NCBI GenBank assembly: GCA_963779605.1
Contig: CAVZYR010000003.1
Coordinates: 1,011,377-1,075,376 of the forward strand
Direction of reading: 5' to 3'
Length of the DNA stretch: 64,000 bases
Source of the DNA: an uncultured Solirubrobacteraceae bacterium
GTDB lineage: Bacteria > Actinomycetota > Thermoleophilia > Solirubrobacterales > Solirubrobacteraceae
The translations under genes were made by a program, and so were the position numbers. Below the pieces are notes generated by a model, which saw only the letters and a list, made by a program, of their open reading frames with translations, had not been told where the DNA came from and ran no database searches. Shown piece by piece: positions 1-64,000 of this stretch (positions are counted from its first letter, which is position 1; every line of letters starts with the position of its first letter).

Positions 1-661
1 GCCAGCCCATGTCCGGCGCGCGGCCCTGGTTTCGCTCAGAGTCGATCTGTGCCTTCAGCGCACCATCGGCGAGCGTGATCATGCCCCCCTCGCCGGTGGT
101 GAGCTGCTTGTTGGCATAGAAGCCGAACACCGCCGGATGACCGCGCCCGCCGACGGCGGTGCCGTCCGCGTGGACCGCGCCGAGCGCCTCGCAGGCGTCC
201 TCGACGATCGCAAGGCCGCGGCGCTCGGCGAGCGCCTCGAACGCCGGCATCGCGGCCGGGTAGCCGAAGATGTGAACGGGCAGCAGCGCCTTCGTGCGTG
301 CGCTCACCGCGGCGGCGGCCGCGTCCGGGTCGAGGTTGAGCGTGCGCGCATCGATGTCCGCGAACACCGGCCGCGCGCGCTCATAGCAGGCCGCGTTGGC
401 CGAGGCGACGAACGAGAACGGACTCGTGATCACCTCATCGCCGTCCTCCACGCCCACGGCGCGCAGCGCGAGGTGCAGGCCGGCGGTACCGCTTGAGACG
501 GCGCACGCCCGCGGTGCGCCCACGCGCTCGGCGAATGCCGACTCGAACGCCGCCAGCCGCGGGCCGAGCGAGAGCTGCCCCGAGCGCAGCACCTCCACCA
601 CCGCCCGCTCCTCCTCCTCGCCCAGAACAGGGCGGGCGAGCGGGATCGGCTCAGCGCTCAC
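1..661 (-). CDS. DegT/DnrJ/EryC1/StrS-family PLP aminotransferase (5' part; runs off the left edge)
   Basis: Manual translation from GTG at 661: MSAEPIPLARPVLGEEEERAVVEVLRSGQLSLGP...SSGTAGLHLAL...GDEVITSPFSFVASAN...PVFADID...KALLPVHIFG. It overlaps the cimA stop and is not in the ORF track because it is truncated. Confidence 0.9.
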   Translation of the reverse strand, partial: MSAEPIPLARPVLGEEEERAVVEVLRSGQLSLGPRLAAFESAFAERVGAPRACAVSSGTAGLHLALRAVGVEDGDEVITSPFSFVASANAACYERARPVFADIDARTLNLDPDAAAAAVSARTKALLPVHIFGYPAAMPAFEALAERRGLAIVEDACEALGAVHADGTAVGGRGHPAVFGFYANKQLTTGEGGMITLADGALKAQIDSERNQGRAPDMGW

Positions 662-2285
662 GTATCGATCCAGCTCCCTGCGCGGCCGGTCCCTCGCCGG
701 GGGCCGAGCTGGCCTTGCCGGGCTGCGTGCCGTACTCGAGCGAGTCGACAAGCGCATCCCAGGAGGCCGCGATCAGGTTCTCCGAGACCCCGATCGAGCC
801 CCACACCTGCTGGCCGTCGGAGGCATCGATGAGCACGCGCGTGACCGCCCCCGTGCCCTTCTTCTCATCGAGGATGCGCACCTTGAAGTTGACCAGCTCG
901 ATGTCGCGCAGATGCGGGTGGATCTCGCCGATGGCATCGCGCAGCGCATTGTCGAGCGCGTTCACCGGGCCGTTGCCCTCGGCGGTCCGCACATAGCGCT
1001 CGCCGCCGACCCATATCTTGATCGTGGCCTCGGTGTCGACCTTGCCGTCGGCGCGCTTCTCGACGAGCACGCGCCATGACTCCAGGCGGAAGAGCGGCTC
1101 ATACGAGCCCGCCTCCTTGCGCATGAGCAGCTCGAAGGACCCGTCGGCGGCCTCGAACTGGAAGCCCTCGTGCTCGAGGTCCTTGACGCGCTCGAGCACG
1201 CGCTGCACGAACGCCTCGCCCCGCGCGCCATCGGGCGGCCTGATCTGAGCGTCGGCCGCCTTCTCGGCGATCGTGCCCTTGCCCGAGAGCTCCGAGATGA
1301 GCACGTCGCGGCGGTTGCCCACCGCCCCCGGGTCGGTGTGCTCGAAGGTCTGAGCGTCCGCGCGCACGCCCGCCGCGTGCAGGCCCGCCTTGTGCGCGAA
1401 CGCGTGCTTGCCGACATATGGCTGCGCGGGATCCGGCGAGCGATTCAGAAGCTCATCGACGAAGTGCGCCGTCTCGGTCAGCCGCGCCAGGCGCTCGCTC
1501 GACAGCAATTCCACCCCCATCTTCAGCTGCAGGTCGGCGATGATCGTGATGAGGTTGGCGTTGCCGGTGCGCTCGCCGATGCCGTTGACGGTCCCCTGCA
1601 CCTGTGTGGCGCCGGCTTCGACCGCCGTCAGCGTGTTGGCCACGGCGCAGCCGGAGTCGTCGTGCGTGTGGATGCCGAGGGCCACGCCCGGCAGCCCTTC
1701 GGAGACCACGGCGAAGGCCGTGCGGATCTGCGGAGGCAGCGAGCCTCCGTTGGTGTCGCACAGCACGACGCGCTCGGCTCCCGCCCCGGCGGCGGCCCGC
1801 AGGCAGTCGAGCGCGTACCCGGGGTCGAGAGCGAAGCCGTCGAAGAAGTGCTCCGCGTCGAACAGCACGCGCTTGCCGGCTCCCACGAGGAATGCGACGG
1901 AATCGGCGATCATCGCGAGGTTCTCCTCGCGCGAGACGCGCACGACCTTCTCGACGTGCAGCACCGAGGCCTTGCCCACGAGCGTGCAGGCCGGCGTGAA
2001 CACCTCGGCGAGGATGCGCAGGCCCTCGTCGGCCTCGGCGGCGATGTCACGGCGCCGCGTCATGCCGAAGGCGACTATCTCCGCGACGCTCAGCGACTCG
2101 CCCGCGAGCAGCTCGAACAGCTCCTGCTCCTTGGGGTTGGACGCAGGGAAGCCGGCCTCGATCATGTGCACGCCCAGCTGATCGAGGGCGTGCACCACCC
2201 GCACCTTCTCCTCGGCGGTGAGGCTCAGGCCGCCACCCCCCATGCCGTCGCGCAGGGTCGCGTCGTATAGCTGTATGTCGGGCAT
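651..2285 (-). CDS. cimA: Citramalate synthase (LeuA/CimA family)
   Basis: C-terminal part of ORF 651..2720; real start MPDIQLYDATLRDG at 2285. Motifs DAEHFFDG, LCDTNGG, GIHTHDDSG, GERTGNANL, AEGNGPVNALD. Confidence 0.88.
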   Translation of the reverse strand: MPDIQLYDATLRDGMGGGGLSLTAEEKVRVVHALDQLGVHMIEAGFPASNPKEQELFELLAGESLSVAEIVAFGMTRRRDIAAEADEGLRILAEVFTPACTLVGKASVLHVEKVVRVSREENLAMIADSVAFLVGAGKRVLFDAEHFFDGFALDPGYALDCLRAAAGAGAERVVLCDTNGGSLPPQIRTAFAVVSEGLPGVALGIHTHDDSGCAVANTLTAVEAGATQVQGTVNGIGERTGNANLITIIADLQLKMGVELLSSERLARLTETAHFVDELLNRSPDPAQPYVGKHAFAHKAGLHAAGVRADAQTFEHTDPGAVGNRRDVLISELSGKGTIAEKAADAQIRPPDGARGEAFVQRVLERVKDLEHEGFQFEAADGSFELLMRKEAGSYEPLFRLESWRVLVEKRADGKVDTEATIKIWVGGERYVRTAEGNGPVNALDNALRDAIGEIHPHLRDIELVNFKVRILDEKKGTGAVTRVLIDASDGQQVWGSIGVSENLIAASWDALVDSLEYGTQPGKASSAPGEGPAAQGAGSIRER

Positions 2286-2292
2286 CGCGGGC

Positions 2293-3255
2293 CTAGCCCG
2301 GGGACTCGCCCGTGGGCGTCTGCAGCGCCGGCGCCTGCACGACGTCGAGCCACTCGCGGTAGCGCTCCGAGCGCCCGTGGATGGCGTCGTCGAAGGCCGC
2401 CTGCAGCACGCGCGTGATCTCGCCCGGCTTGCCCGTGCCGATGCGGTGGTCGTCGACCTCGCGCACGGGCACGAGCTCGGCGGCCGTGCCGGACAGGAAC
2501 ATCTCCTCGGCCAGGTACATCTCCGCGCGGGCGATGTTGCGCTCGACGACCTTGTAGCCGAGATCCCGCGCGATCTGCATGATCGAGCGGCGGGTGATTC
2601 CGTCGAGGATCGAGTTGTGCTGGCCCGGCGTTGCGATCTCGCCGTCGCGCACGATGTAGACGTTCTCGCCCGTGCCCTCGCACACGTGGCCGTGGTCGTC
2701 GAGCAGGATCGCCTCGTCATAGCCGGCCTTCAGCGACTCGACCTTGGCGAGCACGCTGTTCAGATACTGACCGGAGGCCTTCGCGTGCGGGATCAGCGAG
2801 TCGGGGCTGATGCGCCGCCACGAGGAGACCTTCGCGCGGACGCCATCGCGCGACCCCTCCTCGCCGAGATAGGCGCCCCACTCCCAGCAGGCGATCGTCA
2901 CGTCCACCGGCGCCTCCAGCGGATTGAGGCCCATCTGACCGTAGCCGCGGTTGACGATCGGGCGGATGTAGCAGGAGCGAAGCCCGTTGCGCGCGACCAG
3001 CTCGAGCGTCGCCGCGCGCAGCTCCTCGGCGGAGTAGGGCACGGGCATGTAGTACAGCTCGGCCGAGCGCAGCAGGCGGTCGATGTGATCGGCGTTGCGG
3101 AACACCGCTGCTCCGAGCTCCCCGTCGTAGCAGCGCATGCTGTCGAACACGCCGGTGCCGTAGTGCAGGCCGTGCGTCAGGACGTGGATCTTGGCGTCCT
3201 CCCAGGCGACGAATTCTCCGTTCATCCAGATGAGGTCGGTGGGCTCCACGTTCAT
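2293..3255 (-). CDS. ilvE: Branched-chain amino acid aminotransferase
   Basis: HVLTHGLHYGTGVFD, HAKASGQY, EGTGEN, ILDGITR, FLSGTAAE. Confidence 0.95.
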   Translation of the reverse strand: MNVEPTDLIWMNGEFVAWEDAKIHVLTHGLHYGTGVFDSMRCYDGELGAAVFRNADHIDRLLRSAELYYMPVPYSAEELRAATLELVARNGLRSCYIRPIVNRGYGQMGLNPLEAPVDVTIACWEWGAYLGEEGSRDGVRAKVSSWRRISPDSLIPHAKASGQYLNSVLAKVESLKAGYDEAILLDDHGHVCEGTGENVYIVRDGEIATPGQHNSILDGITRRSIMQIARDLGYKVVERNIARAEMYLAEEMFLSGTAAELVPVREVDDHRIGTGKPGEITRVLQAAFDDAIHGRSERYREWLDVVQAPALQTPTGESPG

Positions 3256-3263
3256 TGCTCCTG

Positions 3264-4304
3264 TTAGAGGTTCTCCAGCACTGCCTTCGCCGTCTGCTCC
3301 GTGCTCGCCTCTCCTCCCAGATCAGGCGTGCGCAGGCCCCCGGCGAGCACGCGTTCAACCCCCGATTCTACAGCCGCCGCCTCGCTTTCCAAACCCAGAC
3401 CGTGCCTGAGCATCATCGCCGCGGACAGGAACATCGCGAGCGGATTGGCGCGGCCCTGCCCGGCGATGTCCGGCGCCGAGCCGTGCACCGGCTCGAACAT
3501 GCCCGGGCCGCCGCCGCTCAACGACGCGCTCGGCAGCATCCCGATCGAGCCCGTCAGCATGGCGGCCTCATCGGAGAGGATGTCCCCGAACATGTTCTCG
3601 GTGAGGATCGTGTCGAAGCGGCTCGGCGCGGACACGAGCTGCATCGCGGCGTTGTCCACCAGCACGTGCTCGAGCTCGACACCGGGGAACTCCCGCTCGG
3701 CGAGGCCGCTCACGACCTCGCGCCACAGCCGCGAGGTCTCAAGGACGTTTGCCTTGTCTACGCTCGAGATCTTCGGGCTCGAGGATCTCGCTTCGGCGGC
3801 CGCGAACGCCGTGCGCGCGATCCGCTCGATCTCCTCGGTGGTGTAGGAGCAGACATCCGAGGCCGAGGTGGCGGTGCGGGTCTTCTCGCCGAAGTAGATG
3901 CCGCCTGTGAGCTCGCGCACGACAAGCAGGTCGGTGCCCTCGATCCGCTCGCGGCGCAGCGGCGAGGCGTCATACAGCGCGGGCAGCGGCTTGACCGGCC
4001 GCAGGTTGGCATAAAGGCCGAGCCCCTTGCGCAGGCCGAGCAGCCCCTGCTCCGGGCGCGGCTTGGCCGGGTCGGTCGTGTCCCACTTCGGACCACCCAC
4101 GGCTGCCAGCAGCACCGCGTCCGAGCGCCGGCAATCGGACAGGACCTCATCGGTCAGCGCCACCCCGTAAACGTCGATGGAGGCACCGCCGAACAGGTGC
4201 TCCTGAAACTCGAAGTCACCCACCGCTTCGAGCACCTCGAGCGTCGGCTCCATGATCTCTGGGCCGATGCCGTCGCCGGGCAGGGTGGCGATGAGGTGGG
4301 TCAT
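3264..4304 (-). CDS. leuB: 3-isopropylmalate dehydrogenase
   Basis: LPGDGIGPEI, RPEQGLLGLRK, VRELTGGIYFG, VDKANVL, ENMFGDILSDE, EPVHGSAPDIAG. Confidence 0.96.
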   Translation of the reverse strand: MTHLIATLPGDGIGPEIMEPTLEVLEAVGDFEFQEHLFGGASIDVYGVALTDEVLSDCRRSDAVLLAAVGGPKWDTTDPAKPRPEQGLLGLRKGLGLYANLRPVKPLPALYDASPLRRERIEGTDLLVVRELTGGIYFGEKTRTATSASDVCSYTTEEIERIARTAFAAAEARSSSPKISSVDKANVLETSRLWREVVSGLAEREFPGVELEHVLVDNAAMQLVSAPSRFDTILTENMFGDILSDEAAMLTGSIGMLPSASLSGGGPGMFEPVHGSAPDIAGQGRANPLAMFLSAAMMLRHGLGLESEAAAVESGVERVLAGGLRTPDLGGEASTEQTAKAVLENL

Positions 4305-4350
4305 GGCGCGCGACGCTACCAGGACCGCTGCGCGATCAGCCCGGGCGCCC

Positions 4351-4911
4351 TCACAGCGCGGTTGTCACCGGCCCGCTGCGCTGGCGTTCGCGCTCGTAGC
4401 TCTCGATCTCGCCGGACTGCTTGAGCGTCAGCGCGATGTCGTCGAGACCGTCGAGCAGGCGGTGGCGGATCTCGTGGTCGATCTCGAACGCGACCTGGCG
4501 GTCGGCGAAGCGAACCTCCTGCTCGCGCAGGTCGACCTGACCGTGGCCCGCTCTGGCCAGCGCCCGGCAGTCCTCCTCGGAGAGCACCACCGGGAGCAGC
4601 CCGATCTTGGTGCAGTTGGAGTAGAAGATGTCCGCGAACGACGGCGCGACGATCGCCTGGAAGCCGTAGTCCTGAAGGCCCCAGGGTGCGTGCTCGCGCG
4701 AGGAGCCGCAGCCGAAGTTCTCGCCGGCGACGAGGATCGGGTTGGGCGGCAGGTCCCAGTCGGGCTCCTTCGCCCAGTCGTAGAAGAGGAACTCTCCGAA
4801 GCCGGTGCGCTCGACGCGCTTCAGAAACTGCTTGGGCATGATCTGATCGGTGTCCACGTCGGCTCGGTCGAGGTGGCTGACGGGCCCGCTGATGGTCTCA
4901 ATCGCCTTCAT
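4351..4911 (-). CDS. leuD: 3-isopropylmalate dehydratase small subunit
   Basis: DVDTDQIMPKQFL, NFGCGSSREHAPW, SFADIFYSNC. Confidence 0.96.
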   Translation of the reverse strand: MKAIETISGPVSHLDRADVDTDQIMPKQFLKRVERTGFGEFLFYDWAKEPDWDLPPNPILVAGENFGCGSSREHAPWGLQDYGFQAIVAPSFADIFYSNCTKIGLLPVVLSEEDCRALARAGHGQVDLREQEVRFADRQVAFEIDHEIRHRLLDGLDDIALTLKQSGEIESYERERQRSGPVTTAL

Positions 4912-4914
4912 TGA

Positions 4915-6321
4915 TCAGCTCCAGTCTCGGATGTCGGTGAAGTGCCCCTCGATGGCCGCGGCGGCGGCCATCTGCGGCGAGACGAGATGGGTGCGCCCAC
5001 CGCGGCCCTGACGGCCCTCGAAGTTGCGGTTGGACGTGGACGCGCAGCGCTCCCCCGGCTTGAGGATGTCGGGGTTCATGCCCAGGCACATCGAGCATCC
5101 GGCCACGCGCCAGTCGAAGCCGGCGTCGCGGAAGATGTGATCGAGGCCCTCGGCCTCGGCCTGGGCCTTGACCTGCTGGGAGCCGGGCACGACCATCGCG
5201 TTGACGGTCGCGGCGACTCTGCGACCGGCGACGACCTCCGCGGCGGCACGCAGGTCGCCGATGCGCGAGTTGGTGCAGGAGCCGATGAACACGCGGTCGA
5301 TCTCGATCTGCTCGATCGGCGTGCCCGGCTCGAGCGCCATGTAGTGCAGCGCCCGTTCGGTCGCCTCGCGGTCGGCGGGGGTGTCGAAGTCATCGGGCGA
5401 GGGCACGCTGTCGGTGACCGAGCGGACCATCCCGGGGTTGGTGCCCCAGGTGACCTGGGGAGAGATGGCGGCGGCGTCGATCACGACGTCGGTGTCGAAC
5501 TCCGCGCCGTCGTCCGTGCGCAGCGTGCGCCACTGCTCGATCGCGGCGTCGAGCTCGGCGCCCTTCGGCGCACCGGGACGCTCCACCTCTGAAAACCACG
5601 CGAACGTCGTCTGGTCGGGGGCGATCATGCCCGCGCGCCCGCCGCCCTCGATGGTCATGTTGCAGACCGTCATCCGGCCCTCCATCGACAGCGCCTCGAT
5701 CGCCGGCCCCGAGTACTCGACGACGTGGCCGGTCAGCCCGCCCACGCCCAGCTGCCCGAGGGTGCCGAGGATGAGGTCCTTGGCGGTGACGCCAAAGCCG
5801 AGCTCGCCCTCGTAGCGGATGCGCATCGAGCGCGGCTTGTTTTGGACCATGCACTGCGTTGCCAGCACGTGCTCGACCTCGCTCGTGCCGATGCCGAAGG
5901 CGAGCGCGCCGAAGGCGCCGTGCGTCGATGTGTGCGAGTCCCCGCAGACGATCGTCATGCCGGGCTGGGTGACGCCGAGCTCGGGACCGATCACGTGCAC
6001 GATGCCCTGGCGCTCGGAGCCCAGCGAGTAGACGGGGATGGCGAACTCCTCGCAGTTGCGCTCGAGCGTTTCGACCTGAACGCGCGAAAGCTCGTCCTTG
6101 ATACGTGCCGCCACGGGCGTGCCGTCGGTCGGCGTGTTGTGGTCGGCCGTCGCCAGCGTGCGATCCGGGCGGCGCACGGCGCGGCCGGCCAGCCGCAGCC
6201 CGTCGAATGCCTGCGGGCTCGTCACCTCATGGACGAGGTGCAGGTCGACGTAGAGGAGGTTGGGCGGGCCCGAATCAACCTCGTGGGCCTCCCAGATCTT
6301 GTCGAACATCGTGTTTGGCAT
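4915..6321 (-). CDS. leuC: 3-isopropylmalate dehydratase large subunit
   Basis: [55 protein letters not shown]. Confidence 0.97.
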
Positions 6322-6987
6322 CTAGCTTCTCCTCAGTCCCGCGGAGACGACCGCCAGCAAGGCCGCCTCCTTCGTCGTGGGGTTCTCGAAATGGTGGGGC
6401 AGGTCGGCGTCGAAGGTGACGCAGTCGCCCTCGCTCAGCTCGTGTCGCTCGGCGTCGCACACGAGCACCACCGAGCCGCGCTCGACGAGCGCCGTCTCGC
6501 GGCTTCCGGGCTCGTGCATCGGGGGGTCATCGGCGGCGCCCGTGGCGCCGCCGGGAGCGAGCGTGTGACGCGACAGCTCGGCGCGCTGGCCGGGCTGGGA
6601 GGAGGTCATCACCTCGAACTGATGCCCGCGGCGCCTGTTCCCCCCGCGCTGGCGCTCGTCGGCCCTGACGATCGTCACCGCTCCGTCCTCGTCCAGGCGC
6701 AGAAGCTGCGACAGCCGCAGCTCGAGCCCAGCGGCGATGCGGTTGGCCACGGTCAGCGTCGGGCTGGTCTCGCCGCGCTCGACCTGGGAGAGCATCGGAG
6801 CGCTCACCCCGGAGCGAACCGCCAGATCGCGCAGCGACAGCGATGAGGCCTCACGCAGAGCCTTGACCCGCGCCCCGATGACGACGGGGTCAAGCGGGTC
6901 CACTCGAGGGACGGCTGCGGACTCCCCGCGCGGCGCACGCGTGCTCGGCTCGGCCCTCTTCCGCTTGGGAGGAGTCTGGACTGGCAT
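6322..6987 (-). CDS. XRE-family HTH transcriptional regulator with C-terminal cupin domain
   Basis: N-terminal HTH (LSLRDLAVRSGVSAPMLSQVERGETSPTL) and cupin motifs (HEPGSRE, GDCVTFDADLPHHFEN). Start taken at ATG 6987 (MPVQTP); the stop abuts the leuC ATG. Confidence 0.88.
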   Translation of the reverse strand: MPVQTPPKRKRAEPSTRAPRGESAAVPRVDPLDPVVIGARVKALREASSLSLRDLAVRSGVSAPMLSQVERGETSPTLTVANRIAAGLELRLSQLLRLDEDGAVTIVRADERQRGGNRRRGHQFEVMTSSQPGQRAELSRHTLAPGGATGAADDPPMHEPGSRETALVERGSVVLVCDAERHELSEGDCVTFDADLPHHFENPTTKEAALLAVVSAGLRRS

Positions 6988-7003
6988 CGTACGAACGTAC
7001 GTT
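6988..7003 (-). promoter_or_regulatory. Leaderless -10 (TACGTT) embedded in a palindromic operator-like site
   Basis: CGTACG-AA-CGTACG-TT lies immediately upstream of the XRE ATG; AACGTACGTT (6994-7003) is a perfect palindrome. Confidence 0.45.
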
Positions 7004-7129
7004 ATCACAGACAAGCCGGCGAGGAGATATGGTCGCCCGGCACACCCCACCGTAGGCCGGGCGGTCCCGGTTCACAACTTCACCAAGTCGTGAGACACAC
7101 GGTCTTTGCCGTGAGAGAGAGGAGCAGCA

Positions 7130-7390
7130 ATGCCAACACTCATCGGATTCCACGAGGTTGACGACGTCGAGCACTGGGCCAGCTCACCAAAGCGAGAGGA
7201 CGTGTTCGGACCCATGGGAATCAGCGTGCGCACGTTCCGCGACCCGGACGGCTCCAATCGGGTCGGATTGCTTCTGGACGTCCCCGACATGGCCGCCTTC
7301 GAGCAGTTCATGCAGTCTGATGCGGCCGCCGAGGCGATGAAGTCCGACGGCGTTCGGGCAGACACGCTCGTGATACTCGCCGAGGCGTAG
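7130..7390 (+). CDS. Small hypothetical protein (possible dimeric alpha/beta-barrel fold)
   Basis: 86-aa ORF with a GAGAGGAG RBS and host-like codons; pattern FHEVDDVEHW...FRDPDGSNRV...AFEQFMQS. Confidence 0.75.
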   Translation: MPTLIGFHEVDDVEHWASSPKREDVFGPMGISVRTFRDPDGSNRVGLLLDVPDMAAFEQFMQSDAAAEAMKSDGVRADTLVILAEA

Positions 7391-7510
7391 GTACCTGCTC
7401 ATCGCCGCCCGGCTCGAGGGCCGGACGGCGATGAGGACCGCGGTCGAAGGCGTGCCAAGTCCGTGGCCCGCCCGCGACAGCGACGGGCCGGCCACGAAAT
7501 CATCAGAGAC

Positions 7511-9121
7511 TCAGGGGCCTGCGGCCTCGGGCAGGCCGATCGCCTCACCGGCGCGCGACCGTGCGACAGCCACCGACAGCGCCCGCACGTACGCGCGCGC
7601 GGCCGCGTCGATGATGTCCGTCGACACCCCCTGGCCGGCGCCGGTGTAGGAGTCGACCTCGACCACGACCGAGACCTCGCCGAGCGCATCCTGGCCCTCG
7701 GTCACGGCCCCGATCACGAAGTCGGAGAGTTTCGCGCCCACCCCCGTGGCCGCGTCGATCGCCTGGAAGACCGCGTCGATCGGCCCGTCCCCGGTGAACG
7801 TGCCTTCAGCCGAGGAGTCATCCGGCAGCGTCACCGACACGCGCGCGTGCGCGGCGCGCCGCGAGGAGGCCTCGACCTCGAACCACTCGAGCGTGTAGCC
7901 GGGGATCTCCTCGCGCAGCTCGTCGGTCACGAGCGCCTCCAGGTCCATGGCCGTGACGTGTTTCTTGCGGTCGGCGATCTCCTTGAAGCGCTTGAACGCC
8001 GTGTTCAGGGCCTGGCCGTCGAGCTCGAAGCCCATCTCCTCGAGCGCTTTGTGCAGCGCATGGCGACCGGAGTGCTTGCCCAGCACGATCGAGTTGCTCT
8101 GCAGGCCGACGGTCGTCGCGTCCATGATCTCGTAGGTCGTGCGCTCCTTCAGCACGCCGTCCTGGTGGATGCCGGCCTCGTGCGCGAACGCGTTGCGACC
8201 GACGATCGCCTTGTTCGGCTGCACCTGGTATCCAGTCAGCCGCGAGACGAGCCGGCTCGTGCGCGCGATCTCGGTCGTGTCGACTCCGGTCCACAGCGAC
8301 AGGCTCGGCGCGCGCGTGCGCAGCAGCATCACGATCTCCTCGAGCGAGGCGTTGCCCGCCCGCTCGCCGATGCCATTCATGGCGCACTCGACCTGACGGC
8401 ATCCCGCCTGCACGCCCGCCAGCGAGTTGGCCACCGCCAGGCCGAGGTCGTCGTGGCAGTGCACTGACACCGTCACGTCCGCCAGCCCCGGCAGCAGCCG
8501 GTAGAGCTGCTCGAACATCGCCGCGTACTCCAGCGGCATCGTGTAGCCGACCGTGTCGGGCACGTTGATCGTGCTCGCGCCCTCGTCGAGCGCGATCTGG
8601 ATCACCTCGGCCATGTAATCGACGTCCGAGCGCGAGCCGTCCTCGGGCGAGAACTCGACGTCGTCGGTGTACTCGCGCGCGTGCGCCACCGCCGCGCGGA
8701 CCTGGCCCTTGACGTCGTCGCGGGTGGTCTGCAGCTTGCGCTCGATGTGGATGTCGCTGGTGGCGATGAACGTGTGGATACGTGGGCGCTCGGAGTCCTT
8801 CACCGCATGCCACGCCGCGTCGATGTCCTGCTTTGAGGTGCGGGCAAGACCGCAGATGACCGGCCCCTCCACCTCTCGCGCGATCGCCTGGACCGATTCC
8901 GAGTCACCCGGCGAGGTGATCGGGAAGCCGGCCTCGATCACGTCCACTCCGAGGCGCGCGAGCTGGTGGGCGATCTCGAGCTTCTCCTGCTTGTTCAGCG
9001 ATATTCCCGGCGACTGCTCGCCGTCGCGCAGGGTCGTGTCGAAGATCAGGACTCGCTGCGAGTCCTCGCGATCCGTCGCTGCTGCTGCGCCGTTGCCGGT
9101 GGATCCGTCGTCAGTGCTCAT
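7511..9121 (-). CDS. leuA: 2-isopropylmalate synthase
   Basis: IFDTTLRDGEQSPG, FSPEDGSR, PDTVGY, SVHCHDDLGLAVAN, GIGERAGNA, AHEAGIHQDG and a C-terminal regulatory domain. Confidence 0.96.
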   Translation of the reverse strand: MSTDDGSTGNGAAAATDREDSQRVLIFDTTLRDGEQSPGISLNKQEKLEIAHQLARLGVDVIEAGFPITSPGDSESVQAIAREVEGPVICGLARTSKQDIDAAWHAVKDSERPRIHTFIATSDIHIERKLQTTRDDVKGQVRAAVAHAREYTDDVEFSPEDGSRSDVDYMAEVIQIALDEGASTINVPDTVGYTMPLEYAAMFEQLYRLLPGLADVTVSVHCHDDLGLAVANSLAGVQAGCRQVECAMNGIGERAGNASLEEIVMLLRTRAPSLSLWTGVDTTEIARTSRLVSRLTGYQVQPNKAIVGRNAFAHEAGIHQDGVLKERTTYEIMDATTVGLQSNSIVLGKHSGRHALHKALEEMGFELDGQALNTAFKRFKEIADRKKHVTAMDLEALVTDELREEIPGYTLEWFEVEASSRRAAHARVSVTLPDDSSAEGTFTGDGPIDAVFQAIDAATGVGAKLSDFVIGAVTEGQDALGEVSVVVEVDSYTGAGQGVSTDIIDAAARAYVRALSVAVARSRAGEAIGLPEAAGP

Positions 9122-9194
9122 GTCGTTCGTGCTCCTTCTCTGTCTCGTTCACACATCCTCTCTGCTGGGTATGCGGCTACGCGGCCGCCACGCG

Positions 9195-9251
9195 CTATTC
9201 CCCCCGAGGGGGGAGCAGGAGAAGGTTGAGAAGCGAGATCTGAAACGACAT
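9195..9251 (-). CDS. Leucine-rich leader peptide of leuA (MSFQISLLNLLLLPPRGE)
   Basis: Manually read 18-codon ORF with 6 Leu codons in a 7-codon stretch, ending 73 nt upstream of leuA; -10-like TAACCT 9 nt before its ATG. Confidence 0.8.
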   Translation of the reverse strand: MSFQISLLNLLLLPPRGE

Positions 9252-9412
9252 CTGCGGGCAAGGTTAGCACCCGCCCGCGCGGCCGCATGCGCCGGGCGCC
9301 CTCGGTTATGCTCGGCAATGCGCAGGGCCCCCGGTGGCGCCCTGACGCTCACAGCGCCCGTGCGCCGATGCGCGCAGCGGCGTCGCGGATCACGAGGAAA
9401 GGAAGGCAGACC

Positions 9413-10807
9413 ATGAGCCAGACCGATCTCGCAGCCCCCACCGTGGAGGACCTGCGCGCGACGATCGCCGGCGAGGTGATCACGCCCGAGGACCCGGCCT
9501 ATGAGGAGGCACGCCTCGTGTGGAACGGCATGATCGACCGCCGCCCCGCGCTGATCGTGCGCCCCGCTTCGCGCGAGGACGTCGTGGCCGCGCTGGCCGC
9601 CGCGCGCGAGCACTCGCTGCTCGTCAGCGTGCGCTGTGGCGGGCACTCGACGCCGGGCTACAGCTCCTGCGACGGCGGGCTCGTGATCGACCTGCGTCCG
9701 ATGAACCGGGTCGAGGTCGACGCTGGCGCGGGCACGGCGCGGGTTCAGGGCGGCGCGATCTGGCGTGAGCTCGACGCGGCCACCCAGGAGCACGGGCTGG
9801 CGGTGACAGGCGGGCGCGTCTCGGACACCGGCGTCGGCGGGCTGGCCGTCGGCAGCGGCAGCGGCTGGCTCGAGCGCTCCTACGGGGTCACCAGCGAGAG
9901 CCTGCTCTCGGCCGAGGTCGTGACCGCCGACGGCAGCGTCGTGACGGCCAGCCCGCAGGAGAACCCCGAGCTGTTCTGGGGCCTGCGCGGGGGCGGGGGA
10001 AACTTCGGCGTCGTCACCGAGTTCGAGTTCCGCCTGCATCCCGTCGGTCCCATCCTCGCCGGTGGCCTGCTGCTGTACCCGCGGGCGCAGGCGCGCGAGG
10101 TGATCCGCAACTACCGCGACTTCATCGCCCAAACCCCCGACGCGGTCTCCGGGGGCGTGGCGCTGCTGACGGCGCCGCCGGAGGAGTTCGTGCCCGAGGA
10201 GGTGCGGGGAAAGCCCGCCGTCGGCATCGTCTTCTGCTACGTCGGCTCTCCCGAGGAGGGCATGGCGGCGGCCGAGCCGCTGCGCGCCTTCGGATCGCCC
10301 GTGGTGGACATGATTCAGCCGATGCCCTATGCCGTCGTGCAGCAGATGCTCGACGCCGGCAGTCCCCGCGGGGTGCGCGAGTATTTCAAGGTGGACACGC
10401 TCACCACCCTCTCCGACGCCGCCATCGACGCGATCGTCGCTCAGGCCGATGGCCTCCCGACGCCATTCGGGCAGCTCGTGCTCGGGCCGCTCGGGGGTGC
10501 GCTGGATCGCACCGACCGCGAGGCGATGGCGCTGACGCTCGACGACGGCGAGTGGACGTACTTCTGCCTGTCGATGTGGATGGACCCCACGCAGGATCAG
10601 GCCAACACGGCCTGGGCCCGCGGCTTTCACGAGGCAATGCGCCCGTTCGCCGTGGGCACCGCGATGCCCAACTTCATCGAGCCCGACGAGGGCGTCGCGC
10701 GCCTGCGCGCGTCCTACGGGGAGGACAAGTACGCGCGCCTGTCCGCGCTCAAGCAGCGCTGGGACCCCGACAACGTCTTCCGGCTCAACCAGAACATCGT
10801 GCCGTAG
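9413..10807 (+). CDS. FAD-binding oxidoreductase (berberine-bridge-enzyme / 6-hydroxy-D-nicotine oxidase-like)
   Basis: Start MSQTDL after an [15 protein letters not shown]. Motifs SVRCGGHS, TGVGGLAVGSG, LFWGLRGGGGNFGVVTEFEF, and BBE tail YARLSALKQRWDPDNVFRLNQNI. Confidence 0.9.
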   Translation: MSQTDLAAPTVEDLRATIAGEVITPEDPAYEEARLVWNGMIDRRPALIVRPASREDVVAALAAAREHSLLVSVRCGGHSTPGYSSCDGGLVIDLRPMNRVEVDAGAGTARVQGGAIWRELDAATQEHGLAVTGGRVSDTGVGGLAVGSGSGWLERSYGVTSESLLSAEVVTADGSVVTASPQENPELFWGLRGGGGNFGVVTEFEFRLHPVGPILAGGLLLYPRAQAREVIRNYRDFIAQTPDAVSGGVALLTAPPEEFVPEEVRGKPAVGIVFCYVGSPEEGMAAAEPLRAFGSPVVDMIQPMPYAVVQQMLDAGSPRGVREYFKVDTLTTLSDAAIDAIVAQADGLPTPFGQLVLGPLGGALDRTDREAMALTLDDGEWTYFCLSMWMDPTQDQANTAWARGFHEAMRPFAVGTAMPNFIEPDEGVARLRASYGEDKYARLSALKQRWDPDNVFRLNQNIVP

Positions 10808-10817
10808 GGGGCGGGCC

Positions 10818-11237
10818 GTGCCTCTCACCGGCGGATGTGGCTGCGGCGCCGTGCGCTTCGAGGTGAGCCGACCACTCGTCTCCGCGCACTACTGCCACTG
10901 CACGCGCTGCCAGCGGCGCAGCGGGACCGCCGCCTCCGCCAATGCGCGCGCAGAGCCGGGATCGTTCCGGATTTCAAGCGGCGAGTCGAGCCTGCGTGCG
11001 TGGACGCCCGAGGGCGGCTTTGAGAAGTGGTTCTGCCGCGACTGCGGCTCGGCGGTGTTCAGCCGCGACCCACACGACCGCGATCGGGTGAGCGTTCGCC
11101 TCGGCACGTTCGACGACGACCCTCAGATCCGGCCCACGATGCGCCAGTTCGTGGCCTACGCCGCCCCCTGGGAGGCGATCCCCGAGGACGGGCTGACGCG
11201 TCATGAGGAGAGCGGACACCGCGTGCGCGAGCAGTGA
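10818..11237 (+). CDS. GFA / CENP-V-like zinc-binding protein
   Basis: GGCGCGAVRF, CHCTRCQR, FCRDCGS. Confidence 0.9.
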   Translation: MPLTGGCGCGAVRFEVSRPLVSAHYCHCTRCQRRSGTAASANARAEPGSFRISSGESSLRAWTPEGGFEKWFCRDCGSAVFSRDPHDRDRVSVRLGTFDDDPQIRPTMRQFVAYAAPWEAIPEDGLTRHEESGHRVREQ

Positions 11238-11311
11238 CGCCGGGGCAAAGACCCGGCGAACGCCTCCGATCTTGCAGGCCGTAGCCCGGCGACGTGGTAA
11301 TAGTTGTGCCT

Positions 11312-12259
11312 ATGGCACGCGCGATCTGGACCGGCGCAGTCGGCTTCGGCCTGGTCACGGTGCCGGTCAAGCTCTACAGCGCGCTCGACCGCAAGAACGT
11401 GCGCTTTCACCAGCTGTCGGGCAAGACCGGGATCCGCGTGGCACAGAAGCGCATCGATCCGCAGAGCGGCGACGAGGTCCCCTACGAGGAGATCGTCAAA
11501 GGCTATGAGATCGCGCCCGAGCGCTACGTCGTGATCGCGCCGGGAGAGCTCGAGACGCTGCAGCCGAAGAAGAGCAAGACGATCGAAATCGAGGACTTCG
11601 TCGAGCTCTCGCAGATCGACCCCATCTACTACGAGCACCCCTACTACCTCGCCCCCGGGCCAGGAGGGGCCAAGCCCTACCGGCTGCTGCTCGAGGCGAT
11701 GCAGCAGGATGGCCGCGTCGCGATCGCGCGCTTCGTGATGCGATCCAAGGAGCAGCTCGTCGCGATCCGCCCGATGGGCGACGTGCTCGAGATGGCGACG
11801 ATGCTGTTCGCCGATGAAATCCTCCCCCCTGAGCGAATCGGCGAGATCTCAGAGCTCGCCGAGGTCAAGACGACCAAGCGCGAGCTGGACGTGGCCAGGC
11901 AGCTCGTGGACTCCCTGGCCGGCGACTTCAACCCCGACGCCTACCGCGACAGCTACCGCGAGGAGGTGCTCGCGCTGATCGAGCGAAAGGCCCAGGGCGA
12001 GGAGATCGCCGTGCAGCCCGCGGCCGAGGAGGTCAGTGCGCCGGCGCCTGACCTCATGAGCGCGCTGAAGGCCAGCCTCGAGGCGGTGCGCGCACGCGAT
12101 GAGACCGAGGCCGCCCCGTCCAAGAAGCGCCGCAAGCCCGCCGCCGGCAAGCCGGCCGCCAAAAGGCCCGGGGCCGGCAAACCCGCCGCCGAAAAGCCGG
12201 CCGCCAAGAAATCCGCTGCCAAGAAGCCCGCAGCACAGCGAGCCGCCGCGAAGCGGTAG
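11312..12259 (+). CDS. ku: NHEJ DNA end-binding protein Ku
   Basis: MARAIWTGAVGFGLVTVPVKLY, EIVKGYEI, IEIEDFV, YYLAP, DLMSALKASL and a basic PAAK-repeat tail. Confidence 0.96.
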   Translation: MARAIWTGAVGFGLVTVPVKLYSALDRKNVRFHQLSGKTGIRVAQKRIDPQSGDEVPYEEIVKGYEIAPERYVVIAPGELETLQPKKSKTIEIEDFVELSQIDPIYYEHPYYLAPGPGGAKPYRLLLEAMQQDGRVAIARFVMRSKEQLVAIRPMGDVLEMATMLFADEILPPERIGEISELAEVKTTKRELDVARQLVDSLAGDFNPDAYRDSYREEVLALIERKAQGEEIAVQPAAEEVSAPAPDLMSALKASLEAVRARDETEAAPSKKRRKPAAGKPAAKRPGAGKPAAEKPAAKKSAAKKPAAQRAAAKR

Positions 12260-14694
12260 TGCCCCGCTCATCGAAGGGCAAGCAGACCGACCCCCTCGAG
12301 AGCTACCGCTCGAAGAGAGACTTCACGCTGACCAGCGAGCCCGCCGGGCACGCCGCGCCCGAGGTGCAGTCACTGCGCTTCGTGATCCAGGAGCACCACG
12401 CGAGCAGCCTGCACTGGGATCTGCGCCTGGAGCGAGAAGGAGTGCTCGTTTCCTGGGCGCTGCCCAAGGGCCTTCCCGAGGCCCCCGGGGAAAACCACTT
12501 TGCGGCGGGCACCGAGGATCACCCGCTCGCGTACATCGACTTCGACGGCGAGATCCCGAAGGGCGAGTACGGGGCCGGCGCGATGACGATCTGGGATCGC
12601 GGGACCTATGAGTGTGAGAAGTGGGAGCCGCGCAAGGTCGAGGTCGCGCTGCACGGGAGGCGCGTCGACGCCCGCTACGCGCTGTTCGCAATCAGCGACG
12701 AGGCCGAGGACGGGGTCCGGGCCAAGGACTGGATGATCCACCGAATGGACCCACCCGCCGACCCGCACCGCGAGCCGATGCCCCGCCACCTCGAGCCGAT
12801 GCTCGCCCGCGCCGGAGAGCTTCCGCGCGACGACGGTCGCTGGGCGTATGAGATCAAGTGGGACGGCGTGCGCGCGATCGCCTACTCGCAGCCCGGCCGG
12901 CTCGAGCTGCAGAGCCGAAACCTCAAAGACATCACCGGCTCCTATCCCGAGCTGCGCCGGCTCAATCGCGCGCTCAGCTCGCACAGCGCGATCCTGGACG
13001 GCGAGATCGTCGCCTTCGGCGAGGAGGGCCGCCCGAGCTTCGCTGCGCTTCAGCACCGCATGCACGTCAGCTCGCCGGCGCAGGCAGCACGCCTGGCGAA
13101 GGGCAGCCCCGTCACCTACGTCATCTTCGACCTGCTGTGGCTCGATGGCCACTCGCTCATGGGCCTTCCCTACTCCGAGCGCCGCGAACGCCTGGCTTCC
13201 CTGAAGCTCACCGGAGCGAGCTGGCAGACGCCGGAGCACCTCGTGGGGTCGGGCCGAGAGGTGCTCGAGGCCAGCGCCGCACAGGGTCTCGAGGGCGTCG
13301 TCGCCAAGCGCCTCGACTCGACGTATGAGCCCGGCCGCCGCGCCGGCGCGTGGGTGAAGATCAAGAACTTCAAGCGCCAGGAGTTCGTCATCGGGGGCTG
13401 GCTGCCGGGCAAGGGCGCGCGCGGGGCGCGCATCGGCGCCCTGCTCGTCGGCGTGCATGAGGACACTGGCGCACTCGCCTACGCAGGCCGCGTCGGCACC
13501 GGCTTCTCAGAGCAGGAGCTCGACCGCCTCGCGGGCCTGCTCGCCGGACTGGAGCGCGAGGGCTCGCCGTTCTCGGCCGGCCCGGCGCCGCCGCCGGGCG
13601 CAGTCTTCTGTGACCCGAAGCTCGTGGTCGAGGTCGAGTTCACGGAGTGGACCAGAACGGGCAGCCTGCGCCACCCCTCCTACAAGGGCCTGCGTGACGA
13701 CAAGCCGGCCGAGCAGGTGGTGCGCGAGGATCGACCCGCGACTCGCGTCGACGGCGACCACGATGACGCGCTCGTCATCGGAGAGGCGCGCGCGGGGAAG
13801 GCCTCCGCCACCATCGCCGGCCGCGAGCTGACCCTGTCGAACCTCGACAAGGTGCTGTATCCCGAGGCCGGCTTCACCAAGGCTGAGGTCATCGACTACT
13901 ACGCCTCGATCGCACCGGTCCTGCTCCCGCACCTCGACGGGCGTCCGCTCACCGTCAAGCGCTGGCCCGACGGCGTACAGGCGAAGTCGTTCTTTCAGAA
14001 GCAGGCCCCCGCGCATCGCCCCGACTGGGTGCGCACCGTGACCGTCCCCGCCGAGCGCAAGCCGATCGACTACCTGCTCGCGGAGGATCTGCCCACGATC
14101 GTGTGGCTCGCGAACCTCGCCGCCCTTGAATTGCATACGCCGCTCGCGCGTGCTGAGGCGATCGAGCGGCCGACGATGCTCGTGTTCGATCTCGACCCCG
14201 GCAAGCCCGCGACGATCGTCGAGTGCTGTGAGGTGAGCCTGCGCCTACAGGCCATGTTCGAGAACCTCGGCATGCAATCCTTCGCGAAGACGTCGGGCTC
14301 CAAGGGACTCCAGCTGTACGTCCCGCTCAACACCCCCGCGATCACCTTCGAGCACACCAAGCAGTTCGCCAAGGCGGTGGCCGAGCTGCTCGAGCGCGAG
14401 GAACCCGACCTGGTCGTCTCGCGCATGACCAAGGCGCGGCGCACCGGCAAGGTCCTGATCGACTGGAGCCAGAACGACCACCGCAAGACGACCGTGTGCG
14501 CGTATTCGCTAAGAGCGGGCGAGCGCCCGACCGTCTCGACCCCGGTCGAGTGGCGGGAGGTGCGCGCCGCACTGGATTCCGGCGATCCGGCGCTCCTGTC
14601 CTACGAGGCCGGCCGCGTGCTCGAACGGGTGGGCGAGCAGGGAGACCTGTTCGCGCCGGTTCTCTCGCTGATACAGGAGCTCCCGGCGCTGTGA
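12259..14694 (+). CDS. ligD: Multifunctional NHEJ DNA ligase D (phosphoesterase-ligase-polymerase)
   Basis: PE domain FVIQEHHASSLHWDLRLE; ligase YEIKWDGVR and EGVVAKR; polymerase LSNLDKVLYP, FDLDPG, KTSGSKGLQLYVPL. 1-nt overlap with ku. Confidence 0.95.
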   Translation: MPRSSKGKQTDPLESYRSKRDFTLTSEPAGHAAPEVQSLRFVIQEHHASSLHWDLRLEREGVLVSWALPKGLPEAPGENHFAAGTEDHPLAYIDFDGEIPKGEYGAGAMTIWDRGTYECEKWEPRKVEVALHGRRVDARYALFAISDEAEDGVRAKDWMIHRMDPPADPHREPMPRHLEPMLARAGELPRDDGRWAYEIKWDGVRAIAYSQPGRLELQSRNLKDITGSYPELRRLNRALSSHSAILDGEIVAFGEEGRPSFAALQHRMHVSSPAQAARLAKGSPVTYVIFDLLWLDGHSLMGLPYSERRERLASLKLTGASWQTPEHLVGSGREVLEASAAQGLEGVVAKRLDSTYEPGRRAGAWVKIKNFKRQEFVIGGWLPGKGARGARIGALLVGVHEDTGALAYAGRVGTGFSEQELDRLAGLLAGLEREGSPFSAGPAPPPGAVFCDPKLVVEVEFTEWTRTGSLRHPSYKGLRDDKPAEQVVREDRPATRVDGDHDDALVIGEARAGKASATIAGRELTLSNLDKVLYPEAGFTKAEVIDYYASIAPVLLPHLDGRPLTVKRWPDGVQAKSFFQKQAPAHRPDWVRTVTVPAERKPIDYLLAEDLPTIVWLANLAALELHTPLARAEAIERPTMLVFDLDPGKPATIVECCEVSLRLQAMFENLGMQSFAKTSGSKGLQLYVPLNTPAITFEHTKQFAKAVAELLEREEPDLVVSRMTKARRTGKVLIDWSQNDHRKTTVCAYSLRAGERPTVSTPVEWREVRAALDSGDPALLSYEAGRVLERVGEQGDLFAPVLSLIQELPAL

Positions 14695-14715
14695 GCGCGC
14701 GGCCGGCTCGCCGCG

Positions 14716-15219
14716 TCAGCCGGTCATCTCCTCGCCGGCCAGCAGCTCCATCAGCAGGCTGTCGTGCCAGTCCTCCCCGCCGGTGTCGCGCTCGTAGCAT
14801 CGCATGATGCCCACGGGCCTGAAGCCCGCCTTCTCGTATGCGCGGATGGCCGCGGTGTTCGCCACGGCTGGATCGATCGTGATGCGGTGGTGGCCGCGCT
14901 CTGCGATCAGCTGGCGCACGACCCGCCTGAGCGCCTCGGTGCCGAGACCGCGGCCGTGCACGGGCGGATCCAGGAACAGGTCGATCGCGGCGTGGCGGTA
15001 TCTCGGCGCGAGCTCCTCGTGGAACTCGATCAGGCCGATGATCACGCCGTCGAGCAGGATCGTCTGGCGAGTCGCATCCGGTTCGTCCGTCGCCGGGAAG
15101 CCCTCGGGCGGCTCGCCCCACCAGCGCGCGACCTCCGGCGTCGCGTGGATGCGCCGCAGCTCGCCCGCGTCGGCCGCTTGCAGGGGGCGCAGCTTGATGT
15201 CCTTCGGCGAGTCAGCCAC
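14716..15219 (-). CDS. GNAT N-acetyltransferase (RimL / AAC(6')-like)
   Basis: HGRGLGT acetyl-CoA motif, HHRITIDP, NTAAIRAYEKAGFRPVG. Confidence 0.85.
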   Translation of the reverse strand: MADSPKDIKLRPLQAADAGELRRIHATPEVARWWGEPPEGFPATDEPDATRQTILLDGVIIGLIEFHEELAPRYRHAAIDLFLDPPVHGRGLGTEALRRVVRQLIAERGHHRITIDPAVANTAAIRAYEKAGFRPVGIMRCYERDTGGEDWHDSLLMELLAGEEMTG

Positions 15220-15231
15220 CGCCGTCCCGGG

Positions 15232-16230
15232 CTAGGGGACCAGGACCACCTTGCCGACGTTGCGCCGCTCGGTGATCATCGTCTGCGCGGCGCCCGCGTC
15301 CTCGAAGCTGAAGTCGCCGGCGACCACAGGTTTGATCGTTTCGTCGTCCAGCAGTTCGCGCAGCGGCCCGATCCACGGCTGCAGCGTGCCGCGGTCCTTC
15401 CACAGGCTGAGCATGTTCAGGCCGATCACGGCCTTCGATTCGGACATCTGCTTGACGAGGTTGAAGCGCGGCATGCGCGCGATCGCGCTCAGCGCCGTGA
15501 CCAGGTTGCGCCGCTGCCCGGAGACGACCGAGGAGGCACCGAACGCCACCAGGCGCCCGCCCGGGCGCAGCAGCGAGTAGCTGCGCCGGAAGCTCTTTCC
15601 GCCGACGGCGTCCATGATCACGTCGAACGGCGGCAGGCCCTGCTCCCAGCCGGCCTTGGTGTAGTCGATCGCGTGATCGACCCCGATCTCCCTGCAGCGC
15701 TCGTGCTTGCCCGGCGAGGCCGTCCCGTAGACCTCGTTGCCGGTGCGCTTGGCCAGCTGCGTCGCGGCGATGCCGACGCCTCCGCCGGCGGAGTGGATGA
15801 GGACGCGCTCTCCGGGCTGCAGGTTGCCATAGCCATACAGACCGGCCCACGCCGTGCCGTAGTTGACGGGGATCGAGGCGCCCTGCTCGAAGGTCAGCTC
15901 GTCCGGGAGCGCGATCACATCGCCCGCCGGCACCGCCACCTGCGAGGCGTAGCCCCCGAACTGGGTGCTCGCCACCACGCGCTGGCCGGGGCTGAGGTTC
16001 TGAACGCCCTCGCCCAGCTCGAGCACCGTCCCCGCGACCTCATAGCCGACCACGCAGGGCGTCTTTGGAGCGTCCGGGTACAGGCCCATGCGCGCCATCA
16101 CGTCGGCGAAGTTCACGCCCGCGGCCGCGACGTCGATCCGCACCTCGCCCGGGCCCAGCTTCGGATCGGCGCGCTCCTGCACCTCAAGCACGCCGGGGCC
16201 GCCGTGCTTGGTTATGACGACGGCGCGCAC
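15232..16230 (-). CDS. MDR-family NADPH:quinone oxidoreductase-like protein (VAT-1-like)
   Basis: AAGVNFADVMARMGLYP, VGYEVAG, LIHSAGGGVG, NVGKVVL. Confidence 0.88.
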   Translation of the reverse strand: MRAVVITKHGGPGVLEVQERADPKLGPGEVRIDVAAAGVNFADVMARMGLYPDAPKTPCVVGYEVAGTVLELGEGVQNLSPGQRVVASTQFGGYASQVAVPAGDVIALPDELTFEQGASIPVNYGTAWAGLYGYGNLQPGERVLIHSAGGGVGIAATQLAKRTGNEVYGTASPGKHERCREIGVDHAIDYTKAGWEQGLPPFDVIMDAVGGKSFRRSYSLLRPGGRLVAFGASSVVSGQRRNLVTALSAIARMPRFNLVKQMSESKAVIGLNMLSLWKDRGTLQPWIGPLRELLDDETIKPVVAGDFSFEDAGAAQTMITERRNVGKVVLVP

Positions 16231-16254
16231 GCGCTGAGCGTATCCGAAAGGCTC

Positions 16255-19220
<2,966 letters not shown>

Positions 19221-19236
19221 AATCCGAGTGTAGCGA

Positions 19237-19833
19237 TCAGCCGCTCCAGAGGAACTCTCGATAGGAGGCCTTCGCGCTCCAGCCCGCCGGCAGCCGGCTG
19301 TCGGCCACTCCGGCGGAGGCCTCGGTGCCCAGCAGGCAGTACTCGGGCGCCGGGCCCAGGCCGAGGCAGCGCCGCCACAGCCCCGTCGTCGCCGGATCCA
19401 TGCCATCACCGAGCAGTGCCTCGATCGAGGGGTGCTCGTGCCCCGGCGCGGGCGTCACCCATACGCTGAGGCGCGCATCGCCGGGGTTTTGATAGCCCTC
19501 GGACAGGCGGTAGATGGCGCCCGTGGACACGCCCGTCAGGGAGGCTACCGCGTCGTGAGCCTGAACATGCCCGTGCGACACGGACGCCTCCTCGAGCACG
19601 CCGATCGCAGACCAGCTGTCCAGGAGGTACCAGTCCTCATAGCCGCCTTCGAGCTGCGAGGTCCGATCGCCGATTGGCAGCCACGGGAGCTCAGCGGCCC
19701 TGAACGCCACGGAGCCGCCGAAGCCGCTCGGCGGGCTGTGCGCGAGCGAGGAGTGGAAGTGCGCGATCGCGCGTTCGTAGGTCGCGACATCGGCCTCTCG
19801 GGCTGGCCGGTGCCAGGCGATGTAGGCGAGCAC
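19237..19833 (-). CDS. Hypothetical protein
   Basis: C-terminal part of ORF 19237..20172; likely start GTG 19833 (LAYIAWHRP...GYEDWYLLDSW...), directly downstream of ilvC. Confidence 0.7.
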   Translation of the reverse strand: MLAYIAWHRPAREADVATYERAIAHFHSSLAHSPPSGFGGSVAFRAAELPWLPIGDRTSQLEGGYEDWYLLDSWSAIGVLEEASVSHGHVQAHDAVASLTGVSTGAIYRLSEGYQNPGDARLSVWVTPAPGHEHPSIEALLGDGMDPATTGLWRRCLGLGPAPEYCLLGTEASAGVADSRLPAGWSAKASYREFLWSG

Positions 19834-19853
19834 CCTGGACCTCGCCCGCAGCC

Positions 19854-20843
19854 TCAGAAGGAAGGCTTGATCCAGTCCATGTGCGAGCGAAGCTCCCCGC
19901 CGACGTGCTCGACCTGGCTGTCGGCCTGCTCGGCGCGCATGCGCTTGAAGCTCTCCTGGCCGGCGCGGTTCTCCGCGATCCACTCGCGCGCGAAGTCGCC
20001 CGACTGGATCTCGGCGAGGATCTGGCGCATGGCGGCGCGCGTGTCCTCGGTGATCACGCGCTTGCCGCGCGTGTAGTCGCCGTACTCGGCCGTGTTCGAG
20101 ATCGAGTAGCGCATTCCCGCGAGGCCCTTCTCGTACATCAGATCGGCGATCAGCTTGAGCTCGTGCAGGCACTCGAAGTAGGCCATCTCGGGGTCATAGC
20201 CCGCCTCCACGAGCGTCTGAAAACCGGCCTGGACGAGCTCGGAAGCGCCTCCGCAGAGGACGGCCTGCTCGCCGAACAGGTCGGTCTCCGTCTCATCCTT
20301 GAAGGACGTCACGATCACGCCGCCGCGCGTGCAGCCGATGCCCTTCGCGTAGGCCAGCGCGAGCGCGCGCGCGTGGCCGGTCGCGTCCTGCTCGACGGCG
20401 AGCAGTCCCGGCACGCCGCTGCCCTCCGTGAACTGACGGCGCACGAGATGCCCTGGGCCCTTGGGCGCGACCATGGCCACATCCACGCCCGCGGGTGGCT
20501 CGATCTCTTTGTAGTGGATCGAGAAGCCGTGCCCGAACAACAGCATGTTGCCCTCGGCGACGCCATCTGAGACCTCGTTCTCCCATACCTCGCGGTGGAG
20601 CTCGTCGGGGACGAGCATCATCACGAGGTCGCCGCGACTCGCGGCCTCGACGACCGAGAGCACCTCAAGGCCGTGCTCGCGCGCCGAAGTCGTCGAGTCA
20701 GAGCCCTCGCGCAGGCCGACCACGACGTCGACGCCGGAGTCCTTCAGGTTCAGAGCGTGCGCGTGACCCTGCGAGCCGTAGCCGATGATCGCGACGGTCT
20801 TGCCGTCGAGCAGGTGAAGATCCGCGTCGTCGTCGTAGAGCAT
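19854..20843 (-). CDS. ilvC: Ketol-acid reductoisomerase
   Basis: [62 protein letters not shown]. Confidence 0.97.
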
Positions 20844-20879
20844 CAGAGCGCGCAGGATAGAGCACCCGCGCGCCGGGCC

Positions 20880-21731
20880 TCATGCGGTGGCGGAGGCGAC
20901 GAGCGTGCGCGCAGGAATCGTGAGCGCGCCCTCGGAGGAGGTGTAGGGCGCCAGACGCGCGGCCAGACCGGCGCGGATCTCCGCGATCTCGGGCTCGGGA
21001 CGGCTGAGGACGGCGTCGTGGAAGGCGCGCGCGATATCGAGAGTGGTCTCCCAGAACACCTCGAAGGACGGATGGCGCTGCTCGATCTCGATCGCCTGCA
21101 CGTCGACCTCGGCGAAGCCCGCCTCGCTGAGGAGCTCGCGCACGCGCCCGGGGTCGCCCAGCGCGAACGGACCGGGTGTGCCCGGCTCCGGTGGTGTGGT
21201 GAGTCCCCGCTCGATCAGCTCGAGCGACGGGAGCAGCGCCCAGGGATTGTGCTGGACGGAGTCCCACACCGCGAGCGCCAGCCGCCCCTGCGGGCGCAGC
21301 ACGCGCCTGGTCTCCGCAAGCGCCGCCGAGGGATCGGCGAGCAGCATGTAGCCCCAGCGGCAGAGCACCGCGTCGACGCTCGCCAGGGGAAGGTCGATCC
21401 ACTCCGCCCCGAGCACACGGAACTCCACGTTCGCGAGCCCCAGCTCGCTGGCGCGAGCACGCGCGCCGTCCAGCATCGCGTCGGCCTGATCGGAGATGAT
21501 CACGCCGCCGGTGGGCGCGACCAGCTCGGCCGCGAGCATTCCCGTCTCGCCCAGACCGGCCGCGAGCTCGAGCACCTGATCTCCAGGCTTCAGGGCGACC
21601 GCGTCGAGCATCCAGCGCGAGACGGGTGCGCCGAGCGCCCTGATCGCCTCCTGGCGCCGGACCCAGCCGGGCGCCGCCGCTTCCCATCCGGCCAGACTCG
21701 ATGCGCGATGGGCGTTGGGGTCGAAGCTCAT
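20880..21731 (-). CDS. Class I SAM-dependent methyltransferase (UbiE-like fold)
   Basis: Start MSFDPNAH overlaps the menE stop by 4 nt. Motifs VLELAAGLG, DAVLCRWGYML, RRVLRPQGRL. Confidence 0.88.
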   Translation of the reverse strand: MSFDPNAHRASSLAGWEAAAPGWVRRQEAIRALGAPVSRWMLDAVALKPGDQVLELAAGLGETGMLAAELVAPTGGVIISDQADAMLDGARARASELGLANVEFRVLGAEWIDLPLASVDAVLCRWGYMLLADPSAALAETRRVLRPQGRLALAVWDSVQHNPWALLPSLELIERGLTTPPEPGTPGPFALGDPGRVRELLSEAGFAEVDVQAIEIEQRHPSFEVFWETTLDIARAFHDAVLSRPEPEIAEIRAGLAARLAPYTSSEGALTIPARTLVASATA

Positions 21732-23083
21732 CGCAGCTCCCGCCGGCGAAGCTTGCCGGATGGCGTGCGCGCGAGCGGCTCGCGCGCGAGCACCACCCGT
21801 CGCGGCACCTTGTGCGGAGCCAGCACGCGCGCGCAGTGGACGCGCAGCGCCTCGCCCTCGACGACGACGCCGGCCCGGGCGACGACGATCGCCGTGACCG
21901 CCTCCCCCCACTGCGGGTCCGGGCGCCCCACAACGGCCGCCTCGAGCACGTCCGGATGCGCCTCGAGCACAGCCTCGACCTCGGCCGGCGCCACGTTCTC
22001 GCCGCCGCTGATGATCGTGTCGGCGATCCGCCCGGTCACCATCAGCCGCCCGTCCTCGTCCAGCTTGCCGACATCGCCGGTGTGAAGCCAGCCGTCGGAT
22101 CCCACCGCGCCCGGCGCCACCGTTGGTCCCTGCACCATGATCTCATTCTCGCGCCCGATGCGAACCCGCGTGCAGAACAGCGCCACGCCGCCGCCGGAGC
22201 GCTCCTCGCCCAGCGCAGCGGCGGGGGTCGTGGTGACCTGCGAGCAGGCCTCGGTCAGCCCGTAGGTGCTCGCGACCGGCACGCCCGCCGCGCGCGCCCT
22301 GGCAACGAGCGCTTCGGGCACGGGTCCGCCGCCGGTGAGCGCGGCACGCAGAGACGGCGGCCGGGCGAGCCCGGCGTCGAGCAGCCGGGCGAGCGTCGTG
22401 GCCACGAGGCTCACGAGCGTCACGCCCTGCTCGAGCAGCGCATCGCGCACGCGCTCGCCGTCGAACCGCTCATGTACCACCGCCGTCGTGGCGTAGATGG
22501 CGGAGCGAACGAGAATCGACAGGCCGCCGACGTGCGCCAGCGGCAGCGCACACAGCCACCGCTCCTCAGGGTCGCGCCCGAGCGCGACGGCCGAGCCGAG
22601 CGCACTCCACAAGAAGTTCCCGTAGGTGAGCTCGACGGGCCGCGGCGAGGCGGTGGTCCCGGACGTGTGGATGACGACCGCGGTCGCATCGAGATCGTGT
22701 GACACCGCGCCGGCGTGGCCGGCAGGCGCGGGTCGCGGACTCCGGCCGGCGTCCGCGGGAGGCGCCCGCAGCGGCTCCTCCAGCAGCAGCGCCGCCCGAT
22801 CGGCGAGGAGCGTCCGTTCGGCCGGCGAGGAGCGAGCGTCGATCGGCACAGCGACCGCACCCAGCAGGAGGCATGCATGCAGGGCCTGGGCGAAGGCGAG
22901 GCCCGGCGGCAGGGCGACCGCGACCCTCTGCCCCCGCTCGGCGCCGCGCTCTGCGAGCTCGTCCGCACCAGCCAGCGCGGCGGCGAGAAGCTGTGCGTAG
23001 GACCAGCTCCCATCGCGCGTCTGAAGCGCGGTGTGCGCCGGGCGCGTCCTCGCGGCCCGCCCGAGCCATCCCTCGACCAACAT
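21728..23083 (-). CDS. menE: O-succinylbenzoate-CoA ligase
   Basis: AMP-binding motifs [43 protein letters not shown]; sits in the men cluster; start ATG 23083. Confidence 0.88.
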
Positions 23084-23110
23084 GGCGCACAGGCTAGCCT
23101 TCGCGCCATG
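23081..23110. promoter_or_regulatory. Bidirectional leaderless promoter between menE and menB
   Basis: CATGGCGC-AC-AGGCTAGCCT-TC-GCGCCATG: near-perfect inverted repeat giving TAGCCT-N7-ATG on each strand. Confidence 0.7.
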
Positions 23111-23968
23111 ACCACGACCTGGATACCCGCCGCCGATGGCCCCGCCGGCGACTACACGGACATCCGCTACGAGAAGTCCGCGGCCCCGCATGAGGGCATC
23201 GCCAAGATCACGATCGCCCGCCCGGAGGTCAGAAACGCATTTCGCCCGCGCACCGTCATCGAGATGTCGCGGGCGCTCGAGGACGCGCGTGAGGACTCTG
23301 CGATCGGCGTCATCGTGCTGACCGGCGAGGGTTCGCAGGCGTTCTGCTCCGGCGGCGATCAGCGCGTGCGCGGGGACTCGGGATACCTCGATGAGGACGA
23401 GGCCGGAAAAGCGGGCGTGGGACGCTTCCACGTGACCGACCTGCACGTGCAGATCCGGCGGCTGCCCAAGCCGGTCGTGGCGATGGTCGCCGGCTATGCG
23501 ATCGGAGGCGGCCATGTGCTGCACCTCGTCTGCGATCTCACGATCGCGGCCGAGAACGCGCGCTTCGGGCAGGTCGGGCCGAAGGTGGGCTCCTTCGACG
23601 GCGGCTTCGGTGCCGGCCTGTTGGCGAACCTGGTGGGGCCGAAGAAGGCCAAGGAGATCTGGTTTCTGTGCCGGCAGTACTCCGCACAGGAGGCCCTGCA
23701 GATGGGCCTCGTGAACACGGTCGTGCCCCTCGAGCAGCTCGAGGAGGAGACCGTCGGATGGTGCAGCGAGATGCTCGCGCTGTCACCGTTCGCGCTGCGG
23801 CTGCTGAAGGCGAGCTTCAACGCCGCCGAGGACGGCCTCAGCGGCATCCAGCAGCTCGCACACGACGCGAACCTCCTGTTCTATGAAAGCGCGGAGGCGC
23901 AGGAGGGCCGCGATGCCTACATGGACAAGCGAAAGCCCGATTTCTCGCGTTTCCCGCGGCGCGCCTGA
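23108..23968 (+). CDS. menB: 1,4-dihydroxy-2-naphthoyl-CoA synthase
   Basis: [50 protein letters not shown]. Confidence 0.97.
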
Positions 23969-23972
23969 ACGT

Positions 23973-24869
23973 GTGAGCGCGGTGCGCATCTGGGTGATGG
24001 CGGCGCGCGTGCGCACGCTGCCGGCGGCGGTCGCGCCCGTGCTCGTAGGCACCTCGCTGGCGCTGGGGGCCGGCCACTTCCATCCGCTCGCGTTCCTCGC
24101 CGCGCTGCTCGGAGCGGTCTTCATACAGGTCGGAACCAACCTCTCCAACGACTACTCCGATGCGCGTCGCGGCGCCGACACCGAGGACCGGCTGGGTCCG
24201 GTGCGGGTGACGGCCGGCGGGCTCGTGCCACCGCGTCAGGTGCTGATCGCGACCTACGTCACGTTCGGGCTGGCGGTCGCCTGCGGCGCCTACCTGGTCG
24301 CGGTGGCGGGCCCCGAGCTCTTGGCGGTGGGGGCGGCTTCGATCCTCGCCGGCGTCCTCTACACGGGCGGGCCGCGCCCCTACGGGTACGAGGGCCTCGG
24401 CGAGCTGTTCGTGTTCCTGTTCTTCGGGATCGTCGCCGTGGTCGGGTCCTACTTCGTGCAGGTGCAGGCGCTTCCGTGGCAGGCCTTCGTGTGCGCGGTG
24501 CCCGTCGGCCTGCTGGCGAGCGCGATCCTCGTGGTCAACAACGTGCGCGACCTCGAGACCGACCGGCGCGCGGGCAAGCGCACGCTCGCGGTTCGCATGG
24601 GCCGGGAGCGCACGCGCGCGCTGTACACGGCGATGCTGACCGCGGCGTTCCTGACGGCGCCGCTGTCGTGGGTGCTCGGGTCGATGACGGCGTGGCTCTT
24701 GCTCACCTGGGCGAGCATCCCGCTCGCGGTCGCCGTGGCCCGCGTGGTGCGCACCCGCCGCGACGGCCCGTCGCTGAACGGCGCCCTCGCGAGGACGGGC
24801 GCGCTGCAGCTCGTGTTCTGCCTGCTGTTCTCGGCAGGGATCCTCGCAAGCGGCGGCATCGGCTCATGA
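23973..24869 (+). CDS. menA: DHNA polyprenyltransferase
   Basis: RVRTLPAA, NLSNDYSDARRGAD, YTGGPRPYGYEGLGE, NNVRDLETDRRAGKRTL. Confidence 0.94.
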   Translation: MSAVRIWVMAARVRTLPAAVAPVLVGTSLALGAGHFHPLAFLAALLGAVFIQVGTNLSNDYSDARRGADTEDRLGPVRVTAGGLVPPRQVLIATYVTFGLAVACGAYLVAVAGPELLAVGAASILAGVLYTGGPRPYGYEGLGELFVFLFFGIVAVVGSYFVQVQALPWQAFVCAVPVGLLASAILVVNNVRDLETDRRAGKRTLAVRMGRERTRALYTAMLTAAFLTAPLSWVLGSMTAWLLLTWASIPLAVAVARVVRTRRDGPSLNGALARTGALQLVFCLLFSAGILASGGIGS

Positions 24870-25912
24870 GATTGGACGTCACGCGGCGCACCCTGCGGCT
24901 GAGGGACCCGCTCGAGACCTCATACGGATCGATCATCGAGCGCGATCTCCTATGCGTGTCGGTCACCGACGCGGCGGGTGTCGCCGGCCACGGTGAGGCC
25001 GCCCCGCTGCCCTCCTACGATGGCGTGAGCAGCGAGCAGGTGCAGGCCGCGCTTGCCCGGTACGGTCCCGTGCTGGCGGCCGCGGAGGGCCTCAACGGCG
25101 CGCAGATCCTCGACGCATGCCGCCGCGTGGCCGATCTTCCACAGGCGCTCGCCGCGATCGACCTGGCGCTGTGGGATCGGGCCGGGCGGCTGCGCCGAAA
25201 GCCGGTCGCCGCGCTGCTCACGGATCGTCCGGCGCCGGCCGTGCCCGTCAACGCGACGATCACGGCACTCGACCGGCGCGGCGCCGCCGAGCAGACCGCG
25301 GCCGCGGTGAGCGAGGGGTTCGCGTGTGTGAAGGTGAAGGTGGGCGTGGGTGACGACGCCGGACGCGTCGCCGCCGCGCGCGCGGCCGGTGGCCGCGAGG
25401 TGGCGCTGCGCCTGGACGCGAACGGGGCGTGGACCGTGGAGGATGCCGTGCGCGCCATCGACGCGCTGTCGCCCGCCGGGCTGGAGCTCGTCGAGGAGCC
25501 CGTGCACGGTCTGCACGGCGTGCGGGAGGTGCGCGAGCGGGTGGCCGTGCGCGTCGCGATCGACGAGACCGCGTCAGAGCACGGCGCGCTGGGCGCGGGC
25601 GTCGCCGACGCCGTGTGCCTGAAGATCTCCCGCTGCGGAGGCATCTCGAGCCTGATCGCCGCCGCCACGCTCGTCAGAGCCTCCGGCGCCGAGGTCTACC
25701 TCGCCTCGACGCTGGACGGCCCGCTGGGGATCGCCGCCGCGCTGCACGCCGCGGCGGCCCTCGCCTCGCGCGGCCCGGTCCCCCCCTGCGGACTGGCCAC
25801 GCTCAGGCTGTTCCAGGATCTCGAGGACCCGCTGCCCGCGCGGGACGGTCAGATCGCCGTGCCGACGGCCCCCGGCCTCGGGGTCGCCCCGCTTGGACCG
25901 GATCACCGATGA
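24866..25912 (+). CDS. menC: O-succinylbenzoate synthase (enolase superfamily)
   Basis: KVKVG, RLDANGAW, EEP, AIDE, CLK motifs; start ATG 24866 overlaps the menA stop. Confidence 0.85.
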   Translation: MRLDVTRRTLRLRDPLETSYGSIIERDLLCVSVTDAAGVAGHGEAAPLPSYDGVSSEQVQAALARYGPVLAAAEGLNGAQILDACRRVADLPQALAAIDLALWDRAGRLRRKPVAALLTDRPAPAVPVNATITALDRRGAAEQTAAAVSEGFACVKVKVGVGDDAGRVAAARAAGGREVALRLDANGAWTVEDAVRAIDALSPAGLELVEEPVHGLHGVREVRERVAVRVAIDETASEHGALGAGVADAVCLKISRCGGISSLIAAATLVRASGAEVYLASTLDGPLGIAAALHAAAALASRGPVPPCGLATLRLFQDLEDPLPARDGQIAVPTAPGLGVAPLGPDHR

Positions 25913-26649
25913 CCCTGATCGAACGCGACCGTCTCGTCGAACACCCTCGCCAGCGCGGCCGGGTTCTCGAGCGCCAGAACGTGGCCGCCCGCCACCACGA
26001 CAAGGCGGGAGCCGGTGATCAGGCCGGCCAGGCGTTCGCCCAGCGCGCGAAACTTCTGATCGCGATCGCCCACCACGACGGTCACCGGCATCGTGAGCGC
26101 GCCCAACCTGTCCCACAGCGGCTGCATCTCGCCGGTGCCGAGGCCCCGCAGGGCCGCCGCGAGCGCGCCCGGGCGGTTGCGACGGTGATCGTCGCGGGCG
26201 AGCGCGGCGACCTTGGGCGGGTCCTCGGCGAACAGCGGCTGGGTGCGCCAGCGCTCGATGAAGTCCTCGTAGGGGACCCGTTCGAGCTCATCCGCCAGCC
26301 GCTCATCGGCGCGGCGCCGCGCGGCTCTGTCCGCCGCATCGCTGATGCCGGCGGTGGTGGACACCAGCACGAGGCTCGCGACGCGCGCGGGCGCCGCCAG
26401 CGCGACGCGCAGGGCGATCCGCCCACCGAGCGAGTACCCGGCCAGCGCGAAGCGCTCGGGGCAGCGCGCCAGCACATGCTCGACGCAGCCGTCGAGCGTG
26501 ACCGGAGATTCGACGTCGGCGGCCTCGCCGTGCCCGGGCAGGTCGAGTGCCAGCGGCCGGTAGCCTTGCGGGCCGATCCGCTCGAGGACTCGGTCCCACG
26601 CGTGCCGGGTGCCGGCGAAGCCGTGCAATAGAACCAAGCTCTCTCGCAC
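25903..26649 (-). CDS. menH: SHCHC synthase (alpha/beta hydrolase)
   Basis: LLHGFAG, DLPGHG, GYSLGGR, WRTQPLF; men cluster context. Confidence 0.85.
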   Translation of the reverse strand: MRESLVLLHGFAGTRHAWDRVLERIGPQGYRPLALDLPGHGEAADVESPVTLDGCVEHVLARCPERFALAGYSLGGRIALRVALAAPARVASLVLVSTTAGISDAADRAARRRADERLADELERVPYEDFIERWRTQPLFAEDPPKVAALARDDHRRNRPGALAAALRGLGTGEMQPLWDRLGALTMPVTVVVGDRDQKFRALGERLAGLITGSRLVVVAGGHVLALENPAALARVFDETVAFDQGHR

Positions 26650-26681
26650 GTGGCCATCCTAGTTCCCGCCCCCACCCGCCC

Positions 26682-28508
26682 GTGAGCTCCGTCGCCGACA
26701 CCTACGTGCTGTTGCGAGCGTTCGTCGATGAGCTCGCCCGCTGCGGCATGCGCGCCGCCTGCACCTCGCCGGGCTCTCGCTGCGCGCCGCTCGTGCTGTC
26801 GCTCGCCCACGAGCAGCGGCTGCGCTGCTTCTCCCACGTCGACGAGCGCTGCTCGGGTTTCTTCGCGCTGGGCCTGGCCAAGGCCTCGGGACTGCCCGTC
26901 GCCGTCGCCTGCACGTCCGGGACGGCCGCCGCCGAGCTCCTGCCCGCGGCGCTCGAGGCCCGCGAGGCCCGCACTCCGCTGATCCTGCTGACGGCCGATC
27001 GGCCGCCCGAGCTGCGTGAGAACGGCGCCGGACAGGCAGTCGACCAGCTGAAGCTGTTCGGGGGCGCCGCCAAGTGGTTCTTCGAGGTGGGCACCCACGC
27101 CGCGAGCGCCGAGCGGCTGCGCTGGATGCGCACGCTCGCCTGCCGCGCCTACTGGACCGCGCTCGAGGGCCGCCCGGGCGTCGTGCATCTCAACTTCCCC
27201 CTGCGCGAGCCGCTCGTCAGCGACGAGCCCCTCCCGCAAGACCACAGCGCCCGCCCCGGCGGACTGCCCTTCGTTCTGCGCGAGCCGCTCAGGCTCGGAG
27301 GCCGCCCCAGCCGCGAGGGCGTGCCGGGCGTGCCGACGCGGCGGCCGCCGCTGAGCGGCGAGATCACGCCGGCCGCGCTCATCGCCGGCGCGCGGCGCGG
27401 CGTCGTGGTGGCCGGGCGCGACGAGCACCGCGCAGGCCCCGGCAGTCACTCGACAGGCGAGGCGGCGGCGGCGTTTGCGACCGCCGCAGGCTGGCCGCTG
27501 CTCGCCGATCCGCTGTCCGGCGCCCGCCGCGGCGAAGCCGCGATCGCGCACTACGACGCCCTCCTTCGCGATCACGCGTTCACCGCCTCGCTCGATCCGG
27601 ATCTGATCCTGCGTGTCGGCGACCTGCCCGTGTCAAAGCCGCTGCGGACCTGGCTCGCGGGACTGGGGGCTGTGCGCCAGGTCGGCCTCGATCCCGAGGG
27701 CGCCTGGCAGGATCCGGCGGCGGTGCTCTCGCACTCGCTCGCGCTGGACCCGGCGGCCACGCTGACGGAGCTCGCGGCGGCGCCGGAGCTTGCGCAGGAC
27801 GGCTGGCTCGCGGGCTGGCGCAGCGCCGACGCGCGCGCGGCCGAGGCGATCCTCGGGGCGCTCGCGGGCGGCGATCTGTCAGAACCGCTCGTCGCCGCCG
27901 AGCTCGGCGTGCTGCTGCCGGCGCAGGCCACCATGTTCGTGGCGTCCTCGATGCCGGTGCGCGACATCGAGACCTTCTGGCCGGTCCGCCCCGATCCGCC
28001 GCGGGTGTTGTGCAACCGCGGCGCCAACGGCATCGACGGCACCGTCTCGAGCGCGTTCGGCGCCGCGGCCGCGCAAGCGGGCCCGGTCATACTGCTGATC
28101 GGCGACGTCGCGCTAGCCCACGACATCGGTGGGCTGCTTGCGGCCGAGCGGCTTCAGCTGAAGCTCACGATCGTGCTGATGGACAACGGCGGCGGAGGCA
28201 TCTTCGACTTCCTGCCCGTCTCCCGTGCGGCGCCGGCGCGGGCGTCCGAGCAGCGTGAGGGCTCGGGCGGCGAGGACATCTACACCCGGCACATCGCCAC
28301 CCCCACGGGGCTCGACTTCGCCAAGGCCGCCGGGCTGTACGGGCTCTCACACGAGCGCGTGGGCGACGTGGGCGAGTTTCGCGCGGCGCTCGAGCGCTCG
28401 CTGGCACGCAGCGAGTCGAGCATCGTCGAAGTCCGCGGCGAGCGCGCACGCAACGTCGAGCTGCACGGGCGCGTGTGGGACGCCGTGTCGCGCGCGCTCA
28501 GTCCGTGA
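26682..28508 (+). CDS. menD: SEPHCHC synthase (ThDP-dependent)
   Basis: SPGSRCAPL, DERCSGFFALG, CTSGTA, TADRPPEL, NRGANGIDG, GDVALAHD, NGGGGIF; start GTG 26682. Confidence 0.95.
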   Translation: MSSVADTYVLLRAFVDELARCGMRAACTSPGSRCAPLVLSLAHEQRLRCFSHVDERCSGFFALGLAKASGLPVAVACTSGTAAAELLPAALEAREARTPLILLTADRPPELRENGAGQAVDQLKLFGGAAKWFFEVGTHAASAERLRWMRTLACRAYWTALEGRPGVVHLNFPLREPLVSDEPLPQDHSARPGGLPFVLREPLRLGGRPSREGVPGVPTRRPPLSGEITPAALIAGARRGVVVAGRDEHRAGPGSHSTGEAAAAFATAAGWPLLADPLSGARRGEAAIAHYDALLRDHAFTASLDPDLILRVGDLPVSKPLRTWLAGLGAVRQVGLDPEGAWQDPAAVLSHSLALDPAATLTELAAAPELAQDGWLAGWRSADARAAEAILGALAGGDLSEPLVAAELGVLLPAQATMFVASSMPVRDIETFWPVRPDPPRVLCNRGANGIDGTVSSAFGAAAAQAGPVILLIGDVALAHDIGGLLAAERLQLKLTIVLMDNGGGGIFDFLPVSRAAPARASEQREGSGGEDIYTRHIATPTGLDFAKAAGLYGLSHERVGDVGEFRAALERSLARSESSIVEVRGERARNVELHGRVWDAVSRALSP

Positions 28509-29946
28509 GCAGCGGGAGCAGCGCTGAGAGCTTGACCTCCGTCTCGGCCAGCTCGGCCGCCGGATCGGACTCCGCGACGATGCCGTTGCCGGCGTAGCAG
28601 CGCGCGATCGCGCCGCGCAGCAGCGCGCAGCGCAGAGCCACGCAGAACTCCCCGTCTCCGGTTGCGTCGGTCCAGCCGACGGGGCCGCTGTACCAGCCGC
28701 GGTCGAGGCCCTCGAGCGCTGGGATCAGCGGCGCCGCTCGCGATAACGGCTCGCCCCCCACGGCCGGCGTGGGATGCATCAGCCCGGCCAGCTCCAGCGC
28801 GTCCATGGGCTCCGTGAGCTGAGCTCTGATCGGGGTCGCCAGATGCTGGATGTTGGCGATCTTGACCAGCGCCGGCTCGGGAGCGGCGGCGACCCACACC
28901 GCGTGCGGACGGAGCGTTCGCTCGATCCGCCGCGCGACGATCGCGTGCTCGTCGCGAAAACCCTCGTCACGCAACAGCTGCTCGCCGAGATGGTCATCCA
29001 CGGCCGGATCGGCGCTGCGGCGCGTCGAGCCGGCCAGCGCCAGCGTGCTCACGCGATGCCCCTCGCGCCGCACGAGCAGCTCGGGACTGGCGGCGACGAG
29101 CGCCGCCTCGCCGCGCCCGATGCAGAACACGAAGCACGACGGGAACTCATCGCGCAGGACGCCGATGACGGCCGCGGGCTGATAGGCGACGGGGCCGTGC
29201 ACGTGTACTTCGCGGGCCAGCACGATCTTCTCGATCTTCCCCGCCGCGATCAGCTCGACCGCCCGCGCCACCGCCGCCTCGTAGTGCTCGGGCGGCATCG
29301 CGCTCGATACCTGAAAGCGCCCCACCGGCGCCGGGTCGAGCAGCGGCAGCGCGCGCGAACGCAGCTCGCCGAGGCGCGCTCGCAGCGCCGCGTGCAGGTC
29401 CTCGGCCATGTCGTCGGGCGAGACGAGGGCCGCGAGCGTCAGGTGCACCGCCGGCTCACCGTGGCGCTCGCCGCGGACGAGCGCCACCTCCGGCACGATC
29501 AGCGAAGCCGGTTCGAACCCCGCCCAGTGCGGCGACGCGCCCCCGTTGGCGGCGAATGCGAAGCCACCCACGGCGATCGGGCCGGCGCCGTCGACACCAT
29601 CGCCGGCAGCGCTCACGCCCGCCGCCGCCAGCGCGCGCCAGCGCTCGGCGACGCTGGTGAAACGCCCGGCGCCCTCGGCCTCGAGGCTCAGCGCCTCGCC
29701 GAGCCCGGCGAGGGCAGCGTGGCCGCGGTCGGGCTGCTCAAACGTGAACCAGGCCTCCCCCGGGCGCCGCGACGCGCACACGACCGCGGTCGGATCAAGA
29801 TCGCCCGGCAGCTCCACGGCGAGCGTCGCGAGCGTGGCCGAGCCGCTCCGCCGCGCCTGCTTCAGTGTCCTCCCAAGGCATGAGCCAAGACGCTCGTCGT
29901 CTGCTCTCGTGAGCGCGAAGGGCGAGAGTGAGCCGGTGTCCAGCAC
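28498..29946 (-). CDS. menF: Isochorismate synthase
   Basis: KIVLAR, ASPELL, ALAGS, QHLATPI, HPTPAVGG, RGWYSGPVGW, YAGNGIVAESDP. Confidence 0.92.
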   Translation of the reverse strand: MLDTGSLSPFALTRADDERLGSCLGRTLKQARRSGSATLATLAVELPGDLDPTAVVCASRRPGEAWFTFEQPDRGHAALAGLGEALSLEAEGAGRFTSVAERWRALAAAGVSAAGDGVDGAGPIAVGGFAFAANGGASPHWAGFEPASLIVPEVALVRGERHGEPAVHLTLAALVSPDDMAEDLHAALRARLGELRSRALPLLDPAPVGRFQVSSAMPPEHYEAAVARAVELIAAGKIEKIVLAREVHVHGPVAYQPAAVIGVLRDEFPSCFVFCIGRGEAALVAASPELLVRREGHRVSTLALAGSTRRSADPAVDDHLGEQLLRDEGFRDEHAIVARRIERTLRPHAVWVAAAPEPALVKIANIQHLATPIRAQLTEPMDALELAGLMHPTPAVGGEPLSRAAPLIPALEGLDRGWYSGPVGWTDATGDGEFCVALRCALLRGAIARCYAGNGIVAESDPAAELAETEVKLSALLPLLTD

Positions 29947-29949
29947 CCG

Positions 29950-30519
29950 CTAGGTCTCGCTGCGCCCCCGCGAGATCGCGATCTCGCCCGTGCGCATCAT
30001 CTCGATCAGGCCGAACGGCCGGACCATGCCCTCGAACGCTGCGATCTTGTCCGTCGTGCCGGTGATCTCGATGATCACCGCGCGCTTGGTCACGTCCACG
30101 ACCTTGCCGCGGAAGATCTCGGCAATCTGCATGAGCTCGCCGCGCTGCACGCCGTCGGCGGCGACCTTGAACAGCGCGAGCTCGCGCGCGACCGTGTCGG
30201 CGGGCTCCAGATCTCGGATCTTCAGCACGTTGATCAGCTTGTGCAGCTGCTTGGTCACCTGGTCGATCGGATGCAGCGCTCCGTCCACCGTGAGCGTGAC
30301 GCGCGAGACCTGCTCGTCGTCGGTCGGACCAACCGTGAGCGTGTCGATGTTGAAGCCTCTCCTGGCGAACAGGCCGGCGATCCGCGTGAGCACTCCGGAC
30401 TTGTTTTCGACGAGAATCGACAGCACGTGCTTGCGGCCCGTGCGTATGCTCGTCGCGGCCTCGAGCTCGGCGAGGCTGAGCGTGGCCTTGGTGCCGGGTT
30501 CACCCATCGCCGCGCTCAC
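29950..30519 (-). CDS. ilvN: Acetolactate synthase small subunit
   Basis: SILVENKSGVLTRIAGLFARRGFNIDTL, QVTKQLHKLINV, ARELAL, RTGEIAI. Confidence 0.95.
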   Translation of the reverse strand: MSAAMGEPGTKATLSLAELEAATSIRTGRKHVLSILVENKSGVLTRIAGLFARRGFNIDTLTVGPTDDEQVSRVTLTVDGALHPIDQVTKQLHKLINVLKIRDLEPADTVARELALFKVAADGVQRGELMQIAEIFRGKVVDVTKRAVIIEITGTTDKIAAFEGMVRPFGLIEMMRTGEIAISRGRSET

Positions 30520-32192
30520 CCGACCATCTCGCGGGCGGCCTGACCGGCGGGGATCATCGGGTAGGTGTTCTCCTCGCGCGTGACGCGAACGTCCACCACC
30601 ACCGGGCCCTCGATCGCGATTGCGCGCTTCATGTCCGCGACCAGCGTGGCCTTGTCCTCGCAGCGCATGCCCGTCGCCCCGTAGGCCTCCGCCAGCTTCA
30701 CGTAGTCGGGAAAGTCGCCCGTGTCCACGTGGCTGTATTTACCATCCCAGAACAGCTCCTGCCACTGGCGGACCATGCCGAGGTAGCCGTTGTTCATGAT
30801 GAACACCTTGATCGGGATCTGATTCTGCGCGCAGGTCGCAAGCTCCTGCGCGTTCATCTGCACCGACCCGTCGCCCGCGATGCAGCAGACGAGCCGCTCG
30901 GGACAGCCGACGGCCGCGCCCATCGCGGCCGGCAGGCCGAAGCCCATCGTGCCCAACCCGCCCGAGTTGATCCACCGCCGCGGCGCCGGAAAGTCGTAGT
31001 ACTGCGCCGCCCACATCTGGTGCTGGCCGACGTCGCTTGTCACGATCGCCTCGCCGCCCGTCGCCTCGTGCAGCGCCTGGACCATGTACTGCGGCTTGAT
31101 CTCCGCGTCGCTCGAGTCCTCATAGCCGAGCGGATACTTCTCGCGCCAGCCGTCGATCCGCCCCCACCAAGCGGCCAGCCGCGCGGGGTCCGCGCCGATC
31201 GCGCGGTACTCGATCACCAGCTTGGCGAGGACGTGCTTGGCGTCGCCGACGATCGGAATGTGCGCCGGCACGTTCTTGGAGATCTCCGCCGGGTCGACGT
31301 CGATGTGGATGAACTTCGCCCGCGGCGCGAACTCCGAGAGCTTGCCGGTGATGCGGTCGTCGAAGCGCGCGCCGATCGCGCAGATCAGGTCGGCCTCGTC
31401 CATCGCGTAGTTCGCGGCGCGCGTGCCGTGCATCCCGAGCATCCCGAGCCACTGCTCGTGGGGCGCAGGGAATGCACCGAGCCCCATCAGCGTGCACGTC
31501 ACCGGAAAGCGGTCCGAAGTCGCGAACTCCACGAGCTCCTCGGAGGCGTTCGCGTTGACCACGCCGCCGCCGGCGTAGATCACCGGGCGCTGCGCCGCGG
31601 CGAGCGCCTTGGCGGCCTGGCGGACCTGCTTCTGGTTGCCCTCGACCCGCGGCTGGTAGCCGGGCAGGTGCACGTCGGTGACGGGCTCATAGGCGATCTC
31701 CGCACGCGAGAGGTCCATCGGGATGTCGACGAGCACGGGCCCCGGGCGCCCCGTGCGCGCGATGTGAAACGCCTCGTGGATCGCGCGCGGGATCTCGTCG
31801 GGATTCTGGATCATGAACGAGTGCTTGACGACCGGCATCGTTATGCCGATCGTGTCGGCCTCCTGAAAGCCGTCGGTGCCGAGCAGTTCGGTGCGCACCT
31901 GGCCCGTGATGAACACGACCGCCACCGAGTCCATCATCGCGTCGCAGATCGGCGTGATCAGGTTCGTCGCGCCCGGCCCGCTGGTGGCGAACGCGACCCC
32001 GACTTTGCCGGTCGCCTTGGCGTAGCCCTCGGCGGCGTGCCCGCCGCCGGCCTCGTGGCGGACGAGGATGTGACGGATGCCGCCGCCGACGAACGCGTCG
32101 TAGGTGGGGAGGTTGGCGCCGCCGGGCAGGCCGAAGACGACATCCACGCCCTCCGCCTTCAGGCATTCCATCACGGCGTCGACCGCTCGCAT
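30516..32192 (-). CDS. ilvB: Acetolactate synthase large subunit
   Basis: FGLPGGA, RHEAGGGH, TSGPGATN, GMLGMHG, DVGQHQMW, SGGLGTMGFG, GDGS, NNGYLGMVRQWQ. Confidence 0.97.
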   Translation of the reverse strand: MRAVDAVMECLKAEGVDVVFGLPGGANLPTYDAFVGGGIRHILVRHEAGGGHAAEGYAKATGKVGVAFATSGPGATNLITPICDAMMDSVAVVFITGQVRTELLGTDGFQEADTIGITMPVVKHSFMIQNPDEIPRAIHEAFHIARTGRPGPVLVDIPMDLSRAEIAYEPVTDVHLPGYQPRVEGNQKQVRQAAKALAAAQRPVIYAGGGVVNANASEELVEFATSDRFPVTCTLMGLGAFPAPHEQWLGMLGMHGTRAANYAMDEADLICAIGARFDDRITGKLSEFAPRAKFIHIDVDPAEISKNVPAHIPIVGDAKHVLAKLVIEYRAIGADPARLAAWWGRIDGWREKYPLGYEDSSDAEIKPQYMVQALHEATGGEAIVTSDVGQHQMWAAQYYDFPAPRRWINSGGLGTMGFGLPAAMGAAVGCPERLVCCIAGDGSVQMNAQELATCAQNQIPIKVFIMNNGYLGMVRQWQELFWDGKYSHVDTGDFPDYVKLAEAYGATGMRCEDKATLVADMKRAIAIEGPVVVDVRVTREENTYPMIPAGQAAREMVG

Positions 32193-32353
32193 CTCGCCGA
32201 GCTCCTTTCCTTAATAACTGGGGCAACAGTCGGAACTGCTGCGGAAAACCCCAGTGTACCAGCGGGTTTAGGCGGCGCTCGGAAGCCTGCAACGCGGCTG
32301 TCCGCGGTCCCCGCGCGCCGCGCGGGCACTGATGAGGACGACTCCCGGGCGCC

Positions 32354-32896
32354 TCAGGAGGACCCGATAGCGACGCCGATCGCCAGCACGATCACGCCGC
32401 CAACCGTCACCACCAGCAGCGACGAGCGCATCGAGACGTGCAGGAAACGCTTGCGCAGCCAGGCGATCAGGAACAGCTCGACGGCGACCACGCATCCGGC
32501 CACCACCAGGGCCTTGTGGACGTCGGAGATGAAGAACGGAAGCGTGTGAAAGATGCCGCCGAGGGTGGTCATCCCACCGGTGATGGCGCCACGCACCACG
32601 GCGGAGCCGCGGCCGGTCTGCTCGCCGGTGTCCGACAGGGCCTCCGACCAGCCCATGCTCACGCCTGCTCCCAGCGCGGTCGAGAAGCCGACGAGCAGCG
32701 CGGTATGCGAGCTCGAGGCGATCGCCGCCGCGAAGATCGGTGCGAGCGAGGAGACCGTGCCGTCGATCATGCCGACGAGCGCCGGCTGCACGACGCGAAG
32801 GACGAAGTCGGGCTCGTCTTTGAAGCCCGCGCGGTGAATCAGCCTCGCGCTCAGCGAGCCGGCCGGCTGAGGTGCTGTCTTTGCCTGCATATTCAT
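32354..32896 (-). CDS. VIT1/CCC1-family membrane protein (resembles the membrane domain of MbfA-type iron exporters)
   Basis: VQPALVGMIDGTVSSLAPIFAAA, GAGVSMGWSEALSDTG, GGIFHTLPFFI; several TM segments. Confidence 0.8.
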   Translation of the reverse strand: MNMQAKTAPQPAGSLSARLIHRAGFKDEPDFVLRVVQPALVGMIDGTVSSLAPIFAAAIASSSHTALLVGFSTALGAGVSMGWSEALSDTGEQTGRGSAVVRGAITGGMTTLGGIFHTLPFFISDVHKALVVAGCVVAVELFLIAWLRKRFLHVSMRSSLLVVTVGGVIVLAIGVAIGSS

Positions 32897-32922
32897 GGCT
32901 GTGCGCGACAGCGTATGCCAAG

Positions 32923-32957
32923 AATCGGCTTAGGGCAGCCAAAATCGGCTTAGGGCA
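32923..32957. repeat. 15-bp direct repeat AATCGGCTTAGGGCA x2 (20-bp period)
   Basis: Copies at 32923-32937 and 32943-32957, upstream of the VIT1-like gene. Confidence 0.9.
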
Positions 32958-32965
32958 CCCTTATT

Positions 32966-32987
32966 GGATCGGCCTCGGATCGGCCTC
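32966..32987. repeat. 11-bp tandem duplication GGATCGGCCTC x2
   Basis: Copies at 32966-32976 and 32977-32987. Confidence 0.9.
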
Positions 32988-32999
32988 TCAGACGCGGAT

Positions 33000-33296
33000 C
33001 TAGCCGGGCGCGGCGGGCACTCGTTCCCACGATTCCGGCTGCACGGCGCCATCGGGGAAATCGAGCTCGGCGCCGCAGCGCGTGCACACGGCGTCGTAGA
33101 TCTTCGTCACCCGCCCGCAGCGCGGGCAGCGCCGGCGCAGCTCATCGCGCTCGGAGCGAAAGGCGATCGCGGCCAGCAGGCCGAAGAACGGGACGACTCC
33201 CGAGATCAGGAACCACAGGAAGAACGAGCTGCCCTTGACCTTGCCGACGATCCCGCCGGCCAGACCGAAGCAGACCGCGATGATCACGTAGGGCAC
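33000..33296 (-). CDS. Small membrane protein with C-terminal zinc ribbon
   Basis: Two hydrophobic helices followed by CPRCG...CTRCG. Confidence 0.8.
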   Translation of the reverse strand: MPYVIIAVCFGLAGGIVGKVKGSSFFLWFLISGVVPFFGLLAAIAFRSERDELRRRCPRCGRVTKIYDAVCTRCGAELDFPDGAVQPESWERVPAAPG

Positions 33297-33305
33297 GGCG
33301 GCGAC

Positions 33306-33497
33306 TCAGAAGAGGACGCGCCAGGCCCAGACGAGTCCGATCACGCCCAGGATCAGCACGACGGGAAGCGCGATCGCCAGAACGATCCCGATCACGATCT
33401 TCAGAACGACGTAGCCGACGATCACGAGGATCAGCGCGGCCACCAGCGTCCGGGCGATCGATCGCGACGAGGTCTCGGAGGACTCATTCATTTGCAC
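33306..33497 (-). CDS. Small two-TM membrane protein
   Basis: 63 aa, strongly hydrophobic, host-like codon usage. Confidence 0.75.
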   Translation of the reverse strand: MQMNESSETSSRSIARTLVAALILVIVGYVVLKIVIGIVLAIALPVVLILGVIGLVWAWRVLF

Positions 33498-33602
33498 ACC
33501 ACCCTGAACAGTAGTGCGGCCGGACAGGAATTGCTACCCCTGCCCGGCCGCTACCACTGGCGCCGGCCGAGGGAAGCCGGCTATCGGTGTGAGGACAGCT
33601 AG

Positions 33603-33806
33603 TTACGCGTGGCCTAGCCGGCCGAGCTCGCGGGCGTTCCGTACCGTTGCGATATCAACCCCGTTGACACCCGGTCGCCGTCCGACGCTGGTGAGCTTGT
33701 AGCGACGGATCCGCGGTCCCTGGCTGGGGCCATCCACCGACTCCTGTGGCAGCAGGAGGAACCGCCGAGGAGATGAGGGGCTTGCGTTCAGGCCTGAGGA
33801 GTTCAT
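33603..33806 (-). CDS. Possible small hypothetical protein (MNSSGLNA...RELGRLGHA)
   Basis: In-frame ATG at 33806 with TATCCT just upstream; central codons are GC3-rich; no recognisable motif. Confidence 0.35.
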   Translation of the reverse strand: MNSSGLNASPSSPRRFLLLPQESVDGPSQGPRIRRYKLTSVGRRPGVNGVDIATVRNARELGRLGHA

Positions 33807-33885
33807 GGCCAGGATATTGGCGGGCCGGGCCGCCGATGGCTTTGGCCCACCGTCCAAAATGTCGGTCCGAAGCGTGTCTGAGCTG

Positions 33886-35367
33886 TCAGATGCCGAGCTG
33901 CTCGTTGACGAGCCGGGCGACCTCGGTCCCGTCGGCGCGGCCCTTGGTCTCGCGCATCACGTGCCCGACGATCGGCCCGATCGCCTTGGCGTTGCCTTCG
34001 CGTACGCGCTCGGCCGCGTCGGCGTTGGCCTGTAGCGCCGCGGCGACGATGCCCGCCAGCTCATCGCCCGAGCCGATCGCGGCCAGACCCTCCGCCTGAA
34101 CGATCGCAAGCGGATCGTCGCCTCCCTCGCCGAGGAGCCTGTCCAGCACCTGGCGTCCCGCGCCGACGCTCACCTGTTTCGCCTGCACGAGCCCGACGAG
34201 CGCGGCCAGCGCGCGCGCCCGCACGCGTGAGGACGCCGGGTCCTCCCCATCCTCCAGACGCCCGGCCAGCTCGCCGGCGGTCCAGTTGGCGAGCGCCTGC
34301 GCCTCCGGCGCGGGCTCGACGTCGGCGGCGAGCGCCTCCTCGAAGTAGTCGGCGAGCTCTGAGCGGAACGCCAGTTGCTGCGCGCTCTCAAGCGTCAGCC
34401 CGAGCGCCTGGAAGCGCTCGGCGCGATCGGCGGGCAGCTCGGACATGGCCGCACGGGCGGCCTCGAGCATCTGATCGTCGATCGCCACGGGCAGCAGGTC
34501 GGGCTCCGGGAAGTAGCGATAGTCGTGCGCTTCCTCCTTCGAGCGCAGCGCAGTTATCGCGCCGGAAGCGGGGTCGAAATGGAGCGTCTCCTGGAGCACT
34601 CGCCCGCCGTCGGCGAGAATCGTCTCCTGACGGGCGATCTCGGCCCTGATGCCGCGTTCGATGAAGCGGAAGGAGTTCATGTTCTTCAGCTCCGTCTTCA
34701 CCCCCAGCGCGCTCGTCCCGGCGGCCCGCAGTGAGATGTTGGCGTCGCAGCGCAGCGAGCCCTCCTCCATGTTGACGTCGCTCACGCCCAGCTGACGCAG
34801 GGTCGTGCGCAGCAGCTTCAGCCACTCGCTCGCCTGCTCGGGCGAGCGCAGGTCCGGCTCGGTGACGATCTCGGCGAGCGGCGTGCCACCGCGGTTGAAG
34901 TCGACGATGCTCGCACCCGAGCCGTGGATGCGGCCGCTCGAGCCGAGGTGAATCAGCTTCGCCGCGTCCTCCTCCAGGTGCACGCGGTGGATGCGCACCT
35001 CTCCCAGCCGGCCGCCCCGGCACAGGGGCTCGTCGTACTGGGAGATCTGGTAGCCCTTCGGCAGATCGGGGTAGAAGTAGTTCTTGCGGTGGAAGATCGA
35101 CCGGGGCGCGAGCTCGGAGCCGAGCGCCAGCCCGATCATCAGGCCGAAGTGAACCGCGCGCGCATTGGCCACCGGCAGGCTTCCGGGGAGTCCGAGGCAG
35201 ACCGCGCAGGTGTGTGTGTTGGGGGGCTCTCCGAACGACAGCTCACAGCCGCAGAACATCTTCGTGGCCGTGGCGAGCTGGACGTGGATCTCAAGGCCGA
35301 TGACGGCCTCATAGGAGCCGCCGCCGCTCCCGTCCGTGCCATTGCTCTGACGCCCTGCGTCAGGCAT
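33886..35367 (-). CDS. gatB: Asp/Glu-tRNA amidotransferase subunit B
   Basis: IGLEIHVQL, RKNYFYPDLPKGYQISQ, HLEEDAAK, EEGSLRCDAN, RSKEEAHDYRYFPEPDL. Confidence 0.97.
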   Translation of the reverse strand: MPDAGRQSNGTDGSGGGSYEAVIGLEIHVQLATATKMFCGCELSFGEPPNTHTCAVCLGLPGSLPVANARAVHFGLMIGLALGSELAPRSIFHRKNYFYPDLPKGYQISQYDEPLCRGGRLGEVRIHRVHLEEDAAKLIHLGSSGRIHGSGASIVDFNRGGTPLAEIVTEPDLRSPEQASEWLKLLRTTLRQLGVSDVNMEEGSLRCDANISLRAAGTSALGVKTELKNMNSFRFIERGIRAEIARQETILADGGRVLQETLHFDPASGAITALRSKEEAHDYRYFPEPDLLPVAIDDQMLEAARAAMSELPADRAERFQALGLTLESAQQLAFRSELADYFEEALAADVEPAPEAQALANWTAGELAGRLEDGEDPASSRVRARALAALVGLVQAKQVSVGAGRQVLDRLLGEGGDDPLAIVQAEGLAAIGSGDELAGIVAAALQANADAAERVREGNAKAIGPIVGHVMRETKGRADGTEVARLVNEQLGI

Positions 35368-36859
35368 ATGCCTCGCCGCCGTCGAATTCGATCGCCTGCT
35401 CCAGGGCGTGCGCGGTGGCGAGCAGCCTGTTCTCGCTGAAGGCCGGCCCGCAGATCTGAAAGCCGACCGGGAGCCCTGCGGCGGAAGCGCCGGCGGCCTC
35501 AGCTCCCGCGCTGAGCCCGCACGGGATCGAGATCGCGGGGATCCCCGCGAGCGACATCGGCACCGTGAAGTAGTCGCTGAGATACATCGCCCACGGGTTT
35601 GCCGTCTTCTCGCCGAGCGCGAACGCCACGTTGGCCGAGGTGGGCGTGACGATCAGGTCGACCTGTGCGAACGCCTCGCGGAAGTCCTCGGCGATCTTCG
35701 TGCGCACCCTCTGGGCGCTGCCGTAGTAGGCGTCGTAGTAGCCGGCCGACAGCGCGTAGGTGCCCAGCATGATCCTCCGCTTGACCTCGTCTCCGAAGCC
35801 GTCGTGGCGGGTGCGCGTGTACATCTCGAGCAGATCAGCGGCGTCGGGGGCTCGATATCCGTAGCGCACGCCGTCGAAGCGCGCGAGATTCGAGCTCGCC
35901 TCAGAGGGGGCGATCACGTAGTAGGCCGACAGCGCGTGGGGAGCGTGAGGCAGATGGATCTCCTGCACGAAGGCACCCAGGCCTTCCGCGAGCTCGAGCG
36001 TCCTCTCGAACGCACGACGCACCCCCGGCTCGACTTCGGCGCCTCGGAGCTCGTCACTCGGATTCAGGAGCTCGGCGGGGACGCCGAGACGCAGCCCATC
36101 CAGACGCTCTGCCCGCGGCCGCTCGATCTCGCCGGGAAAGTGAAGCGACGTCGCGTCGCACGCATCGTGGCCGACCATGTGCTTCAGCAGGATCGCCGCG
36201 TCGGTCACGTCCCGGGTCAGCGGTCCGGCCTGGTCCAGCGAGGAGGCAAAGGCGATCATCCCGTACCGGGACACCGCGCCGTAGGTCGGTTTGAGCCCGA
36301 CGATTCCGCACAGCGCGGCGGGTTGCCTGATCGAACCGCCCGTGTCGGTCCCCAGCGCCCACGGCGCAAGCCCGGCGGCGACCGCCGCTGCGCTTCCGCC
36401 CGAGGAGCCTCCCGGCACCCTCTCGCGGTCCCACGGGTTGAGCGCCGGCCCGAACGCCGAGTTCTCAGTCGAGGAGCCCATCGCGAACTCGTCCTGGTTG
36501 GTCTTGCCCAACAGCGCCGTTCCCGCTTCCGCGAGGCGCTCGACGACCGTCGCCGTGTAGGGCGGCTCATATCCCTTCAAGATGAGAGAGCCGGACTGAC
36601 TCGGAACGCCCTTTGTGCAGAACAGGTCCTTCACCGCGAGCGGCACGCCGCGCAGGGGAAGATCCGCACCCGCATCCCGCGCATCGCCCTCGGCGATCCA
36701 GGTGAAGCAGTTCAAGCCGCCATCGGCATCTCCTCCGTGCTCGCTCGCGCGGGCTCGATAGAACGCGAACATCTCCCTCGGGCGGAGCTCGCCGGCCTCG
36801 ATCGCCTCGATCGCCCCGGCCGCCGACAGCTCGAGCAGCTCGCCCCCGGAAGGGCTCAT
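35360..36859 (-). CDS. gatA: Asp/Glu-tRNA amidotransferase subunit A
   Basis: VKDLF, GKTNQDEFAMGSSTENS, PGGSSGGSA, GTDTGGSIRQPA, RRIMLGTYALSAGYYDAYY. Confidence 0.97.
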   Translation of the reverse strand: MSPSGGELLELSAAGAIEAIEAGELRPREMFAFYRARASEHGGDADGGLNCFTWIAEGDARDAGADLPLRGVPLAVKDLFCTKGVPSQSGSLILKGYEPPYTATVVERLAEAGTALLGKTNQDEFAMGSSTENSAFGPALNPWDRERVPGGSSGGSAAAVAAGLAPWALGTDTGGSIRQPAALCGIVGLKPTYGAVSRYGMIAFASSLDQAGPLTRDVTDAAILLKHMVGHDACDATSLHFPGEIERPRAERLDGLRLGVPAELLNPSDELRGAEVEPGVRRAFERTLELAEGLGAFVQEIHLPHAPHALSAYYVIAPSEASSNLARFDGVRYGYRAPDAADLLEMYTRTRHDGFGDEVKRRIMLGTYALSAGYYDAYYGSAQRVRTKIAEDFREAFAQVDLIVTPTSANVAFALGEKTANPWAMYLSDYFTVPMSLAGIPAISIPCGLSAGAEAAGASAAGLPVGFQICGPAFSENRLLATAHALEQAIEFDGGEAYA

Positions 36860-37140
36860 GCCTGCGGGCTGGGGACCAGGAAGCCCCCGCCGCTCACCTC
36901 CGGCGCCTGCGCGAGCGCGAGCTCGCGCGGCAGGCAGGCGCGCGGCTCGTCTGGACGGAGCGCGCCCGTCACCTCCACCACGTGTGAGGTGGGCGGCACC
37001 TCAGCGAGGTCGAGCTCTGAGATCTTGGCGATATGGTCGAGAACCGCCGAGAGCTCGCGCGCCATCGGCTCGAGCTCATCCTCACCCAGCGCCAGACGCG
37101 CCAGACGCGCCACATGCAGGACCTCGTCGCGCTCGATCAC
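36856..37140 (-). CDS. gatC: Asp/Glu-tRNA amidotransferase subunit C
   Basis: EVLHVARLARL...FLVP; directly upstream of gatA. Confidence 0.93.
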   Translation of the reverse strand: MIERDEVLHVARLARLALGEDELEPMARELSAVLDHIAKISELDLAEVPPTSHVVEVTGALRPDEPRACLPRELALAQAPEVSGGGFLVPSPQA

Positions 37141-37159
37141 AGTGGGGCGGATTCTCCAC

Positions 37160-37494
37160 TACCCGTGCTGAGGAATGTCGGCCGGTAGCGGAGAGTCCGA
37201 GATTGCAGGCGTTTACGGGCTTCGGTGTGATCGAAGTAGGCGCGGATGCGCGAGATCTTGCCGTCGCGAAGGGACATCGATTACCCCGCGCGACCGAGGT
37301 CGGCGAAGGCTCGCTCGCTCGTCAAGCCACCGACGCCACGCCGAGGCCATCGCGGCGATGCCCTCGGTGCGGTCGGGATCGAGATCGACGTCCCTGACGA
37401 ACTCGATGTCGCTGTGCGCCCAATCTACCCGGCGGAAGTCTCCTTGTTCCCAGTCCGCGCAGATCGAACGCACGAGGTCCAGGTTCTCGGACAT
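37160..37494 (-). pseudogene. Frameshifted, internally deleted SnoaL/NTF2-like gene
   Basis: N-terminus [20 protein letters not shown]...WAHSDIEFV is SnoaL-like. The typical C-terminal strand [19 protein letters not shown] is read in another frame near 37278-37220 and the middle of the fold is missing. Confidence 0.7.
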
Positions 37495-37497
37495 CGG

Positions 37498-37914
37498 CTA
37501 CTTCCGCTCCTCCGCGAGGCGTTCGGCGGCAGCACGGGCCTCGTCGATGTCCGTGTAGGTCGTGTTGCGCACGATCAAACCGTCCACCCATTCCGTGACC
37601 GATCCGTAACGAAGCTGAGCCGAACCGCTGCTCCCGGCGACCCGCCCCTTCTGCAGTATCACCGCGAATGCGATTCCGTTCCCGAGATCACAAATCTCCT
37701 CGGCCTTCCACTCAATGCCGGAGTAGGAGCTGCGCCAGTCCTCAAAGAAGCCTCGCACGGCTGCCTGGCCCTCGAACACGCCCATCCCCCAGGGCGATGC
37801 ATCCCAGACAGCGTGGGGAGCGTAGAAGCCCACCGCTGCCTCCATGTCCTCGACCTCGATGCTCCTGCGTATCAGCTCCTCCAGGTCGGGGGTCGCGGAC
37901 TCCTCGGATGTCAT
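37498..37914 (-). CDS. SnoaL/NTF2-like protein (copy A)
   Basis: FYAPHAVWD, GQAAVRGFFEDW, EEICDLGNG, WVDGLIVR...YTDIDEARAAAERLA; about 77% identical to 46027..46443 by manual alignment. Confidence 0.88.
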   Translation of the reverse strand: MTSEESATPDLEELIRRSIEVEDMEAAVGFYAPHAVWDASPWGMGVFEGQAAVRGFFEDWRSSYSGIEWKAEEICDLGNGIAFAVILQKGRVAGSSGSAQLRYGSVTEWVDGLIVRNTTYTDIDEARAAAERLAEERK

Positions 37915-37956
37915 GCGCCGAGTATCCATCAATCCGAGCATCAGGTCAGCTCCGCG

Positions 37957-38091
37957 ATCTTCGAGGGGCGCCGTTCATACCCGTCCCTCGTCTTCTCCGC
38001 TGAGCGGGGGCGATCGATCAACCCCGAGCTGGTTACCCACCGGTTCGCCAAGCATCGCAAGGCGGCGGGCATCCCACCTGGGAGCCCCCAC
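37957..38091 (+). pseudogene. Possible remnant of a tyrosine recombinase/integrase C-terminal domain
   Basis: Reads IFEGRRSYPSLVFSAERGRSINPELVTHRFAKHRKAAGIPPGSPH, resembling the lVF..G..l.p..l..rF....k.AGi....H segment before HxLRH; no start and no catalytic LRH follows. Confidence 0.4.
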
Positions 38092-38293
38092 CCGGCGGCG
38101 ACGGGGGGCCAGCTCATCTTCCGTTTGAGCGCGCGGGCCCGCGTGCCGGTAGGTAATCTACCGACCGCACCGGGCGCAAACTGGAGTGATCGGTGCCACG
38201 CCCCCGGCCTGCCCCCCAGGTGCGGGGGCACTCGACTGAGAGGGGCTCCCGCAATCACCGAGAGCCGCGAGCGCGCTCGCGCCACGGCCGCGC

Positions 38294-38737
38294 TCACTGC
38301 GCGGGCGGTGGGCGCGGCGGCGGCGCCGCCGGCTCATACAGCGATGTGCGTTCGTCGCGCATCGACTGCCATGCGCCGGCGAGGATCAGCACGGCTCCGG
38401 CAAGCGCCAGCCAGGCGCCGGCGCACAGCGAGGTCGCGTGATCGGGTCGCTCGATCACCCTCACGAGCGCGGCGATCACGGCCACGAGCCCGAGAGCGAA
38501 GGTCCACACCGCGGCGGCGACGGGCAGCGCCGTGCTGCGCTCGGTGACGGTGGCGGCGACCAGCGCCAGCGCCGCGCCCGCCCCCAGCATCAGGAGCACC
38601 ATGGCCGGCCCGAACGTGCTCCACGCATCGAGCGAGCCGGTGGGGGTTTCATACCAGCGCAGGAACAGCGACACGATCACGCAGGCGGCCCCCGCAAGAG
38701 CCAGGAGCTCGCCGACGCGCATGCGCTTGAAGTTCAC
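38294..38737 (-). CDS. Hypothetical four-TM membrane protein
   Basis: Four hydrophobic segments and a Pro-rich tail; 4 nt downstream of folD. Confidence 0.78.
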   Translation of the reverse strand: MNFKRMRVGELLALAGAACVIVSLFLRWYETPTGSLDAWSTFGPAMVLLMLGAGAALALVAATVTERSTALPVAAAVWTFALGLVAVIAALVRVIERPDHATSLCAGAWLALAGAVLILAGAWQSMRDERTSLYEPAAPPPRPPPAQ

Positions 38738-38741
38738 GGCG

Positions 38742-39623
38742 CTATGCCTCGATCGGCGCGTGCCGGCGGGCCGCCTGCATCGTGTTGCCCAGCAGCAGGG
38801 CGATCGTCATCGGGCCGACCCCGCCGGGCACGGGCGTGATCGCCGAGGCGACCTCGGCGGCGGCGGCGAAGTCGACATCGCCGACCAGTCCACTGTTATT
38901 TCCCGCCTCCTCCGGGGTGATCCGATTGATGCCGCCGTCGATCACCACCGCTCCGGGCTTCACGAACTCCCTCCCGATCAGCCTCGGGCTCCCGACGGCC
39001 GCGATCAGCACATCCGCGCGAGCGCACACCGCGCGCAGGTCGCGGGTGCGCGAATGACACGTCGTCACCGTGGCGTTCTCCGCTAGCAGCAGCTGGGCCA
39101 TGGGCTTGCCGAACAGGTTCGAGCGCCCGACCACCACGGCTTCGGCGCCCTCCAACTCGACTTCCGTGTCCGCCAGCAGCTCCATCACCCCGAGCGGCGT
39201 GCACGGCCTAAGCCCCGGGCTTCCGAGTGACAGCGCCCCGACGTTGACGGGGGTCAGCCCGTCGACGTCCTTGCCCGGGTCGATCATCGCGGTCAGCGCG
39301 GGACCGTCGAGGTGCTCGGGCAGCGGCAGCTGCAGGAGCACCCCGCTGACCGCGGCATCGGCGTTCAGGTTCGCGAGCTCCTCGGCCACCTCCTGGAACG
39401 ACGCCGCCGCATCCAGGCGGCGATCGAACGGGATCATCCCCACCTCAAGGCACGCGCGCTGCTTGCCTGCCACATACACGGCCGAGGCCGGGTCTTCGCC
39501 GACGAGCACGGTGGCCAGCCCGGGCGGGCGGGGGGCGTGCTTGACGAACTCCTGCACCTCGCGGGCGACCTCGCCGCGCACGCGCGCCGCGATCGCCTTG
39601 CCGTCGATGATCCTGGCGCTCAC
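38742..39623 (-). CDS. folD: Methylene-THF dehydrogenase/cyclohydrolase
   Basis: IIDGKAIA, LLQLPLP, KDVDG, PCTPLG, VVVGRSNLFGKP, GDVDF, ITPVPGGVGPMT. Confidence 0.97.
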   Translation of the reverse strand: MSARIIDGKAIAARVRGEVAREVQEFVKHAPRPPGLATVLVGEDPASAVYVAGKQRACLEVGMIPFDRRLDAAASFQEVAEELANLNADAAVSGVLLQLPLPEHLDGPALTAMIDPGKDVDGLTPVNVGALSLGSPGLRPCTPLGVMELLADTEVELEGAEAVVVGRSNLFGKPMAQLLLAENATVTTCHSRTRDLRAVCARADVLIAAVGSPRLIGREFVKPGAVVIDGGINRITPEEAGNNSGLVGDVDFAAAAEVASAITPVPGGVGPMTIALLLGNTMQAARRHAPIEA

Positions 39624-39666
39624 GACGCGGATGCTAAGGGTTGCGGCAGACCATCGACGCGGAGAT

Positions 39667-42015
39667 TCAGCGGCGGCTGACCGGGGCGTACTCGGCCATC
39701 AGCTTGCGCTCGGAGCCGTCGCCGGCGAAGCGCACGACGATCACCCCATCGGGCTCGACCCCGGTGACCACGCCCTCGCCGAATGCGGCGTGCACGACGT
39801 CCTCGCCGAGACGAAAGGCGACGGCCACCGGCGCCTCGCGCATGCCGGACGCGGCCCAGTCCCCGGACGCGGGGGCGCGCGCTCCAAGCTGGGTCGCCAC
39901 GCCCGAGGCGCCCACGCCCGCGTGGATCGGGTCGATGCGCTGGCCGACCCCCCAGCGGCCCGATTCCTCGGGCTCGTCGATGAGCTCGGAGGGAATCTCA
40001 TCGACGAAGCGGCTGCGCATTCCATTCGTATGGGCGCCGAACACCGCGCGCCTGCGCGCGTATGTCAGATACAGCGCGCGCATCGCCCGGGTCACGCCGA
40101 CATAGAACAGACGCCGCTCCTCCTCGAGCTCACCTTCGTCGATCGCGCGCGAATGGGGAAACACGCCGTCCTCGCATCCGGCGATGAACACGGTCGGGTA
40201 CTCGAGCCCCTTGGCGTTGTGCAGCGTCATCAGCGTCACGAGGCCCTCATCCTCGCTGCGCGAGTCGGCGTCCGCGACGAGCGCGATCTCCTGCAGGAAC
40301 ACATCGAGCGTGTCCTCCCCCTCCCCGGCGCCGGCATCGAACTCGCGTCCCACCTCGACGAGCTGCTCGAGGTTCTCAAGGCGCCCCTGCGCCTCGATCG
40401 TGCGCTCGGCCTCGAGGGCTTCCAGATAGCCGCTCTGCGACAGCACGGCCTCGAGCAGCTCGGCAATCGGAAGCGCGCCGGCGCCCTCGCTCTCACCTCC
40501 GGCCGGCGCCCGGTCATCGGCGGGCAGCCCCGCGAGCGCGCGCAGCTCCTCCATCGTGCCCATGAAGCGATCGAGCGCCTTGATCGCGGCCGCACCGAGG
40601 CCCGGCACCTGCTGGGGCGCGGCGGCGGCCTCCCACACCGAGACGTCCATGGCGGCGGCGTGCGCGAGCACGCGCGCGAGCGAGGTCTGCCCCAGCCCGC
40701 GTCGCGGGGAGTTGGCGATGCGCGTGAAGCTGACGACGTCGAAGGGGTTGGCGAGCAGCGACAGGTAGGCGATCGCGTCCTTGATCTCGGCGCGCTCGTA
40801 GAACTTCGTGCCACCGATCACCTGATAGGCGATCTCCCGGCGGACAAGCGTGTCCTCGAGCACCCGTGACATCGCGTTCGTCCGGTACAGGACCGCGATC
40901 TCGGCGCGGGCGGCGCCCTCGTCGAGGAGCCGCTCGATCTCGCCGACGACGAACCGCGCCTCGGCGTGCTCGTCGTCCAGCGCGCGCACGTGGACCTTGT
41001 CCCCCTCCCCCAGCTCGCTCCACAGCCGCTTGGCGATGCCGCCGCGGTTGTTGGCGATGACGGCGTTGGCGGCGGACAGGATGGTCTCGGTGGAGCGATA
41101 GTTCTGCTCGAGCTTGACCACGCGCGCATCGGGGAAGTCATCCCGGAAGTCGAGGATGTTGCGCACCTCCGCGCCGCGAAAGCTGTAGATCGACTGCGAG
41201 TCATCGCCGACCACAGCGAGGTTGCGGTGGCCGGGAATGTTGACGCTCGCGCCGCGCTCGGGCTGCTGGCGCCCGCCCCCGACGAGCAGCTGCAGCAGCC
41301 GGTACTGGGCGAAGTTCGTGTCCTGGTACTCGTCCACGAGCACGTGGCGGAAGGTCGCCGAGTAGCGCTCGCGAACCTCCGGGAACAGCTCGAGCAGGTT
41401 GACCGTCCTGAACAGCAGGTCGTCGAAGTCCATCGCGTTCATGCGATGCAGGTCGCGCTCGTAGATCTCATACACGTCGGCCACCATCTCCTCGAATGGC
41501 GAGCCGGCCGACTCGCGGCAGTCCGCGGCCGCGCGCAGCCGGTTCTTCGCGGCCGAGATCTGGTTGTGAATGGCCGCCGGCGTGAAGCGCTTGGGATCGA
41601 CCCCGACCGCGTCGGCCGAGCGCTTGGCCAGCCGGCGGGCATCCGCCTGGTCGTAGATCGTGAACTGTCGCGTATACCCGAGGCGCTCGGCCTCGGCGCG
41701 CAGGATGCGCGCGCAGGCGGCGTGAAACGTCATCAGCCACATCCCCCGCGTGCCTCGACCCAAGAGCGCCTCCACGCGTCCGCGCATCTCCTTGGCCGCC
41801 TTGTTGGTGAAGGTGATCGCGAGGATCTCCCCCGCCTGTGCCTGGTCGGTGTAGATCAGGAACGCGATCCGATGTGTGAGCACGCGCGTCTTTCCGCTGC
41901 CGGCGCCCGCGAGTATCAGGAGCGGCCCCTCGCCGTGCGTGACCGCCTCGCGCTGGGGCTCGTTGAGCCCCTCCAACAGCTCCTGGAGGTGCTCTGCGTG
42001 CGGGTTCTCGGGCAT
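39667..42015 (-). CDS. pcrA: ATP-dependent DNA helicase PcrA/UvrD
   Basis: AGAGSGKT, TFTNKAA, VDEYQDTN, VGDDSQSIYSFRGA, LEQNYRS, TLHNAKGLE, EERRLFYVGVTRA and a C-terminal Tudor-like domain. Confidence 0.96.
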   Translation of the reverse strand: MPENPHAEHLQELLEGLNEPQREAVTHGEGPLLILAGAGSGKTRVLTHRIAFLIYTDQAQAGEILAITFTNKAAKEMRGRVEALLGRGTRGMWLMTFHAACARILRAEAERLGYTRQFTIYDQADARRLAKRSADAVGVDPKRFTPAAIHNQISAAKNRLRAAADCRESAGSPFEEMVADVYEIYERDLHRMNAMDFDDLLFRTVNLLELFPEVRERYSATFRHVLVDEYQDTNFAQYRLLQLLVGGGRQQPERGASVNIPGHRNLAVVGDDSQSIYSFRGAEVRNILDFRDDFPDARVVKLEQNYRSTETILSAANAVIANNRGGIAKRLWSELGEGDKVHVRALDDEHAEARFVVGEIERLLDEGAARAEIAVLYRTNAMSRVLEDTLVRREIAYQVIGGTKFYERAEIKDAIAYLSLLANPFDVVSFTRIANSPRRGLGQTSLARVLAHAAAMDVSVWEAAAAPQQVPGLGAAAIKALDRFMGTMEELRALAGLPADDRAPAGGESEGAGALPIAELLEAVLSQSGYLEALEAERTIEAQGRLENLEQLVEVGREFDAGAGEGEDTLDVFLQEIALVADADSRSEDEGLVTLMTLHNAKGLEYPTVFIAGCEDGVFPHSRAIDEGELEEERRLFYVGVTRAMRALYLTYARRRAVFGAHTNGMRSRFVDEIPSELIDEPEESGRWGVGQRIDPIHAGVGASGVATQLGARAPASGDWAASGMREAPVAVAFRLGEDVVHAAFGEGVVTGVEPDGVIVVRFAGDGSERKLMAEYAPVSRR

Positions 42016-42129
42016 CAGATATCCAGCATAGATGCGTACTCGGCGGGGCTCGCAGACGACCTGCGCGGCCGCATCAGCCCGCGCCGATGCCGGCGGCGCT
42101 CGCCGCGAGATGCGGCGCAGGCCTCGGGA

Positions 42130-42870
42130 CTAACCGCCCGCCGGGTTCGGGCCCTTGACCTCGCGCAGCGGCCTGATCTCGGCCACCGGCTGGGACTCGC
42201 CCTCGGACAGCTCTGACACCATCCGTTCGAGCGCGCCGATGCGGCTGACCAGCCCCTGGATCGCCTCGGCGATCGGGTCGGGCAGGTGGATCCAGTCGGC
42301 GTCGGGGCCCTCGACGCGGCGTCCGTCCACGCGCACGGGGTGGCCGGGGTTGCCCACCACGGTCGAGTTGGGCGGCACGTCGGTGATCACGACGCTGTTC
42401 GCACCGATCTTCGCCCCGTGCCCGATCGTGATCGGACCGAGCAGCTTCGCCCCCGAGCCGATCGTGACGTTGTCCTGCACCGTTGGATGGCGCTTGCCGG
42501 TGGCGAAACCGGTGCCTCCCAGCGTGACCCCCTGGTAGAGGGTGACGTCGTCGCCGATGTCAGCGGTCTCGCCGATCACCACACCGGCGCCGTGGTCGAT
42601 GAACAGACCCTGCCCGATGTGCGCCGCCGGGTGGATCTCGATCCCCGTGAGCGCGCGCGTCAGCATCGAGATCAGGCGTGGCAACAGCGGCACGTCGGCC
42701 GCGTGCAGCGCGTGGGCCACGCGGTAGGCAAGCAGCGCGTGGATCCCGGGCCAGGTGGCGAGGATCTCGCCCTGTCCGACGCCGCGGGCCGCGGGGTCGC
42801 GATCGCGCGCCGCGAGGACATCTCGACGCACCTCCTTCGCGACCTGCGCGAAGGTATCGAAGCCGGGCAT
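42130..42870 (-). CDS. cysE: Serine O-acetyltransferase
   Basis: RDPAA, TGIEIHPAAHIG, FIDHGAGVVIGET, QGVTLGGTG, KRHPT; start ATG 42870 with TACGCT 6 nt upstream. Confidence 0.95.
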   Translation of the reverse strand: MPGFDTFAQVAKEVRRDVLAARDRDPAARGVGQGEILATWPGIHALLAYRVAHALHAADVPLLPRLISMLTRALTGIEIHPAAHIGQGLFIDHGAGVVIGETADIGDDVTLYQGVTLGGTGFATGKRHPTVQDNVTIGSGAKLLGPITIGHGAKIGANSVVITDVPPNSTVVGNPGHPVRVDGRRVEGPDADWIHLPDPIAEAIQGLVSRIGALERMVSELSEGESQPVAEIRPLREVKGPNPAGG

Positions 42871-42941
42871 GCCAACAGCGTAGCGGCCGAACCACAGATA
42901 GTTGACTGCGCAGCCATCTTCGGACAGCGCGCGAGCGGCCG

Positions 42942-42959
42942 GCGCCCCTCGAGGGGCGC
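42942..42959. terminator. Perfect 18-bp palindrome GCGCCCCTCGAGGGGCGC after cysK (possible terminator hairpin)
   Basis: 10 nt downstream of the cysK stop; no U-tract. Confidence 0.4.
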
Positions 42960-42969
42960 TCATAGGAAC

Positions 42970-43920
42970 TCAGGGCGCGAAGAAGGCCTGCGAGACGTAG
43001 CGCTCGCCGGAGTCCGGCATGACCACCACGATCCGCTTGTCCCTGGACTCGGGACGGGCGGCGACTTGAAGCGATGCCCACAACGCCGCTCCCCCGGAGA
43101 TCCCGGCGAGCAGGCCCACGCGGCGGGCGCAGCTCCAGGCGGTCTGGACGGCGTCGTCGTCGGATACGGCCACCACCTCGTCGAGCAGCTCGCGGTTCAG
43201 CACCGGCGGCACGAACCCGGCGCCGATCCCCTGGATGCGGTGCGGACCGGTCTGCCCGCCGGAGAGCACCGCCGAGCCGAGCGGCTCCACCGCGACCACA
43301 TGCAGCTTCGGGTTGCGCTCGCGCAGATACTCGCCCACCCCGGTGATCGTGCCACCGGTCCCCACGCCGGCGACCAGCACGTCGACGCGGCCATCGAGCG
43401 CGCGCTCGATCTCCGGTCCCGTCGTCCGCCGGTGGACCTCCGGGTTGGCGGGATTCGAGAACTGGTCGGGCAGGAACGTGTCACCCTCCCGCGCCATCGC
43501 GCGCGCAGCCTCGACCGCCTCTCCCATGCCGCCGAGCGACTCGGTGACATCCACCCGCGCGCCGTACAGCCGCAGCAGGCTCTCACGCTCCCGGCTCATG
43601 CCCTGGGGCAGCGTCAGCACCAGCTCATAGCCCTTGGCGGCGCACACGAACGCGAGCGCGATCCCCGTATTGCCGCTCGTCGCCTCCACGATCCTCGTGC
43701 GCCCCGGCTCGATCCTTTCTTCGGCCTCGGCCGCCTCGATCATCGCGACGCCGATGCGGTCCTTGACGCTTCCCCCCGGGTTGAACGCCTCGAGCTTGGC
43801 GAATAGCTCAACCCCATTGGCCGCCGCGGCCGTGGCGTCGAGCATCCGCGGAAGCCCGACCAGCGGAGTGCTCCCGACGAGTTCCGCAATGTTGATCGGG
43901 ATTTCTGCCATAGACGCCAC
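42970..43920 (-). CDS. cysK: Cysteine synthase A
   Basis: AKLEAFNPGGSVKDR, EATSGNTGIALA, GVGTGGT, HRIQGIG, PDSGERY; start could also be ATG 43911. Confidence 0.96.
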   Translation of the reverse strand: MASMAEIPINIAELVGSTPLVGLPRMLDATAAAANGVELFAKLEAFNPGGSVKDRIGVAMIEAAEAEERIEPGRTRIVEATSGNTGIALAFVCAAKGYELVLTLPQGMSRERESLLRLYGARVDVTESLGGMGEAVEAARAMAREGDTFLPDQFSNPANPEVHRRTTGPEIERALDGRVDVLVAGVGTGGTITGVGEYLRERNPKLHVVAVEPLGSAVLSGGQTGPHRIQGIGAGFVPPVLNRELLDEVVAVSDDDAVQTAWSCARRVGLLAGISGGAALWASLQVAARPESRDKRIVVVMPDSGERYVSQAFFAP

Positions 43921-44025
43921 GACAATAGTGGGCCAGGCGGGCGCGCGCGATTCGGAAGGGCCGCCGGCGCATGCATGGCCGCCGGGCGGCCCAGCACACG
44001 GCGGTGGAGACGCTCCGCCGGCGCA

Positions 44026-44529
44026 TCACCAGCTGCTCTGCTGGCCACCTGCGCAGCCGGTCTTGGTGATCGGGCTCGTGCAGCTGCGGGTGATTTCGCC
44101 GTTGGCGCTCCTGGCGATCGTGAATTCGTCGCCGGTGGCCGCTTTCGTCGTCACCGAGTATTCGCTCTTGGCGCTCGTGGTGGCGCTCAGGTAGGCCACG
44201 CTCGTGTTCGTGGTGATGGGGATCGAGGGCTCGTACCTGTTCAGTTCGGCCGCATTCACCTTCGCGTATTCGCCGCTGTTGTCGGTCGCGATCGTCTCGG
44301 CCGTGGTCTCGGCGGCGCGGGCGAGCGCCTTGGCCTGCGCGTCGTTTGCCTTGCCCTTCTGCCCGGCGAAGGCGGGGATCGCGATCGCCGCGAGAATGCC
44401 GATGATCAGGATCGCGACGAGCAACTCGATCAGCGAGTAGCCAGCGGCGTCGGTGAGGCGCTCACGCGTGCGCCCGGGACCGTTCAGCTCGATGCGGGCG
44501 CTTGACTGCTGGGAAACCTTTGAAAACAC
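44026..44529 (-). CDS. Type IV pilin (prepilin with class III signal peptide)
   Basis: ...LTDAAG|YSLIELLVAILIIGILAAIAIPAF with Glu at +5; C-terminal Cys pair (SC...GC); GGAGG RBS before the GTG. Confidence 0.9.
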   Translation of the reverse strand: MFSKVSQQSSARIELNGPGRTRERLTDAAGYSLIELLVAILIIGILAAIAIPAFAGQKGKANDAQAKALARAAETTAETIATDNSGEYAKVNAAELNRYEPSIPITTNTSVAYLSATTSAKSEYSVTTKAATGDEFTIARSANGEITRSCTSPITKTGCAGGQQSSW

Positions 44530-44549
44530 GATAGCCCTCCGTAGCGTCT

Positions 44550-44627
44550 CGCTGGCGGCCGAGCTATCTCGTGTCGAGATCCCTGACTTTGCGCCGTCAC
44601 CTCACGGTGAGTTTGCCTCTTTCAGCG
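44550..44627 (-). promoter_or_regulatory. c-di-GMP-I (GEMM-I) riboswitch
   Basis: Minus strand CGCTG-AAAGA-GGCAAAC-TCACC-GTGA-GGTGA-C-GGCGCAAAG-TCAGGGATCTC-GACAC-GAGATAGC-TCGGCCGC-CAGCG: P1 CGCTG/CAGCG, GNRA-capped P2, GGCAAAC and CGCAAAG cores, P3 stem. Confidence 0.88.
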
Positions 44628-44716
44628 TGTTTGGTTGTCCGAGTCCCGCACTGTGCAGCACCGATGCGCTCCTGTGAAGCGCAGGTCTCACATTGCAAGA
44701 GAAATGGACGGATGTA

Positions 44717-45001
44717 CTAGCGCGCCGACAGGGCGGCGGCGGGGAGCCGACCGCCACCGACATGGCGGCGGTCGGGGATCAGTGCGGCGAGGGGTGCGAC
44801 CACGAGCCGGCGGTCGACCGCCGCGAGCTAGGAAATCGGCACGCTCGTGCCGACGACCGCAACCTCCGGTCCGAGCTGGCGACACTCGACGACGAGCCTC
44901 TCGGATTCGGCGTCCCATGCGGTCAGCATGTCCACGATCGCCTTCGGCAGGGCGTGAATGCCCGCGGGTTGCGTCTCTGACTGAGCGATTGAGTGCTCCA
45001 T
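44717..45001 (-). pseudogene. Possible degraded small ORF (MEHSIAQ...) with an in-frame TAG at 44828-44830
   Basis: GGGGAGG upstream; the frame stays open past the TAG to a second TAG at 44717; no recognisable motif. Confidence 0.25.
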
Positions 45002-45236
45002 GCAACCAACGTCGGCCTCCCCGCTCCCACGCTTAGCGACGCGACGGATCTTGCACGAGCCCGCTTCTCACCGCAACGTGCGGAGACTTCGCGGCCCGCC
45101 CCCGCGACGCGGGCGGGCGAACCTGTTTAGGATCGCCCTACCTCAACGCGTGGGAGGCGCTGCCCCCGGTTTTTCCCCTCCGGCCGGGGGCACGCGTATT
45201 CGCCCCAGCGCGAGGGGCTTCGGGCTGCGAGCGCTG

Positions 45237-45494
45237 TCAGGGACGCCCGGTCACCGTCAGCGCGCTCTCGGGGATCACATACCAGAACGTTCCCACGATG
45301 CGGGCAGCGGGGCGGCCGGGCAGGCGTTCTCCGGACCGGACGTGGTCGCCTTCGATCCGGCCGCCTACCTCCATCACAGCCGCGTCGAGTTCATCCATCG
45401 TGACGCCCTCCACATGTATCCGAGAACGCGCGCAGTAGCCCGCAGGAGCCCGCACGGTGCTCGCGACGGGCAGCGAATCGAGAATCGAGCTCAT
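45237..45494 (-). CDS. Small hypothetical protein
   Basis: Inner part of ORF 45237..45554 from MSSILDSL...; ends GTFWYVIPESALTVTGRP; start uncertain. Confidence 0.45.
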   Translation of the reverse strand: MSSILDSLPVASTVRAPAGYCARSRIHVEGVTMDELDAAVMEVGGRIEGDHVRSGERLPGRPAARIVGTFWYVIPESALTVTGRP

Positions 45495-45579
45495 GCCTGC
45501 GTCAGTCTGCGCCCCGCGCCGGACGGATCGGTCGACGGAGCGGCCGGCCTCCACCGCACCGGACAGCGGCGACCGATCC

Positions 45580-45993
45580 CTACTCGCTGAGGCCCGCCGC
45601 CCGTAGCGCCTCCTCCATGGTCAGGTACTCGCGGCTTTGAACGATCTTGCCGCCGCGGATCGTGTACACGACCGGGAACCGAATCTCGGCGGGCACGCCG
45701 CTGGCCCGCGCTGTTCCAGCCAGGTGCGATACGGCGATCACGCGACCCGGGCCTGCGTCGATGACGTCCTCGATTACGATCGTGAGGTCGGGAAACGTCT
45801 CGTACCAGTCGGCGCCGTAGGCGCGCATCGCGTCACGACCGATGATCGGGCCGTGATCGTCCGGGGCGCCCTCGATGGCCCGGTGATCCATGTCCTCCGC
45901 CCACGCGTTCTCGTACCAGAAGCCGAGATAGTCCTCAGCGAGCGCCGCCTGCTCGATCCACGACTGGAAGAGCTGGACGTCGGACTCGCTCAT
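45580..45993 (-). CDS. SnoaL/NTF2-like protein
   Basis: GPIIGRDAMRAY..DWYETFPD, EDVIDAGPGRVIAV, GTARASG, VYTIRGGKIVQSREY; own TAGGCT-N7-ATG promoter. Confidence 0.88.
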   Translation of the reverse strand: MSESDVQLFQSWIEQAALAEDYLGFWYENAWAEDMDHRAIEGAPDDHGPIIGRDAMRAYGADWYETFPDLTIVIEDVIDAGPGRVIAVSHLAGTARASGVPAEIRFPVVYTIRGGKIVQSREYLTMEEALRAAGLSE

Positions 45994-46026
45994 CGCCGTC
46001 AGCCTACCCCGCGAAGACCGCCGTGC

Positions 46027-46443
46027 CTACCCCCGGCCCGCGGCGAGCCGCTCGGCGGCGGCGCGGGCCTCCTCGATGTCGGTGTAGGTCGTGTTGCGCA
46101 CCATCAAACCGTCTGTCCATTGCGCCACAGATCCGTAGCGAAGCTGAACGGAACCGCTGCTCCCCGCGAAACGCGCCGTCTGCAAGATCACGGCGAACGT
46201 GACCTCACTGCCCAGATCACGAACCTCCTCGGCCGTCCGCTCGATGCCGGAGTAGGAGCTGCGCCAGTCCTCAAAGAAGCCTCGCACGGCTGCCTGGCCC
46301 TCGAACACGCCCATCCCCCAGGGCGATGCGTCCCAGACGGCGTCGGGAGCATAGAAGCTCAGGGCTGCCTCGAGGTCCTCGGTCTCGATGCTTCTGTGTG
46401 CAAGCTCGACCAGGTCGGCTGTCGTGGACTCCTCGGGCATCAC
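46027..46443 (-). CDS. SnoaL/NTF2-like protein (copy B)
   Basis: Paralog of 37498..37914 with the same length and motifs. Confidence 0.88.
   Translation of the reverse strand: MMPEESTTADLVELAHRSIETEDLEAALSFYAPDAVWDASPWGMGVFEGQAAVRGFFEDWRSSYSGIERTAEEVRDLGSEVTFAVILQTARFAGSSGSVQLRYGSVAQWTDGLMVRNTTYTDIEEARAAAERLAAGRG
46244..46329. repeat. 86-bp exact repeat shared with 37715..37800
   Basis: atgccggagtaggagctgcgccagtcctcaaagaag...cccccagggcgatgc is identical at both loci and in the same orientation. Confidence 0.92.
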
Positions 46444-46512
46444 CCGCTGAGTATCGCGTAGGGAATGCTGATCAACCCGCGGTGTCCAACTGGCGCTGCG
46501 GAGCCCCCGTCC

Positions 46513-46905
46513 TCAGATGTGGTACATGCTCGCACCGGCGGCGCGCAGCTCGCGCTCGATGACGTCGGCGATCGTCGTCTCTTCGAGCACCTTCCGCGCG
46601 GCCGCGGCGGCGTCGGCGAAGACACCCTCGGCGTCGCGCCCCAGCGGACCATCGAGCAGCTCGACGACCTCGAGCACGCTCACCGTCGCCGGCTCCCGCG
46701 CGAACCTGTAGCCGCCCTTGACGCCCCGCTGGGAGCTGATGATGCCGCCCCGGCGCAGGGTGGCGAACAGCTGCTCGAGGAACTGCACTGGCACCTCACG
46801 CCGGCGCGCCAGCTCGCCGATCGGCACGGGCTCAGAGCCCGTGCTGCGCCCAAGCTCGGCCAGTGCGAGCACCGCATAGGGAGACTTGCTCGTGATCGAG
46901 ATCAT
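46513..46905 (-). CDS. Rrf2-family transcriptional regulator (CymR-like, no Cys)
   Basis: YAVLALAEL, FLEQLFATLRRGG, SQRGVKGGY, VLEVVELLDG; ends ASMYHI. Confidence 0.88.
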   Translation of the reverse strand: MISITSKSPYAVLALAELGRSTGSEPVPIGELARRREVPVQFLEQLFATLRRGGIISSQRGVKGGYRFAREPATVSVLEVVELLDGPLGRDAEGVFADAAAAARKVLEETTIADVIERELRAAGASMYHI

Positions 46906-46996
46906 GACGCTCGCCGGCCGCGTCTTCGCCGCCCGCCGACGCGATCGTATCCCTCTGCCGCGGGATTCGTTCCACAGCGCCCGCCCGAAGCGGGGA

Positions 46997-48196
46997 CTAC
47001 AGCCAGCCGCGCTCGGTCGCCATCAGCACGGCCTGGGCGCGATCGACGGCACCGAGCTTTCCGTAGATGTTGTGCAGGTGCGTACGCACGGTGCTCGTCG
47101 AGAGGGTGAGCTCGTGGGCTATCTGCTTGTAGACCTTGCCTTCGGCGAGCCTCTGCAGCACGCCGAGCTCGCGTCCGGAGAGCGGGCACGGGTCGACGTG
47201 ACGGCGACGCTGGCTGGGTGAGCTGGGCAGTTCGTACATCACCCGCCTCAGCTCCTCGGCGCCGAGACCGACGGCGCGTGCGGACTTGAGCATCTCCGCG
47301 GGTGAAACCTGGCCGCCCTGCTCGTAGTGGGCGAGCATGTCCGCCAGGCGGATGACCGCGGCCTCGCCCTCCACATCGTGATTGTGGTGGCGCTCGATGA
47401 CCGTGGCGATCGTCGCCGGAAGCCCCCAGCGGCGGGTCAGCACGCCGCCCACGAGCGCGTGATCCACACCGAGCTCCCTGCGCTCCTGATGGATGCGCTC
47501 CTCGGGCGTCCTCGCGCCGCGGTGCACCTGGGAGGGGTAGCCCGGGTAGGCGTGGAGCAGCACGAGCTTGCCGATGTCGTGCAGCAGGCTCGTGACGGTG
47601 AGGCGATCGCGATGCTCGGAGTCGACCTCGGCGGCGATGCGATCGGCCGCGTGCTGTGTCGCGAGCGCGTGCAGGCGGAAGCGCTCGGGCGCCGCGTCCC
47701 AGACGCTCGCGCGCTCGAAGAAGTTGAACGTGCCCACGCGGCCCGCCAGCGCCTCCACGGCGGGCGCGGACAGGAGCTCGACGCCGCGGGCGACGGTGTC
47801 GACGCGTCCGCGACCGCCGGGAACGCGGTTGGCGAGACGCAGGACAGCGATGATCAGAGCCACGTCGGACTCGACCGCGGTGACGATCTCGGCCGTCGCG
47901 ACATGCTCTTTGGAGGTGACGGCAAGCAGGCGGTTGCGCGACTCCGCCAGGGCGGGGTAGGCCTCGAGCGCTTCAAAGGCGGCCGTCAGGCGGCGCCCGT
48001 GGCCCTCGTTCTGGTGTCGCTCACCGGAGACCTGGCGCTCGGTGGTGGGCGCGGGCTGGGGGTGCTTCGGGACGAGCGCCTCGGCAGATCCCTTGCGGGG
48101 AGCCGTCGCCGCGGATCCGTTGAGAGCGCGCCCGGCGCTTGCTTTGCTGCTTGCTTTTCTGGTGCTTGGCTTGGGTTTTGAGACTGTCGCCGGCAT
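46997..48196 (-). CDS. HDOD-domain protein with C-terminal LuxR-type HTH
   Basis: ESDVALIIAVLRLAN, LLHDIGK, GVDHALVGGVLTRRWGLP; then LSGRELGVLQRLAEG...IAHELTLSTSTVRTHLHNIYGKLG. Confidence 0.88.
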   Translation of the reverse strand: MPATVSKPKPSTRKASSKASAGRALNGSAATAPRKGSAEALVPKHPQPAPTTERQVSGERHQNEGHGRRLTAAFEALEAYPALAESRNRLLAVTSKEHVATAEIVTAVESDVALIIAVLRLANRVPGGRGRVDTVARGVELLSAPAVEALAGRVGTFNFFERASVWDAAPERFRLHALATQHAADRIAAEVDSEHRDRLTVTSLLHDIGKLVLLHAYPGYPSQVHRGARTPEERIHQERRELGVDHALVGGVLTRRWGLPATIATVIERHHNHDVEGEAAVIRLADMLAHYEQGGQVSPAEMLKSARAVGLGAEELRRVMYELPSSPSQRRRHVDPCPLSGRELGVLQRLAEGKVYKQIAHELTLSTSTVRTHLHNIYGKLGAVDRAQAVLMATERGWL

Positions 48197-48297
48197 TCGC
48201 CCGCATCCCCTCCTTGGGATCGCCGACCATCCGGGTCGGTGGGGTCAGGTAGAGGACCTATCGGCATTCCACCGCGAACATTGAGGGGAGATTTGCC

Positions 48298-49647
48298 TCA
48301 CCCGCCCCCGAGCGCCCGATCGATCCGCCGCAGTGTCTCCTCGCGACCGAGCAGCGCGATGCTCTCGAAGATGCCCGGTGAGATGGTCGTGCCCGAGATG
48401 GCCACGCGCAGCGGCTGGTAGACCTCCCGCGGCTTGGCGGCGCGAGCCTCGACCACCGCTTCTAGCGCCTGCGCCACGCCGGCCTCGTCAAAGCTCGGCG
48501 CCTGCGCGAGCGCCGCACGGGCGTCGCGAAGCGCGGACAGGCCGCTCTCGCCAAGCCAGCGCTCGCGCGCCGCCCGGTCCTCTGTGGGCCCGTCGAACAG
48601 GAACCCGCTCAGTGGCCAGAAGTCCGCGAGCGTGTGGATCTTCTCCTGGCTGATGCGCGCGGCCTGCTCGAGGCCCTCGCGCCCGGTGAAGTCTTCGAGG
48701 CGACGCGTCAGCTCCTCGAGCGGCAGGCTGCGTATGTAGACGCCGTTCAGCCACTTCAGCTTGACCTCGTCGAAGCGGGCCGGATTGCGGCTGATCCGCT
48801 CGAGCGTGAACCGCTCGACGAGCTCCCCGGTGGACAGCACGGTCGCGTCGTCGCCGGCTCCCCAGCCCAGCAGCGCAAGATAGTTGCGGACCGCCGCAGG
48901 CAGGTAGCCCGCTTCTCGCAGCTCCCCCACGGCCGCCGCGCCGTGGCGCTTGGAGAGCTTCTTGCCGTCCGGTCCGTGCAGCAGCGGCAGGTGCGCATAC
49001 ACCGGCATCGGCGCCTGTGGGTCGATTCCGACGGCTTTGGCCGCTTCCAGCACGAGCAGCTGCTTGGGCGTGTTCGAGACGTGATCCTCTCCGCGCACGA
49101 CATGCGTGATGCGGGCGTCGAGATCATCGATCGCCACGGCGAAGTTGTAGAGGACCGACCCGTCCGCCCGCGCGATCACCGGGTCGTCGAGATGGGCATG
49201 CTCGAAGCGCGTGTCACCGCGGATCGCGTCGTGCACGACGGTGGCGCCCTCGGCGGGCACGCGCAGGCGCACGGCGCCCTCCGGCTCGGGCTCGCCGCGG
49301 AACCCCCGCTCGGCCCCGTGTTGCTGCTTGTAGGCCCTCACGTCCTCCGCCGTGGCGCTCGAGCGGTAGGCGTGACCGGCCGAGAGCAGCGCCTCGAGCA
49401 CCTCCCGGTGGCGCCCGGCACGCTCGCTCTGGAGGATCGGGCCTTCGTCCCAGTCGAGCTCGAGCCAGCGCAGGGAGTCGAGGATCTGCTCGACGTTCTC
49501 CGGCGTGGAACGCTCGCGATCGGTGTCCTCGATGCGCAGCACGAGTTCGCCGCCCTCGTGCCTGGCCAGCAGCCAGTTGAACAGCGCGGTGCGCGCGCCG
49601 CCGATGTGCAGCGCGCCCGTGGGCGATGGTGCGAAGCGAACCCTCAT
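48298..49647 (-). CDS. gltX: Glutamyl-tRNA synthetase
   Basis: RFAPSPTGALHIGG, LRIEDTD, VVRGEDH, KLSKRHG. Confidence 0.96.
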   Translation of the reverse strand: MRVRFAPSPTGALHIGGARTALFNWLLARHEGGELVLRIEDTDRERSTPENVEQILDSLRWLELDWDEGPILQSERAGRHREVLEALLSAGHAYRSSATAEDVRAYKQQHGAERGFRGEPEPEGAVRLRVPAEGATVVHDAIRGDTRFEHAHLDDPVIARADGSVLYNFAVAIDDLDARITHVVRGEDHVSNTPKQLLVLEAAKAVGIDPQAPMPVYAHLPLLHGPDGKKLSKRHGAAAVGELREAGYLPAAVRNYLALLGWGAGDDATVLSTGELVERFTLERISRNPARFDEVKLKWLNGVYIRSLPLEELTRRLEDFTGREGLEQAARISQEKIHTLADFWPLSGFLFDGPTEDRAARERWLGESGLSALRDARAALAQAPSFDEAGVAQALEAVVEARAAKPREVYQPLRVAISGTTISPGIFESIALLGREETLRRIDRALGGG

Positions 49648-49658
49648 AATCCGCCCGC

Positions 49659-50534
49659 ATGCTAATCGGAGCGCACGTCTCCCCCGCCGGAGGCCTCGCG
49701 AAGGCGATCGAACGCGGCGTCGAGCGCGGCTGCAGGGCGATCCAGATCTTCAACCAGTCTCCGCGCCAGTGGAAGCCGACCGTCTATCGCGAGGAGGACG
49801 TCGCGGCATTCCGCGAGGCGATGGCGGCCAGTCCGATCGACGCCGTCCTGATTCACGCCGTCTACCTGGTGAACTGCGCCAGCGAGGACCCGGACATCCG
49901 TGCGAAATCGCTGACCTCACTCACGCACTCCCTGCGGGTCGGCCAGCAGATCGGCGCATGCGGGGTGGTTCTTCATCCCGGCTCGGCCAAGACCGGTGAC
50001 GCGCAGGCCGCGATCGCACGCGCCGGCGAGACCGTGCGCGAGGCGCTCGACGACAGCGAGGAGTGCCCGCTTCACCTGGAGAACACCGCGGGGGCCGGCG
50101 GCACCCTCGGCCGATCGACCGACGAGCTCGCGGCGCTGCTCGAGGCCTCGGGCGGTGGGGATCGCCTCGGGCTGTGCCTCGACTCCTGCCATCTGTTCGC
50201 CTCCGGATATGACATCCGCACGAGCAGCGAGGTGGACGGGCTGATCGGCGAGATCGACCACAAGGTCGGGCTGGAGCGCCTGGGCTCCCTGCACCTCAAC
50301 GACTCGCAGACGCCCGTGGGCTCCAACAGGGACCGTCACGCGAACATCGGTGAGGGCGAGATCGGCGAGGATGGCTGCGCCGCTTTCCTAGCCGGCCCTG
50401 CCTTCGATGACCTGCCCTGCATTCTTGAGACGCCTGGCGAGAAACGCAGCGGCCCGGGTCGGGAGGAAGTCGCGCTCGCGGTTGCGCTGCGCGAGCGGGG
50501 CGTCAGCGAGCGCGCCGGCGCCGTTCGCGGCTAG
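49659..50534 (+). CDS. nfo: Endonuclease IV (AP endonuclease)
   Basis: IGAHVS, HAVYLVN, HLENTAG, CLDSCHLFA, HLNDS, DRHANIGEG, ILETP. Confidence 0.93.
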   Translation: MLIGAHVSPAGGLAKAIERGVERGCRAIQIFNQSPRQWKPTVYREEDVAAFREAMAASPIDAVLIHAVYLVNCASEDPDIRAKSLTSLTHSLRVGQQIGACGVVLHPGSAKTGDAQAAIARAGETVREALDDSEECPLHLENTAGAGGTLGRSTDELAALLEASGGGDRLGLCLDSCHLFASGYDIRTSSEVDGLIGEIDHKVGLERLGSLHLNDSQTPVGSNRDRHANIGEGEIGEDGCAAFLAGPAFDDLPCILETPGEKRSGPGREEVALAVALRERGVSERAGAVRG

Positions 50535-53500
50535 CCCGTGGCCGACGCCTCAACCACCTGAGCGAGCGCGTGCTCGAGCTCGGCGCGCAGCGTCGAGGTG
50601 TGCTGAACGCGATAGGCCTCGCCGAGACGCAGCCGGCGCGTACCGGAGCTCGTATCGATGTCGATCAGCACCTCCGCCGGGCCCGGGAAATCCTCGATCG
50701 CGTGCTTGAGCTCATCGATCGTGGCGCTCGAAAGGGAATCGACCGATACGCGCAGATGCACCGGCTGGGCGAGCGTCGTCGCCGTGCGGGCGGCCGCCTC
50801 GGCCTCGGCTCGGGCCCGCTCGATCTCCTCCTGAGAGGGTGCGAAGGGTTCCACCGTCTGCACCACCAGGCAGGTCGCGCCGGCTTCCTTGTGGTCCACG
50901 CGACCCTTCACGAGCACCACCTCGTCGACCCTCAGCGCCTGCTCGTGCTCGGCCAGCGCCTTGCCGAACACCAGCAGCTCGACGGACCCCTCGAGGTCGT
51001 CGAGGGTGGCGAACATCATGTGATCGCCGTTGCGCGTGCGGATGCGCTTGGCCTCGGTGATGATGCCGCCGACGGTCACCCAGTCCTTGTCGCGGCGATC
51101 CGCAAGCGAGGAGAGCTGGCAGTCGGCGCGTGCGCGCAGCGCCTCGCGCAGGGGCTTCAGCGGATGCGCGGATACGAACAGCCCGATCGCTTCCTTCTCG
51201 ACCGCCAGGAGCTCCGCCTGCTCGAACTCCTCGGCCGGGATCGGCGGGTGGATCGGGCGACCGAGCCCGGCCGGGGCGGGTGCTCCCGCGGCCGGCGGCG
51301 GGAGATCGTCCTGCAGATCGAAGATCGAGCCCTGGCCCGTGAGGGCGTCCTGTTGGATCTTCTGGCCGGCTCCCTGCGCCTGCTCGAGCACCGCGAGCAT
51401 GCCCTTGCGGCTCGCGCCGGTCGAACCGAACGCCCCGCACTTGATCAGGGCGTCGATCGCCTTCTTGTTCACGGTGCGGCTGTCGACGCGCTCGCAGAAG
51501 TCCCACAGCGAGCCGAACTCGCCGCCCTCATCGCGCGCCCGCTTGATCGCCTCGACCGCCTGATAGCCGACGCCCTTGACCGCGTCCAGGCCGAAGCGGA
51601 TGTTGCCCACGCGGCCGTCGGTTCCGGCCTCGCGGGCCGCCTGCCCCGGCGCCTCGACGGTGAACTCGTGGTCTGAGAGGTTGACGTCCGGCGGCAGTAT
51701 CTCGATGCCCATCTCCTCGCAGCGGGCGACGAAGAAGGGCACCTTGTCCTTCGTCGACATCACCGAGGAGATCAGCGCCGCCATGTACTCGGCGGTGTGG
51801 TTGGCCTTCAGCCACGCGGTGCGATAGGAGATCAGCGCGTAGCAGGCGGCGTGGCTCTTGTTGAAGGAGTAGTCCGCCGACTTTTCGTTCGTCTGCCAGA
51901 GGAACTCGACGACCTCCGAGCTCGTGCCCGAGGCGCGGCAGCCCTCGACGAACTCCGGCTTGAGCGCGGCCATCGCCGCCCGGTTCTTCTTGCCGATCGC
52001 CTTGCGCAGGTCGTCCGCCTTGGCCCCGGAGAAGCCGGCCAGCTCCTTGGAGATCTGCATCGCCTGCTCCTGGTAGAGGATCACGCCCTTGGAGGAGCGC
52101 AGGATCTCCCGCAGCCGCTCATCCGGGTAGGAGATCGCCTCGGGGTTGTGCTTGCCCCTAGCATAGACCGGGATCTGGTCCATCGCGCCCGGACGGTAGA
52201 GGGCACCGAGCGCAATGAGGTCGTTGAACTCGTCCGGGCGCACCTTCTTGAGCGCCTCGCGCATGCCCTCGGACTCGAACTGGAACACGCCCGTTGAGTC
52301 GCCGCGTGCGAGCATCTCGTAGGTGGCGGGGTCATCGAGCGGCAGCGTCGTCATGTCCGGGCGCTCGCCGCTCGAGCGCTCGATGATGTCCAGCGCATCC
52401 TCAATCACGTCGAGGTTGCGCAGGCCGAGGAAGTCCATCTTGAGCAGGCCGATGTCCTCGATCGGCTTCATCGAGAACTGGGTGACGGTGCGGAATATCC
52501 GCTCGCCGTCCTCGTCGGTGCCGGCGTCGGCGAGCTGCAGCGGCACGATGTCCGTGAGCGGGCCCTCGGCGATGACGACCGCCGCGGCGTGGATCGAGGA
52601 GTTGCGCACGATGCCCTCGAGGCCGCGCGCGACGTCGACGATCTTGCGCGCGTCGGGCTCCTCGTCGTAGGCCTTGCGCAGGGACTGGCCGTCCTTCAGG
52701 CACTCGTCGAACGACGGCGCACGGCCCATGATCGGATCCGGGATCAGCTTCGCCAGCCGATCGCCCGTGCCGTAGTCGAAGCCCAGAACGCGCGCCGCGT
52801 CGCGGGTCGCCGCGCGCGGGAACATCTTGCCGAATGTGACGATCTGGGCGACCGACTCGCGCCCGTACTTCTCGGTCACGTAGCGCATCACGCGCTCGCG
52901 CCCGCGCACTGAGAAGTCGATGTCGATGTCCGGCATCGACACGCGCTCGGGGTTCAGGAAGCGCTCGAACAGGAGGTCGTAGCGCAGCGGATCCACGTCG
53001 GTTATGGCCAGGCAGTAGGCCACGATCGAACCGGCCGCCGAGCCGCGTCCGGGACCGACGGCGATACCGCTCTCCTTGGCGAACTTGACGAAGTCCCAGA
53101 CGATCAGGAAGTAGGCGTTGAAGCCCATGCGGTCGATCACCCCGAGCTCCATCTCCACGCGCTCGCTCGCCGCCGCGGGCGGCGGATCGCCGTAGCGCAG
53201 GCGCAGTCCCTCCTGCACGCGTGCGCGCAGGTACTCGCGCTCGGGGCTCCCGTCGGGGGTCTGGAAACCCGGGATCAGCTGCTTGCCGAGCTCGAGCTCC
53301 ACCGAGCAGCGCTCGGCGATCTCGAGCGTGCTCGCGATCGCCTCGGGCCACTCCGCGAAGGCGGCCGCCATCTCTCCTGAGTCGCGCAGGTAGAACTCGT
53401 TCGTTTCGAACGTCATCTTGGGTGCGGCGATCGTGCTCTTGGTCTGCACGCACAAGAGCGCGGTGTGGTGGTCGTAGTCCTCGCGGCGCAAGTAGTGCAC

Positions 53501-54121
53501 GTCGCCTGTGCCGACCAGCCTGCCCCCCACTTCGCGCGCGATGCGCACGATCCCCTCGTTGCACTTGTCCTGCGGCGTGAGCCCGTTCTTCTGAACCTCG
53601 AAGTAGACGTTGTCCGCGCCCAACACCGACAGCAGCTCGTCCGCGTGCGCGCGCGCATCCGCGACGCGGTCCTCCAGCAGGCGCTGGCAGAAGCGCGAGG
53701 CCAGGCAGCCGGTCAGCGCTATCACGCCGTCTGAGTAGCGCTCCACCTGGGCCAGGTCCACGGTCGGCTTGCCCCGCTGCAGGCCCTCGAGAAAGCCGGC
53801 CGAGGAGAGCTTGACGAGGTTGCGGTAGCCCGCGTCGTCGGCGGCGAGCAGCGTCAGGTGGTTGCGCTCGGTCTTGCCGTGGGCGGCGGCGGCGTGGTCG
53901 TCGACGAGATAGATCTCGCATCCGATGATCGGCTTCACGCCGTGCTTTGCGCACGCCTTGTGGAGCTCCACGGCGCCGTTCATGACACCGTGGTCGGTCA
54001 ATCCGAGGGCCGGCTGGCCGAACTCGGCGGCGCGCGCCGCCAGCGCGTCGATCTTGCACGCGCCGTCGAGCAGCGAGTACTCGGAGTGCACGTGCAGGTG
54101 GGCGCAGGCCGAGGTGCTCAC
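50531..54121 (-). CDS. dnaE: DNA polymerase III alpha subunit
   Basis: PHP domain HLHVHSEYSLLDG, GRGSAAGS, SMPDIDIDF, LKMDFLGLRNL, YSFNKSHAACY, OB fold; no intein seen. Confidence 0.97.
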   Translation of the reverse strand: MSTSACAHLHVHSEYSLLDGACKIDALAARAAEFGQPALGLTDHGVMNGAVELHKACAKHGVKPIIGCEIYLVDDHAAAAHGKTERNHLTLLAADDAGYRNLVKLSSAGFLEGLQRGKPTVDLAQVERYSDGVIALTGCLASRFCQRLLEDRVADARAHADELLSVLGADNVYFEVQKNGLTPQDKCNEGIVRIAREVGGRLVGTGDVHYLRREDYDHHTALLCVQTKSTIAAPKMTFETNEFYLRDSGEMAAAFAEWPEAIASTLEIAERCSVELELGKQLIPGFQTPDGSPEREYLRARVQEGLRLRYGDPPPAAASERVEMELGVIDRMGFNAYFLIVWDFVKFAKESGIAVGPGRGSAAGSIVAYCLAITDVDPLRYDLLFERFLNPERVSMPDIDIDFSVRGRERVMRYVTEKYGRESVAQIVTFGKMFPRAATRDAARVLGFDYGTGDRLAKLIPDPIMGRAPSFDECLKDGQSLRKAYDEEPDARKIVDVARGLEGIVRNSSIHAAAVVIAEGPLTDIVPLQLADAGTDEDGERIFRTVTQFSMKPIEDIGLLKMDFLGLRNLDVIEDALDIIERSSGERPDMTTLPLDDPATYEMLARGDSTGVFQFESEGMREALKKVRPDEFNDLIALGALYRPGAMDQIPVYARGKHNPEAISYPDERLREILRSSKGVILYQEQAMQISKELAGFSGAKADDLRKAIGKKNRAAMAALKPEFVEGCRASGTSSEVVEFLWQTNEKSADYSFNKSHAACYALISYRTAWLKANHTAEYMAALISSVMSTKDKVPFFVARCEEMGIEILPPDVNLSDHEFTVEAPGQAAREAGTDGRVGNIRFGLDAVKGVGYQAVEAIKRARDEGGEFGSLWDFCERVDSRTVNKKAIDALIKCGAFGSTGASRKGMLAVLEQAQGAGQKIQQDALTGQGSIFDLQDDLPPPAAGAPAPAGLGRPIHPPIPAEEFEQAELLAVEKEAIGLFVSAHPLKPLREALRARADCQLSSLADRRDKDWVTVGGIITEAKRIRTRNGDHMMFATLDDLEGSVELLVFGKALAEHEQALRVDEVVLVKGRVDHKEAGATCLVVQTVEPFAPSQEEIERARAEAEAAARTATTLAQPVHLRVSVDSLSSATIDELKHAIEDFPGPAEVLIDIDTSSGTRRLRLGEAYRVQHTSTLRAELEHALAQVVEASATG

Positions 54122-55272
54122 TGCGACTGCATGCTAGGCGGCCCCGCGGCGGCTGCGCGGCGCGCGCGGCGCTCTTTGCGTCTTATCGAGCGCCTCCTGA
54201 ACCACGACATCGTGTGCCTGTGCGGCGGGCGCTTCGCACCGGGCGCTTCGGACTCCTCAGGCCTCGCCCCACTGGAGACGCGCTGGGCCTGCTGTGCGCC
54301 CGCGGGCGGAAGCTCCACATCTCCGCCGACGTCCTCCACGCGGGCGCGCAGGCGCTCGACGGCCGCGGCGAGGGCCTCGGTCATCTCCTCGCGGTGGGCG
54401 CTCGGCGAGGCGCTCCACGCGCCGGCGGAGGCATCGAGCCGGCGGGGTGTTGGATCCGCGCGAGGCGGGCGCTCGGGTGCGGGCTCGGCCGGCGCCGGCG
54501 CCGGCGCCGTGGCGGCGCTCAGCCTGGCGACGACGCCTCTGAGCTCCCTGACCACGCCCACCAGGCGGCGATAGCCGAGGCGCATGCGCTCGAGCAGCTG
54601 CTCCGAGCGTATGCGCGCAGCCCGCTCGACCTCGAGGTCCTCGTGCAGTTGGATCGCCCGGCGCTCGAGCTCGGCCAGCCGCGCCTGAAACTCCTTCTCG
54701 GCCCGGCGCCAGGCCGCCAGTTCGGCCGCAGCCGCCTGCTCCGCCTCGGCCAGCTCGCGCTGGAGGGCCTCGAGCTGTCGGTTCAGCGCGCGCGCGTCGC
54801 GCTCGCTCGTGCTCAGACGTCGGCCGAGCCGCTCGATCTCAAGGCGGCTCTCCCGTTCCAGGTCGATGCTGCGATCCTCGGCCTCGAGGCGCAGCTGCTG
54901 CTCGGCGTACTCGCGCTGCCTTGCGCGCCGCAGCTCCTGCTCGCTCGACCCCCTCCGTTCGATCGCCGGCGTCGGCTGCTGCTGCTGGACCCCGCCGTGC
55001 TCGGATATGCGCCGCTGTTCGGCCTCTGCCTCGCGCAGGCGCTGCTGAAGGCTTGCCAGGTGCGCCTCGAGTGTCCGCACGGTCGCCTCCGCCGCCTCGG
55101 CGCGGCGGATCAGCGCGGCATCGCCCGACTCCACGGCACGGCGCGCGCGGCGTTCGGCGAGCAGGTCGCCCTCGGACCTGCGCCCGCGGCCTTCGGGACC
55201 CAGCCCGCCGGACTGTGCGCCCGATCCGGAGCCGCCGCCCGGCGTCTCGCTGCCCTCTGCCATCACGATCAT
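54118..55272 (-). CDS. Hypothetical long coiled-coil protein
   Basis: Heptad-rich E/R/L/A sequence; 4-nt overlap with the dnaE start; start uncertain (55272 or 55263). Confidence 0.75.
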   Translation of the reverse strand: MIVMAEGSETPGGGSGSGAQSGGLGPEGRGRRSEGDLLAERRARRAVESGDAALIRRAEAAEATVRTLEAHLASLQQRLREAEAEQRRISEHGGVQQQQPTPAIERRGSSEQELRRARQREYAEQQLRLEAEDRSIDLERESRLEIERLGRRLSTSERDARALNRQLEALQRELAEAEQAAAAELAAWRRAEKEFQARLAELERRAIQLHEDLEVERAARIRSEQLLERMRLGYRRLVGVVRELRGVVARLSAATAPAPAPAEPAPERPPRADPTPRRLDASAGAWSASPSAHREEMTEALAAAVERLRARVEDVGGDVELPPAGAQQAQRVSSGARPEESEAPGAKRPPHRHTMSWFRRRSIRRKERRARRAAAAGPPSMQSQ

Positions 55273-55353
55273 CGCAAGCTACGGTGCCGGCCGGACGGTC
55301 CCGGGGACGTCGCTCACAGCGACTCAGCCAAGCCGCCCCGCGCGGCGCGAGGC

Positions 55354-55518
55354 TCAGCCGCCGAGGCGGCGCGCGATGATCGCCATCGCGACGAGTGCCA
55401 GCCCGCCGACGAGGCCGTTCCTCACCAGCGTGCGCGTGGGCGGCAGCCTGCGCCGCAGATACCACTTGCCCCCGCGCCACAGGACATAGCCGACGAACTT
55501 GATTGCCAGCGCGTTCAC
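55354..55518 (-). CDS. Small membrane-associated protein (54 aa)
   Basis: VNALAIKFVGYVLWRGGKWYLRRRL...GLVGGLALVAMAIIARRLGG; TAGAAT-N7-GTG leaderless promoter. Confidence 0.7.
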   Translation of the reverse strand: MNALAIKFVGYVLWRGGKWYLRRRLPPTRTLVRNGLVGGLALVAMAIIARRLGG

Positions 55519-55538
55519 GGGCGCAATTCTAGCTGCGG

Positions 55539-56816
55539 TCAGCTCTCCTCGCGCAGGCGCCAGGCCATTCGCGACTGCAGTGACCACAGCTCGATGAACC
55601 CGGGTGAGGCGGCCTGCGAGAAGAGCCCGCCGGACTGCGCGAACGACGCGAGCGTCGCGTCGTAGAGGGCGTTGGCGGAGGAGCGGGTGATCACGCGCGC
55701 CGCTCCCTTGTACAGCTTCACGCCGATAGTCCCGCTGACCCGATCGTTGACGCGCTCCATGTATGCGTCCAGATCGGCGCGCAGCGGCTCCCACCAAAGC
55801 CCGGCGTAGACGAGGTAGGCCCACTGGCGCTCGAGCTGTGGCTTGAACTGGTTCTGGTGGATCGTGCACACGAGGCGCTCGAGCTCCTGGTGGGCCGGCA
55901 AGAGGATCGCCGCCGCGGGCACCTCGTAGATGTCGCGCACCTTCAGCCCGACGATGCGGTCCTCGATGTGATCGACGATGCCCACGCCGTGGCGCGCGCC
56001 GATCTCCGCGACGCGTTCGAGCAGCTCGACCAGCTCCATGCGCGTCCCGTCGAGCGCGACCGGCACCCCGCGGTCGAACTCCACCTCCACGACCTGGGGA
56101 TCCTCGGGCGCGTCCTCGGGCCTTCTCACGAGCTGGAAGACGTCGTCCTCGGGCGCGTGCTCGAGGTCCTCGATCCAGCGGCCCTCCGAGGAGCGCCCCC
56201 ACAGGTTGTCGTCGATCGAGTACGGCGGCGCGGACTCGGCGCCCTCCCCCACGCTGGACTTGATCGGTATGCCGTGCTCGCGCGCGTATGCGATCTCCTC
56301 CTCGCGGCCCATCTGCCACGAGCGCACCGGTGCGATCACCTTCAGCTCGGGCGCGAGCGTCGCGACGGTCGCCTCGATCCGGACCTGGTCGTTGCCCTTG
56401 CCCGTGCAGCCGTGGGCGATCGTGTCGCAGCCGCTCGTGCGCGCGTACTCCACGGCCAGCTTCGCGATCAGCGGACGGCCGAGCGCGGTGAACAGCGGAT
56501 AGCGCCCGTACAGCGCGTTGGCCCGGATCGCGGGGGTGACGTACTCGCGCGCGAACTCCTCCCGCGCGTCCACCACGTGGCACTCGAGCGCGCCCAGCCT
56601 GAGCGCCTTGCCCTTGATCACCTCGTAGTCCTCGCCGGGCTGTCCGAGGTTGACCGTCAGGCAGACGACCTCGGCGTCGTAGGAGTCCTGGATCCACTTG
56701 AGCATCACGCTCGTGTCAAGGCCGCCCGAGTAGAGCAGAAGGACGCGCCCGACCGAAGCCGGGTCGGCCTCGTAGGTGGCCGTGCGGGCGAAGGAGATCT
56801 CATCAGGCGTGCTCAT
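55539..56816 (-). CDS. argG: Argininosuccinate synthase
   Basis: LYSGGLDTS, HGCTGKGNDQVR, YSIDDNLWGRSSEG, RDIYEVP. Confidence 0.95.
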   Translation of the reverse strand: MSTPDEISFARTATYEADPASVGRVLLLYSGGLDTSVMLKWIQDSYDAEVVCLTVNLGQPGEDYEVIKGKALRLGALECHVVDAREEFAREYVTPAIRANALYGRYPLFTALGRPLIAKLAVEYARTSGCDTIAHGCTGKGNDQVRIEATVATLAPELKVIAPVRSWQMGREEEIAYAREHGIPIKSSVGEGAESAPPYSIDDNLWGRSSEGRWIEDLEHAPEDDVFQLVRRPEDAPEDPQVVEVEFDRGVPVALDGTRMELVELLERVAEIGARHGVGIVDHIEDRIVGLKVRDIYEVPAAAILLPAHQELERLVCTIHQNQFKPQLERQWAYLVYAGLWWEPLRADLDAYMERVNDRVSGTIGVKLYKGAARVITRSSANALYDATLASFAQSGGLFSQAASPGFIELWSLQSRMAWRLREES

Positions 56817-56917
56817 CGGGCGCCTAGGCTATCGTCCGCGCGGAGCCGAGGGCGAGGGCGAGCCAACGTCGGGAGGGCGAGGGCGAGCCCACGTCGGCGC
56901 CCGCCGCGGGCGCCGCT

Positions 56918-58471
56918 CTAACGCCGGGGGTGCTTGGACTTGGCCTTCCGCCTGCGAGACGGCGGGCGCAGCGTGGCCGAGCGCACGAGCGGCTTGGCCG
57001 GGCGAAGGCCCGCCGCGTTCGTGACGAGCGTGGTGAAGGTGATGAGCCTGTTGTAGGGAAGCCTCGTGGCCGTCGCGCGGTAGTGGCCGGCGGAGGTGCT
57101 GCTGAGCGGCATCGTCAGCGACACCGTCCGCTTGCACGTCGATCGTTTGGCCGAGCGCCCCCGCTTCCGCTTGCCCTTCTTGACCGGGCAGCTGGCGGTG
57201 AGCGTGTAGCTGGCGCGTGATGTGACGCCGAGCGCGACGGCGTAGGGGTCGCTCGCGGCGATCGACACCGAGCAGTCCTGCAGATGGCATCGCGGACCGC
57301 TGAGCGAGCCCGCCGGTCGGGCGCTGTCGGCCGCGACCGGAGCGCTCGTGGCGCTGCGGTAGGTGCTCACGCCCCCGCCGTTGGTGGCCTGCACGATGCA
57401 CACCAGCGGGAAGTCGATGAGGCTCGCCGGAGGGGCGTAGACGTTCCTCGGCCCGCTCTGCAGCACCCGCTGGGAGGCGTCTTCCACCTCGAAGGTGTAG
57501 GTGAACGAGGGCGAGCCGCTCCATCCCCCCGGTTCGCAGCTCAGCGGGCTGAAGTCGACGGGGCCGGCGCCCACCGCTCTGATCACCGGCGGCGAGGTCG
57601 GGCGTGCCGCGACCGGCGGGGATTCGCTGCCTTCGATGAAATCGCGAACCTCCGGCGCCGCCACGTTGGTGAAGCCGTCGGGCCGTTCCGCCGGGCAACC
57701 CTGCAGGCCGAAGTCCACAATGCCGACCTGCACGGCCGGATTGCCCTCGGTCAGAGCGCCGCCGCTGTCCCCGCGGCATGTCGAGGAGGTCGAGCTGATC
57801 GCGCACAGCAGCACCGCGGAGTTGACTCCGACCGCTCCGCGGCAGGGGTCGCTGGCGACCGCGGTCAGCGACGTCGAGTAGAGCTTGCCGTTCGGTTCGG
57901 CGTTTTCGGCGCCGTTCTCGAGGCCGTATCCGCTGACCGACAGCGGGGTTCCGGGCGCGGGCGTGGCGCCGATCGGAACGAGCGGGATGGCCTCGGCGTT
58001 CATCGCCTGAGACAGGGTGAGCGCTTTCGAGAGGGTCAGCACGGCGACGTCGTCCTTGGTTTCCGGCAGGCGCGTGAAGTAGGGGTGCTGGCGGACGTGA
58101 CTGACGCCCGTCACCTGCCTCGTGGTCGACGACCCCAGGGTCGTCGAGGCCCCGGCCACGACCGTGAAGTCGGCGGGCGGGTGCTGGACGGTCGTGCCCT
58201 CGGCGTCGACGCAGTGGGCGGCGGTGAGCACGTGCGTGGCATCGAGGATCGACCCGCCGCAGGCGGCGATGACGCGATAGCCGCCTTCTTCGAATTCGGA
58301 TTCGACGTAGACCTGCCAGGGGAACTGCGAGATCGACGCTTCCTGGCCGCCGACGATGAAGGGCGTGAGCGATTCCCGCCCGCCGGCGGCGGCGCTCACG
58401 GACGGTGCCAGGGCAAGGACGCAGGCGATCGGCCCGAGGACCGTCGCAATCAGCGCGGGCGCGCGCTTCAT
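56918..58471 (-). CDS. Secreted trypsin-like (S1) serine protease with C-terminal accessory domains
   Basis: Signal peptide, IVGG N-terminus, CGGSIL, LTAAHC, DDVAVL, CRGDSGGAL; Ig-like segments and basic stretches at the C-terminus. Confidence 0.9.
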   Translation of the reverse strand: MKRAPALIATVLGPIACVLALAPSVSAAAGGRESLTPFIVGGQEASISQFPWQVYVESEFEEGGYRVIAACGGSILDATHVLTAAHCVDAEGTTVQHPPADFTVVAGASTTLGSSTTRQVTGVSHVRQHPYFTRLPETKDDVAVLTLSKALTLSQAMNAEAIPLVPIGATPAPGTPLSVSGYGLENGAENAEPNGKLYSTSLTAVASDPCRGAVGVNSAVLLCAISSTSSTCRGDSGGALTEGNPAVQVGIVDFGLQGCPAERPDGFTNVAAPEVRDFIEGSESPPVAARPTSPPVIRAVGAGPVDFSPLSCEPGGWSGSPSFTYTFEVEDASQRVLQSGPRNVYAPPASLIDFPLVCIVQATNGGGVSTYRSATSAPVAADSARPAGSLSGPRCHLQDCSVSIAASDPYAVALGVTSRASYTLTASCPVKKGKRKRGRSAKRSTCKRTVSLTMPLSSTSAGHYRATATRLPYNRLITFTTLVTNAAGLRPAKPLVRSATLRPPSRRRKAKSKHPRR

Positions 58472-58585
58472 CAACACATTCGCTGATCGGTCGCGGCGCG
58501 CCCGTGCTTAAGCGATCGGCCCCGGTCTCCGCGCCCTTTCTAGGGTCGCTGCCGCGCGACGCGGCGCGCCGGCGGCGCGCGCCGG

Positions 58586-59755
58586 CTATTCGCCCGCACT
58601 GTCGCTGAGCGCCCGGGACAGGCGCGTCACCGCCTCGATGACGTCGTCCTCCTCGATCGTCAGCGGCGGCAGCAGCCTAAGCGTGGTCGGCCCGGTGGCG
58701 TTCACGATCAGCCGCTGCTCCAAGAGCGCGCGCCGCGCGACCGCGGGCGCCGGCACATCGAGCTCGCAGGCGAGCATCAGCCCGCGACCGCGCACCGCGC
58801 TCACCTCGGGCAGCGGCTCGAGGGCGCCGGCGAGCATCTGCCCGCGCTCGCGCACACGGGCGAGCAGCTCGGGATCGTCGGTCACCTCGAGGGCCGCGAG
58901 CGCCGCGCTCGCGATCACGGGGCCGCCGCCGAAGGTCGAGGCGTGGTCGCCCGGCTGGAGCACGTCGGCCAGCCGCTCGCCGGTGACGAGCGCGCCGATC
59001 GGAAGGCCCCCGCCCAGCGCCTTGGCGAGCGTCATCGCGTCGGGCTCGACGCCCGTCTGCTGATACGCCCACAGCGTCCCGGTGCGGCCCATCCCGCACT
59101 GGACCTCGTCGAAGATCAGCGACGCGCCGTGCTCATCGCAGGCATCGCGCGCCGCCCCGAGCAGCTCCGCCGAGAGCACGTGCACGCCGCTCTCGCCCTG
59201 GATCGGCTCGAGCAGCACCGCGGCCGTGTTCTGATCGATCGCGGCGCGCAGCTCCTCCGCCTCGGCGGCGACGGCGCGGAAGCCGGGCACGAGCGGAGCG
59301 AACGGCGCCTGCTTTGCCTCCTGCGGGGTCGCTGACAGCGCGCCGTAGGTGCGCCCGTGAAAGGCGCCGTGTACGACGACGACATCCCCGCCCGGGCGCG
59401 CCTTGCGCGCGAGCTTGATCGCGGCCTCGCTGGCCTCCGCGCCGGAGTTGCAGAAGTAGACCTTGCCGCCGAGGCTCGAGGCCGACAGGCGCTCGGCCAG
59501 GCGCATCGCCGGCTCGGTGTAGAAGAGGTTCGAGACGTGCATCAGCCGCCCCACCTGCGCGCGCACCGCCTCGACCACGCGCGGGTGGCAGTGCCCGAGG
59601 CTCGTCACACCGATGCCGCACAGGAAGTCGAGGTACTCGTTGCCCTCGGCGTCCCACAGGCGCGGACCCTCGCCGCGGACGAACTCGACCGGGTAGCGCG
59701 CGTAGGAGCCCACCACGCTCGTGCGCTCGAGCTCCTGGAGCTCTGACAGCGTCAC
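58586..59755 (-). CDS. argD: Acetylornithine aminotransferase
   Basis: Start VTLSELQEL at 59755; YLDFLCGIG, FCNSGAEA, FHGRTYGAL, EPIQGESG, FDEVQCGMGRTG, TLAKALGGG. Confidence 0.94.
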   Translation of the reverse strand: MTLSELQELERTSVVGSYARYPVEFVRGEGPRLWDAEGNEYLDFLCGIGVTSLGHCHPRVVEAVRAQVGRLMHVSNLFYTEPAMRLAERLSASSLGGKVYFCNSGAEASEAAIKLARKARPGGDVVVVHGAFHGRTYGALSATPQEAKQAPFAPLVPGFRAVAAEAEELRAAIDQNTAAVLLEPIQGESGVHVLSAELLGAARDACDEHGASLIFDEVQCGMGRTGTLWAYQQTGVEPDAMTLAKALGGGLPIGALVTGERLADVLQPGDHASTFGGGPVIASAALAALEVTDDPELLARVRERGQMLAGALEPLPEVSAVRGRGLMLACELDVPAPAVARRALLEQRLIVNATGPTTLRLLPPLTIEEDDVIEAVTRLSRALSDSAGE

Positions 59756-60615
59756 GCGCCGGCCTCGATCTTGGTGCCGATGCCGGCGTCGGTGAACAGC
59801 TCCAGAAGCAGCGAGTGCGCGATCCGCCCGTCGAGGATGTGCGCGGCGCTGACGCCCGCGTGGATGGCGTCCACGCACGCTTCGAGCTTGGGGCGCATGC
59901 CGCCCTCGAGGCCCGGCAGCGCGGCCTGCACCTGCTCGACCGTCGCCTGCCCGATCAGGCTCGAGCCGTCGCCGGGGTCGCCCAGCCAGCCCGGCACGTC
60001 GGTCAGGAACACCATCTTGTAGGCGCCGATCGCGCCCGCCACCGCGCCGGCGGCCTCGTCGGCGTTGACGTTGTATGAGCGGCCGTCGCGGTCGGCGCCG
60101 ACGGAGGCGATCACGGGTATGTAGTCGCTTGCGATGTGCTCGATCACGCCGACGTTGACGCGCTCAATGCGCCCCACGAAGCCGATGTCCTCCCCGTCCG
60201 GAGCGGCCCGGCGGGCGACGCGGAAGAGCGAGCCGTCGTCGCCGCAGAGGCCCACCGCCGCCTGGCCGTGGCGGTTCAGGCGCAGCACGATCTCCTTGTT
60301 GACCTTGCCGACGAGGACCATCTTGGCCACCTCGACCGTCTCCTCATCGGACACGCGCAGACCGCCGACGAACTCGACGGGCAGGCCGAGGCGCTCCATG
60401 TAGGCGGTGATCTCCGGGCCACCGCCGTGGACGACGATCGGGTTCAGCCCGACGTACTTAAGGAGGACAACGTCGCGGGCGAACTCCTCGCGCAGGCCGG
60501 GGTCCTCCATCGCGGCGCCGCCGTACTTGATCACGACCGTCTTCGAGTGGAACTCCCGTATGTAGGGGAGCGCCTCGAGCAGCGTGCCGACGTCGTGCTT
60601 CTGCGTGTCGGTCAT
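59752..60615 (-). CDS. argB: Acetylglutamate kinase
   Basis: Start MTDTQKHD; VIKYGGAAM, VHGGGP, YNVNAD, LTDVPG, GMRPK, HSLLLELFTDAGIGT. Confidence 0.96.
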   Translation of the reverse strand: MTDTQKHDVGTLLEALPYIREFHSKTVVIKYGGAAMEDPGLREEFARDVVLLKYVGLNPIVVHGGGPEITAYMERLGLPVEFVGGLRVSDEETVEVAKMVLVGKVNKEIVLRLNRHGQAAVGLCGDDGSLFRVARRAAPDGEDIGFVGRIERVNVGVIEHIASDYIPVIASVGADRDGRSYNVNADEAAGAVAGAIGAYKMVFLTDVPGWLGDPGDGSSLIGQATVEQVQAALPGLEGGMRPKLEACVDAIHAGVSAAHILDGRIAHSLLLELFTDAGIGTKIEAGA

Positions 60616-61880
60616 GTCGTGTACTCCGCGTTGATCGTCACGTACTCGTGCGAGAGATCGGAGAAGAAGACCTCGGTTTCGGCCCCATCTCCGGGGAGCG
60701 TGACGTCGTACTCGATCTCCGTCCCTTCGACCGCGCGCGCCAGCGCATCCTCGTCGTAGCCGATCGCCGCACCGGCCGAGCACACCGGCGTCCCCTCGAT
60801 CGACAGGTCGACGGCGAGCGGCGGCGTGGCGGCGTCGCGTCCGCCCGCCGCGGCGCCGACGGCCTGAATGATCCGCCCCCAGTTCGGGTCGGCGCCGTGG
60901 AGCGCGGTTTTCACGAGCGGCGAGTTGGCGACCGCGCGCGCGACCGCCTCCACGCCGTCTGGCTGCCCGCCGCGCACGAGCACGCGCGCGATCCGCCGCG
61001 CGCCCTCGCCGTCGGCGACCATCATGATCGCGAGCTGGCGCAGGAGCGCGTCGAGCGCCTGGCCGAAGCGCAGCTCATCCTCGCTCTCGGGAGCGATGCC
61101 GACGCCACTCTCGCCCGAGCACATCAGGATCGCGGTGTCGTTCGTCGAGAGCTGTCCGTCCACGGAGGCGCGGTCGAACGAGCGCTTCACGCACACCCCG
61201 AGCAACAGCTCCGCGGTCTCGGGTGCGAGCGCCGCGTCGCTCTCGATGAAGCACAGCATCGTCGCGAACCGCGGCGAGATCATCCCCGCGCCCTTGCACT
61301 GGGCGCTCAGCCGCACCGGTCCCGAGCCCAGCTCGAGCTCGAGGCTCGCCCGCTTCTCGGAGGCGTCGGTGGTCTGGATCGCCTGCTGGAAGTCGCCGTC
61401 GCCGTCGCCGCTCAGCCGCGGGCGCGCGTCGAGGATGCCCCTGACGATCGCGTCCACGGGCAGGTGGTGGCTGATGCCGCCGGTGGAGGCCAGGGCGACC
61501 TCCGCCGGGTCCACCCCGACCGCCGCCGCGGCGGCCCCCTGGGTCTTCGCCGCATCGTCGAGGCCCCGCCGGCCGGTGGCGGCGTTCGCGCAGCCCGAGT
61601 TGGCGAGCACGGCGCGCAGGGCGCTCAGCCGGCAGCGCTCCTGGCTGACGAGCACCGGCGCGGCGGGCGTGCCGGTCGCGGTGAAGCGCGCGGCGCTGAC
61701 GGGCCGCTCGGCATCACAGACGAGCAGCCCCAGATCGGTGTTGCCGCTGGGCTTGATGCCGCAGGCCACGCCGGCGGCGCGAAAGCCGCGGGGAAGGCCG
61801 GCGCCGGGGCCGAGATCGCGCACGTGCTCGGGCGCGGGCACCCAGCGCGAGTGGAAGAAGGGCTGCGGCGGGCCGCTCAC
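60612..61880 (-). CDS. argJ: Ornithine acetyltransferase
   Basis: GFRAAG, ANSGCANA, KGAGMISPRFATML, DGQLSTNDT, NSPLVKTA, NWGRII, DLSHEYVTINAEYTT; start GTG 61880. Confidence 0.95.
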   Translation of the reverse strand: MSGPPQPFFHSRWVPAPEHVRDLGPGAGLPRGFRAAGVACGIKPSGNTDLGLLVCDAERPVSAARFTATGTPAAPVLVSQERCRLSALRAVLANSGCANAATGRRGLDDAAKTQGAAAAAVGVDPAEVALASTGGISHHLPVDAIVRGILDARPRLSGDGDGDFQQAIQTTDASEKRASLELELGSGPVRLSAQCKGAGMISPRFATMLCFIESDAALAPETAELLLGVCVKRSFDRASVDGQLSTNDTAILMCSGESGVGIAPESEDELRFGQALDALLRQLAIMMVADGEGARRIARVLVRGGQPDGVEAVARAVANSPLVKTALHGADPNWGRIIQAVGAAAGGRDAATPPLAVDLSIEGTPVCSAGAAIGYDEDALARAVEGTEIEYDVTLPGDGAETEVFFSDLSHEYVTINAEYTT

Positions 61881-63010
61881 AACAGGCCTTCGGTCTCGGG
61901 GAAGCCGAACATCACGTTCAGGTTCTGGACCGCCTGCGAGGAGGTCCCCTTCCACAGGTTGTCGATGGCCGAGAACACCAGCACCTTGCCCGTGTGCTCA
62001 TCGCAGGCGGCGAAGATCCGGCAGAAGTTGGTCTCGCGCACCTCGAGCACCCCCGGCGGAGCATCGACCACCTCGATGAAGGGCTCCTCCGCGTAGGCCT
62101 CGGCGAACAGGCCCTGCAGCTCCCGCGGAGCGACCGTGCGCGTGGGCGTCACGTAGCAGCTCGCGAGCTCGCCCTCGTCGAGCGGCACGAGGTGCGCCTG
62201 GAACTGCACAGCGAGGCCCGGCGGGGCGCCGCCCACTCGCCGTTTGGCGCTGTGCGTGCTCCAGCCCGCCGGGCTGTTGGCGGCGGCCAGCGCGAGCTGC
62301 TCCTCGATCTCGGGCGTGTGCCGGTGGGCGGCGACGTTGTAGGCGATGATGTTCTCGCCCGCCATCGACAGGTGCGTGGTCTCATCAAACACGCGCCCGG
62401 CGCCGGATATCCCCTGCTTGGCGTCGATCACCAGATCGCCGATCAGCCCCTGGCGCGCGAGCGGCGCCAAGGCGAGAACAGACGCCGTCGGGTAGCAGCC
62501 CGGGTTGGCCACGATCGTGGCGCTCGCGATCCGCTGGCGGTGAAGCTCGGTCAACCCGTACACGGCCTCCCCCAGCAGGTCGGGGCGCGGATGCGTGCCG
62601 TACCAGCGCTCATAGGTGGGAAGCGAGGAGAGCCGGAAGTCCGCGCTCAGGTCGACCACGCGGGCACCGCGCTCGCGCAGCGCGCCGACGGTGGGCGCGG
62701 CCGCCGCGTGCGGGTAGGCCACCACGGCGGCGTCGATCGGGCCCGCGCCCTCGAGGTCGAGCTGCTCGATCGTCATCGGCACGCGGTAGCGCGGGTAGAG
62801 ATCATCCAGGCGCCTGCCGACCTCCGAGCGGCCGGTGACGGCCGTCAGCTCGAAACGCGGGTGGCGCCACAGAAGGTGTGCTGAGAGCGCACCGGCGAAA
62901 CCGGTAGCCCCGGCGACGATCACGCGCGGCGCGTCCTTCGCGAACGTCTGCGCGGGGAAGGGCGCGGCGGCGGGGGAGGCGCTCGCGCGCGGCTCAGCCA
63001 CGGAGCTCAC
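61877..63010 (-). CDS. argC: N-acetyl-gamma-glutamyl-phosphate reductase
   Basis: GATGFAG, DLSADFRL, ANPGCYPT, GISGAGR, HRHTPEI, AIDNLWKGTSSQAVQNLN. Confidence 0.96.
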   Translation of the reverse strand: MSSVAEPRASASPAAAPFPAQTFAKDAPRVIVAGATGFAGALSAHLLWRHPRFELTAVTGRSEVGRRLDDLYPRYRVPMTIEQLDLEGAGPIDAAVVAYPHAAAAPTVGALRERGARVVDLSADFRLSSLPTYERWYGTHPRPDLLGEAVYGLTELHRQRIASATIVANPGCYPTASVLALAPLARQGLIGDLVIDAKQGISGAGRVFDETTHLSMAGENIIAYNVAAHRHTPEIEEQLALAAANSPAGWSTHSAKRRVGGAPPGLAVQFQAHLVPLDEGELASCYVTPTRTVAPRELQGLFAEAYAEEPFIEVVDAPPGVLEVRETNFCRIFAACDEHTGKVLVFSAIDNLWKGTSSQAVQNLNVMFGFPETEGLL

Positions 63011-64000
63011 CCCCCAGCCCCTCGAGCGCCGCGAGGATGCGTTCGCGCGCCGGGGCGATGTCCTCGTCGGTGAGCGTGCGCTCGGGCGAGCGGAAGGACA
63101 GCGACAGTGCCAGCGAGCGCCTGCCCTGGCCGACCTGCTCGCCGCTGTAGACGTCGAACACGTCCACGTCGTTGAGCACCTCGCCCGCCGCCTCGCGCAC
63201 GACGTCCAGCACCTGCGCTGCGGCGATCGCGTCGGGCAACGTGACGGCGAGGTCCCGGCGCAGCGGGGGGACCGCCGGGAACGGCCGGAACGCGACCACG
63301 GGCGGCGACGCGTCCGCGACCTTGCCGAGATCGACGACGAACACCGCCGTGCGCTCGAGATCCCAGGCGCGGGCGACGAGCGGGTGCAGCTCGCCCAGGA
63401 GCCCGAGCATCTCGGTGCCGGCGAGCACCGCGGCCGAGCGCCCCGGGTGCAGGAAGGGCCACGCGCGCGGCTCGGTCGAGAAGCTCACGTGGAGCTTCCC
63501 GAGCAGCGAGCCGAGCAGGGCCTTGGCGGCGAAGAAGTCGGCCTCGCCCGGGGCGCCCCGCCACGAGCGCGGCGCCAGAGCGCCGCTGAGGAGCACGCCG
63601 AGAGCGTGGTGCTCGTCCGCCAAAGGACCCTCCGCCGAGGCGCGATAGACGGTGCCCGACTCGAAGATCGCCACGTCCGGGCCGTTGCGCGAGACGTTGT
63701 GGCGCGCCGCGTCAAGCAGCGAGCCCAGAAGCGTCGGGCGCATGATCGACTGTGCATCCGACAGCGGGTTATCGAGACGGACGACCGCGCGCATCGGATG
63801 CTCCGCCGGCAGGCGCAGGCGCTCGAGCAGGCCCGGGTCGGTAAAGCTCCAGCCGACCACCTCATACAGGCCGCGGCCGACCAGCGCGTCCTCGGCGGCC
63901 CTGCGCACCCGCTGGGCGTGGCTCAGCATGCCGGCGGCTCCGCGACGGGCGGGGAGGGTTGCGGGAAGGCGATCGACTCCGTCGATCCGCGCGACCTCCT
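62994..64000 (-). CDS. pheT: Phenylalanyl-tRNA synthetase beta subunit (3' part; starts beyond the right edge)
   Basis: LDNPLS..QSIMRPTLLGSLL, FESGTVY, LHPGRSA, GELHP, RRDLAV, FDVYSGEQV, SLALSLSFRSPERTLTD. Confidence 0.95.
   Translation of the reverse strand, partial: EVARIDGVDRLPATLPARRGAAGMLSHAQRVRRAAEDALVGRGLYEVVGWSFTDPGLLERLRLPAEHPMRAVVRLDNPLSDAQSIMRPTLLGSLLDAARHNVSRNGPDVAIFESGTVYRASAEGPLADEHHALGVLLSGALAPRSWRGAPGEADFFAAKALLGSLLGKLHVSFSTEPRAWPFLHPGRSAAVLAGTEMLGLLGELHPLVARAWDLERTAVFVVDLGKVADASPPVVAFRPFPAVPPLRRDLAVTLPDAIAAAQVLDVVREAAGEVLNDVDVFDVYSGEQVGQGRRSLALSLSFRSPERTLTDEDIAPARERILAALEGLGGELRG

Follow-up and report, generated by a model that had tools for sequence, protein, structure and literature searches.

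SnoaL-like gene pairs in a Solirubrobacteraceae genome: probable fragments of larger NTF2-fold arrays, with a putative short gene-conversion tract

The stretch of DNA that we analysed (the window) is 64,000 nucleotides long and contains four SnoaL-like genes, all on the minus strand, which form two head-to-tail pairs. The first pair is led by gene A (37498-37914), which encodes 138 amino acids with an NTF2/SnoaL_2 fold, ends in a TAG stop and is joined via TAG-CCG to a decayed partner (37213-37494, minus strand). The second pair is led by gene B (46027-46443), also 138 amino acids long and starting with GTG; it is followed after 33 nt by gene D (45580-45993, 137 amino acids), a SnoaL/SnoaL_2 cassette of another subfamily. 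We refer to A and B as A/B-type lead cassettes, and the 64-kb window contains no further copy. The two lead genes have 70 nucleotide differences over 417 positions, and their products have 33 amino acid differences. An earlier note on this DNA, made from the sequence alone, had already described the two pairs, had counted about 32 differences between two proteins of 138 residues and had assigned the partners to different SnoaL subfamilies, one of them decayed; all of this is borne out, the decayed partner being in fact two gutted cassettes. Each lead gene has closer relatives in other genomes (loci of relatives carry the prefix L), namely L007 for A (89.5% amino acid identity) and L001, L002 and L003 for B, while D has orthologues in L005 (86%) and L002 (73%). 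With these relatives and a dS of 0.53 between them, A and B are not recent duplicates, which speaks against the suggestion that the family is actively duplicating. The genes of both patches have a lower GC3 than their neighbours, for example 0.81 for gene A compared with 0.89-0.91 for neighbouring genes.

Gene A belongs to an insert of 1,055 bp (patch 1, 37222-38276), which also contains the two gutted cassettes and the relic of a tyrosine integrase, and which relatives lack between their membrane-protein gene and gatC. A blastn comparison with the empty site of L028 aligns window positions 38400-38277 with L028 4778-4901 and positions 37221-37100 with 4920-5041. In the gatC loci of about 39 metagenomic relatives the membrane-protein gene adjoins gatC with no SnoaL gene in between, and none of 71 gatC loci of relatives contains a SnoaL domain. 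The first gutted cassette (cassette 2, of the type that we call Cdec; 37281-37494, minus strand) has retained codons 1-57 (37324-37494) and lost its middle; a C-terminal piece, ERAFADLG, lies in another frame and ends at a TAA (37281-37283). In tblastn searches with full-length partners (L014, L006, L099 and L021), residues 1-57 are matched with E = 1e-13 to 7e-19 and residues 121-133 with E = 0.004. The remnant at 37213-37494 has no Pfam match, and its full-length relatives score 25-26.5 bits, just below the cutoff of 27. Cassette 3 (37222-37277, minus strand) consists of M-S followed by residues ~106-125 and is truncated at the edge of the patch. The junction between A and cassette 2 reads TAG-CCG-ATG and that between cassettes 2 and 3 reads TAA-TCG-ATG.

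Patch 2 (45324-46512, about 1,189 bp) begins right after the rrf2 stop codon and comprises B, D and a tail of 256 bp. It is absent from L097, the closest relative at the rrf2 site, where the flanks align at 94% (window 46650-46515 with L097 7256-7391) and 87% (45323-44400 with 7432-8365). An insertion in the window and a deletion in L097 would both fit this comparison. In every relative examined, homology stops at the rrf2 stop codon. Since both gene pairs are missing from the closest relatives, they are not old syntenic loci, a possibility that the earlier note had named as an argument against its own proposal. Target duplications were found neither at the edges of patch 1 nor at those of patch 2.

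The integrase relic (37975-38091, plus strand) lies divergently beside A and consists of 39 codons from just before the catalytic HxLRH box. It shares 64% of its amino acids over 36 residues (E = 2e-10) and 75.5% of its nucleotides over 98 nt with a protein gene of L013 (13925-15070), the product of which has Arm-DNA-bind_4 and Phage_integrase domains; the fragment alone has no Pfam or phage match. It may belong to an unrelated earlier element. A search for shared flanking motifs and linked recombinases, as the earlier note had proposed, gave little: the only motif common to both patches is the -10 box described below, and the window contains this relic and no intact recombinase. No att direct repeats were found at the patch edges, and Rfam and repeat scans of the window revealed neither attC-like sites nor inverted repeats at cassette ends.

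The relic beside A could point to cassettes of the integron type, mobilised at attC sites by an IntI-like integrase, and so could the arrays of relatives, in which small genes follow one another in the same direction, most of them with no promoter of their own. We regard this as very improbable. Cassettes that are 3 nt apart leave no room for attC, of which the scans showed no trace; the intact integrase related to the relic has an N-terminal Arm-binding domain of the phage type and, with 44 bits, stays well short of the cutoff of 220 of the XerA/integron-integrase model (NCBIfam), and an integrase occurs within 10 kb at only 1 of 23 array loci. Membership in the integrons or CALINs was therefore rejected, given spacers of 3 nt or 33 nt, no attC and no IntI-type integrase by the arrays. 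A survey with IntegronFinder reportedly found no integrons in the phylum Actinomycetota.

Both lead genes are preceded by a GATACT(C) box on the minus strand, 5-6 nt before the ATG of A (37920-37926) and before the GTG of B (46449-46455). The spacing of about 6 nt reported earlier is correct to within a nucleotide (5 nt before both starts). The heptamer GATACTC occurs five times in the window where 2.6 copies are expected, which by itself is not significant. Across genomes, the start of A/B-type genes is preceded at 6-9 nt by a conserved box, GGGATACT; its position is fixed in 15 of 17 such genes from other genomes, and the other upstream DNA is not conserved. Gene D has a box of its own, TAGGCT (46001-46006, minus strand), 7 nt before its ATG, and its conserved counterpart TAGGTT precedes the L002 orthologue with the same spacing. 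A two-hexamer promoter scan at the A box was negative. We infer that the boxes before A, B and D are -10-type elements at the distance expected for leaderless mRNAs. The idea that D has its own promoter and that the cassettes are self-expressing is thus supported to the extent that the lead genes and D carry conserved, promoter-like boxes at this distance.

As to function, the AlphaFold2 model of B (pLDDT 91, pTM 0.83) has the alpha+beta NTF2 cone fold, with three helices against a curved sheet, and Foldseek places TerC, limonene epoxide hydrolase and ketosteroid isomerase first among its PDB matches (TM 0.63-0.70); among the best 50 matches there are many NTF2-fold proteins (TM 0.53-0.70). 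The identity to solved enzymes is only 10-22%. For the NTF2-like superfamily (SnoaL_2, PF12680), A, B and D score 38.4, 41.5 and 46.3 bits, all above the cutoff of 27, and D also matches SnoaL with 38 bits. The three products are putative cytoplasmic NTF2-fold small-molecule binders or enzymes. We also considered immunity arrays of polymorphic toxins and rejected them, as no toxin gene was found upstream in the flanks of ten arrays; these flanks contain a cyclase-hydrolase, a histidine kinase, a GMC oxidoreductase, GrpB and a cytidylyltransferase.

Although A and B have diverged, codons 39-67 of A (37715-37800) are identical to the corresponding part of B (46244-46329), both on the minus strand and with no synonymous difference, just as the earlier note had observed. 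The run of identity is exactly 86 nt long and has mismatches on either side. When the 70 differences are placed at random, a run of this length arises with P < 1e-5, and a GENECONV-style permutation that uses polymorphic sites only yields P = 2.5e-5 for 17 sequences and 5e-4 for 10 close sequences. The dS between A and B is not uniform along the gene, with 0.53 outside the block and 0.05 in its 29 codons. Other pairs indicate that synonymous change is not suppressed in the block in general: dS outside and inside the block is 0.09 and 0.14 for A and L007, and 0.36 and 0.31 for B and L001. A drop such as that between A and B is absent from these two pairs and from L005-L001, and present in B-L003 and L004-L003.

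In addition, the nearest relative of A may change inside the tract. In gene nucleotides 36-85 and 201-402, 28-29 informative sites pair A with L007 and B with L001-L003, and not a single site between nucleotides 86 and 200 supports this topology. Inside the tract, where only 2-3 sites carry phylogenetic information, a grouping of A with the B type is favoured by only one quartet-informative site and 2-3 character states; the informative codons of A are those of the B type (TCC, GGC), while A's own relatives have TCA and GAC. The best reading of these sequence comparisons is a short ectopic conversion tract, so that gene conversion, as the note had proposed, would best fit the dS drop, the outcome of the permutations and the apparent change of nearest relative. 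The direction was probably from the B type to A.

One could also explain the 86 nt with no conversion at all, by a combination of strong purifying selection on the protein, codon bias in a genome of 70% GC and a locally low mutation rate. Indeed, the residues encoded by the block are the most conserved ones (W42, G43, F56, F57, W60 and Y64 among them are invariant), 11 of the 29 codons are hardly degenerate or not at all, and in all close pairs the block is less diverged than the flanks. We find this explanation unlikely, since at least 15 block codons vary synonymously across the family, in several pairs dS is the same in the block as in the flanks, A and B have the non-preferred codons GCA, CGA and TTT in common, about seven synonymous differences are expected within the block and none is seen (P ~1e-4), and A takes on B-type character states there. 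On the other hand, the block evolves about three times slower than the flanks in most inter-genome pairs; with this slow evolution and the low block dS in several cross-genome pairs, part of the identity between A and B is due to constraint or to a block haplotype in circulation between lineages.

Still less probable is an error of assembly or polishing in which reads of one paralogue replaced the block sequence of the other. Such cross-mapping is conceivable, as the genome is apparently metagenome-assembled and all its relatives are MAGs. However, Logan unitigs, which a different assembler built from public soil runs, agree with the window at every position of 37659-37809 and 46250-46421, so that each copy of the block is contiguous with copy-specific sequence at the level of raw reads (a support that is not fully independent, because the runs may share samples with the assembly). 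Furthermore, B-type genes in other assemblies carry nearly the same haplotype and differ from it at 2-5 positions. Chance and artefact, which the earlier note had itself raised, are hence disfavoured by the permutation and by the unitigs, respectively.

In the protein, the tract corresponds to the best-conserved region, in which A and B agree at all of residues 34-68, and conversion would for this reason have homogenised the genes without altering the pocket. The proposed shuffling of segments around a ligand pocket does not hold: no variable pocket has been shuffled.

A probable source of the two pairs can be seen in other Solirubrobacteraceae, where A/B-type genes stand at the front of arrays in which up to ~14 SnoaL-like genes run in the same direction. 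The genes of an array are linked by a near-invariant TAG-GCG-RTG junction, and therefore all share one frame. Of 66 internal junctions in relatives, 56-59 match the form seen in the patch 1 remnants and 63 have a TAG stop, compared with 30% of other genes. An A-type gene followed by a Cdec-type gene occurs in at least nine arrays; the succession of B and D is found in L005 as well, and in reversed order in L002. In-frame fusions of two domains within arrays occur at L011, L006 and L017.

We conclude, with a probability of roughly 0.65, that the pairs in the window are fragments of such arrays, which are common in this family, and that their lead genes were later subject to conversion; each patch would then be a piece of a larger array type, and not a single mobile cassette. 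Each fragment would begin with a lead cassette, equipped with a -10-type box of its own (GGGATACT), and continue with a cassette of another subfamily. Fragment 1 (37222-38276) would have entered the gap between the membrane-protein gene and gatC, either with a tyrosine-integrase element or into one, of which 39 codons are left, and its cassettes 2 and 3 would later have been gutted by internal deletions. Fragment 2 (45324-46512) would have come to lie at a variable site immediately behind the stop codon of rrf2. After insertion, homologous recombination between the diverged lead genes, which are 8.5 kb apart, in the same orientation and ~80% identical, may have copied at most 86 bp.

A more far-reaching view overlaps with the array-fragment origin and does not exclude it: the patches may be outposts of an undescribed NTF2-fold cassette system of Thermoleophilia, independent of recombinases, in which the joint is both a reinitiation signal and a recombination handle. 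We consider this possible but rather doubtful. The cassettes would have ends conserved in DNA (...GGAGGAG TAG GCG RTG TCG CAG GAG AAC...), at which whole genes are gained, lost or swapped by homologous recombination. The near-invariance of the junction in DNA, including the non-coding spacer and third codon positions, extends across subfamilies with only 30-45% amino acid identity, and the excess of TAG at internal junctions points the same way. The syntenic loci L006 and L011 differ by an indel of a whole cassette with breakpoints exactly at junctions, the first gene of L002 is a chimera with an A-type 5' end, the depth of soil-metagenome contigs is raised 10- to 200-fold on the 5' and 3' ends of A and B and not on their cores, and in a handful of relatives SnoaL patches occupy three intergenic sites of one conserved 12-kb backbone. 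However, the edges of the window patches are not at cassette junctions, the B-D junction (33 nt) is non-canonical, and an exchange was not directly observed. Moreover, with a Shine-Dalgarno GGAGG 8 nt before the start, translational coupling explains the conserved junctions equally well, as does common descent. If this view holds, then, tentatively, the TAG-GCG-RTG joint might serve as a termination-reinitiation signal for leaderless polycistronic mRNA; it is conceivable, if doubtful, that single cassettes are added, lost and swapped there with no dedicated recombinase; A/B-type cassettes could, more speculatively than not, be portable promoter-bearing heads of arrays; and in-frame TAG joints and natural fusions might, again tentatively, permit read-through or heterodimeric products.

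In the array-fragment reading, the local events are ordinary ones, i.e. insertion of small accessory fragments, decay and a short conversion tract. In the window they are clean and datable examples of known processes. To the picture of the arrays the window adds that fragments of them would settle in gaps between the genes of a conserved housekeeping block, at sites that can still be seen empty in relatives, that these fragments are headed by one specific type of cassette with a conserved promoter-like box, and that diverged cassettes in one genome would still recombine. Of the earlier picture of a recombining, duplicating and self-expressing family, recombination and the promoter-like boxes remain, and recent duplication and pocket shuffling do not. 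On the other hand, the parent array family appears to be undescribed. Single-frame NTF2-fold arrays with DNA-conserved joints are abundant in soil Solirubrobacterales, and our searches of the full-text literature gave no description of long arrays of this kind. Should recombination indeed use the joints as handles, the arrays would form a cassette system that needs no integrase.

Several known systems resemble these arrays and patches in part. The arrays of relatives share with integron arrays and CALINs the co-directional order of many small accessory genes behind a lead promoter, modular gain and loss of whole genes and a content that varies highly between related genomes. They differ in that attC and IntI are absent, the cassettes are 3 nt apart, in a single frame and members of a single protein superfamily, their conserved boundary is located within the coding ends and the host phylum is Actinomycetota. 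Like integrase-borne genomic islets, the patches have a lower GC3, an integrase remnant and empty sites in relatives (L028 and about 39 other loci for patch 1, L097 for patch 2), and some related patches adjoin tRNA genes; unlike them, the window sites have no att repeats and no tRNA, and the integrase is down to 39 codons. The NTF2-fold pairs of polyether biosynthesis (MonBI/MonBII, Lsd19) are likewise adjacent paralogues, which act together and also exist as natural or engineered fusions, and MonBI is among the few weak PDB sequence matches of B, whereas the window genes have no polyketide cluster nearby and an identity below 25%. Finally, compared with ectopic gene conversion between dispersed bacterial paralogues, the tract in A and B is very short (at most 86 bp), its partners are only ~80% identical and its haplotype is also present in cassettes of other genomes; it nevertheless has the same hallmarks, i.e. 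a short tract of identity inside diverged copies of one genome, a local drop of dS and, probably, a change of phylogenetic signal within the tract.

Every gene between 35.3 and 49.7 kb of the window lies on the minus strand. On that strand the order is gltX, an HDOD-LuxR regulator gene, rrf2 and the SnoaL-like genes B (46027-46443) and D (45580-45993), then, after a non-coding stretch of about 1 kb, a c-di-GMP-I riboswitch (44551-44627, minus strand; Rfam, 45.7 bits) directly 5' of a pilin-like gene (44026-44529) with an N-terminal methylation motif. It continues with cysK, cysE, pcrA, folD, a membrane-protein gene (38294-38737) and, 379 bp further on, A (37498-37914), a decayed SnoaL-like stretch (37213-37494), gatC and gatA. 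The Pfam SnoaL_2 threshold is passed by A, B and D; the decayed stretch stays below it, and we found no additional SnoaL-like copy elsewhere in the 64-kb window. No tRNA genes were found within the window. The unit of riboswitch and pilin-like gene is also found in the related loci L097, L002, L098 and L099 and is missing from L100, and a ZMP/ZTP riboswitch lies at 19142-19223 (minus strand; Rfam, 61.6 bits).

An identical core of 86 bp in A and B had been reported in the earlier note, and we find an exact match, 37715-37800 being the same as 46244-46329 over exactly 86 nt. Over the full 417-nt genes, A and B have 70 base differences and 33 residue differences, and when these differences were placed at random an equally long run did not occur in any of 100,000 trials. 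The note had also suggested a recombination test and an analysis of dS along the gene. A GENECONV-style permutation confined to polymorphic sites favours conversion (P = 2.5e-5 for 17 family members, 5e-4 for the 10 closest), and dS is not uniform: the Nei-Gojobori estimate for A and B is 0.05 within the 29-codon block vs 0.53 outside, and the 86 nt contain no synonymous difference where about 7 would be expected.

The alternative to conversion is constraint, which we considered with 15 A/B-type genes taken from other assemblies (a contig search for the B protein gave no record of the window's own B). It is true that the most conserved residues fall in the block and that, in close pairs, the block has diverged at about one third of the rate of its flanks. 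At the same time, its synonymous sites are variable across the family (e.g. GCA/GCG, GGG/GGC, GTG/GTC, CGA/CGG, TTT/TTC), and several pairs have equal dS in block and flank, such as A and L007 (0.14 vs 0.09) or B and L001 (0.31 vs 0.36). Outside the block, A clusters with the gene of L007 (89.5% amino acid identity) and B with those of L001, L002 and L003, a grouping backed by 28-29 informative sites that fall at gene nt 36-85 or 201-402, with none between. Within the block, A departs from its own relatives, which read TCA and GAC, and shows the B-type states TCC and GGC. Furthermore, the block is not over-represented in soil metagenomes, in contrast to the gene ends. We conclude from these patterns that a putative short ectopic conversion tract overlies a slowly evolving segment in A and B, with the transfer probably running from B-type into A.

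The block haplotype is also common to some pairs from different genomes (B and L003, L004 and L003), so that mosaicism is not restricted to the window's genome. An assembly artefact as the source of the identity is unlikely, given that Logan unitigs from public runs, which may be the assembly's source samples, match 37659-37809 and 46250-46421 base for base. Slippage in this conserved segment is exemplified by L012 (10001-10384), whose A/B-type gene has lost 10 codons between the two FE repeats of the block region (30 nt, visible as 10 gapped codon columns).

In the 23 loci examined, all from MAGs of Solirubrobacteraceae, an A/B-type gene is nearly always part of a run of SnoaL-like genes (130-142 aa) that point the same way, the largest runs having about 14 genes (L019) and 15 domains (L011). 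Such single-frame arrays are found, for example, in L019 (6642-12877), L011 (7039-15708), L006 (8464-12569), L021 (4516-7035) and L099 (11878-14118). The joints between cassettes are nearly invariant. The stop codon is TAG at 63 of the 66 clear internal junctions (against 30% among the remaining long genes in these loci); a 3-nt spacer is present at 56 of the 66, being GCG in 46 of these 56, and TAG-GTG-ATG occurs at three more. As a consequence, entire arrays share one reading frame. The joint consensus G GAG TAG GCG RTG TCG CAG GAG AAC is 80-100% conserved, including the spacer and third codon positions; the gene cores are 40-60% conserved, and residues common between subfamilies amount to only 30-45%. 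GGAGG stands 8 nt ahead of each array start codon, a placement that would fit translational coupling.

Several observations bear on how the cassettes are combined. Neighbouring cassettes are naturally fused in frame into two-domain genes in L011 (10001-10816, where the joint TAG has become CAG), L006 (11292-12110) and L017 (10001-10849). An A-type gene is followed by a gene of the Cdec type, the subfamily of A's decayed neighbour, in at least nine arrays. The succession of B and D also recurs in L005, where an IS110-family transposase gene (10736-11827; DEDD_Tnp_IS110 and Transposase_20) sits exactly between the A/B-type gene and the D orthologue. A single complete cassette distinguishes the syntenic arrays of L006 and L011, and the breakpoints of this indel coincide exactly with joints. 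Soil metagenome contigs cover both ends (5' and 3') of A and B at 10- to 200-fold the depth seen on the cores, with pile-ups (at least 90% identity) at 37459-37560, 37867-37917, 46055-46091 and 46388-46461; thus, many different cassettes share these ends. Metagenome contigs also connect 3' end to 5' end via the canonical joint. The genes that flank the arrays are mutually unrelated, no toxin gene was found beside them, and only in L013 is an integrase near an array. In 4 of the 23 loci a tRNA gene lies within about 50-800 bp of the SnoaL patch (L003, 2757-2828; L009, 10459-10531; L024, 11606-11679; L004, 9325-9414), which fits what may be island-type integration sites.

A scan of metagenome contigs for GatC gave 71 loci. 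The membrane-protein gene adjoins gatC in about 39 of them, none of which has a SnoaL gene in between, and several also keep the longer cysK-cysE-pcrA-folD order upstream. In the closest of these loci (L028) homology is lost at window position 38277 and regained at 37221, so that the window has 1,055 extra bases replacing 18. Within them, on the plus strand, lies a tyrosine integrase relic of 39 codons (37975-38091) with 64% identity over 36 residues to a protein of L013. By itself the fragment had no Pfam match at E up to 10 and no tblastn match among 50,697 phage records; it is recognisable only via the L013 integrase, an intact protein of 381 aa with Arm-DNA-bind_4 and Phage_integrase domains. 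The latter is encoded, together with an AAA_25 protein, in a small element (11686-15070) that directly follows an array of four SnoaL genes and borders on a pilC-like gene. The decayed stretch next to A consists of two cassette remnants. One keeps codons 1-57, followed by the last 13 codons in a different frame and a TAA end; the other, after TAA-TCG-ATG, joins M-S to approximately residues 106-125 and is truncated at the patch edge. It follows that the patch is a fragment of an array with three or more cassettes, eroded afterwards by internal deletions.

At the second patch, the nearest relative is L097 (94% nucleotide identity in rrf2, 87% over 940 nt ahead of the pilin gene), from which 45324-46512 is missing. 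Whether the window gained this segment by insertion or L097 lost it by deletion appears indistinguishable from the sequences compared. Between rrf2 and cysK, L100 is empty, L097 has the pilin gene only, L098 and L099 have an acetyltransferase gene and the pilin gene, L002 has five SnoaL genes with D-type preceding B-type, and L010 has a single inverted A/B-type gene and 9 kb. In every relative compared, homology breaks off at the rrf2 stop codon (window 46513; 7393 in L097-L100; 10433 in L010), which marks a probable recombination or insertion hot spot. For the 256-bp tail after D (45324-45579), neither the cassettes nor any of the loci compared gave a credible match. In L002 the first gene after rrf2 (7905-8381) is chimeric, with the promoter box and 21 N-terminal codons of the A type joined to the start (MSQENVE...) of another SnoaL cassette.

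In L099, five SnoaL genes form an array between cysE and pcrA; taken with the gatC and rrf2 sites, three separate gaps of one conserved 12-kb backbone hold SnoaL patches. The two patches of the window are not old syntenic loci. At their edges we found neither target duplications nor direct repeats, at their ends no inverted repeats, and no flanking motif shared by both beyond a -10 box. The earlier reading is borne out as far as the genes are accessory, recombining and decaying and carry conserved promoter-like boxes. We could not follow it in seeing mobilised cassettes, as the patches have neither mobilisation machinery nor a shared boundary; nor in recent, active duplication, A and B being old paralogues (by dS outside the block) with their nearest relatives in other genomes; nor in segment shuffling around the ligand pocket, since the tract homogenises a conserved segment.

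Of 17 A/B-type genes, 15 have the box itself, GGGATACT, 6-9 nt ahead of the start codon; the DNA farther upstream is unrelated. GATACT matches A2 and T6 of the -10 hexamer, and its distance to the start is what one would expect for leaderless transcripts, a common type of mRNA in Actinomycetota. In front of D, 7 nt from the ATG, stands TAGGCT; the L002 counterpart keeps this box as TAGGTT. Scans for two-hexamer promoters and for terminators gave nothing at either patch, the former as expected if the promoters are -10-only. Among the RNA runs searched, none contained the B-D stretch.

The AlphaFold2 model of B is a confident NTF2 cone with an additional C-terminal helix. Among solved structures it comes closest to TerC, limonene epoxide hydrolase and ketosteroid isomerase (10-22% identity), and weak sequence matches in the PDB are to a protein with a SnoaL-like domain and to the enzyme pair MonBI/MonBII. 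We would commit only to a predicted role in cytoplasmic small-molecule binding or catalysis. The fusions and the tight coupling hint that neighbouring cassettes may act together; a model of the L011 fusion, made with no alignment, has a pLDDT of 35 and is uninformative on domain packing.

With regard to known systems, membership in integrons and in immunity arrays was rejected on membership tests. Judging by a full-text literature search, this family of arrays with conserved joints seems to be undescribed.

Follow-up and report, generated by a model that had tools for sequence, protein, structure and literature searches.

Does a cyclic dinucleotide, sensed directly by messenger RNA, control the supply of a solitary type IV pilin in a deep-branching actinobacterium? 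The question is raised by a short leader in the window, by which we mean the whole 64 kb stretch of DNA that was analysed. The initial annotation had described there a c-di-GMP-I aptamer with all of its core elements directly upstream of a type IV pilin gene, had suggested that it be checked with the Rfam covariance model, and had regarded a translational switch as plausible. We examined in turn the aptamer, the gene that it precedes, the structure that competes with it, and the relation of this unit to published systems.

The aptamer and its expected ligand

We compared the whole window with the Rfam covariance models (cmscan, gathering thresholds, 4227 families). Two matches were obtained at the curated thresholds, one of which is c-di-GMP-I (RF01051), at 44551..44627 on the minus strand, with 45.7 bits against a gathering score of 35 and an E-value of 9.8e-06. 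The match is full-length, covering model positions 1-87 of 87, in agreement with the claim of a complete aptamer. The element and its two hairpins are as follows.

44550..44627, minus strand: c-di-GMP-I aptamer (RF01051, 45.7 bits; our own covariance model R1, 92.1 bits; pairs checked singly)
44597..44610, minus strand: P2 (P1a) hairpin UCACC-GUGA-GGUGA, with a GNRA tetraloop of the GYRA type (RF01051 alignment and pair check)
44558..44587, minus strand: P3 (P1b) hairpin GUC-A-GGGAUCUCG / CGAGAU-AG-CUCGGC (RF01051 alignment and pair check)

The aptamer is 78 nt long and GC-rich, and on the RNA strand it reads CGCUG-AAAGA-G-GC-AAA-C-UCACC-GUGA-GGUGA-C-GGC-GC-AAA-GUC-A-GGGAUCUCG-ACA-CGAGAU-AG-CUC-GGC-C-G-C-CAGCG. 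Checked base by base, P1 is formed by 44627-44623 with 44554-44550; the GC clamp consists of G44616-C44591 and C44615-G44592; P2 pairs 44610-44606 with 44601-44597, closed by the GUGA loop; and P3 pairs 44587-44575 with 44571-44558. The hairpin and linker criteria for GEMM-I, which we took from the original description (PMC1950547), are a first hairpin with stems of 2 bp and 5-6 bp and a 3-nt internal loop, a GNRA tetraloop and an AAA linker, and all of these were found in the stretch GC-AAA-(C)UCACC-GUGA-GGUGA(C)-GGC-GC-AAA-G. The 11-nt tetraloop receptor is absent from P3 in the structure as read, where the helix is continuous; this is the arrangement described for GEMM RNAs with a GYRA loop on the first hairpin, which lack the receptor (PMC1950547). 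By every criterion that can be tested on sequence, the element is a class I c-di-GMP (GEMM-I) aptamer. A scan with R1 showed that the window holds no second copy.

R1 was built from six Rfam-validated sequences and was used to search 920 kb of genome loci fetched via the pilin. The search yielded another 23 strong matches (50-88 bits), from 19 genome loci of the Solirubrobacterales type, with eight additional matches in other contigs; a scan of metagenome contigs, in which the matches listed were mostly distant pilins, added at least three full aptamers (L092, L094 and L100). In about 25 other Solirubrobacterales loci, a homologous pilin is preceded by a related aptamer. We found compensatory changes at 19 of the 25 base pairs (six of six in P2 and nine of 12 in P3), and 93.4% of alignment cells are paired; although fitting the alignment to the model favours pairing, the margin is large, as none of 500 shuffles reached the observed values and sliding the partners by 1-3 columns reduced pairing to 34-48%. 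In all 26 aptamers examined, the window's included, a prepilin cleavage motif is found 93-124 nt downstream, and in about a dozen pilin loci no aptamer was detected.

Ligand preference in this fold is set by few bases. In Vc2, G20 reads the Hoogsteen face of one guanine of the ligand, C92 forms a Watson-Crick pair with the other, and A47 is the third position of ligand contact, whereas position 20 is A in the relatives that sense cGAMP (PMC6140456). Alignment of the window's RNA to the RF01051 and RF03167 consensus structures places G44617, which is unpaired and lies immediately 5' of the clamp, at the position of G20; A44590, the first base past the clamp, at that of A47; and C44555, an unpaired C between P3 and P1, at that of C92. 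The three bases are identical (G, A and C) in all strong homologues, so that the A at position 20 that defines GEMM-Ib, the class for 3',3'-cGAMP, is found neither in the window nor in any of them. The G noted at this position in the initial annotation is therefore there, along with canonical A47 and C92 equivalents, and c-di-GMP rather than cGAMP is the ligand predicted from these bases.

It is nonetheless conceivable that the aptamer senses 3',3'-cGAMP, some other dinucleotide or whatever ligand the c-di-GMP-I-GGC variant (RF03167) binds, given that single-base changes retune the GEMM-I fold (PMC6140456) and that RF03167 in E-value mode scores 46.2 bits, marginally above the 45.7 bits of RF01051. 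That score is far below the RF03167 gathering score of 59, and at the defining A47 position the window has A (GCAAAG) where the family has G (GCGAA), which shows that the aptamer is not the GGC variant; cGAMP, for its part, is opposed by the G at position 20 in the window and in every strong homologue. We consider a ligand other than c-di-GMP very unlikely.

The pilin gene, its neighbourhood and related units

The gene that follows the aptamer, and two candidate signals upstream of the unit, are listed here.

44026..44529, minus strand: prepilin gene, 167 aa, GTG start (PF07963 and TIGR02532 above their cut-offs)
44650..44678, minus strand: putative sigma-70-like promoter, proposed from conservation among the upstream regions of units built like that of the window (type A, below)
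44705..44720, minus strand: upstream motif CTAGTACATCCGTCCA, about 187 nt before the start codon and conserved in type A

The GTG at 44529 is the first possible start past an in-frame stop, and its distance from the end of the P1 3' strand, at 44550, is exactly 20 nt, as against the approximate 20 nt given earlier. The product is a type IV pilin, as had been claimed: it matches PF07963 N_methyl with 28.5 bits (cut-off 21.2) and TIGR02532 with 26.4 bits (cut-off 16.3), and has a 30-aa leader (MFSKVS...DAAG) ending in the cleavage motif G30|YSLIE35LLV, with Glu at +5. Among 34 homologues (alignment A1), G30 and E35 are invariant, as are Cys150 and Cys159 near the C-terminus. A downstream start, which would give a short leader of the kind seen in type B units (below), was rejected because there is no in-frame ATG, GTG or TTG from 44529 to the cleavage site; it is also contradicted by the conserved N-terminus MF(S/A)KV. 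The family has 2296 detectable relatives, mostly from soil metagenomes, many of which are named PilA by JGI. In an AlphaFold model (pLDDT 80.6), residues 33-83 form a helix, after which comes a small beta-sheet of 4-5 strands. Foldseek returned no significant match of this model in the PDB (best E-value 0.55), so that the identification as a pilin rests on sequence motifs and profiles; the family profile matches type IVa pilins of the PDB, the best being Geobacter PilA-N (E-value 1.5e-15), over the N-terminal helix only. The intergenic region after the gene (43921-44035) folds no better than its shuffles (z = -0.03), and thus gives no sign of a terminator.

Among the best 80 of 192 genome matches, the closest loci are MAGs labelled Solirubrobacteraceae or Solirubrobacterales (Thermoleophilia, Actinomycetota), which bears out the earlier assignment to a deep-branching actinobacterium. 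Pfam scans of about 55 ORFs spanning the window revealed housekeeping genes only: leuA, ilvE, leuBCD, Ku and LigD; serA, ilvC, menaquinone genes, ilvBN, gatAB, folD, uvrD, cysE and cysK; and two SnoaL-like proteins, Rrf2, an HDOD-LuxR regulator, gltX, dnaE, arg genes and pheT. These scans found no pilus-assembly or prepilin peptidase genes in the 64 kb, and in a six-frame motif scan the only prepilin motif in the window is that of this pilin, which is thus an orphan, as initially described. The arrangement Rrf2 ... pilin-cysK-cysE is retained in loci L082 and L169, whose pilins are 87% and 67% identical to that of the window. A further four members of the family lie at unrelated loci, likewise without pilus genes, and near six relatives of the pilin no pilus machinery was found. 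GGDEF/HD-GYP and EAL genes are close to some pilin copies in related genomes, and a BLAST search of the leader against plasmids gave no match.

The riboswitch-pilin units of these genomes fall into two architectures. In type A, to which the window's unit belongs, the aptamer ends 16-22 nt before the Shine-Dalgarno sequence and the leader peptide is long; this arrangement is shared by 13 sequences from different loci, whose pilin identity is 53-87%. Type B units have a spacer of 55-70 nt, a Shine-Dalgarno sequence within GGAUCC-UAGGAGGAUC and a short leader peptide, MLxKLRRR, and they sit inside type IVa pilus clusters. At L041, for example, the order is PilB (T2SSE and MshEN domain), PilT, PilC, an O-methyltransferase, two riboswitch-pilin units and PilD, and at L024 a 501-aa N_methyl protein, PilD and PilM come after the pilin; tandem pilin genes with one aptamer each are found at L007, L019, L028 and L041. 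These clusters of PilB, PilT, PilC, PilD and PilM in relatives indicate that the lineage has a pilus machine. They also answer the question, raised with the initial annotation, of whether other pilins carry the same RNA: the pilins of pil clusters in related genomes are preceded by the same class of aptamer. It follows that joint induction of the orphan and cluster pilins is as likely as the choice between alternative pilins that had been envisaged. We infer that the orphan would serve as an extra pilin, at high c-di-GMP, for a type IV pilus machine encoded elsewhere.

The two architectures also differ upstream. The pattern TAAA-N14-17-[GC][CT]CGAT, a WhiG-type promoter, lies 16-29 nt upstream of 13 of the 23 type B aptamers, and was found upstream of none of the 14 type A units, window included. 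The putative promoter in the window has a -35 element TTCACA (44678-44673), a 17-nt spacer and a -10 element CACAGT (44655-44650), with an implied transcription start at about 44643; both hexamers and their spacing are conserved in the type A alignment, and they fall below the threshold of the consensus scanner. The motif further upstream, CTAGTACATCCGTCCA, may be a regulator site. Written as T[AC]G[TA]ACAT.CGTC, it occurs once in the window, and in the 1.18 Mb of loci that were fetched it occurs 13 times, on each occasion upstream of a type A pilin and at the same distance, and nowhere else in that DNA. Thus, the orphan pilin seems to have been uncoupled from the WhiG regulon while the RNA sensor was retained.

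A further element was observed upstream of paralogous pilins, in at least 18 instances from 12 genome loci and five metagenome contigs. It is about 62 nt long (an example is AGUGCCGAGGUGCUUUGGCAGAGCAUUCGAAAGAGUGCGUAGCAAAGCCGGCGGCUCUCGAAAG) and retains P1, the clamp, P2, the AAA linker and the equivalents of G20, A47 and C92, with P3 reduced to a loopless palindrome, GCC|GGC; its Rfam score of 26.7 bits is below threshold. Compensatory changes are present at three pairs of P1 and five pairs of P2. Three further candidate helices were considered for this element and none could be accepted: an outer helix, GCCAG/CUGGC, and one that would enclose the start region, GCUGGCGC/GCGCCAGC, never vary, and the alternative helix CUCUCG/CGAGGG is only 81.5% paired. 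A speculative extension, which we hold to be unlikely, is that Solirubrobacterales have three classes of pilin through which c-di-GMP sets the composition of the pilus by means of RNA: cluster pilins with a WhiG-type promoter and a canonical aptamer, paralogues with a WhiG-type promoter and the P3-less element, and orphans like that of the window, whose promoter differs and whose platform would be a translational ON switch. Were the classes to differ in c-di-GMP threshold or to respond with opposite sign, the cell would choose its pilin by the level of c-di-GMP, and the P3-less element would in that case be a new minimal two-helix aptamer for c-di-GMP or a related ligand.

The competing hairpin and the mode of control

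The leader can adopt a second structure, to which two further features belong.

44525..44575, minus strand: alternative 'sequestor' hairpin, 51 nt (in both the minimum free energy and the centroid structure; -23.4 kcal/mol, z = -3.24)
44535..44540, minus strand: Shine-Dalgarno sequence GGAGGG, 5 nt upstream of the GTG (direct read)

None of 200 shuffles was as stable as the sequestor hairpin alone. Its base is formed by 44575-44569 with 44531-44525 (GACACGA/UCGUGUU), which covers the GUG; above this, 44566-44561 pair with 44537-44532 (UAGCUC/GGGCUA), taking in the last three G of the Shine-Dalgarno sequence and the spacer, and 44558-44556 pair with 44541-44539 (CCG/CGG). At the tip, AGCG (44553-44550) pairs with CGCU (44546-44543) across AGA. 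The AGCG-AGA-CGCT hairpin of the initial annotation is therefore present as described, although it is only the tip of a much longer structure. As the 5' arm consists of the 3' half of P3 and the P1 3' strand, the hairpin is mutually exclusive with P3 and P1. The minimum free energy structure of the whole leader contains the sequestor hairpin without P3 and P1, and the Shine-Dalgarno sequence is paired with a probability of about 1 in the unconstrained ensemble. The leader folds at -40.9 kcal/mol, as against -31.4 kcal/mol with the aptamer enforced; on these computed energies, the gap of 9.5 kcal/mol would be within reach of ligand binding in the pM-nM range together with tertiary contacts.

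An equivalent hairpin was predicted for each of the 13 type A relatives, and 12 of them retain the strict pairing GAUAGCUC/GGGCUAUC (L171 has GGGCGAAUC instead); the sequences that share it have 53-87% pilin identity and lie at different genomic loci. In L086 a U.G of the hairpin is changed to C-G, and in L002, which has a UUG start, the P3 loop differs correspondingly, so that it can still pair with the start codon. The spacer between Shine-Dalgarno sequence and start codon is normally variable; in type A it is nearly invariant (GGGCUAUC). Because the strand on the aptamer side is fixed by the function of the aptamer, support for the sequestor helix takes the form of conservation and consistent pairing and not of double compensatory change.

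These observations suggest how the switch might operate. With ligand absent, the 3' half of P3 and the P1 3' strand would pair with the Shine-Dalgarno sequence, the spacer and the GUG, and initiation would be blocked. Binding of c-di-GMP at the P1/P2/P3 junction (G44617, A44590 and C44555) would lock P1 and P3, whereupon the 3' arm of the hairpin, with the Shine-Dalgarno sequence and the GUG, would be freed and the pilin translated. The predicted ON logic follows from two features of the design: the ligand must keep the 5' arm of the hairpin in P3 and P1, and the hairpin covers both the Shine-Dalgarno sequence and the start codon. Release of the ribosome-binding site may be partial, since with the aptamer enforced GGAGG pairs weakly (about -8 kcal/mol) with UUUCC of codons 5-6, a pairing that is not conserved in relatives. 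Taken together, we think it probable that this is a functional class I c-di-GMP riboswitch, acting most likely as a translational ON switch, and that the orphan prepilin gene in whose leader it lies is monocistronic and type IVa-like; the plausible translational switch of the initial annotation gains strength from a predicted hairpin that sequesters Shine-Dalgarno sequence and GUG and is conserved in relatives.

The same aptamer could instead act mainly on transcription; in the absence of ligand, the 51-nt hairpin and its U run would then terminate it at the very start of the ORF, either intrinsically or with the help of Rho, and the response to c-di-GMP would again be ON. The stem is followed directly by UUUUC, UUUU stands directly after the hairpin in 10 of the 13 type A relatives, and the motif GUGUUU[UG]C, conserved in the same proportion (10/13), may account for the conserved Phe2 codon; moreover, the commonest GEMM platform is a terminator in competition with the second hairpin's 3' side (PMC1950547). 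Part of the effect could therefore be transcription termination. As a mainly transcriptional device the element is less convincing: a scan of 43900-45000 for consensus promoters and terminators found no sites, the terminator scan being empty because only four U are present, and L086, L173 and L003 have no U run and yet keep the Shine-Dalgarno pairing. A pure terminator, moreover, need not engulf the Shine-Dalgarno sequence and start codon, as this hairpin does, and Actinomycetota reportedly tend to use translational platforms (PMC12452182). We accordingly regard predominantly transcriptional control as unlikely. Far less probable still is that the unit is a non-regulating evolutionary relic, or that the ORF product is not an assembled pilus subunit. 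Such a reading would suit a pilin isolated amid housekeeping genes, with Tyr at +1 in place of the usual Phe and a globular domain for which Foldseek gave no significant structural match; it is hard to reconcile with the conservation of aptamer, platform and pilin (G-1, E+5 and C150/C159) at different loci and at protein identities as low as 53%, or with the syntenic loci in L082 and L169, where the aptamer is intact.

Comparison with known systems

The window's RNA is close to Vc2 and the other class I riboswitches of the RF01051 family. It shares with them the three-helix aptamer, the G20, A47 and C92 positions, the GC clamp, the AAA linker, the GNRA-capped P2 and the 5' regulatory position, and its competing structure likewise uses the 3' side of the second hairpin. 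It differs from them in having a short P3 without the receptor and a GUGA loop, and from the classical GEMM terminator in that its platform sequesters the Shine-Dalgarno sequence and start codon; unlike Vc2 and other class I riboswitches, it regulates the gene for the pilin subunit itself. The 2007 survey of GEMM, which already linked the motif to pilus genes, named delta- and gamma-proteobacteria, Firmicutes and Planctomycetes (PMC1950547), whereas the host here is an actinobacterium of the Thermoleophilia type.

Two pilus systems under cyclic dinucleotide-sensing RNAs offer further parallels. In C. difficile, the type IV pilus cluster (pilA1) is under the control of a class II c-di-GMP riboswitch, and c-di-GMP promotes pilus formation (PMC11477304). 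The likeness is that an RNA sensing c-di-GMP lies directly before the major pilin of a type IVa pilus in a monoderm (PMC11477304; PMC6916266); the difference is that the class II fold is unrelated and governs a whole pil cluster, whereas the window has a class I aptamer and a lone pilin. In Geobacter, a GEMM-Ib RNA upstream of pilM is an ON switch for cGAMP (PMC10118264). It has in common with the window's RNA the GEMM-I fold, the ON logic and the association with pilus genes (PMC10118264; PMC1950547), and is set apart by A at position 20, its cGAMP ligand, a transcriptional terminator and its control of assembly genes and not of the pilin.

In Rubrobacter, a member of Rubrobacteria, the sister class of Thermoleophilia, c-di-GMP controls type IV pili through RsiG-WhiG, the pil genes are preceded by WhiG-type promoters (TAAA ... 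GCCGATAA), and a single-motif RsiG is reported in Thermoleophilia (PMC8325347). A WhiG-type promoter is likewise found upstream of cluster-type riboswitch-pilin units in Solirubrobacterales; the Rubrobacter mechanism, however, works through a protein anti-sigma factor at transcription, whereas the pilin in the window has an RNA sensor and no WhiG-type promoter. The combination of RsiG-WhiG in Rubrobacter with WhiG-type promoters at the cluster pilins would place c-di-GMP at two levels of pilin supply, and suggests that it acts on both transcription and translation. Given these precedents from GEMM-associated pilus genes, C. difficile and Rubrobacter, the occurrence is less surprising than the initial annotation implied. 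Within the library that we searched, no report from Thermoleophilia was found. The type IV pili that have been investigated in Actinobacteria to date belong to the Flp/Tad type (PMC6916266).

How this class of riboswitch works is not altered by these results, which instead extend RNA-based sensing of c-di-GMP to Thermoleophilia. The class comprises abundant, barely cultured soil actinobacteria, on whose type IVa pili we know of no study. In this order the riboswitch acts by preference on the structural gene for the pilin, as each of the 26 aptamers examined precedes a prepilin, and an aptamer so short and GC-rich, with so simple a platform, could serve as a c-di-GMP sensor in high-GC hosts. 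Set against the known systems, the novelty lies in the host lineage, in a target that is consistently the pilin subunit, in the platform that sequesters the ribosome-binding site, and in the orphan context.

Aptamer models and the P3-less element

Two canonical aptamers, both with A at position 47, fit the GGC-variant model (RF03167) at least as well as the class I model (RF01051). The window aptamer (44550-44626, - strand) gave 46.2 bits with RF03167 and 45.7 with RF01051, and the aptamer at L007:5199-5282 (L-numbers denote fetched loci, with coordinates within the locus) reached 60.9 bits with RF03167, over its gathering score of 59. GC-rich canonical aptamers could therefore be mislabelled as the GGC variant by automatic annotation.

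A GEMM-like 'mini' element of about 62 nt, which lacks P3, was found upstream of pilin paralogues:

L021:176-239, mini element
L033:5835-5898 and L033:6670-6733, two mini elements in one locus
L012:4297-4358, mini element
L035:5858-5921, mini element
L005, L008, L010, L011, L017, L020, L027 and L040, mini elements
L087, L093, L095, L098 and L101, mini elements

The element retains P1, the clamp, P2, the AAA linker and the equivalents of the ligand-contacting positions G20, A47 and C92, with covariation in P1 and P2; the palindrome GCCGGC stands where its second hairpin would be. Its score with RF01051 is 26.7 bits, which is under threshold. Conserved downstream of it are GGGGGACGC, an AUCGCC/GGCGAU hairpin and GGGCUGGCGCC.

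Tandem pilin genes were also observed within single loci, every copy having a separate aptamer or mini element ahead of it (L041:5827-7297, L019:5822-7203, L007:3582-6447, L028:4485-7264 and L033:5835-7000); the L041 pair is almost identical.

Neighbouring regulatory genes and a second riboswitch

Two regulatory features lie elsewhere in the window:

46997-48196, - strand, HDOD-HD + LuxR/GerE regulator gene, 2.5 kb upstream of the pilin
19142-19223, - strand, ZMP/ZTP riboswitch (RF01750), 61.6 bits (gathering score 39)

Synteny between the regulator gene and the pilin is kept in L082 and L169. At some other loci, genes of c-di-GMP signalling lie near pilin copies: one GGDEF-HD_5 and one HD_5 protein are encoded at L084:13508-16213, and a PAS-EAL protein at L172:1-2. 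PilB of the L041 pilus cluster (L041:607-2409) contains MshEN, a domain known to bind c-di-GMP.

ZMP/ZTP riboswitches usually accompany purine or folate genes; the one in the window is instead paired with serine-pathway genes, since the downstream genes at 17919-19082 and 16255-17922 encode, respectively, a class V aminotransferase and a serA-like D-3-phosphoglycerate dehydrogenase.

Upstream motifs and putative WhiG-type promoters

A 15-nt motif, CTAGTACATCCGTCCA, was noted at 44705-44720 (- strand) of the window. Searched as T[AC]G[TA]ACAT.CGTC across the 1.18 Mb of fetched loci, it occurs only about 187 nt upstream of the start codons of orphan-type pilins (those arranged like the window's pilin), a placement that holds even across unrelated genomic loci (L082:9811, L169:9814, L084:9818, L086:9814, L167:9816, L168:9838, L002:5746, L003:5798, L050:5757 and L172:1338). 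Its candidate roles are a regulator site and an alternative start of transcription.

Matches to a WhiG/FliA-type promoter pattern (TAAA-N14-17-[GC][CT]CGAT) lie 16-29 nt upstream of aptamers, for example at L013:~5775-5800 and L041:~5785-5810, among others. The pattern precedes 13 of the 23 cluster-type aptamers (the type found in pilus gene clusters) and 11 of 18 mini elements, and is found ahead of none of the 14 orphan-type units, the window's included. As Rubrobacter pil promoters have the same consensus (PMC8325347), these sequence matches suggest that pilin genes are under c-di-GMP control at two levels, through the anti-sigma and sigma factor pair RsiG-WhiG, as in Rubrobacter, and through the riboswitch.
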